From assembly GCA_002633005.1 (NCBI GenBank), contig NMRA01000004.1:439846-503845 (forward strand): a stretch of 64,000 nt of DNA, in the 5' to 3' direction. The position numbers were made by a program, and so were the translations under genes. Shown here one piece after another: positions 1 through 64,000 of this stretch (positions are counted from its first letter, which is position 1; each line of letters begins with the position of its first letter). The notes beneath the pieces are model-generated. The model ran no database searches. It had not been told where the DNA came from and saw only the letters and a list, made by a program, of their open reading frames with translations. The stretch is from Phoronis australis. Its lineage: Eukaryota > Animalia > Phoronida.

Positions 1-581
1 ACCAGCTGGGTCTGAAAACAATATGATTGAACTATACTAAGACATGAACAGAATCTCCTCCAGTGAGAATTAAAATTTATTGACTAAAGCTGCACTTCCA
101 AGCAAATACAGTAGAAACAAATTTTGGATTTGATCACATTTGCCAGAAGATACCAGGAGCTTCCAAAAGTACGTCCATATTTACAAAATATCGTGTGTCT
201 TTTAATTATGTTGCTAGGTCAGTTACTGTATCTATGTTCAGGTGAGAGTAGAGTTTTGTTCAGAAAGTATGAACGCATCGAAATAAAGACCGTGAATAAT
301 GAAAAGTGTCGTGCATTTAACAAATTCTGTTTAACAGAAAACTTGCTCCCGAAGTACACTCATATTTATAAGAACATACATTTTGGGATGCAATTAGATA
401 AAGAGTGACAGACACAAAAAACAATAGTGTTAATATGGTAAAATAAACACTGAAAGCAAAACATATTAGATAATCTGCTAGTGTTAGTGTTTATTCCCAG
501 GTGAAAGCACATTTTCTGCAATCATATTCTATTTCTAGGGTTTGGTAGTCCTCGCCAATATGTTCAAACAGTAACACCTAC

Positions 582-774
582 CTGTATTTAGGAAGCCAAA
601 GGGTGATGGGCAACTTCTTACGCATGTTCTGCAATGTACATGCCTTGCGCGCGTACCCCTTGATTCTGTCGCCCACTGACATCTTTTTGCTCTCTGTGTC
701 CACAGGGGGCTCTGTAAATCTCACCTCACCATTCTGTTCAACACCTCCACTGAAACGAGTAAGGTTTGTGTTAG
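582..774 (-). CDS. SLC26A11: 5' coding exon of an SLC26A11-like sodium-independent sulfate/anion transporter; gene continues beyond the left edge
   Basis: Encodes MSVGDRIKGYARKACTLQNMRKKLPITLWLPKY, matching the SLC26 pre-TM1 motif (human SLC26A11 RRLPILAWLPSY). Acceptor ttttcag at 775-776, donor AG|gtaggt at 581. Candidate Met at 682; the true start exon is unresolved. Confidence 0.75.
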
Positions 775-3700
775 CTGAAAAAGTCCTCACAACAACAGCG
801 GAGACTCATCTGGTATGTGTGTGCGTGTGCGTGCTTCTGCGCCCAGAGCACTAAAATGGAGGTATTGGAAAGAATTTGGTGATCCTAAAATAAAGTTAAG
901 CAATGATTCTCTAAATACAATTTTGGTAGAAATACCTAACCCATTAGATTCCCATGGTAGATACTGATAAAATGCAATTACATTCCATTTTTGGTAGAAA
1001 ATGCTCAAAAACAGTCAAGTCCCCATAACTGCAAGTACCTTCTGGTTGTATTGACTTGGGCTCCTATATTACTAACAAGAGATATCAGCAACAAAGAGTG
1101 ATCCCAAACATTCAAACAGTGATGCTGCAGATAACATTAACTTCAGTAATGTTTTAGTTAGCTAACTGTTGTCCAACTTTTGGACTCCCCACTTTGAAGT
1201 TTAAATTTCGGAACCTTACGTTCTGAATCCAGGATCGGCCCTGCTACTGACCCGAGGTCAATCAATATCACTGTGACTTGACTATTTCATAAAGCCTGAT
1301 CCGTTTGTTTATCTATGACAAAATCACAGGTGGACTATGACAAGTGCAAAGAGTCAGTGTAACAGAAGAAAAGGACCACCAACACAAAAATTTCATACCT
1401 GGAAGAAACAGGTTTGGGTAGCACCTCCATAAGCCGTAATGAGGGCTAATATCACGAGGTGAACTTTGGCAAGGAGATAGCCAAGTTAAACAAACGGTCC
1501 CTATTGCCCAACAACACACACCCACAGTCTCACAAGAAGGTGGCCCCAGACTGAATGATGGAGAAGAAAAAAACGCCCGAGATAAAGAGTCTCGTGCACT
1601 GATTGTGTCCAGGAACCAGAATGATAAAACACAGTCATCCTCTTTATCCCTAGGAAAAATATCAGCAGACACTACAGAGAATGTGAAAATAAAAATGCAG
1701 AAGTTAACGTATGCATTTATCACTTGGCCAACTTAATAAGGTAATAAGTTTGAAATATTTGGAAATGCATGCAAAAACTAGAACAAGAAATAAACACAAA
1801 GCACAATTCTCCAATTTAGTTTTAACAATATTATTGTCTTGCAAAAAGAATCAGAATTTTGTTTTGCTAAATACTTCCATTCTCCCACTGTGACAGGAGG
1901 TTAAGTCAATTTGCTTGGACTATAAATAACATCTTGACATTCAGAGAGCAGATAGCCATCTTGCTTTCTCTGTTTACTTTCCCTACAACAAGGCATGTTG
2001 TATAATCTGTCAACAAACATGTACCTTGTCAGTACAGTTTAACTTTGCCCCAGATACCCCCAAAGGAGACCCACAGGCAAACAAAACATGCAGCAACCTG
2101 AAAAAATATTTAAAGGCTACTTGAAATGTGTTTGGTTTTAATGTACTTAGTACAACAGTCGTCATCACTTCTATTTAAAGCATACAGTCTGTTCTTGGTG
2201 TGTCATGAACGCTTTCCTTTAAAGCAACACATTACCAAAAGTATAACAATTACAAATCTAAACTGGACTACAAAAGATAAGATTTTTGAAGGTGAATGCA
2301 AGCTGTTGTGGACAAATTTGAAATGAAAGACGAAAAACAGTCAAGTCTCAAATAATACTACATTTTCCTTTAAAAAAGCTTTGTTAAACAGGAAAGCTAC
2401 AAATGATTTTTGGTTTTCAAACTTGACAAAACCTTCTTGAAAATTCAGAATACTATAATATTGATATTTGGCAGTTTCTCTGTATCCTTCATTTCATTTC
2501 ATTTCATTCAAGCAAAAAAAATCTGCCCCTGAGGTGTTCCAGAAACCACTTGATTTTTGCCCTTAAGATATGGTGTCAATGACCCTTACATGGTTTAAAG
2601 ACACAGTGGGATGTGGTTGCACATATGTATAACAATGTACCATCAATAACCATTTCCTGCAATAGCCATTTCCCGAAATACGACAGTACCCTCTCAGATT
2701 CCGCAGTCTTTACCCACAATACTGTAGGTAAATAGAGCATCTGCCCACAGTTGTACACTTTTGCTGTGATAATTGTTCTAACTGTTAGTTCATATCAAAA
2801 TTGGTTTGCTCTTCGGGATAAGGGAATCAAAAGCCATACCTAAATGCCCGAGGATGTTGGGATATTCAGTGTAAATTCATTGTTCTGACCTGTACAGGCC
2901 TCAGGCCTGTACCACAACATTGTACAAGTTGAGAACAGGCAAGGACAGACACTGTGGTACCCAGATACTTGATGGATTGTGTAAAACAGAATTCATATTA
3001 TTTCAAACAATACACTTGGTCAATATCATCGCAGCCTTACTCATGACCAAGAGTCATAACATGCTGTAGTACTTGAACTCATCAAAGTGCATTATCAGGA
3101 ACCCAGCAAGCTCATAAAAAGAAGAATGATCTTGCACAATCAAAATCGAATTGTTCTGACTTTCTATTGATGCACAGCCATGCACCTGAGGTCACTAAAT
3201 GTAAGAAGTAAACAATCAATATAATTTTTTTTGCCTAAAACGTGGAAATGTGTCAGATTGGTAAAAACTAAACGAATAAAATCAAATTCTACAGGATTTC
3301 TCCTTTGAGTAAATATGTACTTTAGTTAAAATGTATTTGTTTTGTAGTTTTGTGCAGACGTGTCGCAACGGTCCTGCATAGCCTAAATTTGCGCTGAGTC
3401 ATGTCACAAATGAACTTAAAAACTTAAAAAAAAACTGGTCGTTACCTTAGGCTGAATCTAGGTCGGGGATTACATGAAATATGTCAAAAGCAGTGACTAA
3501 GATAACCCAGAGACAAGAGTTGACAATAACTTCCTCAAGCGTCCATAAAAACCAATGAAGGCACACACCTCAGTTGTCATCAACATCTAAAAGTCAGGGG
3601 GTGTGTACCTCAACTGCGTCCAAATGTTATCATGTAACAGGTGCACTTACATTGCCTCCCTCCACCAATTCCAACCATGAGATTTCCCGTACTAATGACC

Positions 3701-4460
3701 TGCTTTGATACATTAAGTCTTCTTCACTGGATCCTCTCAGTATTCTAAGAGTGAGCTCTCATCAATCAATATCCCTCAATGGTGGGGGATATCGCAGTTA
3801 TTAAACGCGTAATTACTTTTCAGTGGCAATAATTGATCAAAACCGGCAGTACATGTTTAACGTCAAACATATGTATTTCCCTTCAGTTCCAAACAGACAA
3901 TTAATTTAACAGGCGGCAAATGACGGCTAAATGAAACTCAGAAATCATAAATCTGAGAAATCTTGTGATGAGCACTGTGGCCTCTATCTTTTAGCAACAT
4001 GACTCACAGGACGTACTCGCATCAGGAAAGTCGACATCATTTTTGTTCTTCACCAGTTCGCTTAGAAGCAGGAATAAACTCTTATTTCATAACAAAAAAC
4101 AAGTTTTTATTTGGCCACTGACAGTTTGGAAATTGGTTTCAAATTGCTCCTTATCAATCCCCATTGCTTCCTGAAAGTCTCCCATTGTCAGCAAGACTAA
4201 AAATCTCTTCAAACCTTGATAAGGAACAACTCGAGCCCAATTTTACAGTGGCAAGTGGTTTGAATAAAAATGCATATTCTTTGCTTGACTGTTTTATTCC
4301 CGCTTTATGACATCTTGAAGTACTTTTTGGAAACCTTACCAATTTAGGACACAGAGAAGTAATGAAGTTACAGGCCTCGCCATACAGCTCCACCAGTCCA
4401 CCATCATCATACAAACTTATTTGAAGAGCTGTTGGCATTCACAATATTCTTGGAAGGCCT

Positions 4461-5759
4461 AACAAGAGCAACGCGGAGCGTTGAAATGCGCCCACGAATG
4501 TATCGCAAATGGTGTGCTTTTAGAGTTATTTGTATCATAAAAATGGCCACTAGAATGCGCAAAAACGTACAATCCATCCAAAAACGGGAACATGCCATAT
4601 TTCATAAAAATTTGTCAAGGAACTTCAGAGAAACAAAGGAAAACAGAACAAAATGAAATTGCCACTTGTGGGCACAGCGTCCGTTCCATCCGCCTGAGTC
4701 GTCGTCCTTTATCTTCATATAAATTCACTTACTAACTTTAATCAAGATCCTGTAGTGGGTTTTGAAGATACAGCTGTGGGCGCAAAACAAAAAACTACCA
4801 CTAGGAGGCGCCACAGTAGTCAGTCACCATCATCAAACATCCTCTTCACATTGAAAACATGTACGCAAATTTTCAAAACCGTCCCTAGAATGATTTGGTT
4901 GATCAAGGGGTGGACGTCAAAAACAAGATTTGAAAACAGCAAAAATGGCCACCAGGTAGTGCAAAATACCTCGATTCCATCCAAAAACAGGATGATAGTG
5001 TCATCTCACCAATAGATGCCTATAATCAAAATTTTATGAAAATCAGTTGAGGACATTTGAAGATACAGACTGCTAAACATAAAAAATAAAATTGCCACTA
5101 GGTGGCACACCAGTAGTCAAATCCGTCTGAAAGTCGTCATCCTCCGTTGTTAACATCATATCAATACACTTACTAAATTTAGTAAAGATCCTACGAATGG
5201 TTTAGGGGATACAGCCATAGGCACAAAAAAACAAAACTGCCACTAGGAGGCGCCACAGTAGTCAAAGTCGTCAGAAAATCATCGTCAGCTGTCCACTTTA
5301 TAGTAAGAACATACATGCCAATTTTCACAATCATCCTTTGAGTGGTTTGGTTGGTAGAGAGGTGGACGCAAAGAAACAGAAAAAAAACAGTAAAAAATGG
5401 CCACTAGGTGGCGCAAACTATATCAAATCCATCTGAAAACGAAAGGATAGCATCATCTCCTTAATAGGTGTCTATATACCAAATTTTATGAAAATCCGTT
5501 CAGGACTTTTTAAGATACAGAGGTAAACGTAAAAAATTAAAATTGCCACTAGGGGACACACCAGTAGTCGGATCTGTCCGAAAGTTCGCTCATGCCGTCC
5601 CATGCACAGAAGGAACACATGTGCAAAATTTCATGAACATAAAAAAGGCGTTTTGGAGATAGAGCAGTGGACGCCAGACGCCAGACGGATGGAGGCCGGA
5701 GGGACGGACGGAGATGACGGCATAATGCGTCCACATATAAATATGTGGGCGCATAAAAA
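4461..5759 (-). mobile_element. Non-autonomous Helentron/DINE-1-like element (HINE), copy 1
   Basis: Read on the minus strand: T-run, subTIR ATGCGCCCAC with adjacent partial inverted copy, GTCC/GTCT microsatellite, internal repeats (gccactaggtggcgc), then 3' subTIR GTGGGCGCAT, stem-loop caacgctccgcgttg and ctcttgtt. Homologous to 13668-14955 and 35958-38154. Confidence 0.75.
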
Positions 5760-8244
5760 GGATTTGGTAAATTGATAATTTCTAAAATTCAGACAATAAA
5801 ATTTACCAAAATCCTGAAAACCAGTTAATCAATTGCTAAAGAGGATGTCAGGAACATTTTACATGAATTGAAAAACTACAAAAACAAGGTTGCAAATTGC
5901 CATTGAGTTGGGTTTGAGTTCTTATTGAAGTTACAGCATAAAATAAGAAGAGCAAAAATGTTTGGATAAATATCAGTTGATGAACAAACAGCTTGTCAAG
6001 GCTAGAGAAGGCAGATGATATAGAAATCAATGTACAACCGGATGCAAATTATGCAGCAAAATTAAAAAGTTAGCAAACTGTGGTTACTTTCTCTAAGCAG
6101 TCACGCAATAAAGGTTTTAATGTTTTTTCTGTTCATTAAATTTTTTTTTGGAATTCAGTTCATTTTTTTGTACAAAGAATTCCACTTTATGATATAATGC
6201 GTGCGTATTAACATTGGTTGCACAACTAAAAATAATGAAGTTACCTACCACATACCATGCACTTCAGACATAAACAGCTAGTGCGATGACGCATTAGTTA
6301 GCATTCAAAATCATGGGATTGCGACTCCTATGCAGTCACAGATAAGATTGTATCTATGTAAATTTAGAACTTTTTATCATTTCTTTATCATTTTATTGAT
6401 GCCCTTGAGCATTAAAATTTAAGCCAGCTATTAGCAAAATTCTGTCATGTCCACACTATGAGTTACATTGAACAATGAGCTAAATACAGAGCTTATAGCC
6501 TAGAACAACTTGCCCAACAGCACATCATCCCTGTTCACTTGAACATCCACACTACTGGTACACACCCTATACCTTGCAATAATTATGTCACATACAGGAT
6601 TAGACATTGTATGTATTAACTGAGCAATCGCCCAAATTGCGATTTGTGGGACAAGTTAAGGTAAGACAATTTACCCTATCTAGATAAGGTGAGGTGAGTT
6701 GTCACAAATATGTCAAATTGCACAACACAAATAGCGTCCGCATAACTACTATACCTAGCAACAACTCATTCCAGGGATAACTTGTTCTAGAGTAACTCAT
6801 TGTGTAGACGGCACTTAAAAAGCCATGTTATATCAAACTCATTCTCAGAATGCCTGATGGCTAGCTGGGAGCCGTCTACAGGGATCTTACTCGGATTGTA
6901 GTGAGTTAATAGTCGATTATAACTCCCATATTTAAGAACTTATTGAGAACTACCTCATAGTGACATGGTCCTTACATCTGATCTAAAACTATGGCAAGGC
7001 TAAGGCAATTCAGAATTTACAAAATAATGTCATCATGTTACGTTAAAGGTAATAATTGGAAATTGAACCACATACAGGGAGCTAAGATTGCCATTTGGGA
7101 TAATAGGTGCAACCAGAGTCGCATGGAAACGAACCAACAAGAGAAAAAATTGTGCCACACCTGTTGAAATATGAGAATGGTAAAGTTTCCTCAAATTCAA
7201 ACAAAAACAATTGCCAAATAATTTCTGATTCTTCAAAAGCTGAATGGACTGCTAGAAATTCTCAAACTTCACTGTATTGTTGATAACAGCTGTTCATTGT
7301 TAGCTGTGCAAATAATGAAGTGCAGTTTTCTTCCTCATTTTTGTTGAAAATTTCAAAAGTAACATCAAGTTACATTATTCTGCCACACTGTGTTCATAAT
7401 GAAACAAAACATTATATCTAGAGGACTAAACCAAAAAGGATATAAATTTCCAACAGGATGAGCTTTTCTAGGGGATGTAAATTATTCATCTTTTTAACAA
7501 GTTCAAGAAATAATCCTCACTCTTCTTGTACCAATTGCATTAGGCGTGAAACAGCTGTTAACAAAGTACAAAGTTCTAAAATTAATTCAATAAAATAGTT
7601 ATGAAATGATCCGCAGGAGTCAAATTCTCCAAATTGTTGAAATGAAGGTAGTTTGTTTGCAGAGGGCTTGCAATACCACCCATGGTGAAAAACATTACAC
7701 AATCAACCCCTCAGCTGAGGTAAAGGTGATAAGTTATCATCTCAGACTTTCATTCAGGTGTGTTCCAGGTATATCAATGAATAAACATCACACACTATTT
7801 CAATGGCCATTATCACTCATCTAGTAATGAAGTATGCTTTGCAAAATTCTACATAAATCCTTTTCTTGTATCACATAACATGCTGTTCAATATTCCATTT
7901 CAATATTTAAGACAGAACAGTTTTTCAAAGAATTGAAAACACCTGACAAGTAAGCCAACTCTGGAATAGCATTACTAAGGCAACAAAACACATTTTCTCG
8001 AGATTAGCTACAATAAATTAATGTTGTGCTAAAAGTTGACATCCACTATAAATTGTCAAGCTTAAAGTAGCAGCTTTTGTACAAATAAATTTTGCTTTAG
8101 AATAATAAATACATTTAATTTCAAAAAAGTGGATAAAATTTGTACTTGATTTCACTTTCAGTCACTTTACTCATACACATTACCCTTTAAAGACCCATAC
8201 TTTAAACACAGTCATCTGACACTAAATAATTTCATAAGGTTGGT

Positions 8245-8348
8245 AGTCAGCTAGAGTACAAATTGATTGTTTCTTATTTTCACGACCAGAAAAGTGACAC
8301 TTTTCTGGTCGTGAAAATAAGAAACCATCAATTTATAGTCATCTGACT
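8245..8348. repeat. Near-perfect palindrome (collapsed MITE or hairpin)
   Basis: Perfect 28-bp arms at 8269-8296 and 8298-8325 around a 1-nt centre, extending imperfectly to agtcag...ctgact. Confidence 0.85.
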
Positions 8349-11300
8349 TAAGTAAAATTTTGTCTCAAGCTACAATAAGAAATGAAGACCAAATATCCAC
8401 TATATTCATACAATAGTTACAGCCTAATATTGCTCAAGTGGATGTATTCCAATAGTCAAATGAACGCATGTGACTTGGTCCTAACTTAAGAAATCAAATC
8501 AAGATAAACAGGTGTGATTTTTACAGCAAAATCTCCACCTGACATAGCAATCATCCCACCTGTCAAGGTGTTTCATCATGATAACCTCTGCACTTTTTGC
8601 AACCATCGCTTAGAACTACAACAGCAAAAGTCTTAGTCTCATTTAAGCCAACGGCCTCTTAAATAGGCCCCTGAGATGACACCCCAGCTTGTTGATAATC
8701 AGTGAAATCACAACTTGTACACAACCTTATCTAGCTTAGCTTGCGTACAAGGGTGGTCGACACTTGGAGATAGGTCAGTGATAAGACTAATAAAGGCGTA
8801 CCTGCGAAGAAAACGGTTTTGTTTACACCTGTAAATGCGTAAATGTTAAACAATGTTGAAGTCTTAGTCATCATTTACAATTGCATTGAACTATTTGAAA
8901 AATCTAAATTCTGGAAGAATACAGCAAGACTTTTTTTGTAAAGAATTGAAAATTGTTCAAAGCAATATACCAAGAAGTCAAAATCATCAAATTCAAGCCA
9001 AAATAAATAGTTTGCAACTCTAGGTGAATCTAGTCATAGTAGCAAACATGAACCTCACACTGTGGAGCCCTTAGGGTTTATACTGTGTATGTTCACTATA
9101 CCTAAGGTTATGTAAGACCTTATCAACAAGCCCATGTATTCAGTCAAATATCTACAAAACTGTTATAAATTCTAAGTCAGTAAATGCATATAGTTTTTGA
9201 AAGAAGAAGGCATGTGAAATTTGATTTTTGATTTTTTACTTGTATGCCACTTAGAGGGTCATGGGATCGTGCCTTTTTATTCAAATTTAGAAAAACAAAA
9301 GAAAAATACCTTGATAACAGAACAATGGTATCAATACTATGATCAAATATCATGATAAAAACCTTCAAGAGACCTCAATATCACTATTACAGTTTTCTAA
9401 AATATCATTTCATTTTTGTTTTATACTGATTTTTTTAATGAAAATCATAAAAGTCCTATTTCTGATAGTCGCTCAAGCTAAGTGAAACATTCTAAAGACA
9501 ACAATTCCTAACAGCATCTTAGAGAACAATGCATAGAGCATAGTTTCATGCAAATCCAATCAGCAATTTCTGAGTTATGATGTTCCATGAATCAAATCTT
9601 AATAAATAGACGGTTTCAAACAACTTAGGTTTTTAAAATTGAAAGTATTTGGCAATCTTCTACAATGTAAACAAATTTTGCTAGATTTATAAATGGATGC
9701 CAATATTCACCAAGAAACTGAGCTAAAACAAAGTGTCAAACAATCTTAAGTTTTTTTAAATTGAAATTACACAAATGGCAAAATTTAAACAGGGTCAGTT
9801 CAGAATCATTTGAATATCATTAACAAATCTGAGTCTGTCAGAAGGCAATGCACCTATGAATTCTTCCAATATTTATGACACCAAAATAAAAAGTTAAGGT
9901 CATAAATAAAAATCCTATGAGCTAATGAGAAGACAATTTTGGTTATTTACAAGCTGAGTAGTCACATATCTTGTTAAGGTAATGTTACCAACTTCCTTCT
10001 TGGGTATCTTAGTAACAGTTAATCAACAAAAAAACTTTGTGGTCAACAAAGTTCTGATCAAAATCTTTTTCAATGAATTGGCTGTTGACAAACATTGTGA
10101 TGACAGTTTCGAGGACGTCAAAGTATCAGATTTAACCAACTCTTGAGGTCATCAGTTCTAAAAATAGCATCATAGTCATTCATGCAAAAATTGGTACTAC
10201 TACCATGAGATAAAAGCTGAAAAGGTGCCAAAACAATTGTTTTGAATGGATATGAGTTTAGATGTAAATTTAAAGTTTTATGTTTACGGTGAATGGTTTC
10301 AAAAAGCCAACATTTGAATGACACTGTTAAACTGCTATTGCTGTTCTCAATGTAGTTGGCAACAAATAAAAAGACCGAGTAAAATATCACAAATTTTGGA
10401 CACAATAATTACCAAAGTTACCCTCTCTTAATTTTTTAAGGGCTTCTAACATTGTTCTGAAAGTCCACAAAATGTTTTCTGATGGACCTTAACATGGAAA
10501 TGCAAAAATTTCAGACTACATAACTTTTATGGAAAAAATTAGAAAATAAAATTTCCCTTGGCCACCATATTCATTGTGTCTAAATTGGTGACATTTTATC
10601 GATTTACCGTACCAAACCTTTTGGATCAAAAAGAAAGAACACAAGCCATCTACACCTTTTTCACAAATCTTTCCTTAGATTACATTCCACTCCAAGACTT
10701 TCTCTCTAGAGGACAAGCCTGCCCCATCTCTGGGAGGATGCCAAAGAGGGATATACAGAGAATTAACCAGCACTGGTCAGCGGTCAGAGGTCAGCCACTG
10801 TTGCTGCAGTCAAAAAGGAATGTTGCTAGGAGACATGATAAGTTAATTTATCACAATGCAGTTCCTGAGACATGATTACCAGGTATTCAATTTTCAAAAA
10901 GTTTGCATACAGATATATTTAATGGGCAATACTATGTAAGTTTTCTTGTTACTTGTTTTGTGCCTTTCTATTTATAACAGAGATAATGTTTACAGTGGTT
11001 TTCATTGTGGAACATTTCACAACATGTAATAAGCAAGTATTGTTACTGTAAAGGGGGAACAACTTAAACAGCATTGTATACATGTCATGACTTTTTGCTT
11101 ATATTCACATTTCTTTGTATCAGTGTACCAAATTAAAATGGTCAAAACCCATCAAATAATTCTGTACACAACAGGTACTGAGATAAAAGCTTATATGAGG
11201 CATATTTACATTAACAGAATGCACAGTTCAGACATTTTTATAGCCAGGTTCTCTACGAAATCCCTAAAAAAGATTCATTAATGGGTTAGGAACTCTACAA

Positions 11301-12424
11301 AAAATCAATTTTGTCATAGAACTCTGCAAACATATTTCACACTATAATTTGGTTTGTCATGTTAAAATCATGTTAAAACTATAATCCACTTAAAACAATA
11401 TTATATTATGAAAAAATATTGCAAAAGGATGAATTTTGCATAGAAGCTCTCAACAAATGGGTCCCTTTTAGTTGTTCTGATTCTCTAAAAGGTTAAAGGT
11501 TAATCTAGCCAACTCTTTAACAGGTTGGGTATCCCCATCAAAATATATCTGAGTACTTGGGGTGGTAAGAAAGCACCACAGTTCCAACCCACTATAGTCA
11601 TTATGCATCTCCACTTTACTACCTTACAGAGATGTGAGTAAGTGGTGGTTTGGTACCAGAAGTTCCTCTACAATAGAGTTTCATGTAGCAGATATGAACA
11701 ATGACAGCTCCCTGAGCATTTTAAGGGGGGAGGGTGTCAGCTATTGTAAGTTGGGTTGCTACTCGCACACATTTGATGCACTGGAGCAATGTTTCAACAT
11801 CAACTTTAAGCATTGTTCAAAATCGCACAACCACCCAAACTAGAAAGACACGAGTCCCTTAAATTGTAAAAATCACAATAATCGCAGAGAGAAAACGAAA
11901 ACACTTAACTACAGCATCAGGACTGGGATATAAGGACAACAAAAACTAAAGCCACCCTACAAGCTAATAAGCCAAATAGTATTGTTCAGAATCAAGGGAG
12001 AACTGTTCAAAACACTCGAGTGTAGGGAGACAATTGTCTTGGTCAAAGTAAAAGCGACAACCAAATGGTGTTGAGCTAATTTAAACAGGCATTGCCTTTC
12101 CAACTGAACTTTTTAAACTAATAAAGATGAAAACAATGAAACACTGACTAAAGCCACACCCACGCCATAACTAAAGTTAAATCCTAAAACAAACTCACTC
12201 AACAGCAAATAGCCCTAGTAGTTCAGCAGAACATCCATACACACAGGCTCCACCATGCAATGATTATGGCGCAAAAAGGACTAGACACCCCTATGTATGT
12301 AACTGACCACGCTTGTAGCTGGTAATTACTTCTTCCTTTTCAGCAGGCTTGCCTACGCATTGCCAAGTTATACTGAGGCAAGAAACACAAGAACAACTTA
12401 ACCTACCTCATAAAGTGGCGTAAG

Positions 12425-12716
12425 CATGGGCGGCGCACTATAAGGGGCTGGGAGGCTATGGCCCCCACTTTTTCAGCGCTACGCCGCACATGGTCTATAG
12501 GCATTGCACCACGGGGGGGGGGGGGGGGGTNCCCCCACTTTTTTCAATACTACTCCGCACATGGTCTATAGGCATTGCACCATGGGGGGGTGGGGGCTGA
12601 GGGAGCTTTAGCCCCCACTTTTTTCAATACTACTCCACACATGGTCTATAGGCATTGCACCGTGGGGGGTGAGGGGGCTTTAGCCCACCACCTTTTTCAG
12701 TGCTGCTCCGCCCATG
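12425..12716. mobile_element. MITE with internal tandem units of about 80 bp
   Basis: TIR catgggcggcgca / tgctccgcccatg; internal repeats of cccccactttttc...cacatggtctataggcattgcacc; ambiguous base N at 12531 next to a G-run. Confidence 0.6.
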
Positions 12717-13667
12717 GCAAGTTGTCACACGTGTCAAGTTGCCCCAGTGAAAGTAATGTTCACACAACTACTAAACCTAGAGACAACACACTTCAGGACT
12801 AACTTGTTCCAGGGTAACTCGTAGTGTCGACAACACTAATAGTTTCGCAATTTTCTTCATCACTATAAGAACTGGATACTACCATCAAACAGAATTTCAA
12901 GTTCAGCTGTAACTGACCTGAAGTAGTCCAATCGTGGTATTGCTGGTCAACCCTATAAAAACATGCATTACTAAGGCTCCTTTTTACTTGCTCATGTCCA
13001 GAATACTCAGTTTTACGATAGAAATCGCTTTCTATCATAGTATGAAAAGGCTCCGCACAGATCTTGTGTGATTTAGTACTTTGGTTTACACATAGAGAAG
13101 GAAACGTCCTCTCACGCATCAAAGACAATTATCAGTAATCATTACAACAACAGTGGAAACAAATTATAAAATACTGAACACCAGCATACATTGGCGACTG
13201 AGGGTGAACTAATATTACAAAAAATCAGATAACCTACCACCACAAAACACAGCTATTTGGCTACAATATACCCAAATCTGTTAGTAAGGTCCTACTTAAC
13301 TTTATTTGTGACAAAATCAAATTTTGCATCTGAATCAATGAATGAAACACAGGAGTCATATTGATTTTTAAATGCGTTTCTCTAATCTCATGTGTAATTA
13401 ACATTTAAGGTAATTTGAATGCCTTTTTACTGTCGTCTGTAGATAGTATAGTTAGCCTTAGATAGTTAAGCAAAAATAAGACAATCTTATTTCAGGTTTA
13501 GTGTGGTCCAAAAATATCATTCTAGAAAAGCGATGCTTCTACAAATATACTGCATGGCTTTAAAGTATTTTCAAGAAATCAGAACTACATGTACGGTATA
13601 TAACAAACTGATTCACAATATACTTTAAGGTACCAGAATGAACTAATCATATCTTTCAACAACCTTG

Positions 13668-14955
13668 ACAAGAGCAACGCGGAGCGTTGAAATGCACCCA
13701 CGAATGCATCACAAATGTTCTTTTACGGTTATTTGTATCATTAAAATGGCCACTAGATACGCCGAATCCTCTGAAAACTAAGAAAATGTCATTGTTTCTT
13801 CAAAGAAAGCCATTTATCAACTTTAATTAAAATTTGCTGAAAAATTTTAGAGAAACAGAGGAAAACAAAAAACAATATTGCCACTAGGGGGCAAAGTGTT
13901 CATCGAATCCGTCTAAAAGTTGTCATCTTCTCTTGTTAACTTCATACACGTGCTAAATTTCATAAAGATCCTGCAGAGGGCTTAGGAGATACAGGTTTGG
14001 GTGCAAAAAAAAAACAAAACCGCGGCTAGGAGGCGCCACAGTAGTCAAAGTCATCAGAAAATCATCGGCAATCGTCCCCTTCATAGAAAGTACATACATG
14101 CCAACTTTCATAATCATCCTTAGAGTGGTTTAGTTGACAGAGGGACGAACGCCACAAAACAAAAATGGCCACTAGGTGGCGCAAAAAACCTTGAATCAAT
14201 CCGAAGATGAATGGATAGCGTCACCTCACTAATGGATGTCTATGTGCCAAATTTTATGGGAATCCGTTGAGTACCTTTGAAGATACAGCAATAAACGTAA
14301 AAATCTAAAATTAACACAAGGGCACACACCGGTAGACCGATCTGTCCGAAAGTCATTGTCGTCTGTTGTCAACTTTATATAAATACATTTGCTAAATTTA
14401 ATAAAGATCCTGTAGAGCATTTAGGAGATACAGCCATGGGCGCAAAAACAAACAAAACTGCCACGAGGAGGTGCCACAGTAGTCGAAGTCATTGGAAAAT
14501 CATCGTAAACAGTCTTCTTCATAGTAAGACCATACATGCCAATTTTCACAATCATCCTTAGAGTGGCTTGGGTGTTAGAGGAGTGAATGCCAAAAACGAC
14601 TCGAAAACAGTAAAAATGGCCACTAGATGGTGCAAAATCCATCGAAGCAATCCAAAAATGGGAGCATAGCGTCAACTCATTAATAGATGCCTATGTACCA
14701 AATTTCATGAAAATCGGTTGAAGACCTTTGAAGATAGAGGCAAACGTAAAAAACTAAAATTGCCACTAGGGGGCACAGCGGTATTTGGGTCGGTCCAAAA
14801 CTCGCCGCCCTCTGTCGTAGACCCCATAAGAATACACATGCCAAATTTCAATACAATCCTGCAAGGGGTTTAGGAGATACAGCCGCGGACGCCGGACGCC
14901 CAGACAGAGATGACGGCAATATGTGACCACATATAAATATGTAGGCGCATAAAAA
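13668..14955 (-). mobile_element. Helentron/DINE-1-like element, copy 2
   Basis: Same termini as copy 1 (acaagagcaacgcggagcgttgaaatgcacccac ... ccacatataaatatgtaggcgcataaaaa) and the same internal repeats. Confidence 0.75.
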
Positions 14956-16291
14956 TAATTATGTAATTTAAATATAAAACCTGATCATTGACTTGTCATC
15001 TGGCAATTCTTGAGTGCGAAATCAAACTTACAACTCTCCCCAGAACTTTGAACACAACCAGAGGTTTCAACAGTACACGTATGAGTTGACGCTGGAGTAG
15101 AATCTAGGCAGGTGAAGATCCAATTTATTGGTACACTTATGCTGGTTCATTTAAACTGTCTTTATGCAGGTAATCAGTTCATATTTGATGACCAGGGTAA
15201 CAGCATGACTTGGCCTACCATAATGATATGTGGCACATCAATTGAAGCAATGTGGGACCATTGAAAGCTGAAATGAACTAGTAGTACAAGGAACCTGATG
15301 TCCGTCAACACAACCTGGCACTGAAACTTACCCTAGTTGTTAAACAATGACTACAGATTTCAAAGAGAACCGTAAACATTCAAGACAACGCCCATGCTCA
15401 CTAAGCGCCTATCCCTACTTTGGTGTTTTTTGGAATAAGCACCCACTGCACGGATAAGCGCACGTCAACTTTTGAGAAATTTCAATGATGAAACCACTTG
15501 TTAGGGTACACTCATAATTTACTTTACCGAACTGATTTTCAACAGAGTTAGGCATGCTTTTCAACATAGAAAGTGGATTAATTTTGAGTCACCGTGCACA
15601 GTATGTGGTTGCCCCTGGGGACATCGTAATCTGTAAACTTCTTTGGCAGTGTATTAAAAATGACCATGCAGTTGAAATTGTAACTTACAGAGAATGTGGT
15701 CAGCCACAGACTCTTACTATACACAAGAATTTTATTTTTCAAACAATCCATCTGTTCTCAAAGTTTTAAGAGGCCAATGCCGGCTTTGTTAAACCTCCGC
15801 AGGCAACTTACACCACTAGCATGCATGACAGGCTAACGTGTCGTTATGTGGCTGATCTGTTTTTACATGTATGGGACATATTCAGTGCCAAGGAGGCAAA
15901 CTCAAATCACTCAATAACAGAAATCTACTCAGAATATTTTGGCGTTTTCAGTTCATGACGAACCAATTATTAAATATGTAATCAACATAAGTCAAGACTT
16001 TTTTCAGTGAAATTTGCACTGCATCATTCCTACCCATCAATACATCTTTCAACTAGGACACACAATATCTTGAGGAATTTTTTGAACGAGTGTTTTTCAA
16101 TCACTGGAGTTGCAAATTTTGCACTCTGACATCAGGAGTCTGCATTTAGATGTGTCAAACTTGCATCTTCCAATGACAACCATATGGCAGGTGAGCCCTA
16201 GAAAAACTGCAGGTTGTTTTTCATTGTGTATTTTTTCTTTAAGTTGCATATTTAAATACTTGAACATACAGGTGTGTGTCTGTCCGTTAGA

Positions 16292-16928
16292 AGGCTCTTT
16301 CATACTAACGACGTGTCAATATTTTGGAGAGTTAAGTTCAGTATGAATGGTTAACTTCGGTCCTGGATCAAACTTAACAGCACCAGTTAACACTGCAGTA
16401 AATGGGTGGATTTAACAGCGGAGTGTCAACATTGCAGTGCAGTATGAATGGTCAACTTCAGTTCTATTGAAGTTACATCGCCAGAGGCCATTGTTATCAT
16501 CAACAATTAAAGGGCAGTGTCATCCGTAATAGTTGCTAATACTTAGCTTGAATAATCACCTTTTAAATTTGTTTTATGTCATCTTTAAAAAAGTCTTAGT
16601 GTGCACAGGAGCCATCAGTGCTACATTGAGTCAATGCTACATTGAGTCAGTGCTACATTGAGTCAGTGCTACATTGAGTCAGTGCTACATTGAGTCAGTG
16701 CTACATTGAGTCAGTGCTACATTGAGTCAGTGCTACATTGAGTCAGTGCTACATTGAGTCAGTGCTACATTGAGTCAGTGCTACATTGAGTCAGTGCTAC
16801 ATTGAGATTACTTTTATGACAACTGCGCCACCTACCGTTTACTTTGATGTCCAGTAACAATTAAATTAACTTCACAATTTACGTGGACGCTCAACTAAGG
16901 CCAGAGTTTAGTCACTATGAAAGGGCCT
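16292..16928. mobile_element. MITE (PIF/Harbinger-like termini), copy 1, containing a minisatellite
   Basis: TIR aggctctttcatactaac / gtcactatgaaagggcct; body homologous to 21054-21471. Confidence 0.6.
16615..16806. repeat. 16-bp minisatellite x12 (tcagtgctacattgag)
   Basis: Twelve head-to-tail, near-identical copies read directly. Confidence 0.95.
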
Positions 16929-17344
16929 TTAGAGTGCCAATTCATCTTTTGTGTCTGCAACAAGCCTTGTAATTCTTTAAATTTCAGGTCATCTCAACTT
17001 TTAAGGTCATAAGCTGTTTTTACATGACGAGGAATTGTCACTATGCTAGTTGTCCCCCCCCCCGCCCGGGACTTGCTCCTCCTTAGTTACATTTACAGGA
17101 CATTAGATCCCAACAGGATCAGTAGGAGTCATTTTCATGAAGACTGCTTGCATAAATAATAGTGAATATCCAAACCATGTAGAATGCCAGTGAATTGCCC
17201 CTTTATGGGTTATTAGAGATGATCCCTTCCACCTTACTCCAGTTTGTGTTTAGACGTGAATTGAAACTGGAGCAACTGATCGAGTGCAACTTGCTCTACC
17301 TCTCAAACCAGTGTCAAAAATGGCCGCCGTGGTGTCAGCGTGCT

Positions 17345-17581
17345 CTGTGTCAGTCGTGTTTAGACACACACTTGTGTCTGATCAGCAGGTCTGTGTCAGT
17401 CATGTTTAGACACACACTTGTGCCTGATCAGCAGGTCTGTGTCAGTCGTGTTTAGACACACACTTGTGTCTGATCAGCAGGTCTGTGTCAGTCGTGTTTA
17501 GACACACACTTGTGCCTGATCAGCAGGTCTGTGTCAGTCGTGTTTAGACACACACTTGTGCCTGATCAGCAGGTCTATGTC
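17345..17581. repeat. 46-bp minisatellite x5 plus a partial copy
   Basis: Unit ctgtgtcagtcgtgtttagacacacacttgtgYctgatcagcaggt starting at 17345, 17391, 17437, 17483 and 17529. Confidence 0.95.
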
Positions 17582-20500
17582 TTCTGTGTAAATGTGGCTA
17601 CACGTTAAGACCCTCTGTTTCAGTTGGCGCCAAAGTTACAGTGCACTGATTATTTCATTTCTTTCAAGATTACAGAGAAGTGACTCTTACTTTTTTTAGG
17701 AACAGGCATCATTCATAGTGTTAAAAATCATCAGTTTCGAGTGCAATTGATATACATATTATTTGTTAACTAAGCCTGAATGTCAATGGTATGTCAACAT
17801 GCTGTCATCAAAACTTGAATATACAAGGAAAAATTTCAAAAACAAGCAATGTCAAAAATGAGTTTTATCAAATCATCATGGACTATGTTTGACATAAAAT
17901 TAAAAACCAGGTTAGAACAATATAGCAAGATTTTCCATTTAGATTCGTCTACTTCAATAAATCGTCTTTTGAATAAATTGGCCAGGAGACAGTTTCATAA
18001 GTGACTTAACGGGTCCCTCACTCACCTCACGGGAAAGGTGCCTGTGTCTTCTCAGGGGAGAATTTTTGCTTTCAGGGAAAATCCTCACCCGGTCACAACA
18101 AATTTCACCCAAATTTTTTTGATTCTGAAAATTGGGTCATGGCAATTGTGACATTCATCATATTCCTCAAATATCAGACATTACATTTTGTATCAACAAA
18201 GTACGAGTTTAAAGTCGAAAATAGCTGCCAAAGCAACAGAATTCGGAATGAGCAATTTCTCTGTCTTTCTCGTAATTGAATTTGGGACAGTCAATACTGC
18301 CCACTTTTCAAATTTGGTGCAAGATCCGACTTTGAGAAAAATAAAATTTACACTGTCCCAAAATTGAGGAGTTTTTATTCTATTTATTGAACAACTTGCA
18401 CTCTACAATAAAAGCATGTTTCCAAAATTGTAAATCTTCAAAACAAGGTCTCTAAAATCAAAACACTAATTATGTCGGCTTTTATGAGAGACAAATCAAA
18501 CTTAATGAAATGGGAGCATTTGCTCTTTCCAGAAATAAATCCTGACTTTTGACTGTCAAACAGCAGAAAAACTAAGAATAAAATCAATACGCTGTTAAAA
18601 CATTAATTACGCCACTGACAACAAAGCTATCGATCTACAAGCTTAACTGTACAAGACAGCTGTCATCTGTGATCATTCAGATATATAGTTTAAGGACAAT
18701 TTAATATTGAGAAAAGTCAAGACAAGACAGGTGAATAATAAATATTACCTCGTACATGTGCCACTGCGTCATTCATGTTCCTTAAATATTACACACCTTT
18801 CACATTTTCTAATGTAGATTCAGAGATATTCTTGACTAGGTTTGAACCTGTGCCCATTGGGCGCACCTGATGATAGAAAGTGGGCCTTTTTCAAAAAGTT
18901 GTGCCCAGCAGACTAATCAGTGTAATTAAAGAGGTAACATATGAAACAGAAACCTCAATGGCAATCCAAATAAGAACAGTCATGTTTTACCAGACTGGCT
19001 GTAAGTTGAATAGAACCTTGCACTTTTGGAATGGTACGCTTTAAAAGATGCGCCTGGGTGGGGAGGGGGGTGCACTGATGCAATGTAGTTCTAACATTAC
19101 CTGGAAATATACATTGAGATATACCTTAGTTGCCTGAAAAACAGCATTCCAAGATTTACAACAAGGGGAAAGGATAGCAAATTAAAACAGACAAAAACAT
19201 TCAAATTCAATTGACAATGCCTCTCAAGTACAGCATACAACAAAACAAGGTAAGTCAGATATGTAACTAAGAGATCTGAAGGTAAGCAAAAATAAAAAAG
19301 AACAACGACAAAGGCAAGAGAGGCCAATGTAGACGTAAAAAGCTCTCCTTAATTTCAAACTGGACTACTACAGTACACGTGTCATCGCTTTTGAGTGTTC
19401 GAAGCATTGACAAGTTGAGAAAAACATTGACAAAATTTTATCATATTGTCGGACTCTCAACATAGGTAACAGGTGCCTGTGATGTAAGCAAACGTCAGAA
19501 AGCATTTTAGCATATTTCCCGCAAAAAGCAACAGTGTGAGATATTCCTATATGTATGGATGAAGTGGTGAATGCATAGCGTTCAGACATGATGTGAAAAG
19601 GAGTGACCTAGAAGAGTGTCTTGTGACTCAATCATATCTAAGACCACCATGGTCATATGCTCAAACATGTAATGAAGTACTTTTATTTTAAAAGAGTTTA
19701 AAGTAACTTAATTAACTTTACTTCAGTAAATGAATTAGGTGGTGTCGGCACCCCATAGGCCACGTTGCAATAAACTCGAACACGGGCAATTGACAGTGCT
19801 TGCACACATATCATATAGAGCTTATTTGACACAACCCGATTATCAAGAAATGTGCGACATAGTGGAGAATTACCATAAGCATCTAAACACAAAACTCTGT
19901 CCAGGCGGAAGCAGTTNACATATCCTGCAGTTGCACAATAGCAACAGCGTACAAATGGCTAACAGAATAAGTGTTTGGTTCTAACAAGGCAGTGTTAACA
20001 TGCATCCACTGTGTGCATTGCAAACAGTAAAGATACAACGGGAAGTCGCCATCTTAATTAGAAACCTAGTTGCAATATTTAACGAAATTCTGTTAAGGAA
20101 CATGGTAGACACAGAGGCAAAAAATAAAAATGCCACTGGAGGGCACAGCAGTAGTTTAAATTTCACCAGCACATGTAATCAGCTTTATTGGAACGTATAG
20201 GTCAAATTTCATGAAGGTTCTACAAGGGGAGATAGAAGCACACACCAAATGCCCAGACAGAGACTACAATACCATGGTACCATACACTAACACACACATA
20301 TAAACAAGTGTATGGGGCATATTAAAGGAATGATAACTGCACTTCCTTAACAGGATCTGAGCTTCAGCAAAGGTTTTGACGAAATTTTTAATTGACGGTC
20401 AATTAATTTTTTCGTTACTGTTATAGATAACTTCTAATAATCTGAATGTGGCGTTAAAACGTTTGAACTATAAATTACCTAACAATTCAATGCCTATTGT

Positions 20501-21053
20501 ACAAAGGGTGCGCATTGATAAAAGGTAGCCCACGACAACTATGGATCAGCAATGTGCAGCCACACAACTGACTCATAAAGCCTTCTTTCAACTGATTGTT
20601 GTTCTCTTAGATACATTGGGCTACCCAAATACTCCTAGAAATAATTTAGCAAAATAAGAAAACACAATTTAAACACTCAAACAAAGACACATTGAAAATT
20701 AATTATTCTGCTCAGGGACAGCGCTTGTGTTAAATTTTAGAAACGACAACAGTGGCCATCTCAAATTGATGAATTACAATTCCATAAACAGTGGTTTCAT
20801 GCGTAAGGTTGCACTCAATACAGTCATTTTTTTATCGATATGTTGGCAATATGATCAAATACGCTTTGCCACAAGATAGTGATTATAGAGTACTTGGCAG
20901 CGTTACCTTCACTCCAATCGTGAGATTTAGGAGATTTGAGGCTGTGGGATATCACAGCATTTTAATATATTCTTTGCAACCGTCATCAAAATACCAATGA
21001 TGGGCTGTGGAGTATTCAAAGCAATTCCCATCAAATCTCTGACAAATGTGTTT

Positions 21054-21471
21054 AGGGCCTTTCATACTAACGTCGATGCCTTGATGTTTTGGGAAGTTGT
21101 AGTCCGTATGAACGATGAACTTCAGTCCTGGATTGAAGTTAACAGCGCCAGTTAACTTCACACTGAACAGGTGGATTTAACAGCAGAGCGTCGACGCTCT
21201 AGTGCAGTATGAACGGTCAACTTCGGTTCAATCGAAGTTATCGCCAGGTGGCACTGTTTTTGTCAACAATTAAAGGGTAATGTTGTCGCTAATAGTTATA
21301 AATATAATTATATTTTGCTTGAATAATCACCAACCAAATTAAAAACAAGTTATATGTAACGTTTACTTCGATGTCCATTAACTACCGAAGCCAGTATGAA
21401 TGGTTTAGATGACTTTGCAGTTTACGTCGACGCTCTGCTCAGACCGGAGTTAAGTCAATATGAAAAGCCCT
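21054..21471. mobile_element. MITE (PIF/Harbinger-like termini), copy 2
   Basis: TIR agggcctttcatactaac / gtcaatatgaaaagccct; shares the gtatgaa..gtcaacttc..gttaac body with 16292-16928 but lacks the minisatellite. Confidence 0.6.
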
Positions 21472-22668
21472 TTTGAGTTTGCCAACTCGGCTGATCTTGA
21501 AAACAGGAATTTAAAATTAGCAGAAGCAAAAGACATTTTCATGATGTCACAACACCAACGAGGCCTATGCTCCACACATAGGTTGAGGATACGCCTGTTG
21601 GATGGTGCATGCAATTTGAAAGTAATGTCGAGTTATGGAAAGTAAATGCGAGAATGAAAAGATCCCCATACAATACCGTCAAAGTCTACTAACACCACTT
21701 CTCATGAAAACTATGTAGTAAACCAAATTTCTCTCACAACAAAATAATTGCCATTTTAGCAGTAATCAAGGTCGATTTCTGCAAAAACATTTAGGCAATT
21801 GTGGAGGAAAAAATACCCGCACAGAAATTAAAATTATACTGACACTCAGCTGAAGTCACCAAATGAATAGTTTGAGTTTTGAGAGACAGTTTAAACAGTG
21901 CATGTAGCCTACCTAGAAGTCATGAAATTAATTAGCTCTACTATCTATCTTAATACCTTTAATCAGTACTAGTAGGTGCCAACTGTCTGGCTTCTGGAAG
22001 GACAGCCCTGCTTTTGGTGGGACTATCCTGCTTTTTGAAGGTTTGACCCACCACACCAACAAAATTTCCCTTTTCTCAACACAGGACAAAGTAGATTCCA
22101 CTAACTGTCATATATTATAGTGATTTATAACATTCAACTAAATTCAAAAATCAAAAAAATCTGTTGAACTGTTTTAGTACTGTTCCATTTTCCTGTTCAA
22201 CTAAAATAAGATAAAAAAGGAAAAAATGTTGCTGGAGCATTTTCAGATGTTAAAGGACTTGTATTTTCGTGACTCTGTGGCACACCCTTGACAAAGAGAC
22301 CATTACTTGGAACATGGGGATATTTTAATATATTACTGACTCTCGTCGTTTTAGTTTTACTAGTTTTGCCGTTTTATATTGTTCAAGCCAAGTAACCATT
22401 TTTTCATTCTTAAATGCTGACAACTACTAGTATGTTTACCTGGTCAGTCAACAACTGCACATCTCATTAGTGGTCTCCTGTACAGGTCACTCCTAACCAG
22501 TGCAGACAACAAGATTTTAAGTGCACAGTCACTTTACAAAGCTAATGTGTATGAAGCCCTTTATCTCATCCAACTGGGCCAACAGTCAAAAGTGCGCTCA
22601 CTCCTATTTTTACCACGCCTGCCAGGAGCGCATGTATTGTTAAAAATGGCCAGTTGTTGATTTGAGAT

Positions 22669-23837
22669 ACTGAACGAAGGACTGCTTAAAGAAAAGGTTC
22701 GATTACGAGAGTATTCGTTCGAGTTGGATGGAATTAAAAATGTTGACGTCTCCTACAAAAAGTTCTTTTAACATGACTTTGATGGTTTAATCAGTGTGAG
22801 TCATAATTCGCCAAAAGATCTGGTGTATGAGGCTCCTATAGGAGCTTCACCGTCTCTACTGGAGCCAGCTAGAGATGGTGGTCACTGTCTACGATTCAAC
22901 AAACCAAGAGCAATTGGTCTTTCTCCTGATAGCATTTATAGCATCTTGCTCCAGCGAGTTCTCCACAAATTCACGATCAAAAAGGCCGATGCATAGGAAC
23001 TCCTGCAAGACGGGTCACATGGGTTAGCATGGGAACTGTCAGTTTGTCACGGAAGGTCACAGCATCAATAACAGAGTTACGGATGGATACCGGCACTTGC
23101 CACTTTATCCCGGAAGGTTACGAAATGGTCTGGCTAAGTGTGTGGAGTTATTGATGTCGTGAGCTTCCGTGACAAACCGGAAATTTGTGCTAACCCACGT
23201 GACCTGTCTTACAAGAGTTTTTGTGTATCAGCCTTTTGGCAAGATTTTTGTGTTTTGATTGCAAATTTGTAGCGAATTCGCAGGAGCAAGATGCTATAAG
23301 GAGAAAGAACATTTGCTCGTGGTTTGTAGATTGAACCCTGATTTGTGTGATTTTATTGAGATTTGTTTGATATGGACGACTTTAATGAAGCACACTATGG
23401 AATTCCTGGTCCTGAGTGTCAGACCTTTTAGTATTATATATAGTGTAATGAGGAGAATCAGAAACTCAACCTAAGCACGCCTGTGCCTGTGGGCAAAAGT
23501 GGACCGCAACTAGCCCATGTCCATGGCTAAACAGTAAGGCAGTAGATATGTACCTGAGGCAATTTGAGAGTAGACAGTGACCACTGAACCAAGGACTACT
23601 CGAAGAAAAAGTTTGATAACGGGAGTATTTGATCGAGTTGGAAGGAATGTATAAGACATCGATGGCCTCCAGTGGTGTCCCTCTACCGACTATGGCTGCG
23701 CAAAAGGTATTTATAACAACGTGACTTTGATGATTTAGTCAGTGTGAAGTATAATTCGCCGAAAAACTTCCAGCGTATGAAGCTCCTAGAGGAGCTCCAC
23801 CATCTCTACTGGGCCAGCTAGACACGGTCATCACTGT
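22669..23837. repeat. Diverged direct repeats of about 230 bp (22669-22888, 23583-23837) flanking a foldback element (22919-23307)
   Basis: actgaac.aaggact...gccagctaga...tcactgt occurs twice. Between the copies lies an imperfect inverted repeat with arms of about 150 bp (tatagcatcttgctcc ... ggagcaagatgctata). Confidence 0.7.
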
Positions 23838-24029
23838 AGGAGCTTCAGTTCACAAGTTCCCCATCTCTGTGTTGGAGTACTGAACCAGCTAGAGAGTAGA
23901 GTCGGTGCTCACTGACACTGTCGTGAGGTGTCGAAGACAACTCAAACTCTGGAGCCAGATTGCAAACAAACTCTGTTTGCATCATTAGCGTACAGATTAT
24001 CGAAACAAATTAATTTGTGAGCCTGCTAA

Positions 24030-24642
24030 CGAGTTACCTGGTAACCCACCTTTAGCACCTGAAGTTGAGCCTGATAACAGACGACAGTAATCATGTGATC
24101 ATTGATCGAGTTCAAGTTCCAAGGAAGCCAACTCAAAGTCGGATGTTTTGTGCGCATGCGTTACAATGATGATCATGTTAGTAATTTCACTTTGGGTCGT
24201 ATCTTTGATTTTAACAACATTGTGCTCCATAAATTACTGTGAAAGTATCAAAAATTATGTTCAATTTATTTTTTCTATTAAAATTGTGTAAAAAAGTTAA
24301 GATGAGCAACAGTTTTTCAAGAATGCAAAGTTCTTGTTTGTTCCTTTTCCGTTTGCGGTGGCTCTCTCTCAGATCAATTTGTATCGAATACCTTTTTCAG
24401 TCCATACATGATAGTTAAACAATCACCTGGGTTCAAATAATGACTTAGACGTTTTTATGAAGCCAAATACAAAAATAATCTCGTCATGCTGAGTAGAAAA
24501 ACTATCAAAGGTCACCTTTCTAGGTCAAAGTTCATTAAAATAACGTAAATATGGCGGAAGGGGAGTGAAATTTTATTTTTGTGAGAAATAATTTAGTTTT
24601 GTTTGTAGAATTTGGTGTGCTTTTTGATTTTCCATTGCCACA
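24030..24642. promoter_or_regulatory. SNX17 promoter/5'UTR, possibly bidirectional
   Basis: NRF1-like tgcgcatgcg at 24151-24160 and YY1/ETS-like aaatatggcggaag at 24547-24560, directly upstream of the SNX17 ATG at 24643. Confidence 0.5.
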
Positions 24643-27600
24643 ATGCATTTCTCTATACCTGATACTCAAGAATTTAAAGATGAGAGTGGTTCTTCGTACA
24701 ATGTGAGTAAATAACACACCGTACTCAACTCTGACTGATCCTTCAGGGCTTGGCAGACTTAGTTATCTTCATCACTGCAACATTTCGTCATAGACAGTTC
24801 TTGTTGATCCACCAACCTGTGTTTCTGGCTACCGCCAACGTTGTAGATAAGTTGTTAATCCCAGGGCTTGGAATTTTCGCTTTAAGATTTCCTCTTTGTA
24901 GGTGTTGATTTCCTCTTATTTGATTTCCTGTTTCCTTTATAGTTGATGTAGAGGCTCACTGGTCGGCTGTATCTAGGACCCAATAGTGTTTTATTGGGTT
25001 CTAAACACAAAGCTGTATTTTACCCTATTTAGCTGTCACTTTAAACATATTCACTGAGGAGTTTCAACGTTTCAAAATATTACTAAGTCTAAGTAACCTC
25101 AAACTGGTGTCGAGTGAGTCGAAAAGGTAAGTTTTAAAGGTTGCACACAACCCTGGATGACATAGTATATATTTTCCATTAATCAGCTCTGCACCAACTT
25201 CCTAAAATACACTTGATCTTGTCACATGTACTCAACATATGGGTTCGTGAATCTGGCAACTGCGGTCATCAGTCTTATGAACACGTGTTGACTGACCTAT
25301 TTTGAATGGAATTACTGCGCACCATATTCAACTTTAAGGGCACGGCCAACCCCAATAAAATCAACGCTTTTCCAACATGTGTATTTACCTGTTGAGGGTT
25401 TGTATGTTCTTGGTGACAGAAAAGTCCTTTCATGGTAAAGAGAATTTTAGCACTGATTTTGTGAAAGTAAGAGATCTACTTTTTTAACCAGCTAATTAGA
25501 GCAAAATGCAGCTTTATGTAAATCTGCTGTCTCAAATAAATAGTCCTTTCTATGTTTTTCAGTTTTTCACTGCATCTTGCACAGCTGTATCTTTGGCCTC
25601 GCTGAAGAATTCCATTTTTCTGAATATTCTCAATCAGATTGTACAATTTGATGTCAATTCATTATTCATGTACTGCCCAACACCAGGCCATTGGTTCTGG
25701 TCACTTTTTTGAGAACTGGGACATTGTTACTGCTTTTTTGTTGCTCACTGCTTCAAAAATGAAAATCCACCTGAATGAGCAAAAATGACGCGGGTTTTGC
25801 TTTTCTAGCTTTTACTCATTACCTGACAAGTCACGGTGTTTCAAACCTTCCGTACGTGGCTTTGTGAAGGTTTAAAGAACATGCCTTGGCTAAAATTGGT
25901 GCAAGCTTGCAAGTTCTTTGTTTGTGATTGCATGTCTCAAAATGAGTCTGATTACAGACCATAACCAACAATGCTTTTTAGCCTAATGATTTTGATTCTT
26001 GAATCTGTTTATAGTAGGCAAATAACACAAAGATATGCAATAGGCAGTCATTGTTTGTCGTTATGTATGATCAGGATCTCTAAGAGAACAATGCCTCTGA
26101 ATTTATACAATGAATGACAATTTATTGAATGTTTACCAGTCTTTATTTCTGAAGTTTAAGCAACTTGTGATGTGATTCTTTTGTAGTCTTTCAATGTTCA
26201 TGTGAATGGCGTCTTTCACTGTACCGTTCGTTTCAAGCAGCTACATAACTTTAATGAGCAGGTGAGTTTTTGTGAAAAATGTCAAAATATGTGTCGCTTT
26301 GATAATCAGAAGAACCCATGGTACAAAGATCTGCTAGACCATACAGTTGTATTCTGAATCGTAGGACATTCAGCTGTAGGACCACTGAACTAGAATTTAT
26401 TGCCAGATATTCAAGCTGCAGAGCCTTTTAACCAAGACCAAGCAAATGGCATAGGTGTGATACAGCATTACTCTATAATGAATAATAAGTAATATTAAAT
26501 GATATAGTTAATTGTGGCGAATTTGAGGTCAGCCCCTAGGCAGGTGTGAACCAGCGACCAACTACAGTCTGAAGGTCTGTTGTGCTAAAAGCTGTAGTCG
26601 AGTATTTTGAGTTATAACTTAGCTGTCTCTGATGTCACACATTAGCCACATTATCACTGGAAACATACATCCTGATGTTATGTTAATACTCCTGATGTTA
26701 TGTTAATACTCCTGATATTATGTTAATACTCCTGATGTTATGTTAATACTCCTGATGTTATGTTAATACTTTAAAGCAACACCGTGGATCCAAGTTGATT
26801 TCTTTTCAGCTCAAAAAAGAATTTGGTGCAAACAATGTTCCTCCATTTCCACCAAAAAAGCTGCTATCTCTCACACCCCCACAACTTGAGGAGCGACGTT
26901 TACTGTTGGAACGATATATACAAATAGGTAAGCTTTGCAACCAAATAGTTCATAATCCACAGACCTTGAGATACAACACAAAATTTACAAAAACTTTATT
27001 TTTAAGGTAGAAAGTGTGCATTGTGTTCAGTTTAAAACATTCCATAATAGCTTGTTACTACCTCATATTATGACCATGGCTAATTTTAAAACATTGATTT
27101 AGTTTATTATGACCAGTGGTCAAAATTGATTGAGGATGTTATATATGTCCCAGGTCCTCACTAGAGTGGAAAGTATGTGACCTAAGTAAAATGTGCCAAC
27201 TGGCATCAGCAAAAGACAAAAACATAGGCTACAACCATGTGAAACTTTCTGAAACTGTGTTTTACGCACTGCTCTCCAAAATGCTTTTGGGAATTTAGGG
27301 AGTAGTAATTTCTTCCATTACATTGACTGGCTATCAAAAGTTTGACTTTTATGATTTTTGTACAAAAAATAAAAGTTACACAAAACCAAAATGAAATGAC
27401 AATTTAAAAAATTGGTACATTGTTTTTGAGATTTCATCAAATGGAATTTTGCATGTCATTGACACCATTGTTTTGTGATGAATGTACTTTATTTTTTGAT
27501 AAATTTCACTAAAGTATGTGATAGTGTGACTTAATTCATGGTATATTGGCATTAAGTAAAAAATTAAATTCTTTAGTCTTTGTACTTTCAAAAAAATATA

Positions 27601-30600
27601 TTTAAACTGAGTTAAAATCTGTAGTTTTATAGACCTGTAGTTGACTAAATACAAAGACTTGACAATAAGTTCCTATTTACAGGTTGTCATAGACTCTCCT
27701 AAATTTATACAAAAACATGTTTCACCATCCTATGGGTATGAGTATTATTAGGAGCCTGTATTTTGTTTTTCATTCTCCGTTACAGTTAGCCAAGACCCAG
27801 TCATCAATAACAGCGATCTCTTCAATGGGTTCTTTCTCAGTGCACAACAGGTAATACAGAAGTTGTAGCTGTCCAACTTCATTCAGAGTATAAATTCTGA
27901 AAGTAATCAATTAATTTTTTGAGAACCTAACAAGTTCAATTTATTGCAGCAACATTTCAAAATGATTTGAAGTTTCTTAAAGGTCATTAAACTTTTTGAT
28001 ACCATTGTCCGTTATCAAAAACTTTGTCATTGTTCTCAGTGTTGGGCAACTTACTTTGAACATTTCCTTGTTATAGGAAACCCAACAAGAGGCTGCAGAG
28101 GATGTGACATTGGATGTTTACCTTATGAATGGACATAAGATATCCACTAATATACTATCTACAGACCAGACAGACGATGTCTTAGAGGTAAAACTTGTTT
28201 GTCAGTGTTACCAGACGATAGGATAAGAGTCGTTTGTGCAGTGAATTGTGAGAAAGTGTAGACTTGTCAGCAACTGATCAACTGCGTGCCATCAATGAGG
28301 CTTGAGTGTCTACTTGTCGATTTTGGAACTTTCTATGGATCACTATTCTCGGATGGACAGGTGGAAATCTGTAAAAAAGTCTATACTCTCTGGTCTTCAT
28401 TTCCATGGCATAGCTTCTTTGCAATATGAATGAGTGGAAATCAAGAAAATGTGTAAGTAGTACGTACCATGCTTTTAAATGAAGAACGATTTCTGTTAAT
28501 TCTTTGTTTAGTTTATCTTTATATAGAATCAAATATTTGTATTTCCAGGCAGTAGCTTCACAGATAGAGCTTGCAGATGACTACGTCTACTATTTTGGGC
28601 TTTTTCTTGTCAAAAAGGAAGAAGGAGGAGAAAACTCTAGTAAGTAAAAACAATCATGTTTTTAATTCACCTTGCTATGTCATGTTTTAAGTTTTCACAA
28701 GTTCTGGGGCCCATTTTATTAAAGGTCATACGAAAGAAAACATTGCAACTAGCACAGATTCGACTGTGCTTCGTGTCCATGCTAAATTACCATGTAACCT
28801 TTTTGGTGGACTGTATACTCTTGAAATTTAAGATTACTGCACAACGCTTAGCTGAACGCCAACTCGCCAAATGCATCTTAGTGAAAATCCCAGGTCGCCA
28901 ATTGAAAACTGAAGTCGAGACTTACCATCCAAAAAAATGTCATGCCCATTTTTTGATAATATAAAGACAGACAATGACTTTCTGAGTTTTGGGGGTCAGG
29001 ACCCAAGGTGAAAATTTGTAGAATTAGCTGCTGTCAGATTGATATACTTATTTCTATACCAGATATTGGTGCACAAATCACCTGTAATTTTCTTCCATTA
29101 TTGTTAAAAATAGCCTTGATTATCAAAATGTCAATAGTCTTTTGGAAATTTCATTTGATAATCAAAGGTAAACTATTTTAGATGGTGAAGTCTGTGTCTC
29201 AGTGATACAATGTTGTTAGCCACTTGCTCAAATTGTTCTGTGGCTAATGTTCCTGATATTGTAACCAGTGTCACAGTTTATGTCCGCAGTATTATTAAAA
29301 TTATCTTCATAAGCGTGTCTGTTCCTCTTGTAGTTGTGCATAATTGGTCTGCAGCCAATGCTCCTAATGTTGTAACCACTGCCACAGATTATATTCATAA
29401 TATATTTATTAAAAATGATCTTCGTAAGCTTGTTTATTTGTTTCATAGTTGTACGTAAGCTGCAGGACTTTGAGTCCCCACACATATCATTGAAAGCTGC
29501 CAACAAGGCTGGAGGTGTTCATAGGATTGTTTTGAGGAAAAGGTAAATTGAAACTTACTGCCATCACTTTTTGACCATTTTGGTATTAACTGTATAGCGG
29601 TTTGTGGTGCTTGAACCTCAGATTAATTCACTGGCGTGTATGTGCAACCAATTTCAGACTAAAATAATAGTCCACTTTCTTCATTTTCCAATGGCTTCTA
29701 ATATTGTTTTTTTTTCAGAAAAAATATAAAAGTCTATTTTTGGTAACACTTCTGCATAAGTGGAAGATATGAAAAACAATTCTTAACAGCGTTTTGGAGA
29801 ATAGTGTATAAAGCATAGAACATGAAAAGCTCATTTAAATTTTAAAAACCATTTCTGAGATACGATCTTACGAAGTTAACCAAATTTGGAAATTTTTCTT
29901 GGCTGTTGCATAACCTTAAGGCCGTTAAGTGTTATTAGTAGACATTTATCATATTTGTACAGTGTCTTGAAATTTTGCTTGTATAGTAAACTTGTGTCAG
30001 TGTAATTTTTTTAGTGACATTTTGGTGGCATCAAGTGGACAAGCTGTGATGTGTCCAGTATATGTAATATGGCGGCAAATCACTTTCTAGTTCTGTTGAA
30101 GATTCTCAACTTTGATATTTGCTAGTATTGTTATTTTATAGTTACTGGGACACTACTTATGACGATGACCTGATGGATGACAGGATTGCAATGAACTTGA
30201 TCTATGTACAGGTATTGTTGTAGTTGTTACAGGATACACAGCAGAGTAAGAAAGAACAGCCTTTTGCTACATGTTGGTATATACTTCCCTTGAAATTCAG
30301 TTATAAGTGTGAAAGCTCTTGGCTTCGTGGCTAGCATAACTGATTAGTTACTTCTTTATCAATAATTAGGCAGTAGTTATTTACGGGGGTGCCGGCGTTT
30401 CAGAACCAATTTGATGCCTGTCATTCAGTGGAGAAAACAGATTGTCAAAACGCTGGACCCCTGTAAGTGATTATTCCCCTAATTATTTAAATTAAAGTAA
30501 AGTTCCAGATAAAAGCTTCCACAGCATATATGTCATGAGTCTCGCATCTCTGGTGGTTTACGAGACGTGAGACATATTTTGATGTTTGGATGCTGTTGGC

Positions 30601-33600
30601 ATAAAAGAATTTTTTCAGGGCTTGGAATTTTCCGCGGAAACGCGGATTTCCGCTTTTTTCAAATGTGCTTTCCGCTTTTTTTATAATATTTCCGCGTAAA
30701 AAATCGGATTTGATATAAAATTTCCGCGGCAAATTCCTTTCTTACCGCGGCGTTGCAGACAACGTTCACCTCGAAAAGCGGAAGTTGCTCTTTATGTTCG
30801 GAGGAACGTAAATTGTCAACATTGCCGGGGCACCTGGGATAGCGTGGTGTGATTTTCAATGGCGTCTCGTGTTATTGTTAAGCGCGGCGACAAATACTAC
30901 CGCTCTGCAGCCAAAAATGTGTGGGTTGGGAGTAGCCGGGCGAGCTAAAAGGACGCAGACGCATGCTACTGATGGTGGTAACGTTTTTTTTTTTTTTTAG
31001 TCCTCCCGATTTTTGTCGGGGAAAGGTTCACATTGGCCAGTTCTAGGCTGGTTATCGGACGATGATTTGGGCCGTAAAAGTTTCAAAGTTTCCGCGTTTT
31101 TTGTCATTGGTCATTCCAAGCCCTGTTTTTTCAAAAACTTGATATTTGGTATGGTGTGTTTGTTTTAGGCTGTGAGTGACCTGGAACGTGGATGGGTAAT
31201 GGCTGATAAAACACAAAGGAAGCAACTGGCATCACTGCAACAAAAGGGCTCAAAGAAAGAGGTATGAGTTTTATCACACTGGCTTCTCCGCAAAATAGGT
31301 AAAAAAGAAGTGTAAATCCCCGCGTGCTATTTTCAGGAAGTCCAATAGAAGGAAAACATTAATTTTTAAATTCCAACTTATGAAATTTCTTTTCAATTTA
31401 TTTAGGGTCTCTGTTCATATGAGCTTTTCTTTACCCTTTCTGTTGAACAGTAGTGGGATTGACCATCTAACATGTATTATTTTCATATTAACTTCTCAAT
31501 TGTATTGTAAATTGTCTGTATTATAGGAAGTCAAAATTTTTTGAGCGTACAACAGTGTTCAGGATTAATAGTTTTCAATAGTACTCACTCGAGCTCTCTG
31601 TATCTTGTCTCATCCTCAGGCAGTCTTGCTTGAACTATAGCTGTCACTTTAATCATTAAATTTTTATGTTGCTTGGCCGTCGGATTTATTGTTACGCTGC
31701 AAATGACCGCCAAAAATACAGAGAGCGCGAACGAACATTGTTGAAAATTATTAATCTTGGATGTTGTTCTGTATTCAACAAATTTTTTCTACGTGAGAGC
31801 TGCAGCCAAATTATACTGGTTGCATGAACTATCAAAGAAAAGTCCGTTAAAATGTGTGACAGACAGTTATTAGAAGTTCACTTGCTTCTCAACATCTGCA
31901 TATTAAACACATGTTTCATGTAGTCTGCCTATCCAGTTGATGTGAGGAATTTTGTGATATTTCAGTTTCTACGTCTGGCATCCACTTTGAAGTATTATGG
32001 TTTCACACAGTTTAAGCCATGCACAACAGACTACCCTGAGGGCAAACGAAGGGTGCTGGTGGGCGCTGGAAATAAGGAGCTCAACTTTAGAATCGAAATA
32101 GAGCCAGTAAGTAATCTGCACTGTTTTTAAGTCCCATTTGCTGCATATTTTTAAAAGGTTTCTATGTGAGCATACTTTTACTGCCTACTTTGCAGATTGC
32201 ATCATTTTCACTTTAGAAGCACATTGACACTTAAGCTCAAGTTGTCATCAGACTCATTACTGCGAGTGGTGTTCATAGAATAGTTACTAGCCTAGTAGTT
32301 TACAAGTAAAATTTCTCTGGATTGAACATTCTGCTTGTCTAAAACATTTCGCAACTGCAATTTTTTTTGTCTTGCATGTCATTTGCATTCGCTTTTTAAA
32401 AGCTGGATTTCTAAATTTTTATGTCCCTCTTGTTTCGAGTCATTCTCGACTCTTAGTAATGTTAACGTGTCATTTAGTTTTTACGCATTGTGGAGCAGTT
32501 CTGATCCATGCTATACGAGATATGAGACTATTTTGATGTATTTTGTGTCAAATGTTGCGTTACTCTGATCCTCATCATGTCATGTCATATCACGCCAGAT
32601 ATATTTAATTCTCAGGATGAAGTTAAAGAAGTAACATTCAAAGTGACCAGAATGAGGTGTTGGAGAATTACAACATCGGCCGTGAGTTCAAACATTATTT
32701 TATGATCAAGGGAATGTTGCAGTATTGTTCACTCTCTCTTACCACAATGTTGCAGTATTGTTCACTTTCTCTTACCACAATGTTGCAGTATTGTTCACTT
32801 TCTCTTACCACAATGTTGCAGTATTGTTCACTTTCTCTTACCACAATGTTGCAGTATTGTTCACTTTCTCTTACCACAATGTTGCAGTATTGTTCATTCT
32901 CTCTTACCACCTTCATGTGTCAGTGGAAAGCCTTGAAAGTTTTTAAAAAGACAACCTGTAAACACCATTTTTGATTCATGTGAATGATTGTGGAGACATT
33001 TTCGACAGCCATCGTAGAACTTCAGAGCAACTCATTTTGACGTCTTAATTGTTCTCATAAAGCATTGTGAGGTAAAAGTGTAGAAACATTTTTGGGCTCC
33101 ACCCCCAATCGCCATCAATCTACTACTCCCTTGCAAAATCCTCACCACCCTTCCTTCAGTCGATCTATTTCCCCTAGAAGTTATCCAATATCCATTTTTT
33201 TCTTTCAAAAGCAGTAGAGTTTTTTGCATCTTCTGTAAGTTTCGTTGTTTTACCTGCAATCCTGGAATAGGCAAGTATAAGGTTTATTGGGCATTTTTTT
33301 CCATGCCGTGATGTGTTTGTTGACAATTTACACTCCTTCTCTCTAGGTTTCTCAGCAGAATGGCTCAAGCTCGGAGACTTCCAAACCTGGCCTGGAACTT
33401 GCATTTGAATATTTAGTTGCCAAAGACTCGTTGAAATGGATAACACTCTACACAGATGAGGTAATAGCTAATGTGGATCTGACGGTTTCTGTTATCTCTC
33501 GGTAAAGACTGCACTGAATGGTTATCTGATTCAGCCTGAGCTGTGTTGCTTCTTACTTCTGAAGTTATCCACTTGACACGTTTTAATGTTGAATGGCATT

Positions 33601-36600
33601 GGTAGAATTATTCATGAATTGTACCGTTGGGCACAATGGTATGATGTCATTGCTGTTACGGTTGAAGCTCATCAATTTAGGACACAAGATGGCGGACAAG
33701 TGCTATTTTATTCTCTCGCATTTTCATAAACGATACGTTACACCAAAATAATGCTCTGTCGTGTTGAAGGTCTGTTCAATAGCAACCAATAGACAATATT
33801 TTGATAAACTGAAGTCATTCAAATTGTGTTAAAAGACAATGAAAAATGAAATTTTGGCAATTATATTTGTGCGAAAGTGAGATTTTACTGTATCCAGCTT
33901 ATAACTTGTTGCAGCCTAGTCTATCTGCTGTATCCCTTTGACTGTTGCTCATCAATGGCGTTGTTCAACAATGGCGTTCTTGTGTATGATGGAGTATTGC
34001 TGTTTATTTCTACTTATAATCTCATTGCCACCTATCATTTATACTAGCGGCCTGTTGTGTAAACATCCTGTGATGCTTAAGATCGACGAGGCTGCATGTG
34101 GTGTTGAAGTGTACCTTTGACAACATGCATAAACCAATCTTATCCATCAGAGAAGAGAAGTTCTATAATGCAGAGTAAGATATTGTCCTAAATGCTTACA
34201 GACACTAACTGCCATCATTTGTCACCACCTCAAAATGGATTGAGGAAATCACCAGTTAAGTAAAGTCACCTGAATATATCAATGTCTATTCTGACATTGC
34301 TTCAGTCATTTGTTATCCGCCTGTTTGAACGACGGCTTTTAAGTATAGCTATTTAATGCATTTTCTCTCTGTTTCAGTCAATACTGATCAGCATGTCACT
34401 TCAAGGAATGGTTGAGGAATTGCTCTTGAAGAGACAAGGAAAGCATGTCAGAAGGGTAAGTCCTAATTCATGTATCCAGTGGGTATGAATTGGAACGTTT
34501 ATGGTAAACTTTCTGTTTAACCACATGCTTCTGTTAGGTTCTACTTCTTGCCTTTGTTGTCAGTAGTCACCATCATATGACTGTCACTAGACTATAATGT
34601 TTTTGTTTTGTCAGTCCTAACAAAGTAATCCTCGTCTACTAAGCTTGCTTTACAGAGTGCGTTTCTGCAAATAAGAGACACACTCTAAAATAATTTGCTT
34701 ATCAAATGGTGCTGTTTAGTACAGCTTGTACACAGAAGTATTATTTTTGTAATAGATACTGTATCTTCTTTTAGCCACAAGACAGGGAAAGAAAAGTGAA
34801 GAGGAACTTCCTGAAGCGAGACGGTACAAGTAATATATCATTTGGCAACACAGACGACGAGCCAACCAGTGCCTCACAGAAGGCTAAAGATTCTGTGAAG
34901 AAATTATCGGTAAGGATTTACACCCTCATAGGTGTGGAATGTGACATTTCTGCCATGTTAAGCATAGTTGTGTGATTGGACTTTGGACCCTAACGTGTGA
35001 CCTCTGAGTTTGAACTTTGTGTTTGCTGGCAGACATGAGTATTGCACTAATTGTCTCTTCATTGCTTTTGCTCAGTCTTGCCTGCAGTGTGGGAAAAGGA
35101 GCCCGGGTGATGTGAATGTGAGGAGGGCCCTTGTGGAAAGTAGTGCTCAGAAGTGGTGATAAAACACCTTGTTAAAAATGTTAGAGGAAAATAATGGTAG
35201 GGATTTGGAATTTATGTAAAAGATGCTTTAAACTTTGAATAATCTTTGGATATGAGGAAGCATCAAGCATCAAAAAGAACGTTCTTCTCTAAAGTGCGAT
35301 GATTGGTTGTGTCTGGGAATTCGCAAAATGCATCAGCTGACTGGCCCCAATCATTTCGTGCTTCTCCATATTTGCAAACTTGCATTCACATGCAACTTTA
35401 ATTTGTTTATCAGCAATTCTCAAATGAAAGATATCCTTGTTTTAAAATTTTAAGTCTTCCAAGTCGCCAAAGCCCACAAGGCAATTCAACTCAAGGTGGC
35501 CTCTGCTCGTTGCTGAGGCATCTTGTAATTTGAGAAATTACAAAGGTGGCACTACAAAGATGGATGCGAAGGGTGTTTAATTCTTTTTGGCCAAATTCTT
35601 TCACCTGTCATTACATTGTTCTTTTCCTTCAACAAAATTCCTTTGACCCCTTCAACTCAAACTACCTTCATTACAGTCCTGTTTTACAAGATAGGTTGAT
35701 TAAGTACCAAAATGGTATTGTAGTATAAATGATATTAAACAACTGATATGCGTGTGTTTCAGTTTGTTGACCTTTACCAGCTAATGGTGACCACTTTTAT
35801 TTTAAGTCCGTTTTTTTAGCATGTACCTCTTTATCTGCCAAACCACTTGAAGGATCATTATGAAACTTACTGTGTGTTCCTTGTGAGAAGACCATGATTG
35901 ACCTTGATTTTGGGATAGGTCTGACAACTGTTTTGCCCCCCTAGTGGTGATTTTGTCTTTTTTATGTGCCCACATTTTTATATGTTGGTGCATGTTGCCG
36001 TTAGCTCTGTCTGGGCATCCGAGCGTCTGGCGTCCGCGACTGTAGCTCATAAACCCCTTGCAGGTTCTTATTGAAATTTTGCAGGTGTGTTCCTATGGGG
36101 TTGGCAACATAGGCCGACGAGTTTCGGACCGTCCCAAATACCGCTGTCCCCCCTAGTGAGAGTTTGCCTCTGTATCTTCATAGGTCCTCAACTGATTTTC
36201 ATGAAATTTGGCACATAGACATCTATTAATGAAGTGGTGCTATCCTCCTGTTTTCTGATGGATTCGAGCCATTTTGCGGCATCTAGTGGCCATTTTTTTC
36301 TATTCACGTCCGCCCTTCTAACAACCGAACCACTCTAAGGATGATTGTGAAAATTGTCATGTATGTTCTTACTATGAAGAAGACAGTTGGCGATGATTTT
36401 CCAACGAGTTTGACTACTGTGGCTCCTCTTAGTGGCAGTTTTGTTTGTTTTTTGCGCCCATGGCTGTATCTCCTAAACGCTCTACAGGCTCTTTATTAAA
36501 TTTAGCAAATGTGTTTGTATGAAGTTGACAACAGATGGCTACTTTCAGACAGATCGGACTACCGGTGTGCCCCCAAGTGGCAATTTTAGTTTTTTACGTT

Positions 36601-39508
36601 TTCCTCTGTATCTTCAAAGGCCCTCAACGAATATCCATAAAATTTGGCAGATAGGCATCTATTAGTGAGGTGACGCTAGCCATTCATTTTCCGATTAATT
36701 CAAGGTATTTTGCACCACCTTGTAGCCATTTTTGTTGTTTTTGAGTATTTTTTTGGCGTCCGTCCCTCTTTCAACCAAGGGCTGTTCCAGCAAAATCTGT
36801 GTGGGAGGGGGGGGAAGGCAACTGAAATAAAAATTTATGGGTGGTTGCGTTTGATTTAAATTCAAAATGGCTGGTGGTCATACTTCAAAAAAATAAAAAT
36901 TTGCAGGTCGTTGTTGTTTCATTGGGCCATAAATGTTTGATGGTGGGTAATTTTAGTAAATTTTATAAACAATCCTCACAGAATCAAAAACTGAAACAAA
37001 AATGCAACTTGCAAAAAGCTCCGACTTTTTCACTCCCTCCGATCTCCTCATCGGCATGCCTATAACACCATTTAACCACAGGTGCTCGAATTTCTCGATG
37101 GCTAATAACCACATATAAGAAACATATGTTTTCTTAGTAATGAATGACGTTAGTGGTGATGGAGGAACAGATAAACTCAAGCGCCTGTGCAGTCAACCAC
37201 AAGAACAAAAAAAATTACGGGTGGTTGCATTTCAAACTTATAAAAAATTACGGGTGGTAGGCTGGAGAAATAAATGAAAAATATGGGTGGTGGGTGCGAA
37301 AAAAAGGTGCCTTCCCCCCCTCCCATACAGATTTTACTGGCACAGCCCTACCAAACCACTTTAAGGATTATTGTGAAAATTGGCATGTGTGTTCTTACTA
37401 GGAAGAGGATGGTTGACGATGATTTTCCGACAATTTCGACAACTGTAGCACCTCCTAGTGGCAGTCATATTTTTTGCACCCATGCCTGTATCTCCTAAGC
37501 CCTCTGCAGGATCGTTATTAAATTTAGCTCTTTTATTCATATGAAGTTAACAGCGGAAGACGAAGACTTTCAGATGGATCCGACGAACACTGTGCAATTC
37601 ATTTTTTTTCGTTTTCCTCTGTTTCTCTTAAGTTCCTTGATGAATTTTTATGAAATTTGGTAAATAGTTTTCTATTAAAGAAATCATGACATTTTTCGGT
37701 TGTCAGACGGATTCAACGTATTTTGCAGCATCTAGTGGCCATTTTTACTGTTTTCTAGTCTGTTTTTGGCGTCCAACCTGTGTCAACCAAACCCACTCTT
37801 AGGATGAGTGTAAAAATTAGCTTATGTTTTTAGTGTGAAGAGGACAGTTGACGATGATTTTTCGACTTCAATTACTGTAGCGCCTCCTAGTAGCAGTTTT
37901 TTTGCACCCTTAGCTGTATCTCCTAAGCCCTCTGTTGTTTTCCTCTGTTTCTCTAATAAAGTTCGTTGACGGATTTTCATGAAATGTGGTAAATAACTTT
38001 CTGTTAAATGTTGACATTTTCCAATTTTTTGATGGATTTTAAGTAGTTTGCACCACCTAGTTGCCATTTTTATGGTACAAATAAACACCCCTAAAAGCAC
38101 CCCGTGTGCAGTCCATTCGTGGGTGCATTTCAATGCTCTGCGTTGCTCATCTTTTCAGCCACAGTCGTTTCCCTTCAGTTCTTTGCAGGAGCTTTTTGAA
38201 ATCTTCCAGGTGTTTTCCTATGAATGTGACAACAGCTGCCCACGGCTTTTGGACGGCTTTGACTACCACTGTACCTCCTAGTGACAATTTTGGTTTTATA
38301 TTTGCCTCTGTATTTTTAAGTTCCTGAATGGTTTTTCATGAAATTTGGCAAACTGTTATGGACAGGACAACATCTTTCTATTTTGGGACTTATTCAATGT
38401 ATTCTGTGCCACATATCGGTCATTTCTATTATTTTTGAGTCTGTTTCTTGACGTCTTCCAAGACTTTCAGGATGCTCATGAAAATATGCAGATGTGTTTG
38501 TACTGACGAGCACGACTGCCGTGGATTAAGATGGGTACTGTTGTGCACTTAGTGACATTTTTTCACTTCTGTGGCTGTATCTCCTAAACCTCTTGCCTAT
38601 GTATCTTTATAGTTTTGTTGATGGATTTTTGTGAAATTTGGCAAAGAGTTTATTTTTAAACAGCTAGGACACCTTTCATTTTCGGACAAGTTTGATGTAT
38701 TCTGCTCAATCTATTGGTCATTTTTGTAATACTCATAAACATCCCAAGAAGCACATTGTTTGCAGTGCATTCATGGGTGCATTTTAGCATTACACATTGC
38801 TCTTGTTGATTTTTTAATAATCTGTCATTAATTGGTTCACATGATTATGTCTTTTTGGAAAAATTTAGATGAACAGAAATGTGCATTGATCACAAAATGC
38901 CAGTATCAATTTCATTTGATACTAATGTTCGAAATGAAATCTCAAATACGCTGTTACAATTGCTAAACTATCATTTCGTTTCATGCAACTTTTGACTTAT
39001 TTCTTGGAAATCATAAAGTCCTATTTTTGATATTCTCTAATGCAAAAGTGAAGCATTTTACATGGCACGCTCCCCCATTCAAATTTCACAGCATTCTTTT
39101 GAAGTAGTATGATCACTCTGATAAGCGATGGTGTGCACAAGTCAATTTGCCTCAGTGTTTCGCTGAAACAGTTTACACAATAGAGGTTGGGACAGTCGAA
39201 AAGGTGCAGGCACTGTGGTAAGTGCCTATTGTAATCCCAAGTGGTAATAAACAACCATAGTTGCTGGTTGAGAAATGTGATGTAGCAGGTAATGAAAAAC
39301 AATTCCCAAGTCTCCAACTTAAAGCATGTTGTAAACTAATATTGAATCTCAGTTGAATCTTCTCTTGGATTTAACTTTGATCTGTGTAACACATTCAGTT
39401 TGCTCTTTGCAGGACAAGCTGTCATCAGTGTCAGTCATGGGTAGTAGTGCTGCATCATTACCAGCTAATGATGCGTTTGATGCTGGAATCACAGATGATG
39501 ACCTCTGA
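24643..39508 (+). CDS. SNX17: Sorting nexin-17 (PX + FERM-like), 15 coding exons, 468 aa
   Basis: Exons: 24643-24702, 26187-26261, 26810-26927, 27786-27850, 28077-28187, 28549-28639, 29449-29542, 30142-30211, 31169-31261, 31966-32106, 32616-32681, 33347-33460, 34378-34455, 34775-34909, 39413-39508. All are GT-AG and phase-compatible (1407 nt). Peptides MHFSIPDT, FPPKKLLSLTP, VRKLQDFESP, YWDTTYDDDL, KVTRMRCWRIT, LELAFEYL and the C-terminus NDAFDAGITDDDL* match SNX17. Confidence 0.97.
26671..26770. repeat. 20-bp minisatellite x5 (cctgatgttatgttaatact), SNX17 intron 2
   Basis: Five tandem copies read directly. Confidence 0.95.
30361..30486. mobile_element. Short hairpin-type MITE in SNX17 intron 8
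   Basis: Imperfect inverted ends aataattagg..ttacgggggt..ggcgttt / aaacgctggacccctgtaa..cctaattatt. Confidence 0.45.
30616..31125. mobile_element. CpG-rich MITE with hAT-like termini in SNX17 intron 8
   Basis: 13-bp TIR cagggcttggaat / attccaagccctg, with a T6 run on each side. A lone copy of the same terminus is at 24862-24877. Confidence 0.7.
31520..31800. mobile_element. Diverged inverted-repeat element in SNX17 intron 9
   Basis: caggattaatagttttcaatag..gagctctctgtat is mirrored by atacagagagcgc..ttgttgaaaattattaatcttgg. Confidence 0.5.
32713..32910. repeat. 33-bp minisatellite x6, SNX17 intron 11
   Basis: Unit aatgttgcagtattgttcactYtctcttaccac; accounts for the repetitive ORFs at 32657-32974. 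Confidence 0.95.
35958..38154 (+). mobile_element. Helentron/DINE-1-like element, copy 3, in SNX17 intron 14; nested in an older copy that ends at 38807
   Basis: Starts ttttttatgtgcccacat and ends cattcgtgggtgcatttcaatgctctgcgttgctcatctttt. More diverged related sequence flanks it (about 35760-35957 and 38155-38807, ending gggtgcattttagcattacacattgctcttgtt). Confidence 0.7.
36778..37349. mobile_element. 572-bp MITE inserted into Helentron-like copy 3
   Basis: TIR of about 40 bp (agggctgttccagcaaaatctgtgtgggagggggggaaggca / tgccttccccccctcccatacagattttactggcacagccct) with a 4-bp target duplication ACCA at 36774-36777 and 37350-37353. Confidence 0.85.
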
Positions 39509-40173
39509 TTGAACTTTGACCTTTGACATTTAACCTATGGCTTATTCGCCTTCACAGACTATATAAACAAGGTTTTAGTGAGTACGTGCAATTTCACATT
39601 TGCTATAAAACATATCCAGTGGTGTTGTAGAACCACACGAGCGCCTTATAATGTTGTTATTTTAGAATATGTTTTACTTACTTTTAAAGCCACAAACAGC
39701 GGTTATAGTGTATAGTCAGAATCTTCTATAATTGTAACCAAGAGAAATCGACAGAGAAGAAACACTCCAGTCCATCGACAGAGTAATTAATCATGAAGAA
39801 TGAGACTGTTAATTCGCTGTTTTTCGTACTATAAGTGAATTTTAAGGCTACTGTTGTATGTTGCTGTTAAAGTTTTATAAAGTCGTGAAGGATAAGGGTT
39901 TGAAGTTATTTTTGTGTTTCTGATATTATACGGTCTATGGTTTAGACTTGTGAATTGAACATAATTCTCGTTTTATTATTACTCTGACGAATATCATTGC
40001 TTTGCGAACTATTACAACTTTTGAATAGATTTAAGTTTTTATTTATTCATGAAAGTGTAAAACTTACAATAGTTATGTACTTTCCTTGATAAAATTTGTG
40101 TAAGACGTTATCAGAAGTTGTATGTTATAAGGAATGCGTTCTTGTTATGAGAATCCGTTTTTTAAATGCTGTT

Positions 40174-40273
40174 AATAAAGAATAAGGAAGTAAGGCTGCC
40201 CTAATACAGGGTGTCACTAAAATTGAGAAATCTTGCAGAGGCAAGGCTAACTACAAAATGTGGATTCAATAAA
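40174..40273 (+). terminator. Candidate SNX17 polyadenylation signals
   Basis: AATAAA at 40174-40179 and 40268-40273, followed by T/GT-rich sequence. Confidence 0.4.
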
Positions 40274-40982
40274 GAAATAGTTATTTTGATTTTATATCCT
40301 GTTGTACACTGTACCTTAATAATTGTGGTTGTAAGATTCAGTGGAAGCTGTTAACAATGGAATGTATTGTAATTATCCTGTCCTGTGTTGGAAAATTGTG
40401 TTACATAAGCAATATATCCATTACTCTCTTGTTTAGTTCCACGTTTGGTTCAGTTAGTTGAGTGAGGTCGCTTCTTAATATACTTATCCAGGCATGTTTC
40501 AGTTGCTGATATTGGGTCAATAGCACTCTTCAAAAGGCATTGTTACCAGTCTACTGCTCAATTTCTTCAATCACTTGTGCTGCATCATTTATTTTCCATC
40601 ATCTCTGCTAATTTGGTCATCAAATTTGTAGTATTCTTGTGTATTCTGGGTAACCCGTCCCGCTCTTCAATGAAGTGTCCGTGTGTTTGAGTATTCTTTT
40701 GTCATTAACACGATTCTTTCCTCTTTTACTGAAAATTGCTTTTTTCGTGAACTCTGGATTTTTCAGGTTACCGGTTTATAGTCATTTGGTAGTTTTGTTA
40801 CCTAACGGATCTCGGCTGCTCGTGCCTTTTCTGTCAAAGGGTTAATAGAGCTCTTGTTCATTTGAGAATAGATGTGTTGGTAAAAAATAATTGCATTGCA
40901 TGGCAAAGGTGCTCAAGTCATTAGAACTCTGCTGTGCATGTGAGCCTTCGGTGATTGTACCAAATACAAAATAGTCTCAGTT

Positions 40983-41036
40983 CCCTAACCCCAACCCCAA
41001 CCCTGGCCCCAACCATTACCCCAACCCTAACCCTAA
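40983..41036. repeat. Short degenerate (CCCTAA)n-like tract
   Basis: ccctaaccccaaccccaaccctggccccaaccattaccccaaccctaaccctaac. Confidence 0.6.
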
Positions 41037-43681
41037 CACAAGGCCTCAAAAAGTACAGTGCTTCAGCTAATAGGTTCTGTGATGTAGTGGAATTAAGTGG
41101 TTCTCTTGTAAATGTCAAAAGTATTTGTAGTTGATGCATATTTCTCAGATCATGCCTGTACATAGGAAAGTTAAACATGCATTGAGCTCTAGGTTTCGCC
41201 AAGGGTCAAAAACCTGTGGCTTCAAATGAGATTTCGTTTCAGTGATAGTTGAGATGAAATATTAAAAACGCTGTTACAGTTTTCTTTCATTATGTCTAAG
41301 TTTTATTTAGCTTTTATTTGTTATATAAGTCATATTAAGGTCCTCTTGCTTGATAGACAGAGCAAAAGCGGAGAATTATAAAAGCTACAGGAGAACAGTG
41401 CAACGTTTCATCCAACATCCATTTCTGAGGTATGATGCCTTTTGTGCAGTTAGCCAGAGTTGCACATTTTTGTATGGTCCAATATATTCTCGTAGAGCTG
41501 GTTTAAATTCCTGGAGTTCTCTCCTAAGAAATGCGAAAGTGTAAAATTTAAGGGCACCTAGTACCCTTAAAAATGTACAAATTTGGCAAATCGCTAGGTA
41601 GGCCGAAAGGATTCACACGAAGTTTTCTTGTTTTGTGTTGACCAACTCCAAAAAGTAATCAATAGTTGTTTTTAAAATGTTCTTTTCTGCACCAGGGCTA
41701 TCCGAAAAACTTGGAACTTTAATTTTTTATTTAAAAATTCGTTAGTTACATAAACCGAAAAGGGAATCAGTTAGAAAAACGATAACAGTGTTTTTGAAAG
41801 TTGATGTCGAACATTCAGGGATATCAAACGAGACAAGTTATGCTATTGGTGTCGTTGTTTTGCTATGGGTGTAACTTTCTTATTTGCTAAATTTTGCTAG
41901 TAAGACATGCTCACGTTACCGAGTTAAGGCACATAGTGTAGGTAGTCTAGTGATGTCGTTGCATCAGACGTGCGCAGGCCCATTGCATTAAACATCTGAA
42001 TCCACTCCATGCCACATATAGACAAGTTAAGACGGAGATGAGGAAGTAGTGTCCTGACTCAAAGGTCTAGTAGTACAGTTCACTGTAATTCTAACCTACG
42101 GTCTGCAAGTCATGAACGAGAAAGTAAACAGTCAATCATGTTGCCTCCTCGTCGTGGCGTATTACTGAAGTCGAACTGAACACCAAATTCCACAGGCTGT
42201 TTACTTTCAAAAATATATATACCGGTACTTTACTGAGTTAAACTCTACACTGACTAGTAGAACAGATCCTACAAAACCCTAAAGTGATAGCTAGCCAAAG
42301 AGATTTGTCGGCACCTATTAGCCCGTGTAACGCGCATTCGGTGGAGTATCAACGGGTAAGCACTTATGAATGTATTTCCTCTGGCGGTTTATTGACTAGT
42401 GCATTTAATTGTTTTCTGTTGGAAACATAAACTGGAAACAGCCTAAGATTGTAAACGTTGAATATGTATATAACGTGAAAATGTGCGGGCGGGCATAGGT
42501 GGATTTGGGGCGTGGGCCCGGGCGCCTACAAAAGGTATAACAGCAAAAGTTAAGTTTATTAATTAATTAACCCGGGTAATTAACATTACACGGACGAAAC
42601 AAGAGACCATGTGTGGAGTTTTAATTCGTGTGTGGGGGAGGGAGGTTCAGACAACCACTGCAATCATAACGGTAACTATGGCTAAGTAATGCCGCTTCCA
42701 GTCGATGTCCAGTGCTCGTGATGTCCCAGGCGACCGGCAGTAACGCTGCGCGCTACCACTCCCTTTCCGTCGTCTGCTCCACTGTGCAATGAAGCAAATG
42801 ACTTCATTTTTTTCAGAGAAAACAGAAGTTACAGTTAAGTTGTGAAGCCTGAGCGAATCACTCAAATACTCATAATCTTCTCTTTGTCAAACATTAAAAT
42901 GCGATTTAATGGTAGAGCAAGCGCGTGATTCGGGCCTTACTGAATGCCAACTCGAAAAATGGATTTGGTCTTTTGGGCAACTGAAGACTTTTAAACACAA
43001 CAACTTTTGCTACGAACTGGTGGCACAAAATATAAAGCATGCAATAAACAATACGGAAAAAAACATGTTCGCGTGCGGACTGTGGACCATAAACAAGTAC
43101 CGGGTATATCTCTCGGCTGGAAGAGTGGTAGCGCAATGGAAGAGCACGCGCGCTTTGACCAATCGGTCGTGAGTTCGGATCCTTGCAGTTTTACGAATTT
43201 TCCATTTTTAAATCACAAGCGGCAACATCGCGGTTAAACTGTTCAAATTTAAGCACACGAAAGTCTAGAATCAAGGGCGTTTTTAGTGGCAACGTAACGA
43301 GTTGAAAATTTGCCGTGCGGCGACGTCGGATTCAATTCCAGAATGCGATCTTGGTCTTGTGATTTTGCCGCGCTAGTCGCCAATAGCGACCTGGTCAAAG
43401 TAGAGCCGTCGAGGGCTGTTTATACCTCCAGAGATCAAGGAAAATGGTTCTTTTCAGAGGCAAAAACCAAATTTTCCCCTCATTCGCCGCTACGCACCGC
43501 AAAGCGCGATTGTCAACGAGACCGAAATGTTGCTCCTCAGGCTACCCTAGATCCACCTTTGTGTTGACTCAAAAAGCCTAGTTCAGTGCATACGCCTAAT
43601 TCACATCAAGTGTTGCAGCCATATAACCGTTTGCCTCAAAAGCTCTACACGTCCTCGTCTTACGTTGCCTACCCTTGCCCA

Positions 43682-43912
43682 CTTGTTAGACCAAAACTCG
43701 AATACTCCTCCGTCTGGTATCCCTCAACAGTAGCACAAATGTTGAAAAAATAGAAAAATACACAGCGTAGAGCAGCCAGGTTCGTTTTAAATGACCACTC
43801 AAGGTACTCTTCCCTTTCATCCATGCTCATCAACTGTCAAATGGCCACCCTCCCGGAAAGACGAGCTCAAAACAAAGTGTCCCTTCTGTACAAGACCGTA
43901 CATAACTGGTAG
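43682..43912 (+). mobile_element. Decayed CR1/L2-type non-LTR retrotransposon fragment (ORF2 C-terminus)
   Basis: One frame gives LVRPKLEYSSVWYP...*..QRRAARFVLNDHSRYSSLSSML...LPERRAQNKVSLLYKTVH, the LVRPxLEY / QRRAARF / ERR signature found downstream of RT, with an internal stop. Confidence 0.8.
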
Positions 43913-44029
43913 TCCTAATTTTTCCGCACGTTTATGACCTTGACTGGTTTTTATTTTCTTCTGCTATTTTATCGTCATTGCTACGTCAAGTTTTAACATG
44001 GTTCAACCGTAAAGCGACTTAAACTAAAC

Positions 44030-44458
44030 TTGAATTCCAGTGCCCGCCGCCGGCGGGGCTGGTCCTACCGGCGGGACCCTGGGTTTACATTTCTTGCAAC
44101 GTCCTAAGTTTAGGGTCTAGGGCTAATATTTAGTTATTTTCATGTGCATTTTGAGAAAATGTAAAAACTAAAAGTGAGTTAAGTTCCGGGCTCTAGTCAG
44201 TAGAGATAAGGTGATGGAAAAATAACATTAGCAGGTCAACAAATTCTTTTGGCCTAATGTCTGCTGGGGGCTCGGGCTCTATTTGGGACCGTGACTGTTT
44301 CGTGCAACTGGCCAAAGGTGTCACTCCACGTGTGGGCGGTGCTGCCACCTAGCAAAAACTTTCAAGAGATAGTTTAGTATTAGCCATTATTTCATTAGGA
44401 CTAGGTGTGTAGAAATCCTGAGGTTGGAGGTAATGGTGTTTGTATAAATAAGGTAAGT
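44030..44458 (+). promoter_or_regulatory. Candidate promoter and non-coding first exon of the APAF1-MAP2K gene
   Basis: GC/CpG-rich patch at 44040-44085 and a consensus donor AG|gtaagt at 44452/44453. The first coding exon has its own acceptor (45642-45643) upstream of the ATG, which implies a non-coding exon further upstream. Confidence 0.35.
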
Positions 44459-45659
44459 TTTCTCTTTTGTCGTAAGCCTTCCACTTGTGTGGATGTTTTG
44501 TTTACTGAGAATTGACATCCCAGTGCTGAACTCGCTGCTCCGGCTAAAGGTCGGACAAGTGATGACAACTCAATCAAGACAAGGTCAAGGACAAATGGGT
44601 TGTGGAAGTCCATGATTTTATAGACATCCTACTCATGTCCAAGCTACCTTCAGAGGCAGTAGGTTGGTAATCCGCCTACTGGTAATTGCATCGCTGGGAA
44701 TCCAGATAACAGAGCCGAGGTTGAGAGGTAGCTGTGCTAAGTGTTCTCACATAAGACTCAGGCTAGGCCTAGGCCCGGCACGGCAGCAGTGCAGTGGCAC
44801 ACATCCATCCCGTCCACTACTGCACTAGAAGATTTTCTGCAAATTGCGCTTAACCCTTGCTAGAATATATCAGTGATCGCGCAACTATATGTACCTTTCT
44901 GAGTGTAGTCTGTAAAGCATAGACACCTTTGGAGACTGTGAGTTAGAATCATTAAATCCTCCACTTGTACAATTAACATTTGGAAATAGATGGAAAGGCT
45001 AAATGGAACCCTGATTTGAGAACCAGTAACTCCCACTGAATGTCTCCCGTTATTCAGCGGTAGTAACTGGTTCTCCAATCAATTTTAAAGCAAAGGCCCA
45101 CCTATCCAACTATGACCCAACATTTTTTTCAAACAATCCTTCATTCCAGCATCAAAATTGAAGACTGAATGGCATGGCATGGCACTGCAGTCAATGTGCT
45201 CAGGTCAAACAGAAAAATGTAAATAGGGTTATGGTGAGGTCACCCGTCTGCTGGCTACGCCAAGGGGAGGCACACTGAAACGGGGCACTTGTTTTTTCTG
45301 AGACAAGAGGGAGAATTTTTCAGTTGAGGAAAGAACTTCTCCTGCCCCCAAACTTCTAGTAGACAAAATTTTTGTTTTACATAAGTGATTCTAATCATGA
45401 GGTAATTTTTTCTAAAACTGAAGGTAAATTTTGGGCCTGGTGAGTCACGTGATTTTTAATTGATTGAATTGGAGAATGGAGCTAATATGCTACACTCTAG
45501 CGTCCCGGATAACGGAGTGTAAGTACATGAAAACCTCTGCCAGCCTGCTAGGAACCAGTCCTGGATCATTAATCAAAGATATGACACCACTGACACCAGT
45601 GGGTGCTTTTTAATGCTCTGAGATGCTCTTGTTTGTGTTGCAGTCAGAAAGTAACCAGA

Positions 45660-48600
45660 ATGGATGAGGAATCAAAGCTGAGTTTGCAACTGAATCGTGT
45701 CCTGCTCATGACTGATTTGGATCCTGACGATGTTGTCAACTATCTTTTTCAAGAGAAAATTCTGAACAAAGATGACATGGAGCAATTACAAGCTGAGGTT
45801 TGTGAATACCTTATTGTTGAATGAATATTGAATGAGCACAATTTTTGAAATGTGTTCTTTTTAAAAGTTTATTAAATCTCTGAAATTAATTGAATATTAA
45901 ATTGATTTGTTTTTAGCTATCCTTTGTCCACATCAAATGTTGTGCTGTAGTTTCAACAACTTTTCAAACTGATTTTTTGATTCACTCATTTTTTGAAATG
46001 GTGTTTAAAACCACATTACTGATTAACCAGTAGTGTTGACTGTCTTGAACTTTGCTGTTTTGTTTGACAGAGACTGAAGTCTAAGAGAACACAGATTCTC
46101 CTTGACAAGCTGCCTGGCAAAGGTCCAGATGCCTTTCCCACTTTCCTGAAAGCGCTGGAAGAGGCTGGATACTCCCACTTGGTTACAGCCCTGCGCACTG
46201 CTCAATGGCCCCAGACGACTCGATGTCGACACCTGAGTGGAAGTCAGATACAGGTAAATCTATTATGACCTGGCCGAAGCAAAAAATCACCTTGGCATTT
46301 TATGACATTTTGAAGTAATGCCAGGCAGTTCCAGTAACATCTGTCTTCGTGACAATAGACGGGGGTCCTATTACAATACCAAGATGGCCGAAATCCTGGT
46401 GCTCTTCAGTACCAATAGGAAAATTACTGTTTATTTTCAGACAAAGGAAGTGCAGGCTGAATGGACTGGTACTGATGTCCAGCAGTGTTACGCTTTGTCT
46501 ATGACCAAAACTTTGAAGCTCCAATTAGACTTGAGAGCATCACACATCCACTCTGATGACATCTAGAGTTCAGACAGAGTTTGGCTGTTAAATAAACAGC
46601 CTCAACAAAATTAAATGGAAGGATGGTAGTTTGTCAGCGGTACATTGACATAGCTTATATCAATTACTGTGTCACTCTCTTGCTGTTCACTAATTTTGTT
46701 TATGTGTCTGTATATATGATAGGTTCCAGGGTCTTGTGTCACTGCTGTTATTTACTGCCAATTTTTTCAATGTTTATGCTGTGCATTATCTCTTAGGCAA
46801 TGATGATTGAGGGTGCTGTGCCGCAGAGACCTTCCATTTACAAGGAACGTCCGGAAATTGAAGAGGTCAGGGAAAAACTTGAGATAATCTCGCGCTCACC
46901 AGGATTCGTGGTCATACACGGCATGGCTGGCATCGGAAAGTCTGTGCTGGCCTCGGAATCTGTGAGGGATTCTAAAGTGTTAACTCTGTACTTCCCTACA
47001 GGCGTTTATTGGATTAGTATTGGGCAGATCGACCTGAAGCAAGACTCGCAGATGATGCTGGTTAAGATGCAGAATCTTTTGGCACGCTTGGACAAACAAG
47101 GTAAGGTGTCACCTCGAAATGTCGAAGAGGCAACTGATAGGCTACGCACGGTATTCGCTCAGCAATACCCAAAGTCTTTGCTTATCCTGGATGATATTTG
47201 GAGCAGTGCAGCTCTCGCCGCTTTTGATATACAGTGTCGTACTATGGTCACAACGCGAGACGCCGGCATAACATTCAAAGTTCGGGGTGACGTCCACAAA
47301 GTGGCACTCTCGCAGGGTTTCACAAACGAACAGACAAAGGAAGTGCTCGCTGAATGGACTGGTACTGACATTGGAGAACTGCCTAGTGAGGCTGATCAGA
47401 TCTACAGGGAGGTGAAAGGATCTCCGTTTGCCATCTCCTTGATCGGTGCTCTATTGAGAGACCACCCAAAAAGGTGGGCTTACTATGCTGGTTTACTAGC
47501 AGAAAGAAAAGTGAAGAAATTCCGTCGTGCTATCTCTTACCAGTATGAGACTTTGACAGAGGCTGTTGGGATTAGCTTTCACAGTCTGGCAGACGAGACG
47601 AAGAAATACTACCAAGACTTTGCAGTCTTCGAGGGTGATGTGAAAATACCTGCAAAGGTATGTGTTTCCGCTTTTTATGCAACAATGTAATTACTCTTAC
47701 CACTAAATGTTTCAGTGCTCTGTTTCTGTCTTGAAGGTTTCATCCTGTAAAATATTGGCAATATTATACATAATGGCAGAAAGACATTAACATGGATGTC
47801 TTCCAGATAACTAATAACGGTCGTACAAGTCTTAGAAAGGTTAAAGGTAAAAGCATTCATTTTTGTTGTTTACTTAATATAAATACAGATTTGTGGTTAT
47901 CTTGTAATTACTGTTCACTTCACAGGTATGCACAACTTATGGAACAACAGGAAGTGATGTCAACGGCTCTGCAAAGAACCACCATCTTGGTCTGTGTTCA
48001 CTCTCATGGTGCAAACACAAATAACCTGCACAGACTGTGCAGAGTGTAGGACATGAATGCAGACTCAAGGTGGTGGCCCTTTGTTGGGCCATTGACATCA
48101 CTTTCTATTGTTTCATGGGTAGCTCATTCCCTCCAAGGGAATATTTTTTTGTTGAGGTTGCATTAAACATGGTTGCTTTCTTCTTGCACTTAAGCTCCTT
48201 CCAATCAGAGTTATTTGTACGTTTTTATGCTGCTCTTTGTTTTGTGTTGATGAGTGCATCATGTTAGTAAAAGTCTGATTCTCCTTGTGCTAAATCTTAA
48301 GTTCCTTTAGTGGCATGCGCCTGTTGACTTGAGAAAAGACTTGTGATCCATTTTATCAAAGGTCATGAGTTCAAATATAGCTAAGACAGTGTTACGCATG
48401 TTGTTGCACGTAGCAACAACATGCATAATAGTGAAAATGTTTCAATTGGTGTAAAGTTGATAATTTTTATATTCAGATTTGACAACCACCTTCACGACCT
48501 ATGTCAATGAGCTGTGTGCAAATGAAAGTCAAAACCATGAATGCCTTAGCTAAGGCTGGACTTACCACCTTTCTTAAAACAAGACCCTGCTGCAAAAACC

Positions 48601-49782
48601 AGGGAGTTTCATGTAAATGATACTACTCTTATCATCAGGTCTTCCTTATTTAGGTTCTGTCCATCTTCTGGGATGAGGATATGGAGACTGTGGAAGACAC
48701 AATGATCAGTCTGGTTAACAAGTCCATGGCATTCCAGGAGGATGCTCCCAAAGGAAGCACCAGCAATTACGTGTATTACTTGCATGATCTCCACCTGGAT
48801 TTCCTGAAGGATCAGTGTGTTGATCAAAAGGTTGACATTTGTTTATTTTAGAGATCTTGCCTCATCAGTTGCTGGCTGTAGTTGTAATCTATTCCTTCAG
48901 TCATTGCTGCTGCAGCTACTACAACTAGAACTATGTAAAATATCATTACTATAGTAATGGGTCTATTTTCTCTACTTTGTCTACAAATCATGCTAATACT
49001 ACTCCTACTGCTTCTTCAGCTAATGGAAGTAGTGCTGCTAAGTGCTGCCTCCACTTCTGATACTAATTTTACTACGGCTTCTACAACTGCCACTAAAAGT
49101 ACTGCTGCTGCTGTCACTACCACTACTAATGCTGCTTTAAAAGTACTCGTGTTACTTCTTACTACCAGAGGACTTGTTGCTTCTGTTTCTGCCACTAATG
49201 TTTCAGCTACTTCTGCTATTGCAGAATAGTGACACTGCTGCTAATGGTGGTGATACTTCTAAGTGCTACTACTGCTTCTTATACTGCATTTGTTACCGCT
49301 ACTAGAATTATTTCTAGATTTGCTGCTAGTGTTACAGCTACTGCAACTGTTACAACTACGTCTTGTGCTACAGCTAATGGTGGTACTACTGCTGCTAGTG
49401 GTGGTGATACTTCTAAGTGCTACTACTGCTTCTTATACTGCATTTGTTACCGCTACTAGAATTATTTCTAGATTTGCTGCTACTGTTATAGCTACTGCAA
49501 CTGTTACAACTACGTCTTGTGCTACAGCTAATGGTAGTACTACTGCTGCTAGTGGTGGTCCTGCTGCTAATTGTGGAGCTACTTTCAAGTGCTAATACTG
49601 ATTCTGATACTCCTATTACTATGACTACTGCTACTACTACTACTGCTGCTACTGCTTCTGGTACTGATTTAGCTACTGCAAATACAATTGCAACTAATAC
49701 TACTACCTCTACAACTACTTCTGCAACTACTACTGCTACAACTATTACTACTTTAACTACTACTACTATTAAAACCGCTTAT

Positions 49783-49838
<56 letters not shown>

Positions 49839-52103
49839 CTGCTGCTGTTGCTACTGCTGTAGTGACTTGTATTAACTCCTGTTACTGTTTGGAATATTGC
49901 TACAGATAGTGTTAAAATTGAGTGTGATTCCTTTTTATGCTTGCTGCTGTTGAAGCTCCCAATTCTTAATCAAAGTTTGATGGCTTCAACTAAAGATACT
50001 TGTGGTTAATGTAACTGGCTGTAAATTACTTAATGTGTGAGTTGTTACTGTTGTTGTCATGATTGCTTGCGGCATTGTAGCTACAGCAAATATAACTGCT
50101 GCTGCTACTGTTCCTGTTACTGTTGCTTGCTATCACTGCTAGTGCTAGTCTTAGCATTACCCTGCTGGTGATGGTGGTGCACAAGGTGAAAAGTCTTATC
50201 TTGCCCCCCAACCTGTTGGCCATTTTGAACGTCAAATGTGCACTGTTGAGCAGTTTTATTTCTTAAAAACTAGCTTTGTGTTGCTTTATGGTAAGTGTTA
50301 CTAACGTCAGGACAAATATCATAGAAATTGTGAACGTCGTTTTATCACTGGTTATTTGCTGATAACAAAAATGTCACATTACAGAAGTTGAACATTGATG
50401 ATTGAACTAAGACTACGACTAAAGACTGAATGGGCCATGTTGCATAATACTTCAAAATTATCTCCTGGATAAATTCGGTTGTCTTATGGTATCATCTTAT
50501 TATTCATTGCTCACAACATGACTCATGACAGTGTGGTGCCAGTATATGACATGTACGCACCCACACCGTGTTGTTTACGTGATTTGCTGTTTTCTGAATG
50601 TTGTGCATTACCATTCCAGAGGTTGCATGAAAAGTTTGTGGAGAAGTACAAGTATCACTGCAATGGACAGTACCATGATCTGGTGGATGATGGCTACATA
50701 TTCTGGTATCTGGGTGACCATCTGAGCAAAGCTGGCATGTTTGAAGAAATGGGCAAGGTACATGCCATTCTAGACATTTTATTTTGCTTGGTAGCTTCAG
50801 TCATCTAAGATCTGGTGGTTAAGCATTAGGTTAAAATTAATGTGGTCAGACTCGGGATTTCTTCACAATTCATTGTGACAACTTTATTATCTGAATATTA
50901 AATTCTGAAGATTTATTGGTATGCGAAGTGTTGTATGAAATCTTAAAGCAGTTGTCTTTCTGTGTTTGGCTGTATTGTCTTTACGTTACAATTTCAGATT
51001 TATTTTGACTTGCGTTTTGTTGCTGCGAAGATCAGTGCAACTGGGCTATCATTCGTGCTTGGTGATTATACACAGAACAGTCGCACTCTTAATGTTTTGG
51101 TATGTGAAGGAAATGGCATTGCACATAAATTATGATTGCTATGTGACTTTTTGCACACTCTTTAGTTGAGAGAGACTGAATCTCAACTAGTGAATAACGT
51201 TATGACATTTTTTGCATTGAATTACAACAGGGGTTTAAGCCATGTTTGGCAAATCTCATCATGATCATCAACAAATAACGATTTGATGATACTGGTGCAA
51301 AAATGTCAACATTTGATGGGAACAGCTTTTAATGTTAACTGATTTATTGTTATTAACATGACATAGGCAAGAAATTAAACTCCGAGTTTCAAAAATGGGG
51401 CGGCCCTGCATTAATGTAGGAAAGGCCCAGTTCCCTGCTCTTTGGCTACCTGTGGGTCGGCCCTATGCTAATATAGGGGCCCTTTTCTTTTGTTGTCTTG
51501 GGGCGGTGCCATCCTTATTAATATAGGCAGCATTACTTCTGAGGCCCAAAATTGAATTTTTACTGAGATGTCATTTTAATAAGAATAAGTAATTTAAACA
51601 ATAGGCTGTTTCGGACTTATTTCGACAGGATCTTCTACCATTAGCACCAAGTAGTCCAAGGTCACTTGATGGAAAAACTGGCAGAACTGCACTTAAATAA
51701 CTTTTAACGCCCATTAAAACGATCATTTATAAGTGAATGACATATCATTACCCACAAGAGGATCAGAAAAACAGATGGCTATGGGATCAGAAAAAAAGTT
51801 GAGAACAAGATCTGAAAAAGCGTCTGTCCTTTTTGTGATAGATCTCTTTCTCTAAATCACATTGACTGAGTGCAAGAATATGGTTTGTCATTTAAATTGC
51901 AAGTTTTTCATGGAATCACATTTTCCACAGGATCCGCAAAAGCAGACGGACTTTTCCAAGTTTTTGGCCCACTTGTCTGTCGAGAGAGAGCGTGACATCA
52001 TACAGTGCGGTCTGCTGCAGCCGTCAAAGTCAGAGGTCTTGATCCAGGCTCAACTCTTGCAGAACAATAGCAATGAGCAGCTCGACAAGTACTTGAAAAC
52101 ATG
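45660..52103 (+). CDS. APAF-1-like moiety: CARD, NB-ARC, winged-helix and helical domain 2 (exons 1-7), no WD40
   Basis: EGAVPQRP, Walker [10 protein letters not shown], Walker B LLILDDIW, sensor I TTRD, GxP motif [27 protein letters not shown] and [15 protein letters not shown] run colinear with APAF-1 up to the end of HD2. Confidence 0.95.
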
Positions 52104-55100
52104 GTAAACATTATGTCTCACTTCTGATTTGTCATTCAACATAGAGTTGTCTAGAAGATACAAGTGTTAAGGATGACAATTACTAAAGGGTCAGTGCAGA
52201 TGTAAAACCAGGTGCCTCAAAAGCAAATGATTTCGGATCATAGCTGATGTCTATGACAAAATGAATTACTAGAATTTTTGCTTCGCAAGGCAGTGAAGTG
52301 AATGTCTCACTTGTTGGATTGTGTTTATTTGGTGAGCATAAGTTCAAAACCTGCAGGCGAATGAGCTAGGTGTTTAGCTGATTACCTGTGGTATCCTATG
52401 GAAATCAATTTTTGCGTCATCTGACAACGAATCGCTCTCGCTGGCTCATTCTAACCATGTGTACTACATTTATTCTGTTTACTACGAATGCAATATACAG
52501 CTCAGTCAGCATTCTATCTTGGTACAGGTAACAATTACTTGATTTAAATTTCACTAGAGACACACAGCTCAGTTCATAACTTTCTGTTTGCGGTGTCTTT
52601 CTTATTTGTAGTCTGTTATTGATTGACTCCACTGCGAAAGCTCAAATTTATTTCATTCAGATTAAATATGCGTAATTCACCCAAGTGATTGTGTTTTGTG
52701 ATGTAGTTTTCAAAAAAGAAGATATTTCTTTTTGTCAAAAGTCTGCAAAATTTATTTTCATCTCTTTTGCTTCTGGGTTTTCGCCAGACAGATTTTAAAG
52801 CAATTTTTCAACTTTTTTGGAAACTACTTTATTAGATTTATATTTATCTTGGTTAATACAATGTCTTGAAGCCCTCCCAAGAACAGCGTAGATACTCTAA
52901 GTATCAATGAGAGGCCGTACAAGTGTGATGCATCAGATCTCGAACTCATTTCCAACATTGGCAGAAGCTCAACTAGTATCGTGGACAAGGTGCGACACAA
53001 ACCATCAGGCACCATTATGGCTCTCAAGGTAAACAGATTATGCACCAATTTAGATACACATTCTCAGAGTTAAACTCTTGAACATTAGGAAAATTGGGAA
53101 GTTGTACTCCTGAAAAATAAACCTGTTAAGATTAACGCAACAACTGATATTACCATTATCATAGTAATTTCTTTGATGCTTTGCTTTACACTTGTTGATC
53201 ATGGAAAGTCTCAAGATTGTTGCAAGCTGGAACAGCATGGTCGTCCTTTTGTATCATACTATTAAAAAACTTTTAAAAATATTTCTCATAACCTGGAATT
53301 CAATAATTTGGTCCCTATGACCCAAACATAGTATTGAAGTCAGATATTTAGCCTGGGCTTAGACTATGGGGTCCAAAAACTTGGTATTGAAATCAGTTTG
53401 ATACAGCTTTTTTCTAGAAATTCACCATGGGCTCACACTATATAGGTCCAGAAATGTGTGCTTTCAAACCCAATTTAGTTAGTTACCAGACTGATTTCCT
53501 CTCGGCTTGGGCTTGGAGCATCAGGTCCAGAAAAGTGCAATTTCAAATCCATAGCAAGTTAACATTTTTTCCAGAAACTCAGCGTAGGGTCAGACAATCA
53601 GGTCCAGAAACGTGTACTGAAGCATCTTGATGTCTCCATGCGAAGTGCCTCTTGCCCTCATACTGTGCACTTCTACGGAGCTCTGTTCCACGAGGTTTGT
53701 CTTACGATGCCAGTCAGTAGTTGACTAAATTTGGCCAAGCTTGTTGATATGTCACTTGTAAAGATTTGGCTTGAGTTTGCACTTCCGTTAGGTGCTGAAT
53801 AATCATTTTTCTAGCTTGAATTACATTCTCCAACTTTGAATTATATGCATGATTGTTGAATTTTGAGCCTTTTTTTATAATTGAGACATGCTCCAACTCA
53901 CTCTTAATGCCAAAGCTCTACTTCAGCTCTGACAGATATATCCAGCTGGTGAAATAATCATGCTTTCTTTCATATGATTTCAGGGAGATGTACAGATATG
54001 TATGGAACTGATGGACACATCCTTAGAAAAGCTCTATAAGAAAGCTGCTGAAATGAAGAGAAGCATTCCGGAGAACTTTCTGTGCAAGGTGGCATCTGAT
54101 GTATGTATTTGGATGACAAGTTTCTTTGGGAAATTCTGCTTGGCTGAGATTCTTATCTTGAGTTCATGCATAAGTTAATGAGAACAAAATATTTTGCAGC
54201 GTTGCTGTGAGATTAGTGGGAAATATTTGTTTGCACTTTCTTGTATAGACAGTGTTAGTGTGTGTTCACCTAGGTATGGCTTGTGTTATGTAAATTTGTT
54301 TTTCGGTGGTTTGTGTTTAGCTCATGGAGTAGGCTAGAATTGGAGTGGTTATGCATGTCCTGGTTTTCCAGTCATGCTATCTGTGACAACCCGGTTAAGT
54401 ACAGCTAAATTTATTGTATATTTAGATCTGCAGAAGGTTCATAACTGTTTCAGATGCTTGGATTTGCATTTGCCAAATGGACAAGGGTTTCTTAGTTTTT
54501 TAGGCATTGGGATATTGCTTTCTGGGACTGCTTTGTGTTATCCTATCATGAACAGCTGAGGTATGACATCGCTGTGGCGGCATTTTCTGTCATTGGCTTT
54601 AAATTTAAAGGTTTTGCCTACTTTTAGATTATAGATGCCCTTCATTACCTTCAGTCAGAGTTGAGCGTTGTACATCGAGATGTGAAACCAGCCAACATTC
54701 TACTCAACAAGGAAGGTATGATCAAATTGTGCGACTTTGGGATAAGCAGCCAACTGCAGGATAGTATCAGTAAAACTCTGGACAAAGGCTGTAAACCATA
54801 TATGGCGGTAAGTGTTAAATGAGAGAAACTGTTGCTATATATGACACTAAATAATTTATTTCCAGTTGTGCATGAGTGAAAGGTTACGCAGTATACCTCG
54901 CATAATTCTTCACTATTGAGACTATGTACTACAAAATATTCTAAACCAGACCATGCAACGGTTTGTACAAGGAAAGTAGAATGTAAATCCTTCAAGTGTT
55001 CTGGAACAACGGAATGGATCAGGAATCATCCCACTGGCAAATAAATTGATACTAACAAAAAATTGACAGAAAGTCCAAAACTATCTGATGGTTTATGCCA

Positions 55101-56684
55101 AGATGGATTAAGCAGAGTATACTGCGTCTATGCCAATCTCTTGTGACTGACTGCTGACACACAGTGGCAAGTTACAGTAAAAATATTTAACGTGTATGGA
55201 CACTGCCGTCACTTCTTGGGCATCTAACTATTTCTGGGATGAATCCGAGCTCTAGGGCCTCCCCTGTTAGGTTTCTCTGCGTATGGCTCTATATCTACCA
55301 ATTTCGTTGATGGATATTTGTAAATATTTATCAAGGAGGCAACAGCACCTGGCTGTACCTCAAGTGTCCCTTTTATATATTACATGATACTAAATATACA
55401 TTCCTAAAAGCATACCATTTACTATTCAGTTGTGTGTGCATTTCAAAGCTTTGTTAATTAAATTAGTACTAAATCTGGTAACGTCTGATGGAAGATGATG
55501 GTCAGTTTTTTCTTCTTTACAATGGTACGTACGCAGCCATTAATTTTGTTTTCTTTTTTCAGCCTGAGCGTATAAATCCAACAGTATTGATGAGGTACTA
55601 CGATGAGAGATCTGATATCTGGAGTCTTGGGATAACTTTGGTAATTATAGCTTAATTTGTTTCTTCAGACTCCTTAAAACAACTTTCGTTTTGAATCTGT
55701 CCAAAAACATAATATTTTTATATTTCTAATACTTGAAGCTGTTAAGCTCCAACTAATACATAATGTGTGGTTACACAATCAGCTATTTCTCAATCAAGTG
55801 ACAGCCAGATTGCCTTTGGTGAATAAAATGGTGACCTATGTAATGTTATTGAGCTCCATCAGCTACAGCAATGTCTCGACAGTTCTTCCAAAGCCCAGAA
55901 ATCAATCCTTGCCTGAGTAAGATGCAAGTTGATATCAGTGTTGTAGCTGTAAGTGGTCTTCGTTTACATTTAAATTCAATGAAAACGGGCGATTTGAAGC
56001 GTTATCTCTCGTTCCAAGAGAAATCGATGATTTAGTGATCGAGATTACTGAAATTGTTGTTTTGCCTCTGTGACTTCAGATCGAGGCAGCTTCTGGTCAG
56101 CACCCTTACGCCAACTATGCAAATATTCATAAACAGCTCACAGCAATCGTTAACGGCGACCCTCCTACATTACCAACAGGAGAGTTTTCCTATGACTTTG
56201 AAGATTTCATTGGATGTTGGTAGGTATAACATACACATTTTTGCGTGACTTTGTCTTCTCGTTTTATTTTGTTCTCCTGCCATCTGTTAGTGGGATCCAT
56301 AGTATTCACGACTATCCATTCGCATGCATGTCTGATTTAACTAAAGTAACTAAACTGTTGATAAGATGGCTAAGCCTTTCTGGAATTAGAATTTTGTAAT
56401 AATAGTTTTACTCATCGTTTTTTCTCATTTAACTGGTTTAGTCATCATAATGGGGAGTTGGTATTTTGTGTGTTTTTGTTGTTTACTGTAGGTACATGTT
56501 GCTGCTGTCTGGTCAAGGGTCGGATATTAACATGTGATGGTTTTATGTTTTACTTCCGTTTCATTTCAGCTTACAGAAAAACTACAAAAACCGTCCCAAG
56601 TACAACACATTGAAGCAACATACATTCATTACTAAACGCAGTAAGGAGGATACAGGGTTTGTGAAAAGCATCCTTCAAGACTGA
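45660..56684 (+). CDS. CARD - NB-ARC (APAF-1-like) - MAP2K (MKK3/6-like) fusion protein, about 892 aa (901 aa with the micro-exon)
   Basis: Exons: 45660-45797, 46071-46253, 46797-47657, 48654-48830, 50620-50757, 50998-51099, 51931-52103, [52501-52527 optional], 52872-53028, 53575-53694, 53984-54100, 54628-54807, 55563-55640, 56080-56219, 56570-56684. All are GT-AG and phase-compatible, with no internal stops (2679 nt without the micro-exon). The junction acceptor is the least certain splice site. Confidence 0.8.
48900..50180. repeat. Low-complexity ACT/GCT-rich intron with a tandem duplication of about 154 bp (49237-49558) and a (CTG)17 tract (49785-49835)
   Basis: Read directly; lies between exons 4 and 5 of the fusion gene. 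Confidence 0.9.
52872..56684 (+). CDS. MAP2K moiety, MKK3/MKK6-like kinase domain (exons 8-14)
   Basis: [100 protein letters not shown] and [21 protein letters not shown] and the C-terminus fit MKK3/6 better than MKK4/7. Confidence 0.93.
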
Positions 56685-57075
56685 TCCACTCGTATACAGG
56701 ATTTGCCGAGGAGTGCTCAACATTACGGCATGTAACATGTTTATTGATTGATGTATTTGGGTTCCATCTTTTTTCTCCTGTAGGATGCTCAAGTATTCTG
56801 CCCATGTAGTGTTTGTCACTGGGCAGAGAAGCATTCCTGTTATACAGTGCAATGTAGTTTCAAGAGAGTTTTTTGCTACATGCAAGTTAGTACACACGGT
56901 TTTAACATGATTTGGTTTGTGTCATATCTTAAAGTAACCGCAAATGGGAATTGAGGAGTGAAATACTGTGGATGGGCATTAACTGTGTGTGGCCTATTTT
57001 TGTTGAAGCATGTTGCTCAAGCATCGCAGATTTGTCACTTTGTCTGTAGCTGAGCATAGCATCATTTCTGCTATC

Positions 57076-57303
57076 CAGGGGCTTGTTCCAAGAAACTTAC
57101 TTAAGATCTTTTTTGACTTAAGTCTAAGGTATGTCTCAACTTCCAAACTTTTAAACTTCCACATTCAACATGATAGTTAAAAACTGAAGTCAAACCTAAA
57201 CAATCTCTTCCTTGAAACGGACTTGAGACAAATTTTAGTTTCATCTTAAAATTGAATGAAAATTTTCTCTTAAGTAAGTCAATTTTCTTGGAACGGGCCC
57301 CTG
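57076..57303. mobile_element. MITE in the presumed 3'UTR of the fusion gene
   Basis: TIR caggggcttgttccaagaaa / tttcttggaacgggcccctg with inner acttacttaaga / tcttaagtaagt. Confidence 0.7.
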
Positions 57304-58742
57304 TTCAGTGGGGGCATTTTACTTTTTGCTAGGTCTTCCACTATCATGGTACCACCTGCATTTGGATGGTTGTAGCTTTCCTGAATTCTTTGAATTATGA
57401 ATCTTAATGTATTGACGTCTTATTGAATGTCACTGCTGTGTCTTGGACTGCTTGTTTAATTCCTGGAACAATGAGCTCTAGTACAGGTGACCATGTAAAC
57501 ACAAGCAGTTTTACCGTTGTTTTGATCACATGTACAGTTGTACTATTAGTGTTAATGGAAATCTACCACTGGGACTTAAAAGAATTATTTCCGGTAACAG
57601 CTGTGTACACCGTAGACTTGTTGAATGCATTGTAATGGAGTAGTTGCTAAGCAACACCAGTTGTGAGGCCGTAAGACTTTGGGGTGTCATTTTTTGATGC
57701 AGTCTACAGTATTGCAAATGTCTTTCAACGTGAAGAATGAAATTTGTTGTGAAGTTTAAAAATAGGGTAGGCTACTTATAAAACAATTTTTAGAAGAATT
57801 TTATGAATTATGAAATGAATAATTTTTTATTGACTACTGTTCAAGTTTGAATAATTGCTTTATTTCTGTTGAGAGATATTTTTGAGATACATTTTCATGC
57901 ACCCTGCTGTTTACTTAATGATCGGATAACTATTTGCTGTACGTGATCTGGTTTCATAAAGGAATTGGAGAACTAAGAAATTAAGAATTTCATCTTTTTT
58001 AATCGTTTTATTGTGGTGCATACTGAGGTTTTTCCTGTTACCCAATGGTCACTGGACTGGATATTACAAGTCAGATGTTTTTATGAAAGTCAACCCAGGT
58101 TTTTAGATGATATACAATGACATTTTTACAAAACTTGAATGCGATTCAGGTCTTGTTTTGTATTGGTGCAATAAGATGTAATGTTTTCATGACATTTATG
58201 ATGGAAGATGTTCATTGGAACATTTGATTTGGATGAAGTGATGCTGAAATTGTGCTGCGCTTTTATGTGTTGGTTGTTTCCAAGTCTTCCTGGCAGTTAA
58301 AGTTGCTCTACAATGTTAACAAAAATTACCGAGATATTTCGTTTTATTTCCACAGTGAAACATAGTTACATTTTCAAATTGATTTGTGTAAGTATGATGC
58401 TCTACATTGTACGTGGAAAGGATTGGTATTTCTGTTTGCAATAATGACCGTTGCAAGTGATCAGGTTTGAGAAAAGTTCACCGATTGACGTTTTAGACTT
58501 GCCAGATTTAAAGGAATCTGCAACTGTAGTACACAAAGTCATTTAGATCTCATTTTTGTACACAAATATTGAATGCCCATTGCGTAATTGTTTTCTCAAA
58601 ATATCTAGGCAATTTCCCTGTCAAAAAGCACCATCTTCAGTTAACGGCAACTCAGTTTATCGAACATTATTTACCTTTTACTTGTATACAATTTCTGTGT
58701 GGTTGTGATGTCAACATAAATTGTTGAACCACTGTTACATTT

Positions 58743-58748
58743 AATAAA
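58743..58748 (+). terminator. Candidate poly(A) signal of the fusion gene
   Basis: AATAAA followed by a GT/T-rich downstream element, about 2 kb after the stop codon. Confidence 0.4.
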
Positions 58749-58925
58749 TAGATTTTAAGCGAGAAGTGTTCTTTTAATGTGCTTTGTGTATATTGTTTGA
58801 CAACAAATTCCTGTTGAATATTTTTTCATTTGTTAGAGTCAACATTTCTTAGTACCGTTACAGCAATATTGGAATGCATTTACTGTTCTGGGAAGATTAA
58901 CCAAGTTCACAGACGGTGAAACTGG

Positions 58926-59377
58926 TTAAAATAGTTACCTATCGGTGGCCCAGTTACATTTTAGAACATAACTTTCGGGCCCATCTTGGTCTCTTTATCA
59001 GGACACTGGCGATTATCTCTGTGTCACGTGACCAGTGCTTGGTGGTCGTCAAACTCCACCTGGAGGCTGTCACTTGAGAGGATGTGCTGGTAAATGGCAG
59101 TGAATTGTAACCAGTCTCTGTTCAACTCTGGCTTGTTACTCATGATTTCTGAGAATCTGCCAGAGTTTAACAAACACAATAGTTACAAATTACCTGTCAC
59201 TTACCAGCACCTCCTCAAGTTACAGCCACCAGGTGGTGTTTGACAACCACCAAGCACTGCCCTCAGGTGGCCACGTGACACAGAGATCTTAGCCAGTGCT
59301 CCGACAAAGAGCCCAAGATGGGCCCAAAAGCTAGGTTCTCAAATGTGACCAGGCCACTGATAGGTAACGATCTTTAA
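58926..59377. mobile_element. Palindromic (foldback) MITE flanked by TTAA, Kolobok-like
   Basis: Imperfect inverted arms of about 170 bp or more (gttacctatcggtggcc..gggcccatcttgg..tctctgtgtcacgtg / cacgtgacacagaga..ccaagatgggccc..ggccactgataggtaac), with ttaa at both ends. Confidence 0.75.
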
Positions 59378-59438
59378 TTCAATACTATGCAAATGTGCCA
59401 GCTATGAACATTCACAACACAATGTAGATTTAGCATGA

Positions 59439-59444
59439 TTTATT
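59439..59444 (-). terminator. Candidate poly(A) signal of the right-hand minus-strand gene
   Basis: tttatt on the plus strand (AATAAA on the minus), about 2.2 kb past the stop at 61685. Confidence 0.35.
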
Positions 59445-61684
59445 AACAAAACACAGTTTGAATAAATAACTTGGAGAAAAATAAATAAAAACATTAAAAA
59501 AAAAACAAATCAAAAGACGGAGTAGAAAACAATAACACAACACAAGTGTCACATCTTCAACTTTAACTCTTTGCAGATCATCTGCTAACACACTTCTGAG
59601 CCGAGTGGTGAATGATTTATTGAGCCTCCCTCAGCTTTTCAATTTTTTGGCATCAATATCGCAACTCACTATGCAACAGTAAAGCTTCATTAGCACTAGA
59701 GTGATGTAAGAAATGGAGAGCCTATGTAAAAACGATTAGCACGGCAGCAGTACATGATTAGTATGAATCCTGATGACGCACGGCATTATGGGTAAATACT
59801 ACATAAACGGAGAGGGCTTCTTGATGATCAAATATCCTGATTTGCAAGACTATAGATAAGACCACAATTCCTCAGAAAATAATTTTTCAGCATCCAAAAT
59901 CAAGCAATTATTAACTGTTGATATTACTTTTTATTAAAACCACATTCTGAGATGGGTGACAGAAGGCTAGTGGGCACTTCAATTTTTTCACAAGAGTTGC
60001 AATTTCTAAATTCTTTGACTGTTGTGCAGTCTGCCCTTACAAATTGTTACTTCAAACTGCGCACATCACGAAATAAACTAAATTCTAATTTGTTGCTTAA
60101 CCGTGTTCAACACTTTGTACGCAGAAACATATTTCATAGACACCTGAGGTCAGTTATACAACACATATGCAAGTTTCAATAGCTTTTGTAGAATGCATTA
60201 CGAAACAACAAGCACAAAATAATGAACAATGCGACACCTTTCACACTGAAAGTAATTAAACCACCATTTACCTGGTTTTGACAAATGACTACACTGTCAG
60301 CATCATTAAACCTTCAATTGAAAATTTCTTAGGTCCACAGACAAGAGTGTGACGGAAGAACATATGCAGTGCAAGTGTGTCATGTCTACCAACACGCGAG
60401 TTCCTTGTAAAACCTTGTACGATATGCGCACTTCTCTGATGTCTCGCGGGAAAGTGAAAAGAGCAACAGTGTGATCAAATACTAAGTCGTCACAAACGCA
60501 ACACCTCGACATTCATTATTATACCATAAACCACGGGAAAATGTGCTGCATTTTCTGTCTTCACACTAAACACAAGGAAGGATGACTATAGGGGTTTCGA
60601 TTGGTTGTCCCAATTTTTACAATATATGTTTCGACCAATAAATGGTCATACCTTGAGATTGGCTAATCAAAACAACATCAGATAATGTTTGCAGGTGTTT
60701 TAATTTGACACCTAATGGACAGGTTGGGTTGTTTTTTTGGTGTTTTTGACATGAATTTGGTGATTTTAAGCATTTTAACACATCATGCGGATGTAGTCTA
60801 ATGCTGTGTGCATGCTTGCTAGTTTCTGATAAGTTTCAAAACCACTGCAAACACTTAAACAACAATTAAACATTTACATTATGTCAAAATCACACCACTT
60901 TTAGACAAAAATAACTGCCAAAACTAGATCTTGTCATTTTTCAAAAGCTTGCAACATTATTGAGAATGTCAACAGTTTCTCAAAAAATTGCCCGATGGCA
61001 ACTACGGTGTACAAGACTGGTAAACCAAGTTATCCTTCACGAAAAAATAAAAACGCATTGTGTCCTGAAGTGGTGAAATTATACCGTAGGTTTACACACA
61101 AAGTGTTCAAACCTATCAAATCAGATATTCTAGTGTAGCTATTTCATGGAAACAGCAGATTTTCTTGGAAAATGATTACACCACAGAATACAAACTACAG
61201 AATTAAGCAATTCGCTTGATATTCTCAATATCCTTTAATATGTAAAAACGTTTCTGACGTACTTGCAAACTTTTCAGAACAAAAATTGTGGTGTTCCAGT
61301 TTCCCCCATTGACACCAGTTTCGCTTCCCCGTCTGCAACAAAAACATGGTAGCAGACGATGTTGCTTCAAAGGAAATACGCAAGCAGCAGTATATCTCAA
61401 AGCACAATAAACATACTTGTGGTGTTGGTTGCAGATATCTGCAAGTACACCCGCAAGACAAATGAGCATTTCTGCGAAGTTAAAGAAATTTTTGTTTGTA
61501 GTCAAATTGACAAGATGCTTTTTCGTTAAAAAAAGCTGTTTTAGCTAAAGTTTTAAGAAAATCGAGAAGACGTGACTGGTCTTTACAAGTTGGGAGTTCG
61601 GAATAAAAGTAATGATAACTCGGGAGCCAAAATCTGGAGGGTTAGCATGTATGTTTAAATGCATCTTGACATTTCTTTGTGTAT

Positions 61685-63569
61685 TCACTTCCATCCAGGC
61701 TTCGTAGTCGCAGTAGGACGTTGTTTGGATGTCGTTCCAGCAGCATACAAACTTCGTCTCACGTTTTTCTTGGCAGCAACTGTTCAAGAAGAAAAGAATA
61801 CATTACATGCATTTACACTCAGACACTAATATTGAATTTTATTCTTAACAAAACAACAAACGACTTAAATAAATAAAACATTCATTTTTCTACCCAATCG
61901 AGGTGCTCTCCAGTGTCAACAAACTGATCTGCATTGCCTTGATTCTATTTCTTTGATAAATGAACACTGGTAAGTGGCAAGCCATCTAGAAAAATTACCC
62001 CTAGAGAACTTGCATCGCTCACTTAACAATAACACCTATAACAGAAGACAGATGTGCCCTTGAGTAGCAATTATAAGTACTTCGTATCTGTATATTACCA
62101 TTGTAAATTCAAAATTTACTTGAAATGTTAACCCCTAAAGTTTGTAACTAAAACCCATAATACATAACTTTAATTTTCTAAATCATTTATAACTACCTGC
62201 ATTTTTTTGTCGAACTCCAGACTCAGGCGCAGTCTTTGGCCTAGGGCTTCTCTCTCTGTAACGTGATAAAGATAAAGGTTAGATACAGGTCAGATATAGG
62301 TTAGATACAGGTCAGATAAGGTCAACTGGGTGGTGAAGATTTTTTAATTTTAAAATGCTGACCACTCGCATGCGGGCCAACAAAATATTATGACCATTCT
62401 CTGAAGTAAATCCAAACACACCATTCCCAAAATAAACAAGAACAAAATTAATAAATACAACCGTGCACTATTTGAACACATGTGACCATCAACAGCACAA
62501 ACATTTTCATGAGATGCTACAATGGAGGTAAGGAAAATAGTGAAAACTTACACAAAAGAAGGTTTCGGATGAACAATGTGTTATGGATTATAATTCAAAT
62601 TTACCTGCTTGTGGGGTGGGCCTTGATAGGAGAAATTGAGTGAATTGGCTTGACAACCTTGGATATGATCGATTGATAGTGTCTTCTAATGGGTCCACTG
62701 AAAAAGATAATCAAAAATTACATTTCACCCCATCTAGCTTTCCTGGGTAAAAATTGAAAATAAAATTTGGCCTTTTACTCCCTTAAATTCAGCCTCATCT
62801 TCCTTACCGTGATAGGATTTAGTAGTCATTACCACCATGAATACTGAAACCATCAAAGACTCAAGAAAACACTTCAGAATTTATTGGGGTTGGCCAACTC
62901 TAAAATAGGAGAATTGAAAATGGGACAAATATACCCTGCCTATGACCCAAGCTGCTAGCTCGTTCAGCAATAATTCAAGATTGGACGAGTGTGGTAAGTT
63001 TTTAAACCCCAATGTGCTTTAGTTAAGAATTCAACGACAGCTATACACGGAGTAAAACACAGTTTCTAACTGTGAAGGTGAAGGACAAGCATAAGACATG
63101 ATGGTAAGAGTGTATCTGAATTGTACCTTGAGGATAAGGCCTTATTGTTAATCCAAGACCTCTTGATAGAATGCATATTTCTATCCTTTGCCTTAGAGCA
63201 CAACTAAAAATCCTATGACTTTAAGTTCACAACCATATCTGTTATGAACTTGAAAAAAAAATGTAGTCAATTTTCACTAGACATCGAGGCAAAGGCCTAT
63301 CTGATCATCTCAACATCAATATGCATCAGTTAGTCAGTAACAGTCTAGGTATAAACAGGATGTCTAAGGGCACCAACCAACCTCACATTTCTCTATTTTA
63401 CAATAAAAATCCCACCAAGATATATAGGTCACTTCGACTCATACCAAAAACAGCTGAATGAATGCATAGTATATACCTGACGTCTTCAAGCTTTTTCTTC
63501 TTTGGACTACTTGTATGTGGTCGAGAAGTCTTAGGATGATGAGGACCAAACAACATGGCCTCTGCTGCT
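61685..63569 (-). CDS. Last four coding exons of an unidentified gene with a basic, low-complexity C-terminal tail; gene continues beyond the right edge
   Basis: Exons 63477-63569, 62605-62697, 62197-62255 and 61685-61779 are GT-AG with phases 2/2/2/1 and join without stops: AAEAMLFGPHHPKTSRPHTSSPKKKKLEDVSGPIRRHYQSIISKVVKPIHSISPIKAHPTSRERSPRPKTAPESGVRQKNAVAAKKNVRRSLYAAGTTSKQRPTATTKPGWK*. Confidence 0.7.
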
Positions 63570-64000
63570 CTGAAGGTGAGTTAGGGATATGTGAAGTACA
63601 GATTTGCAATTATCAAGGCTATCCCACTGAATCAGGACATAAATATTCATAAAAACATGAAAAAATAGAAGGCTCTTGAAAAGTAGAGACCTCCCTCAAA
63701 GCACTGCAATAATTTCAACTAAAGCAGTTACCCCAAATCCCAATGGACCTTTCGTGTTAGGTTATACAATGGCTTAGAGATAGAACTAACAGGAAGGATA
63801 CTGTGCTTTCTGACGACGTTCCATTGCTTTTTTCGTGGCCGCACTGACTCTATACTCAGCCTTGCCAGCACTGTGATTCTGCTCCTAGAAAAATACATGT
63901 TAAGAAAAGAATGAGGTGAACACAAATGCAGCTTTTGACAAGACCAAAACAAACTGTACTACAGTCCCCAGATAGACTATTATAATTAAAGTACACAATG

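Follow-up and report, generated by a model that had tools for sequence, protein, structure and literature searches.

A C-terminal copy of a signalling kinase combined with an NB-ARC domain is known from plant NLRs such as barley Rpg5 and the RGA5 and RRS1 homologues with kinase or MAPK domains; extracts of PMC4246468 propose that such copies serve as effector bait. In the ZAR1-ZED1 system, an NLR and a pseudokinase sense the acetyltransferase HopZ1a, ZED1 being acetylated by the bacterial effector (extracts of PMC6634424). In animals, CED-4 and the expanded APAF-1-like proteins of amphioxus, sea urchin and Nematostella, including BbeApaf-J, lack the C-terminal WD40 region or carry something else in its place, such as TPR or an undefined region (extracts of PMC2246300 and PMC11747288). 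Those extracts name no kinase replacement, and the word 'kinase' occurs 0 times in that of PMC2246300.

The Phoronis australis locus described here, in a window of 64,000 nucleotides (the whole stretch analysed), would, if its two halves are spliced together, share with the plant proteins an NB-ARC domain and a C-terminal signalling-kinase copy; with the invertebrate proteins it has in common the missing or replaced WD40 region. It comprises 14 GT-AG exons on the + strand (Table 1), and joining 52103 to 52872 yields an open frame of 892 amino acids. Whereas in plants the kinase is added to the repeat sensor, here it would replace it; the scaffold is an animal APAF-1 with a predicted CARD output, Pfam detects no LRR family in the 14 exons, and the window shows no paired helper. 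By analogy with ZAR1-ZED1, a degenerate kinase would be the component whose state is monitored by the NB-ARC switch. However, ZED1 is a separate, LRR-bound protein of the RLCK family, whereas the kinase here is a MAP2K that likely lies on the same chain. The architecture had earlier been noted as unfamiliar, and its novelty held: CARD/NB-ARC plus MAP2K occurs neither among 267 NB-ARC and 240 MAP2K relatives nor in the literature searched. Our preferred reading, to which we give slightly less than an even chance, is that of an expressed APAF-1-like gene in which a degenerate MKK3/6-like sensor or decoy would stand in for the WD40 region, with caspases as the output of the CARD.

Table 1. Features of the locus, in window coordinates.
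Feature	Position	Strand	Content	Evidence
Exon 1, coding part	45660..45797	+	ATG and first CARD half, aa 1-46, phase 0	Pfam CARD E 2.5e-5; RNA depth
Exon 2	46071..46253	+	Second CARD half and linker, aa 47-107	Pfam CARD E 1.3e-5; joint 2/3 in reads
Exon 3	46797..47657	+	NB-ARC, aa 108-394	Pfam NB-ARC E 4.4e-31
Exon 4	48654..48830	+	Winged-helix domain, MHD-type His438	Pfam APAF-1-like_WHD E 1.9e-15; joints 3/4 and 4/5 in reads
Exon 5	50620..50757	+	HD2, first part	Pfam APAF1_C E 6.6e-9; joints in reads
Exon 6	50998..51099	+	HD2, middle part	Pfam APAF1_C E 0.0025; joints in reads
Exon 7	51931..52103	+	HD2, end	Pfam APAF1_C E 0.0033; joint 6/7 in reads
Inferred bridging intron	52104..52871	+	768 bp, phase 2	In-frame acceptors before 52872, 52887 and 52902 all weak
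Exon 8	52872..53028	+	Kinase start at PP motif, without KIM/D-site	tblastn with MKK3/6 relatives; joint 8/9 in reads
Exon 9	53575..53694	+	alphaC helix, His660	RNA reads; alignment
Exon 10	53984..54100	+	Hinge and alphaD/E	Joints 9/10 and 10/11 in reads; tblastn with MKK3/6 relatives
Exon 11	54628..54807	+	HRD 738-740, K742, N745, DFG 758-760, activation loop S768-x-x-K771-T772	Pfam Pkinase E 3.9e-16
Exon 12	55563..55640	+	APE end and alphaF	Joints in reads; Pfam Pkinase E 0.029
Exon 13	56080..56219	+	alphaG helix, p38-facing residues changed: I824, H825, T829, A830	Joints in reads
Exon 14, coding part	56570..56684	+	Kinase C-terminal tail and stop	Joint 13/14 in reads
3' UTR	56685..58760	+	About 2 kb; first AATAAA at 58743; repeat fragments inside	Sense RNA depth

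The first seven exons encode CARD–NB-ARC–WHD–HD2 with intact STAND motifs (Pfam, alignment). Pfam assigns CARD to exons 1-2 (PF00619 above its curated cut-off on each), NB-ARC to exon 3, the APAF-1 WHD to exons 3-4 and the APAF-1 helical domain to exons 5-7, PF21296 and PF17908 covering WHD and HD2, and Pkinase to exons 11-12 of the second half. Exon 3 is 45-50% identical to invertebrate and vertebrate APAF-1, has APAF-1 1z6t as its top PDB match (E 5.6e-76) and contains Walker A (G149-S156), Walker B (D239-D240), sensor-1 R261 and GxP (315-317). The MHD-type histidine is His in 49/50 relatives. The STAND half deviates at one of 54 conserved columns (relatives' mean 2.8), and in the tree the APAF half is sister to a 26-row APAF-1 set (91/82) and inside no starred set. 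The domain order CARD, NBD, HD1, WHD and HD2 is that of APAF-1 (PDB 1z6t, 3sfz, 3jbt), the nucleotide motifs are intact, and the 590-591 amino acids match the length of the 591-aa chain of 1z6t. Unlike canonical APAF-1, the Phoronis gene has a MAP2K module after HD2, a more diverged CARD (32% identity, against 43% among invertebrate APAF-1) and no WD40 propellers, and thus no canonical cytochrome c site. Exon 7 ends at the W-x-N column where the WD40 of relatives starts (alignment). The earlier note had seen seven APAF-1-like exons stop at the end of HD2 with a phase-2 donor at 52103, which Pfam, the alignment and the 6/7 joint bear out; it had also seen no WD40 exons, and tblastn with seven full-length APAF-1 queries likewise found no convincing one within the 64-kb window. 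The sole WD40 match had an E of 0.71 and lay on the opposite strand.

The other seven exons begin 768 bp 3' of exon 7 on the same strand and encode an MKK3/6-like kinase whose top PDB match is MKK6 3vn9. In a quick tree of 40 rows it groups with MKK3/6 against MKK4 and MKK7 (SH-aLRT 95) on a long branch, 1.24 against a median of 0.22, or about five times as long; its identity is 51%, against 69% among relatives. The kinase is far diverged and yet runs for 301 codons without a stop, which argues that it is translated under selection. That both halves lack stops and frameshifts had been noted before; the frame is indeed open, but the degeneration of the kinase motifs had been missed. The kinase deviates at 23 of 107 conserved columns (relatives' mean 1.4). 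In a separate count by region, deviations are spread over both lobes (16/48, 7/38, 4/22 and 7/31 conserved columns). Two of three glycines are lost from the G-loop (GRSSTS, G621-R-S-S-T-S626), whereas GxGxxG is kept in 178/179 MAP2K relatives, and the alphaC acid, Asp in 58/58 relatives, is His660 (Gln in many reads). The KIM is absent, the module starting at the PP motif, whereas 44 of 53 full-length relatives carry a D-site-like pattern upstream of it; of five alphaG residues that contact p38, one is kept. The module shares with MKK3/MKK6 (MAP2K3/6, licorne, SEK-1 type) the beta3 Lys (Lys643), HRD, DFG, S-x-x-K-T and APE, and N745, K742 and the C-terminal tail pattern are kept as well. It differs from them in the missing KIM, in the changed G-loop, alphaC acid and alphaG contacts, and in being likely tethered to a STAND ATPase. 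Four conserved residues of the activation segment are changed, which could weaken mimicry. Since HRD, DFG and the beta3 Lys are intact, residual activity is possible.

Both halves are transcribed from the + strand in all three raw-read runs. At least 11 of the 13 predicted introns are spliced at the predicted sites among the 15 of 19 RNA-read joints listed, and two of the four joints outside this listing are unaccounted for. The exon 1/2 joint and the exon 7/8 joint (52103->52872) are both absent among these 15. If the 7/8 joint were as frequent as its neighbours, the probability of no run reaching 3 reads would be 0.02, and that of a total of 7 or fewer 0.14. Summed depth per base is 12.7 in exon 7 and 14.3 in exon 8, with 11 reads on each outer joint, and about doubles between exons 8 and 9. 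The bin lying wholly within the gap (52110-52563) has a depth of 1.9, against 0.58-2.06 in six other intron bins (6.72 in a repeat); this is intron level and leaves room for about 70 nt of 3' UTR or start-exon sequence at most. A kinase-frame stop at 52867, upstream of exon 8, requires an upstream exon of phase 2, and exon 7 is the sole APAF exon of that phase; its donor is also the best-scoring of 49 GT sites in the gap. In favour of the fusion, each half moreover breaks at a site where the record of a relative does so too: P0283 terminates at that W-x column, and the divergence of P0121 starts one residue ahead of PPRDLDS. The earlier note had set the kinase exons about 770 bp downstream at a phase-2 acceptor. 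Spacing and phase stand, but the acceptor at 52872 scores weakly: in the larger matrix the in-frame acceptors reach -1.9, -3.3 and -5.0, against 2.7-11.1 for 24 other window acceptors, and the A at -3 of the 52871 acceptor is found in 0/24 of these. Since the 7/8 joint is not listed and the acceptors are weak, the fusion can only be inferred, and we consider in-frame splicing of exon 7 to exon 8 probable. The proposed APAF-1/MAP2K chimera remains the best reading; the open frame and the depth across the gap fit it, and no junction read is among the joints listed.

It is quite unlikely that the locus holds two neighbouring genes. The first would be a CED-4-like APAF-1 of 591 aa that stops at 52107; the second, a distinct MKK3/6 paralogue, would either have a short first exon of its own within the gap or start at the ATG at 52861, this haplotype then carrying a nonsense allele or a base error. 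The unlisted 7/8 joint and the weak in-frame acceptors fit this, as do that in-frame ATG, confirmed to be followed two codons on by the stop at 52867, and two open stretches with an ATG and a phase-2 donor (52173-52201 and 52457-52527), whose donors score normally in the larger matrix (5.2, 5.1). To say that no independent MAP2K start exon is visible was thus too strong. P0283, a WD40-less APAF relative, likewise stops at the W-x column. WD40 is also occasionally missing in invertebrate homologues (extracts of PMC2246300). However, start-exon candidates arise in other introns at about one per 768 bp, i.e. about chance; neither candidate resembles a MAP2K N-terminus or holds a KIM, and tblastn with six MKK3/6 relatives found no MAP2K N-terminal exon in the gap. 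The roughly 70 nt allowed by depth would have to accommodate the 3' UTR plus any first exon; as for a poly(A) site or TSS inside 52104-52871, there is no AATAAA and no CpG-rich promoter (CpG o/e of 0.52, as in introns, compared with 1.15-1.24 ahead of the gene). If the exon 7 donor is read through, a W-stop at 52105-52107 does result, and hence a 591-aa kinase-less form, but such a stop is automatic for any phase-2 GTAA donor, and no 3' UTR-level depth follows it. Very unlikely is a single mRNA in which exon 7 is spliced mainly to the AG at 52835, with a stop at the junction, a kinase-less APAF-1 and kinase exons that are the recently silenced remnant of an older fusion. With 5.8 and 1.2 in the two matrices, this AG scores above the acceptors around it, and bin depth cannot distinguish 52836 from 52872. 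Transcripts with a premature stop and six introns beyond it are targeted for decay, but coverage of the kinase exons is good, their reading frame is unbroken in the window and the read differences listed include no stop. A misjoin of an APAF1 locus and an MKK3/6 locus in the assembly is highly improbable: some antisense RNA depth in the gap suggests a repeat fragment, but the region is free of N, the kinase is a derived copy and not a canonical MKK3/6, the phases are compatible and expression is at a similar level on both sides of the gap.

The fusion may be real and the kinase nevertheless no more than a structural cap or a passenger in decay, which would make the protein a damped or dominant-negative regulator of the CED-4 kind that senses nothing specific. 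We regard this as unlikely. The long branch and the deviations spread over both lobes speak for it, together with the absence of an orthologue with the APAF-1/MAP2K linkage among the relatives searched. So do the coding differences in reads, 9 of 12 being non-synonymous and none a stop among those listed, although mostly non-synonymous differences are as compatible with an arms race as with relaxed selection. Against it, all catalytic-loop and activation-loop acceptor residues and the C-terminal tail pattern have been retained while the p38-facing residues are gone, and the seven exons are free of stops and frameshifts. We give little credence to the kinase as output, in which oligomerisation would cluster an active MAP2K that phosphorylates p38. 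The beta3 Lys, HRD, N745, DFG and APE are all preserved, as are both phospho-sites of the activation loop, and clustering could partly replace docking; but the protein would then have no evident sensor, and MKK6 engages p38 through KIM and alphaG, its alphaG mutants showing p38 signalling down by 70% (bioRxiv 10.1101/2022.07.04.498667). With both elements and the G-loop and alphaC motifs lost, the coupling of oligomerisation to p38 that had been suggested is disfavoured.

The loss of the p38-docking, G-loop, alphaC and alphaG features, together with the retention of HRD, DFG and S-x-x-K-T, argues against p38 signalling and for a sensor or decoy. In this preferred sensor reading, the WD40 exons were likely replaced by the MKK3/6 module through exon shuffling, and a weak or dead kinase, unable to engage p38, would sit where the propellers are in APAF-1 and take over their autoinhibitory role. 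A covalent change or binding at its MAP2K-like surface would be the trigger, most likely from MAP2K-targeting bacterial effectors (a decoy) and less likely from a host MAP3K (a stress sensor). The modified activation loop would then release the ATPase for oligomerisation, with apoptosome-like caspase recruitment by the CARD as output. Anthrax lethal factor, one of the triggers first suggested, is an improbable one, since it cleaves MAP2Ks in their N-terminus, which is absent here. [quoted passage not shown] By analogy with plants, it is possible, if rather doubtful, that an animal apoptosome scaffold captured a MAP2K pseudokinase as an integrated decoy, such that p38-disabling effectors modifying MKK3/6 would trigger caspase-dependent death. 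We are equally tentative about the other part of this decoy reading, that a plant-style NLR integrated domain evolved independently, in one polypeptide, in an invertebrate.

The integrated decoy is a key concept of plant immunity, and the literature searched yielded no animal STAND protein of this design. If our reading is true, a single exon-shuffling event can rewire the apoptosome switch to a new input, here by putting a copy of a heavily attacked signalling kinase in place of the cytochrome c sensor, and effector-triggered immunity by integrated bait would have evolved in animals too. The residue pattern makes the sensor model testable. Even without a decoy role, the Phoronis gene would be a natural experiment on what can substitute for WD40 autoinhibition.

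The locus is real, expressed and unusual, and its gene is most likely a CARD-STAND-pseudo-MAP2K chimera with a putative joint between exons 7 and 8. Pfam searches on the exons place CARD, NB-ARC, WHD and HD2 in exons 1–7 and a protein kinase in exons 8–14. Joining 52103 to 52872 yields 892 codons with no stop, in agreement with the earlier note, which had described two stop-free halves meeting at a phase-2 junction. Its reading that WD40 exons are missing also holds, as tblastn with seven full-length APAF-1 queries returned no convincing match in the 64 kb. Exons 1–6 end in phase 0 and exon 7 in phase 2, and the exon 7 donor scores highest among 49 GT sites in the gap. A stop at 52867 closes the kinase frame, so that the kinase depends on an exon upstream that ends in phase 2. 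The end of exon 7 falls at the W-x-N column found just ahead of WD40 in relatives, the point at which P0283 also stops; the latter is an unnamed Logan record of a 588-aa APAF-1-like protein without WD40 on a 4272-nt contig. The first kinase codon immediately precedes the PP motif, and at this point the gene model P0121 departs from its own relatives. The break points of both halves look like old intron positions, and the human genes carry phase-2 introns at the corresponding sites.

Features of the locus and its surroundings
Feature	Position	Strand	Remarks
Sorting nexin 17 gene, upstream neighbour	24643-39508	+	Pfam PX and SNX17_FERM_C; 12 exons, one open frame; end near 39508 read by eye
CpG-rich stretch	42500-43800		o/e 1.15-1.24; likely promoter and untranslated first exon of the APAF-1-like gene
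Acceptor	45643		16 nt ahead of the ATG
Probable chimeric gene	45660-56684	+	14 GT-AG exons
Partial exon 3 copy, intron 2	46438-46475		38 bp, 95% identical to 47331-47368
Triplet repeats, intron 4	49000-49870		Low complexity; draw reads from elsewhere
Variable stretch, HD2 end	52025-52054		Reads and window differ at six positions in 30 nt, near the junction
Gap between exons 7 and 8	52104-52871		768 bp
Short frame ahead of kinase	52861-52872		In-frame ATG, one Ser codon, stop directly ahead of kinase frame; one changed base in other animals would yield a stand-alone kinase start
Contig match in exon 8	52935-52993		91-nt contig of run X4 matches over 59 nt; last 32 nt unplaced among the matches listed
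GT in exon 8	52990		Could serve as alternative donor
Repeat, 3' UTR	57100-57300		Widespread; draws reads from elsewhere

Judged from sequence comparison, constraint differs between the two halves. In an alignment with 50 APAF-1 relatives, 54 columns are conserved, and the STAND half departs from them at one (the relatives do so at 2.8 on average); Walker A, Walker B, sensor 1, GxP and His438 are all intact. According to PMC7583971, His438 of APAF-1 touches ADP in the closed state. APAF-1, MKK3/6 and SNX17 genes with spliceosomal introns mark the host as an animal. In a tree of 40 NB-ARC rows the sequence falls within none of the supported groups, be they echinoderm, hemichordate, vertebrate or coral. 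Loss of APAF-1 is reported for molluscs, annelids and one brachiopod (PMC11463336); an APAF-1 is on record in a nemertean.

The kinase half deviates at 23 of 107 conserved columns compared with 58 full-length MKK3/6 relatives (relatives' mean 1.4, maximum 15). It shares 51% identity with MKK3/6 relatives, which share 69% among themselves, and in the tree it joins MKK3/6, with a branch length of 1.24 where the median is 0.22. Two G-loop glycines are lost (GxGxxG is present in 178 of 179 MAP2K relatives), as is the αC Asp found in 58/58 relatives, and the N-terminal KIM, the p38-docking element, is absent. Four of the five αG positions that face p38 in MKK6 (F264, Q265, L267, K268 and E272, mapped by pattern; bioRxiv 10.1101/2022.07.04.498667) are changed. 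Retained are Lys643, HRD, Lys742, Asn745, DFG, Ser768, Lys771, Thr772, APE and the hydrophobic tail. Such heavy change without a stop across seven exons indicates that the kinase frame is translated under selection.

Transcript evidence came from three stranded raw-read runs and one contig set with the same species label, compared over 45300–58900 with about 18–19% of each raw run read. Of 13 predicted introns, 11 were matched by read joints at exactly the expected positions. The APAF half accounts for five of them (7, 17, 17, 12 and 11 reads) and the kinase half for six (11, 25, 11, 16, 22 and 29 reads). Nine of the 12 coding differences in reads listed alter the residue, among them a change of His660 to Gln at αC (40 of 175 rows of differences listed; paralogues may contribute). 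One of the αG positions is Asp in many reads.

We consider it probable that exons 7 and 8 are joined in a translated fusion. The earlier note had proposed a search for reads spanning 52103 to 52872; this joint, like that of exons 1 and 2, is absent among the 15 of 19 joints listed, but sense reads add up to a similar depth per base on exon 7 (12.7) and exon 8 (14.3). Two of the four further joints look like repeat artefacts, and two could, at a guess, be exon 1/2 and exon 7/8. Were the exon 7/8 joint as frequent as its neighbours, the probability that no run reaches three reads would be 0.02, and that of at most seven reads in total 0.14. The in-frame acceptors at 52871 and 52886 score −3.0 and 0.0 in a 12-site matrix (members −0.8 to 10.6), and in a 24-site matrix (members 2.7 to 11.1, 11 of 24 RNA-confirmed) the three in-frame acceptors, before 52872, 52887 and 52902, reach −1.9, −3.3 and −5.0. 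An AG at 52835 outscores them, and its use would place a stop at the junction; such a truncating splice is, in our judgement, very unlikely. The detour through a 52501–52527 micro-exon raised previously was discarded, given acceptor scores of −2.6 and 0.1 and no read support listed. The read-through stop after exon 7 was likewise set aside as evidence for a genuine C-terminus, since the donor sequence by itself creates such a stop.

The weak acceptors count equally against the fusion and against a kinase gene with a separate first exon. In favour of two genes, the gap holds two ATG-led candidate first exons with phase-2 donors, which tempers the earlier claim that an independent MAP2K start exon is missing; tblastn with six MKK3/6 queries found no MAP2K N-terminus in the gap. 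By the first matrix the candidate donors reach 2.5 and 1.6, at a background of about 1.2 such candidates per 768 bp of other introns, and 5.2 and 5.1 in the second (the background frequency is known for the first matrix only). Against two genes, depth leaves room in the gap for no more than some 70 nt covered like an exon: a bin wholly inside it has a depth of 1.9, and the values for six other intron bins are 0.58, 0.72, 0.91, 1.16, 2.06 and 6.72, the last being a repeat. Moreover, the gap contains no AATAAA, and its CpG o/e is 0.52 compared with 1.15–1.24 upstream of the gene. Its one ATTAAA lies 557 nt downstream, and the same hexamer occurs in 9 of 12 other introns. Two separate genes are thus unlikely, and a misassembly is barely credible.

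In STAND proteins, a C-terminal sensor keeps the protein closed and bound to ADP, and a ligand brings release (PMC7583971); the kinase module is the sole candidate here for that role. The module appears to have lost what acting on p38 requires and kept what others act upon. In MAP2Ks, MKK6 among them, Ser, Thr and Lys of the activation loop are targets of YopJ-family acetyltransferases, and a Lys of the MAP2K catalytic loop is the target of VopA from Vibrio (PMC10419152). From this combination we infer a bait. Modification of, or binding to, the kinase would shift the module and allow nucleotide exchange, whereupon the protein would oligomerise and its CARDs could bring in a caspase. The switch could be thrown by a host MAP3K as well as by an effector. 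That the fused module is a sensor working through these putative steps is a tentative reading, a little short of an even call. A fused kinase that is a passenger or cap is somewhat unlikely. An active output kinase is quite unlikely, with G-loop glycines, αC Asp, KIM and four αG positions lost. Of the two roles offered by the earlier note, p38 coupling thus suffers from the loss of p38-acting motifs, and the sensor or decoy gains from the retained Ser768, Lys771, Thr772 and Lys742. Anthrax lethal factor, also named there as a possible trigger, targets the MAP2K N-terminus. Cleavage by it was rejected, as this region is absent from the kinase module.

The proposed working would be similar to that of plant NLRs that carry an integrated kinase, Rpg5 for instance (PMC4246468), and of ZAR1 with the pseudokinase ZED1 (PMC6634424). 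Unlike both, the predicted P. australis protein has an APAF-1 core and no LRR; it differs from canonical APAF-1 in lacking WD40 and from canonical MKK3/6 in its docking and catalytic motifs. Exchange or loss of WD40 is known among invertebrate APAF-1 homologues (PMC2246300; PMC11747288), and the available portions of these two papers name none with a kinase in its place. Querying longer proteins (best 120 of 123) and 50%-cluster representatives (best 150 of 3791) with exon 3 gave no MAP2K-profile match in 267 distinct NB-ARC relatives among the matches listed. Conversely, an APAF-profile match was found in 0/240 MAP2K relatives among the matches listed for exon 11 (best 120 of 974) and for an annelid MKK3/6 against proteins of 600–2000 aa (best 120 of 751). 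Absence among best matches is weak evidence for uniqueness. Among ESM Atlas clusters without WD40, none of the ten matches listed belonged to a kinase family, and a metagenome scan found no relative. In titles and abstract beginnings, the literature surfaced plant or fungal NLR topics and not this architecture, which supplements might list. An integrated-decoy role is a plausible prediction for this putative chimera among APAF-1-like proteins.
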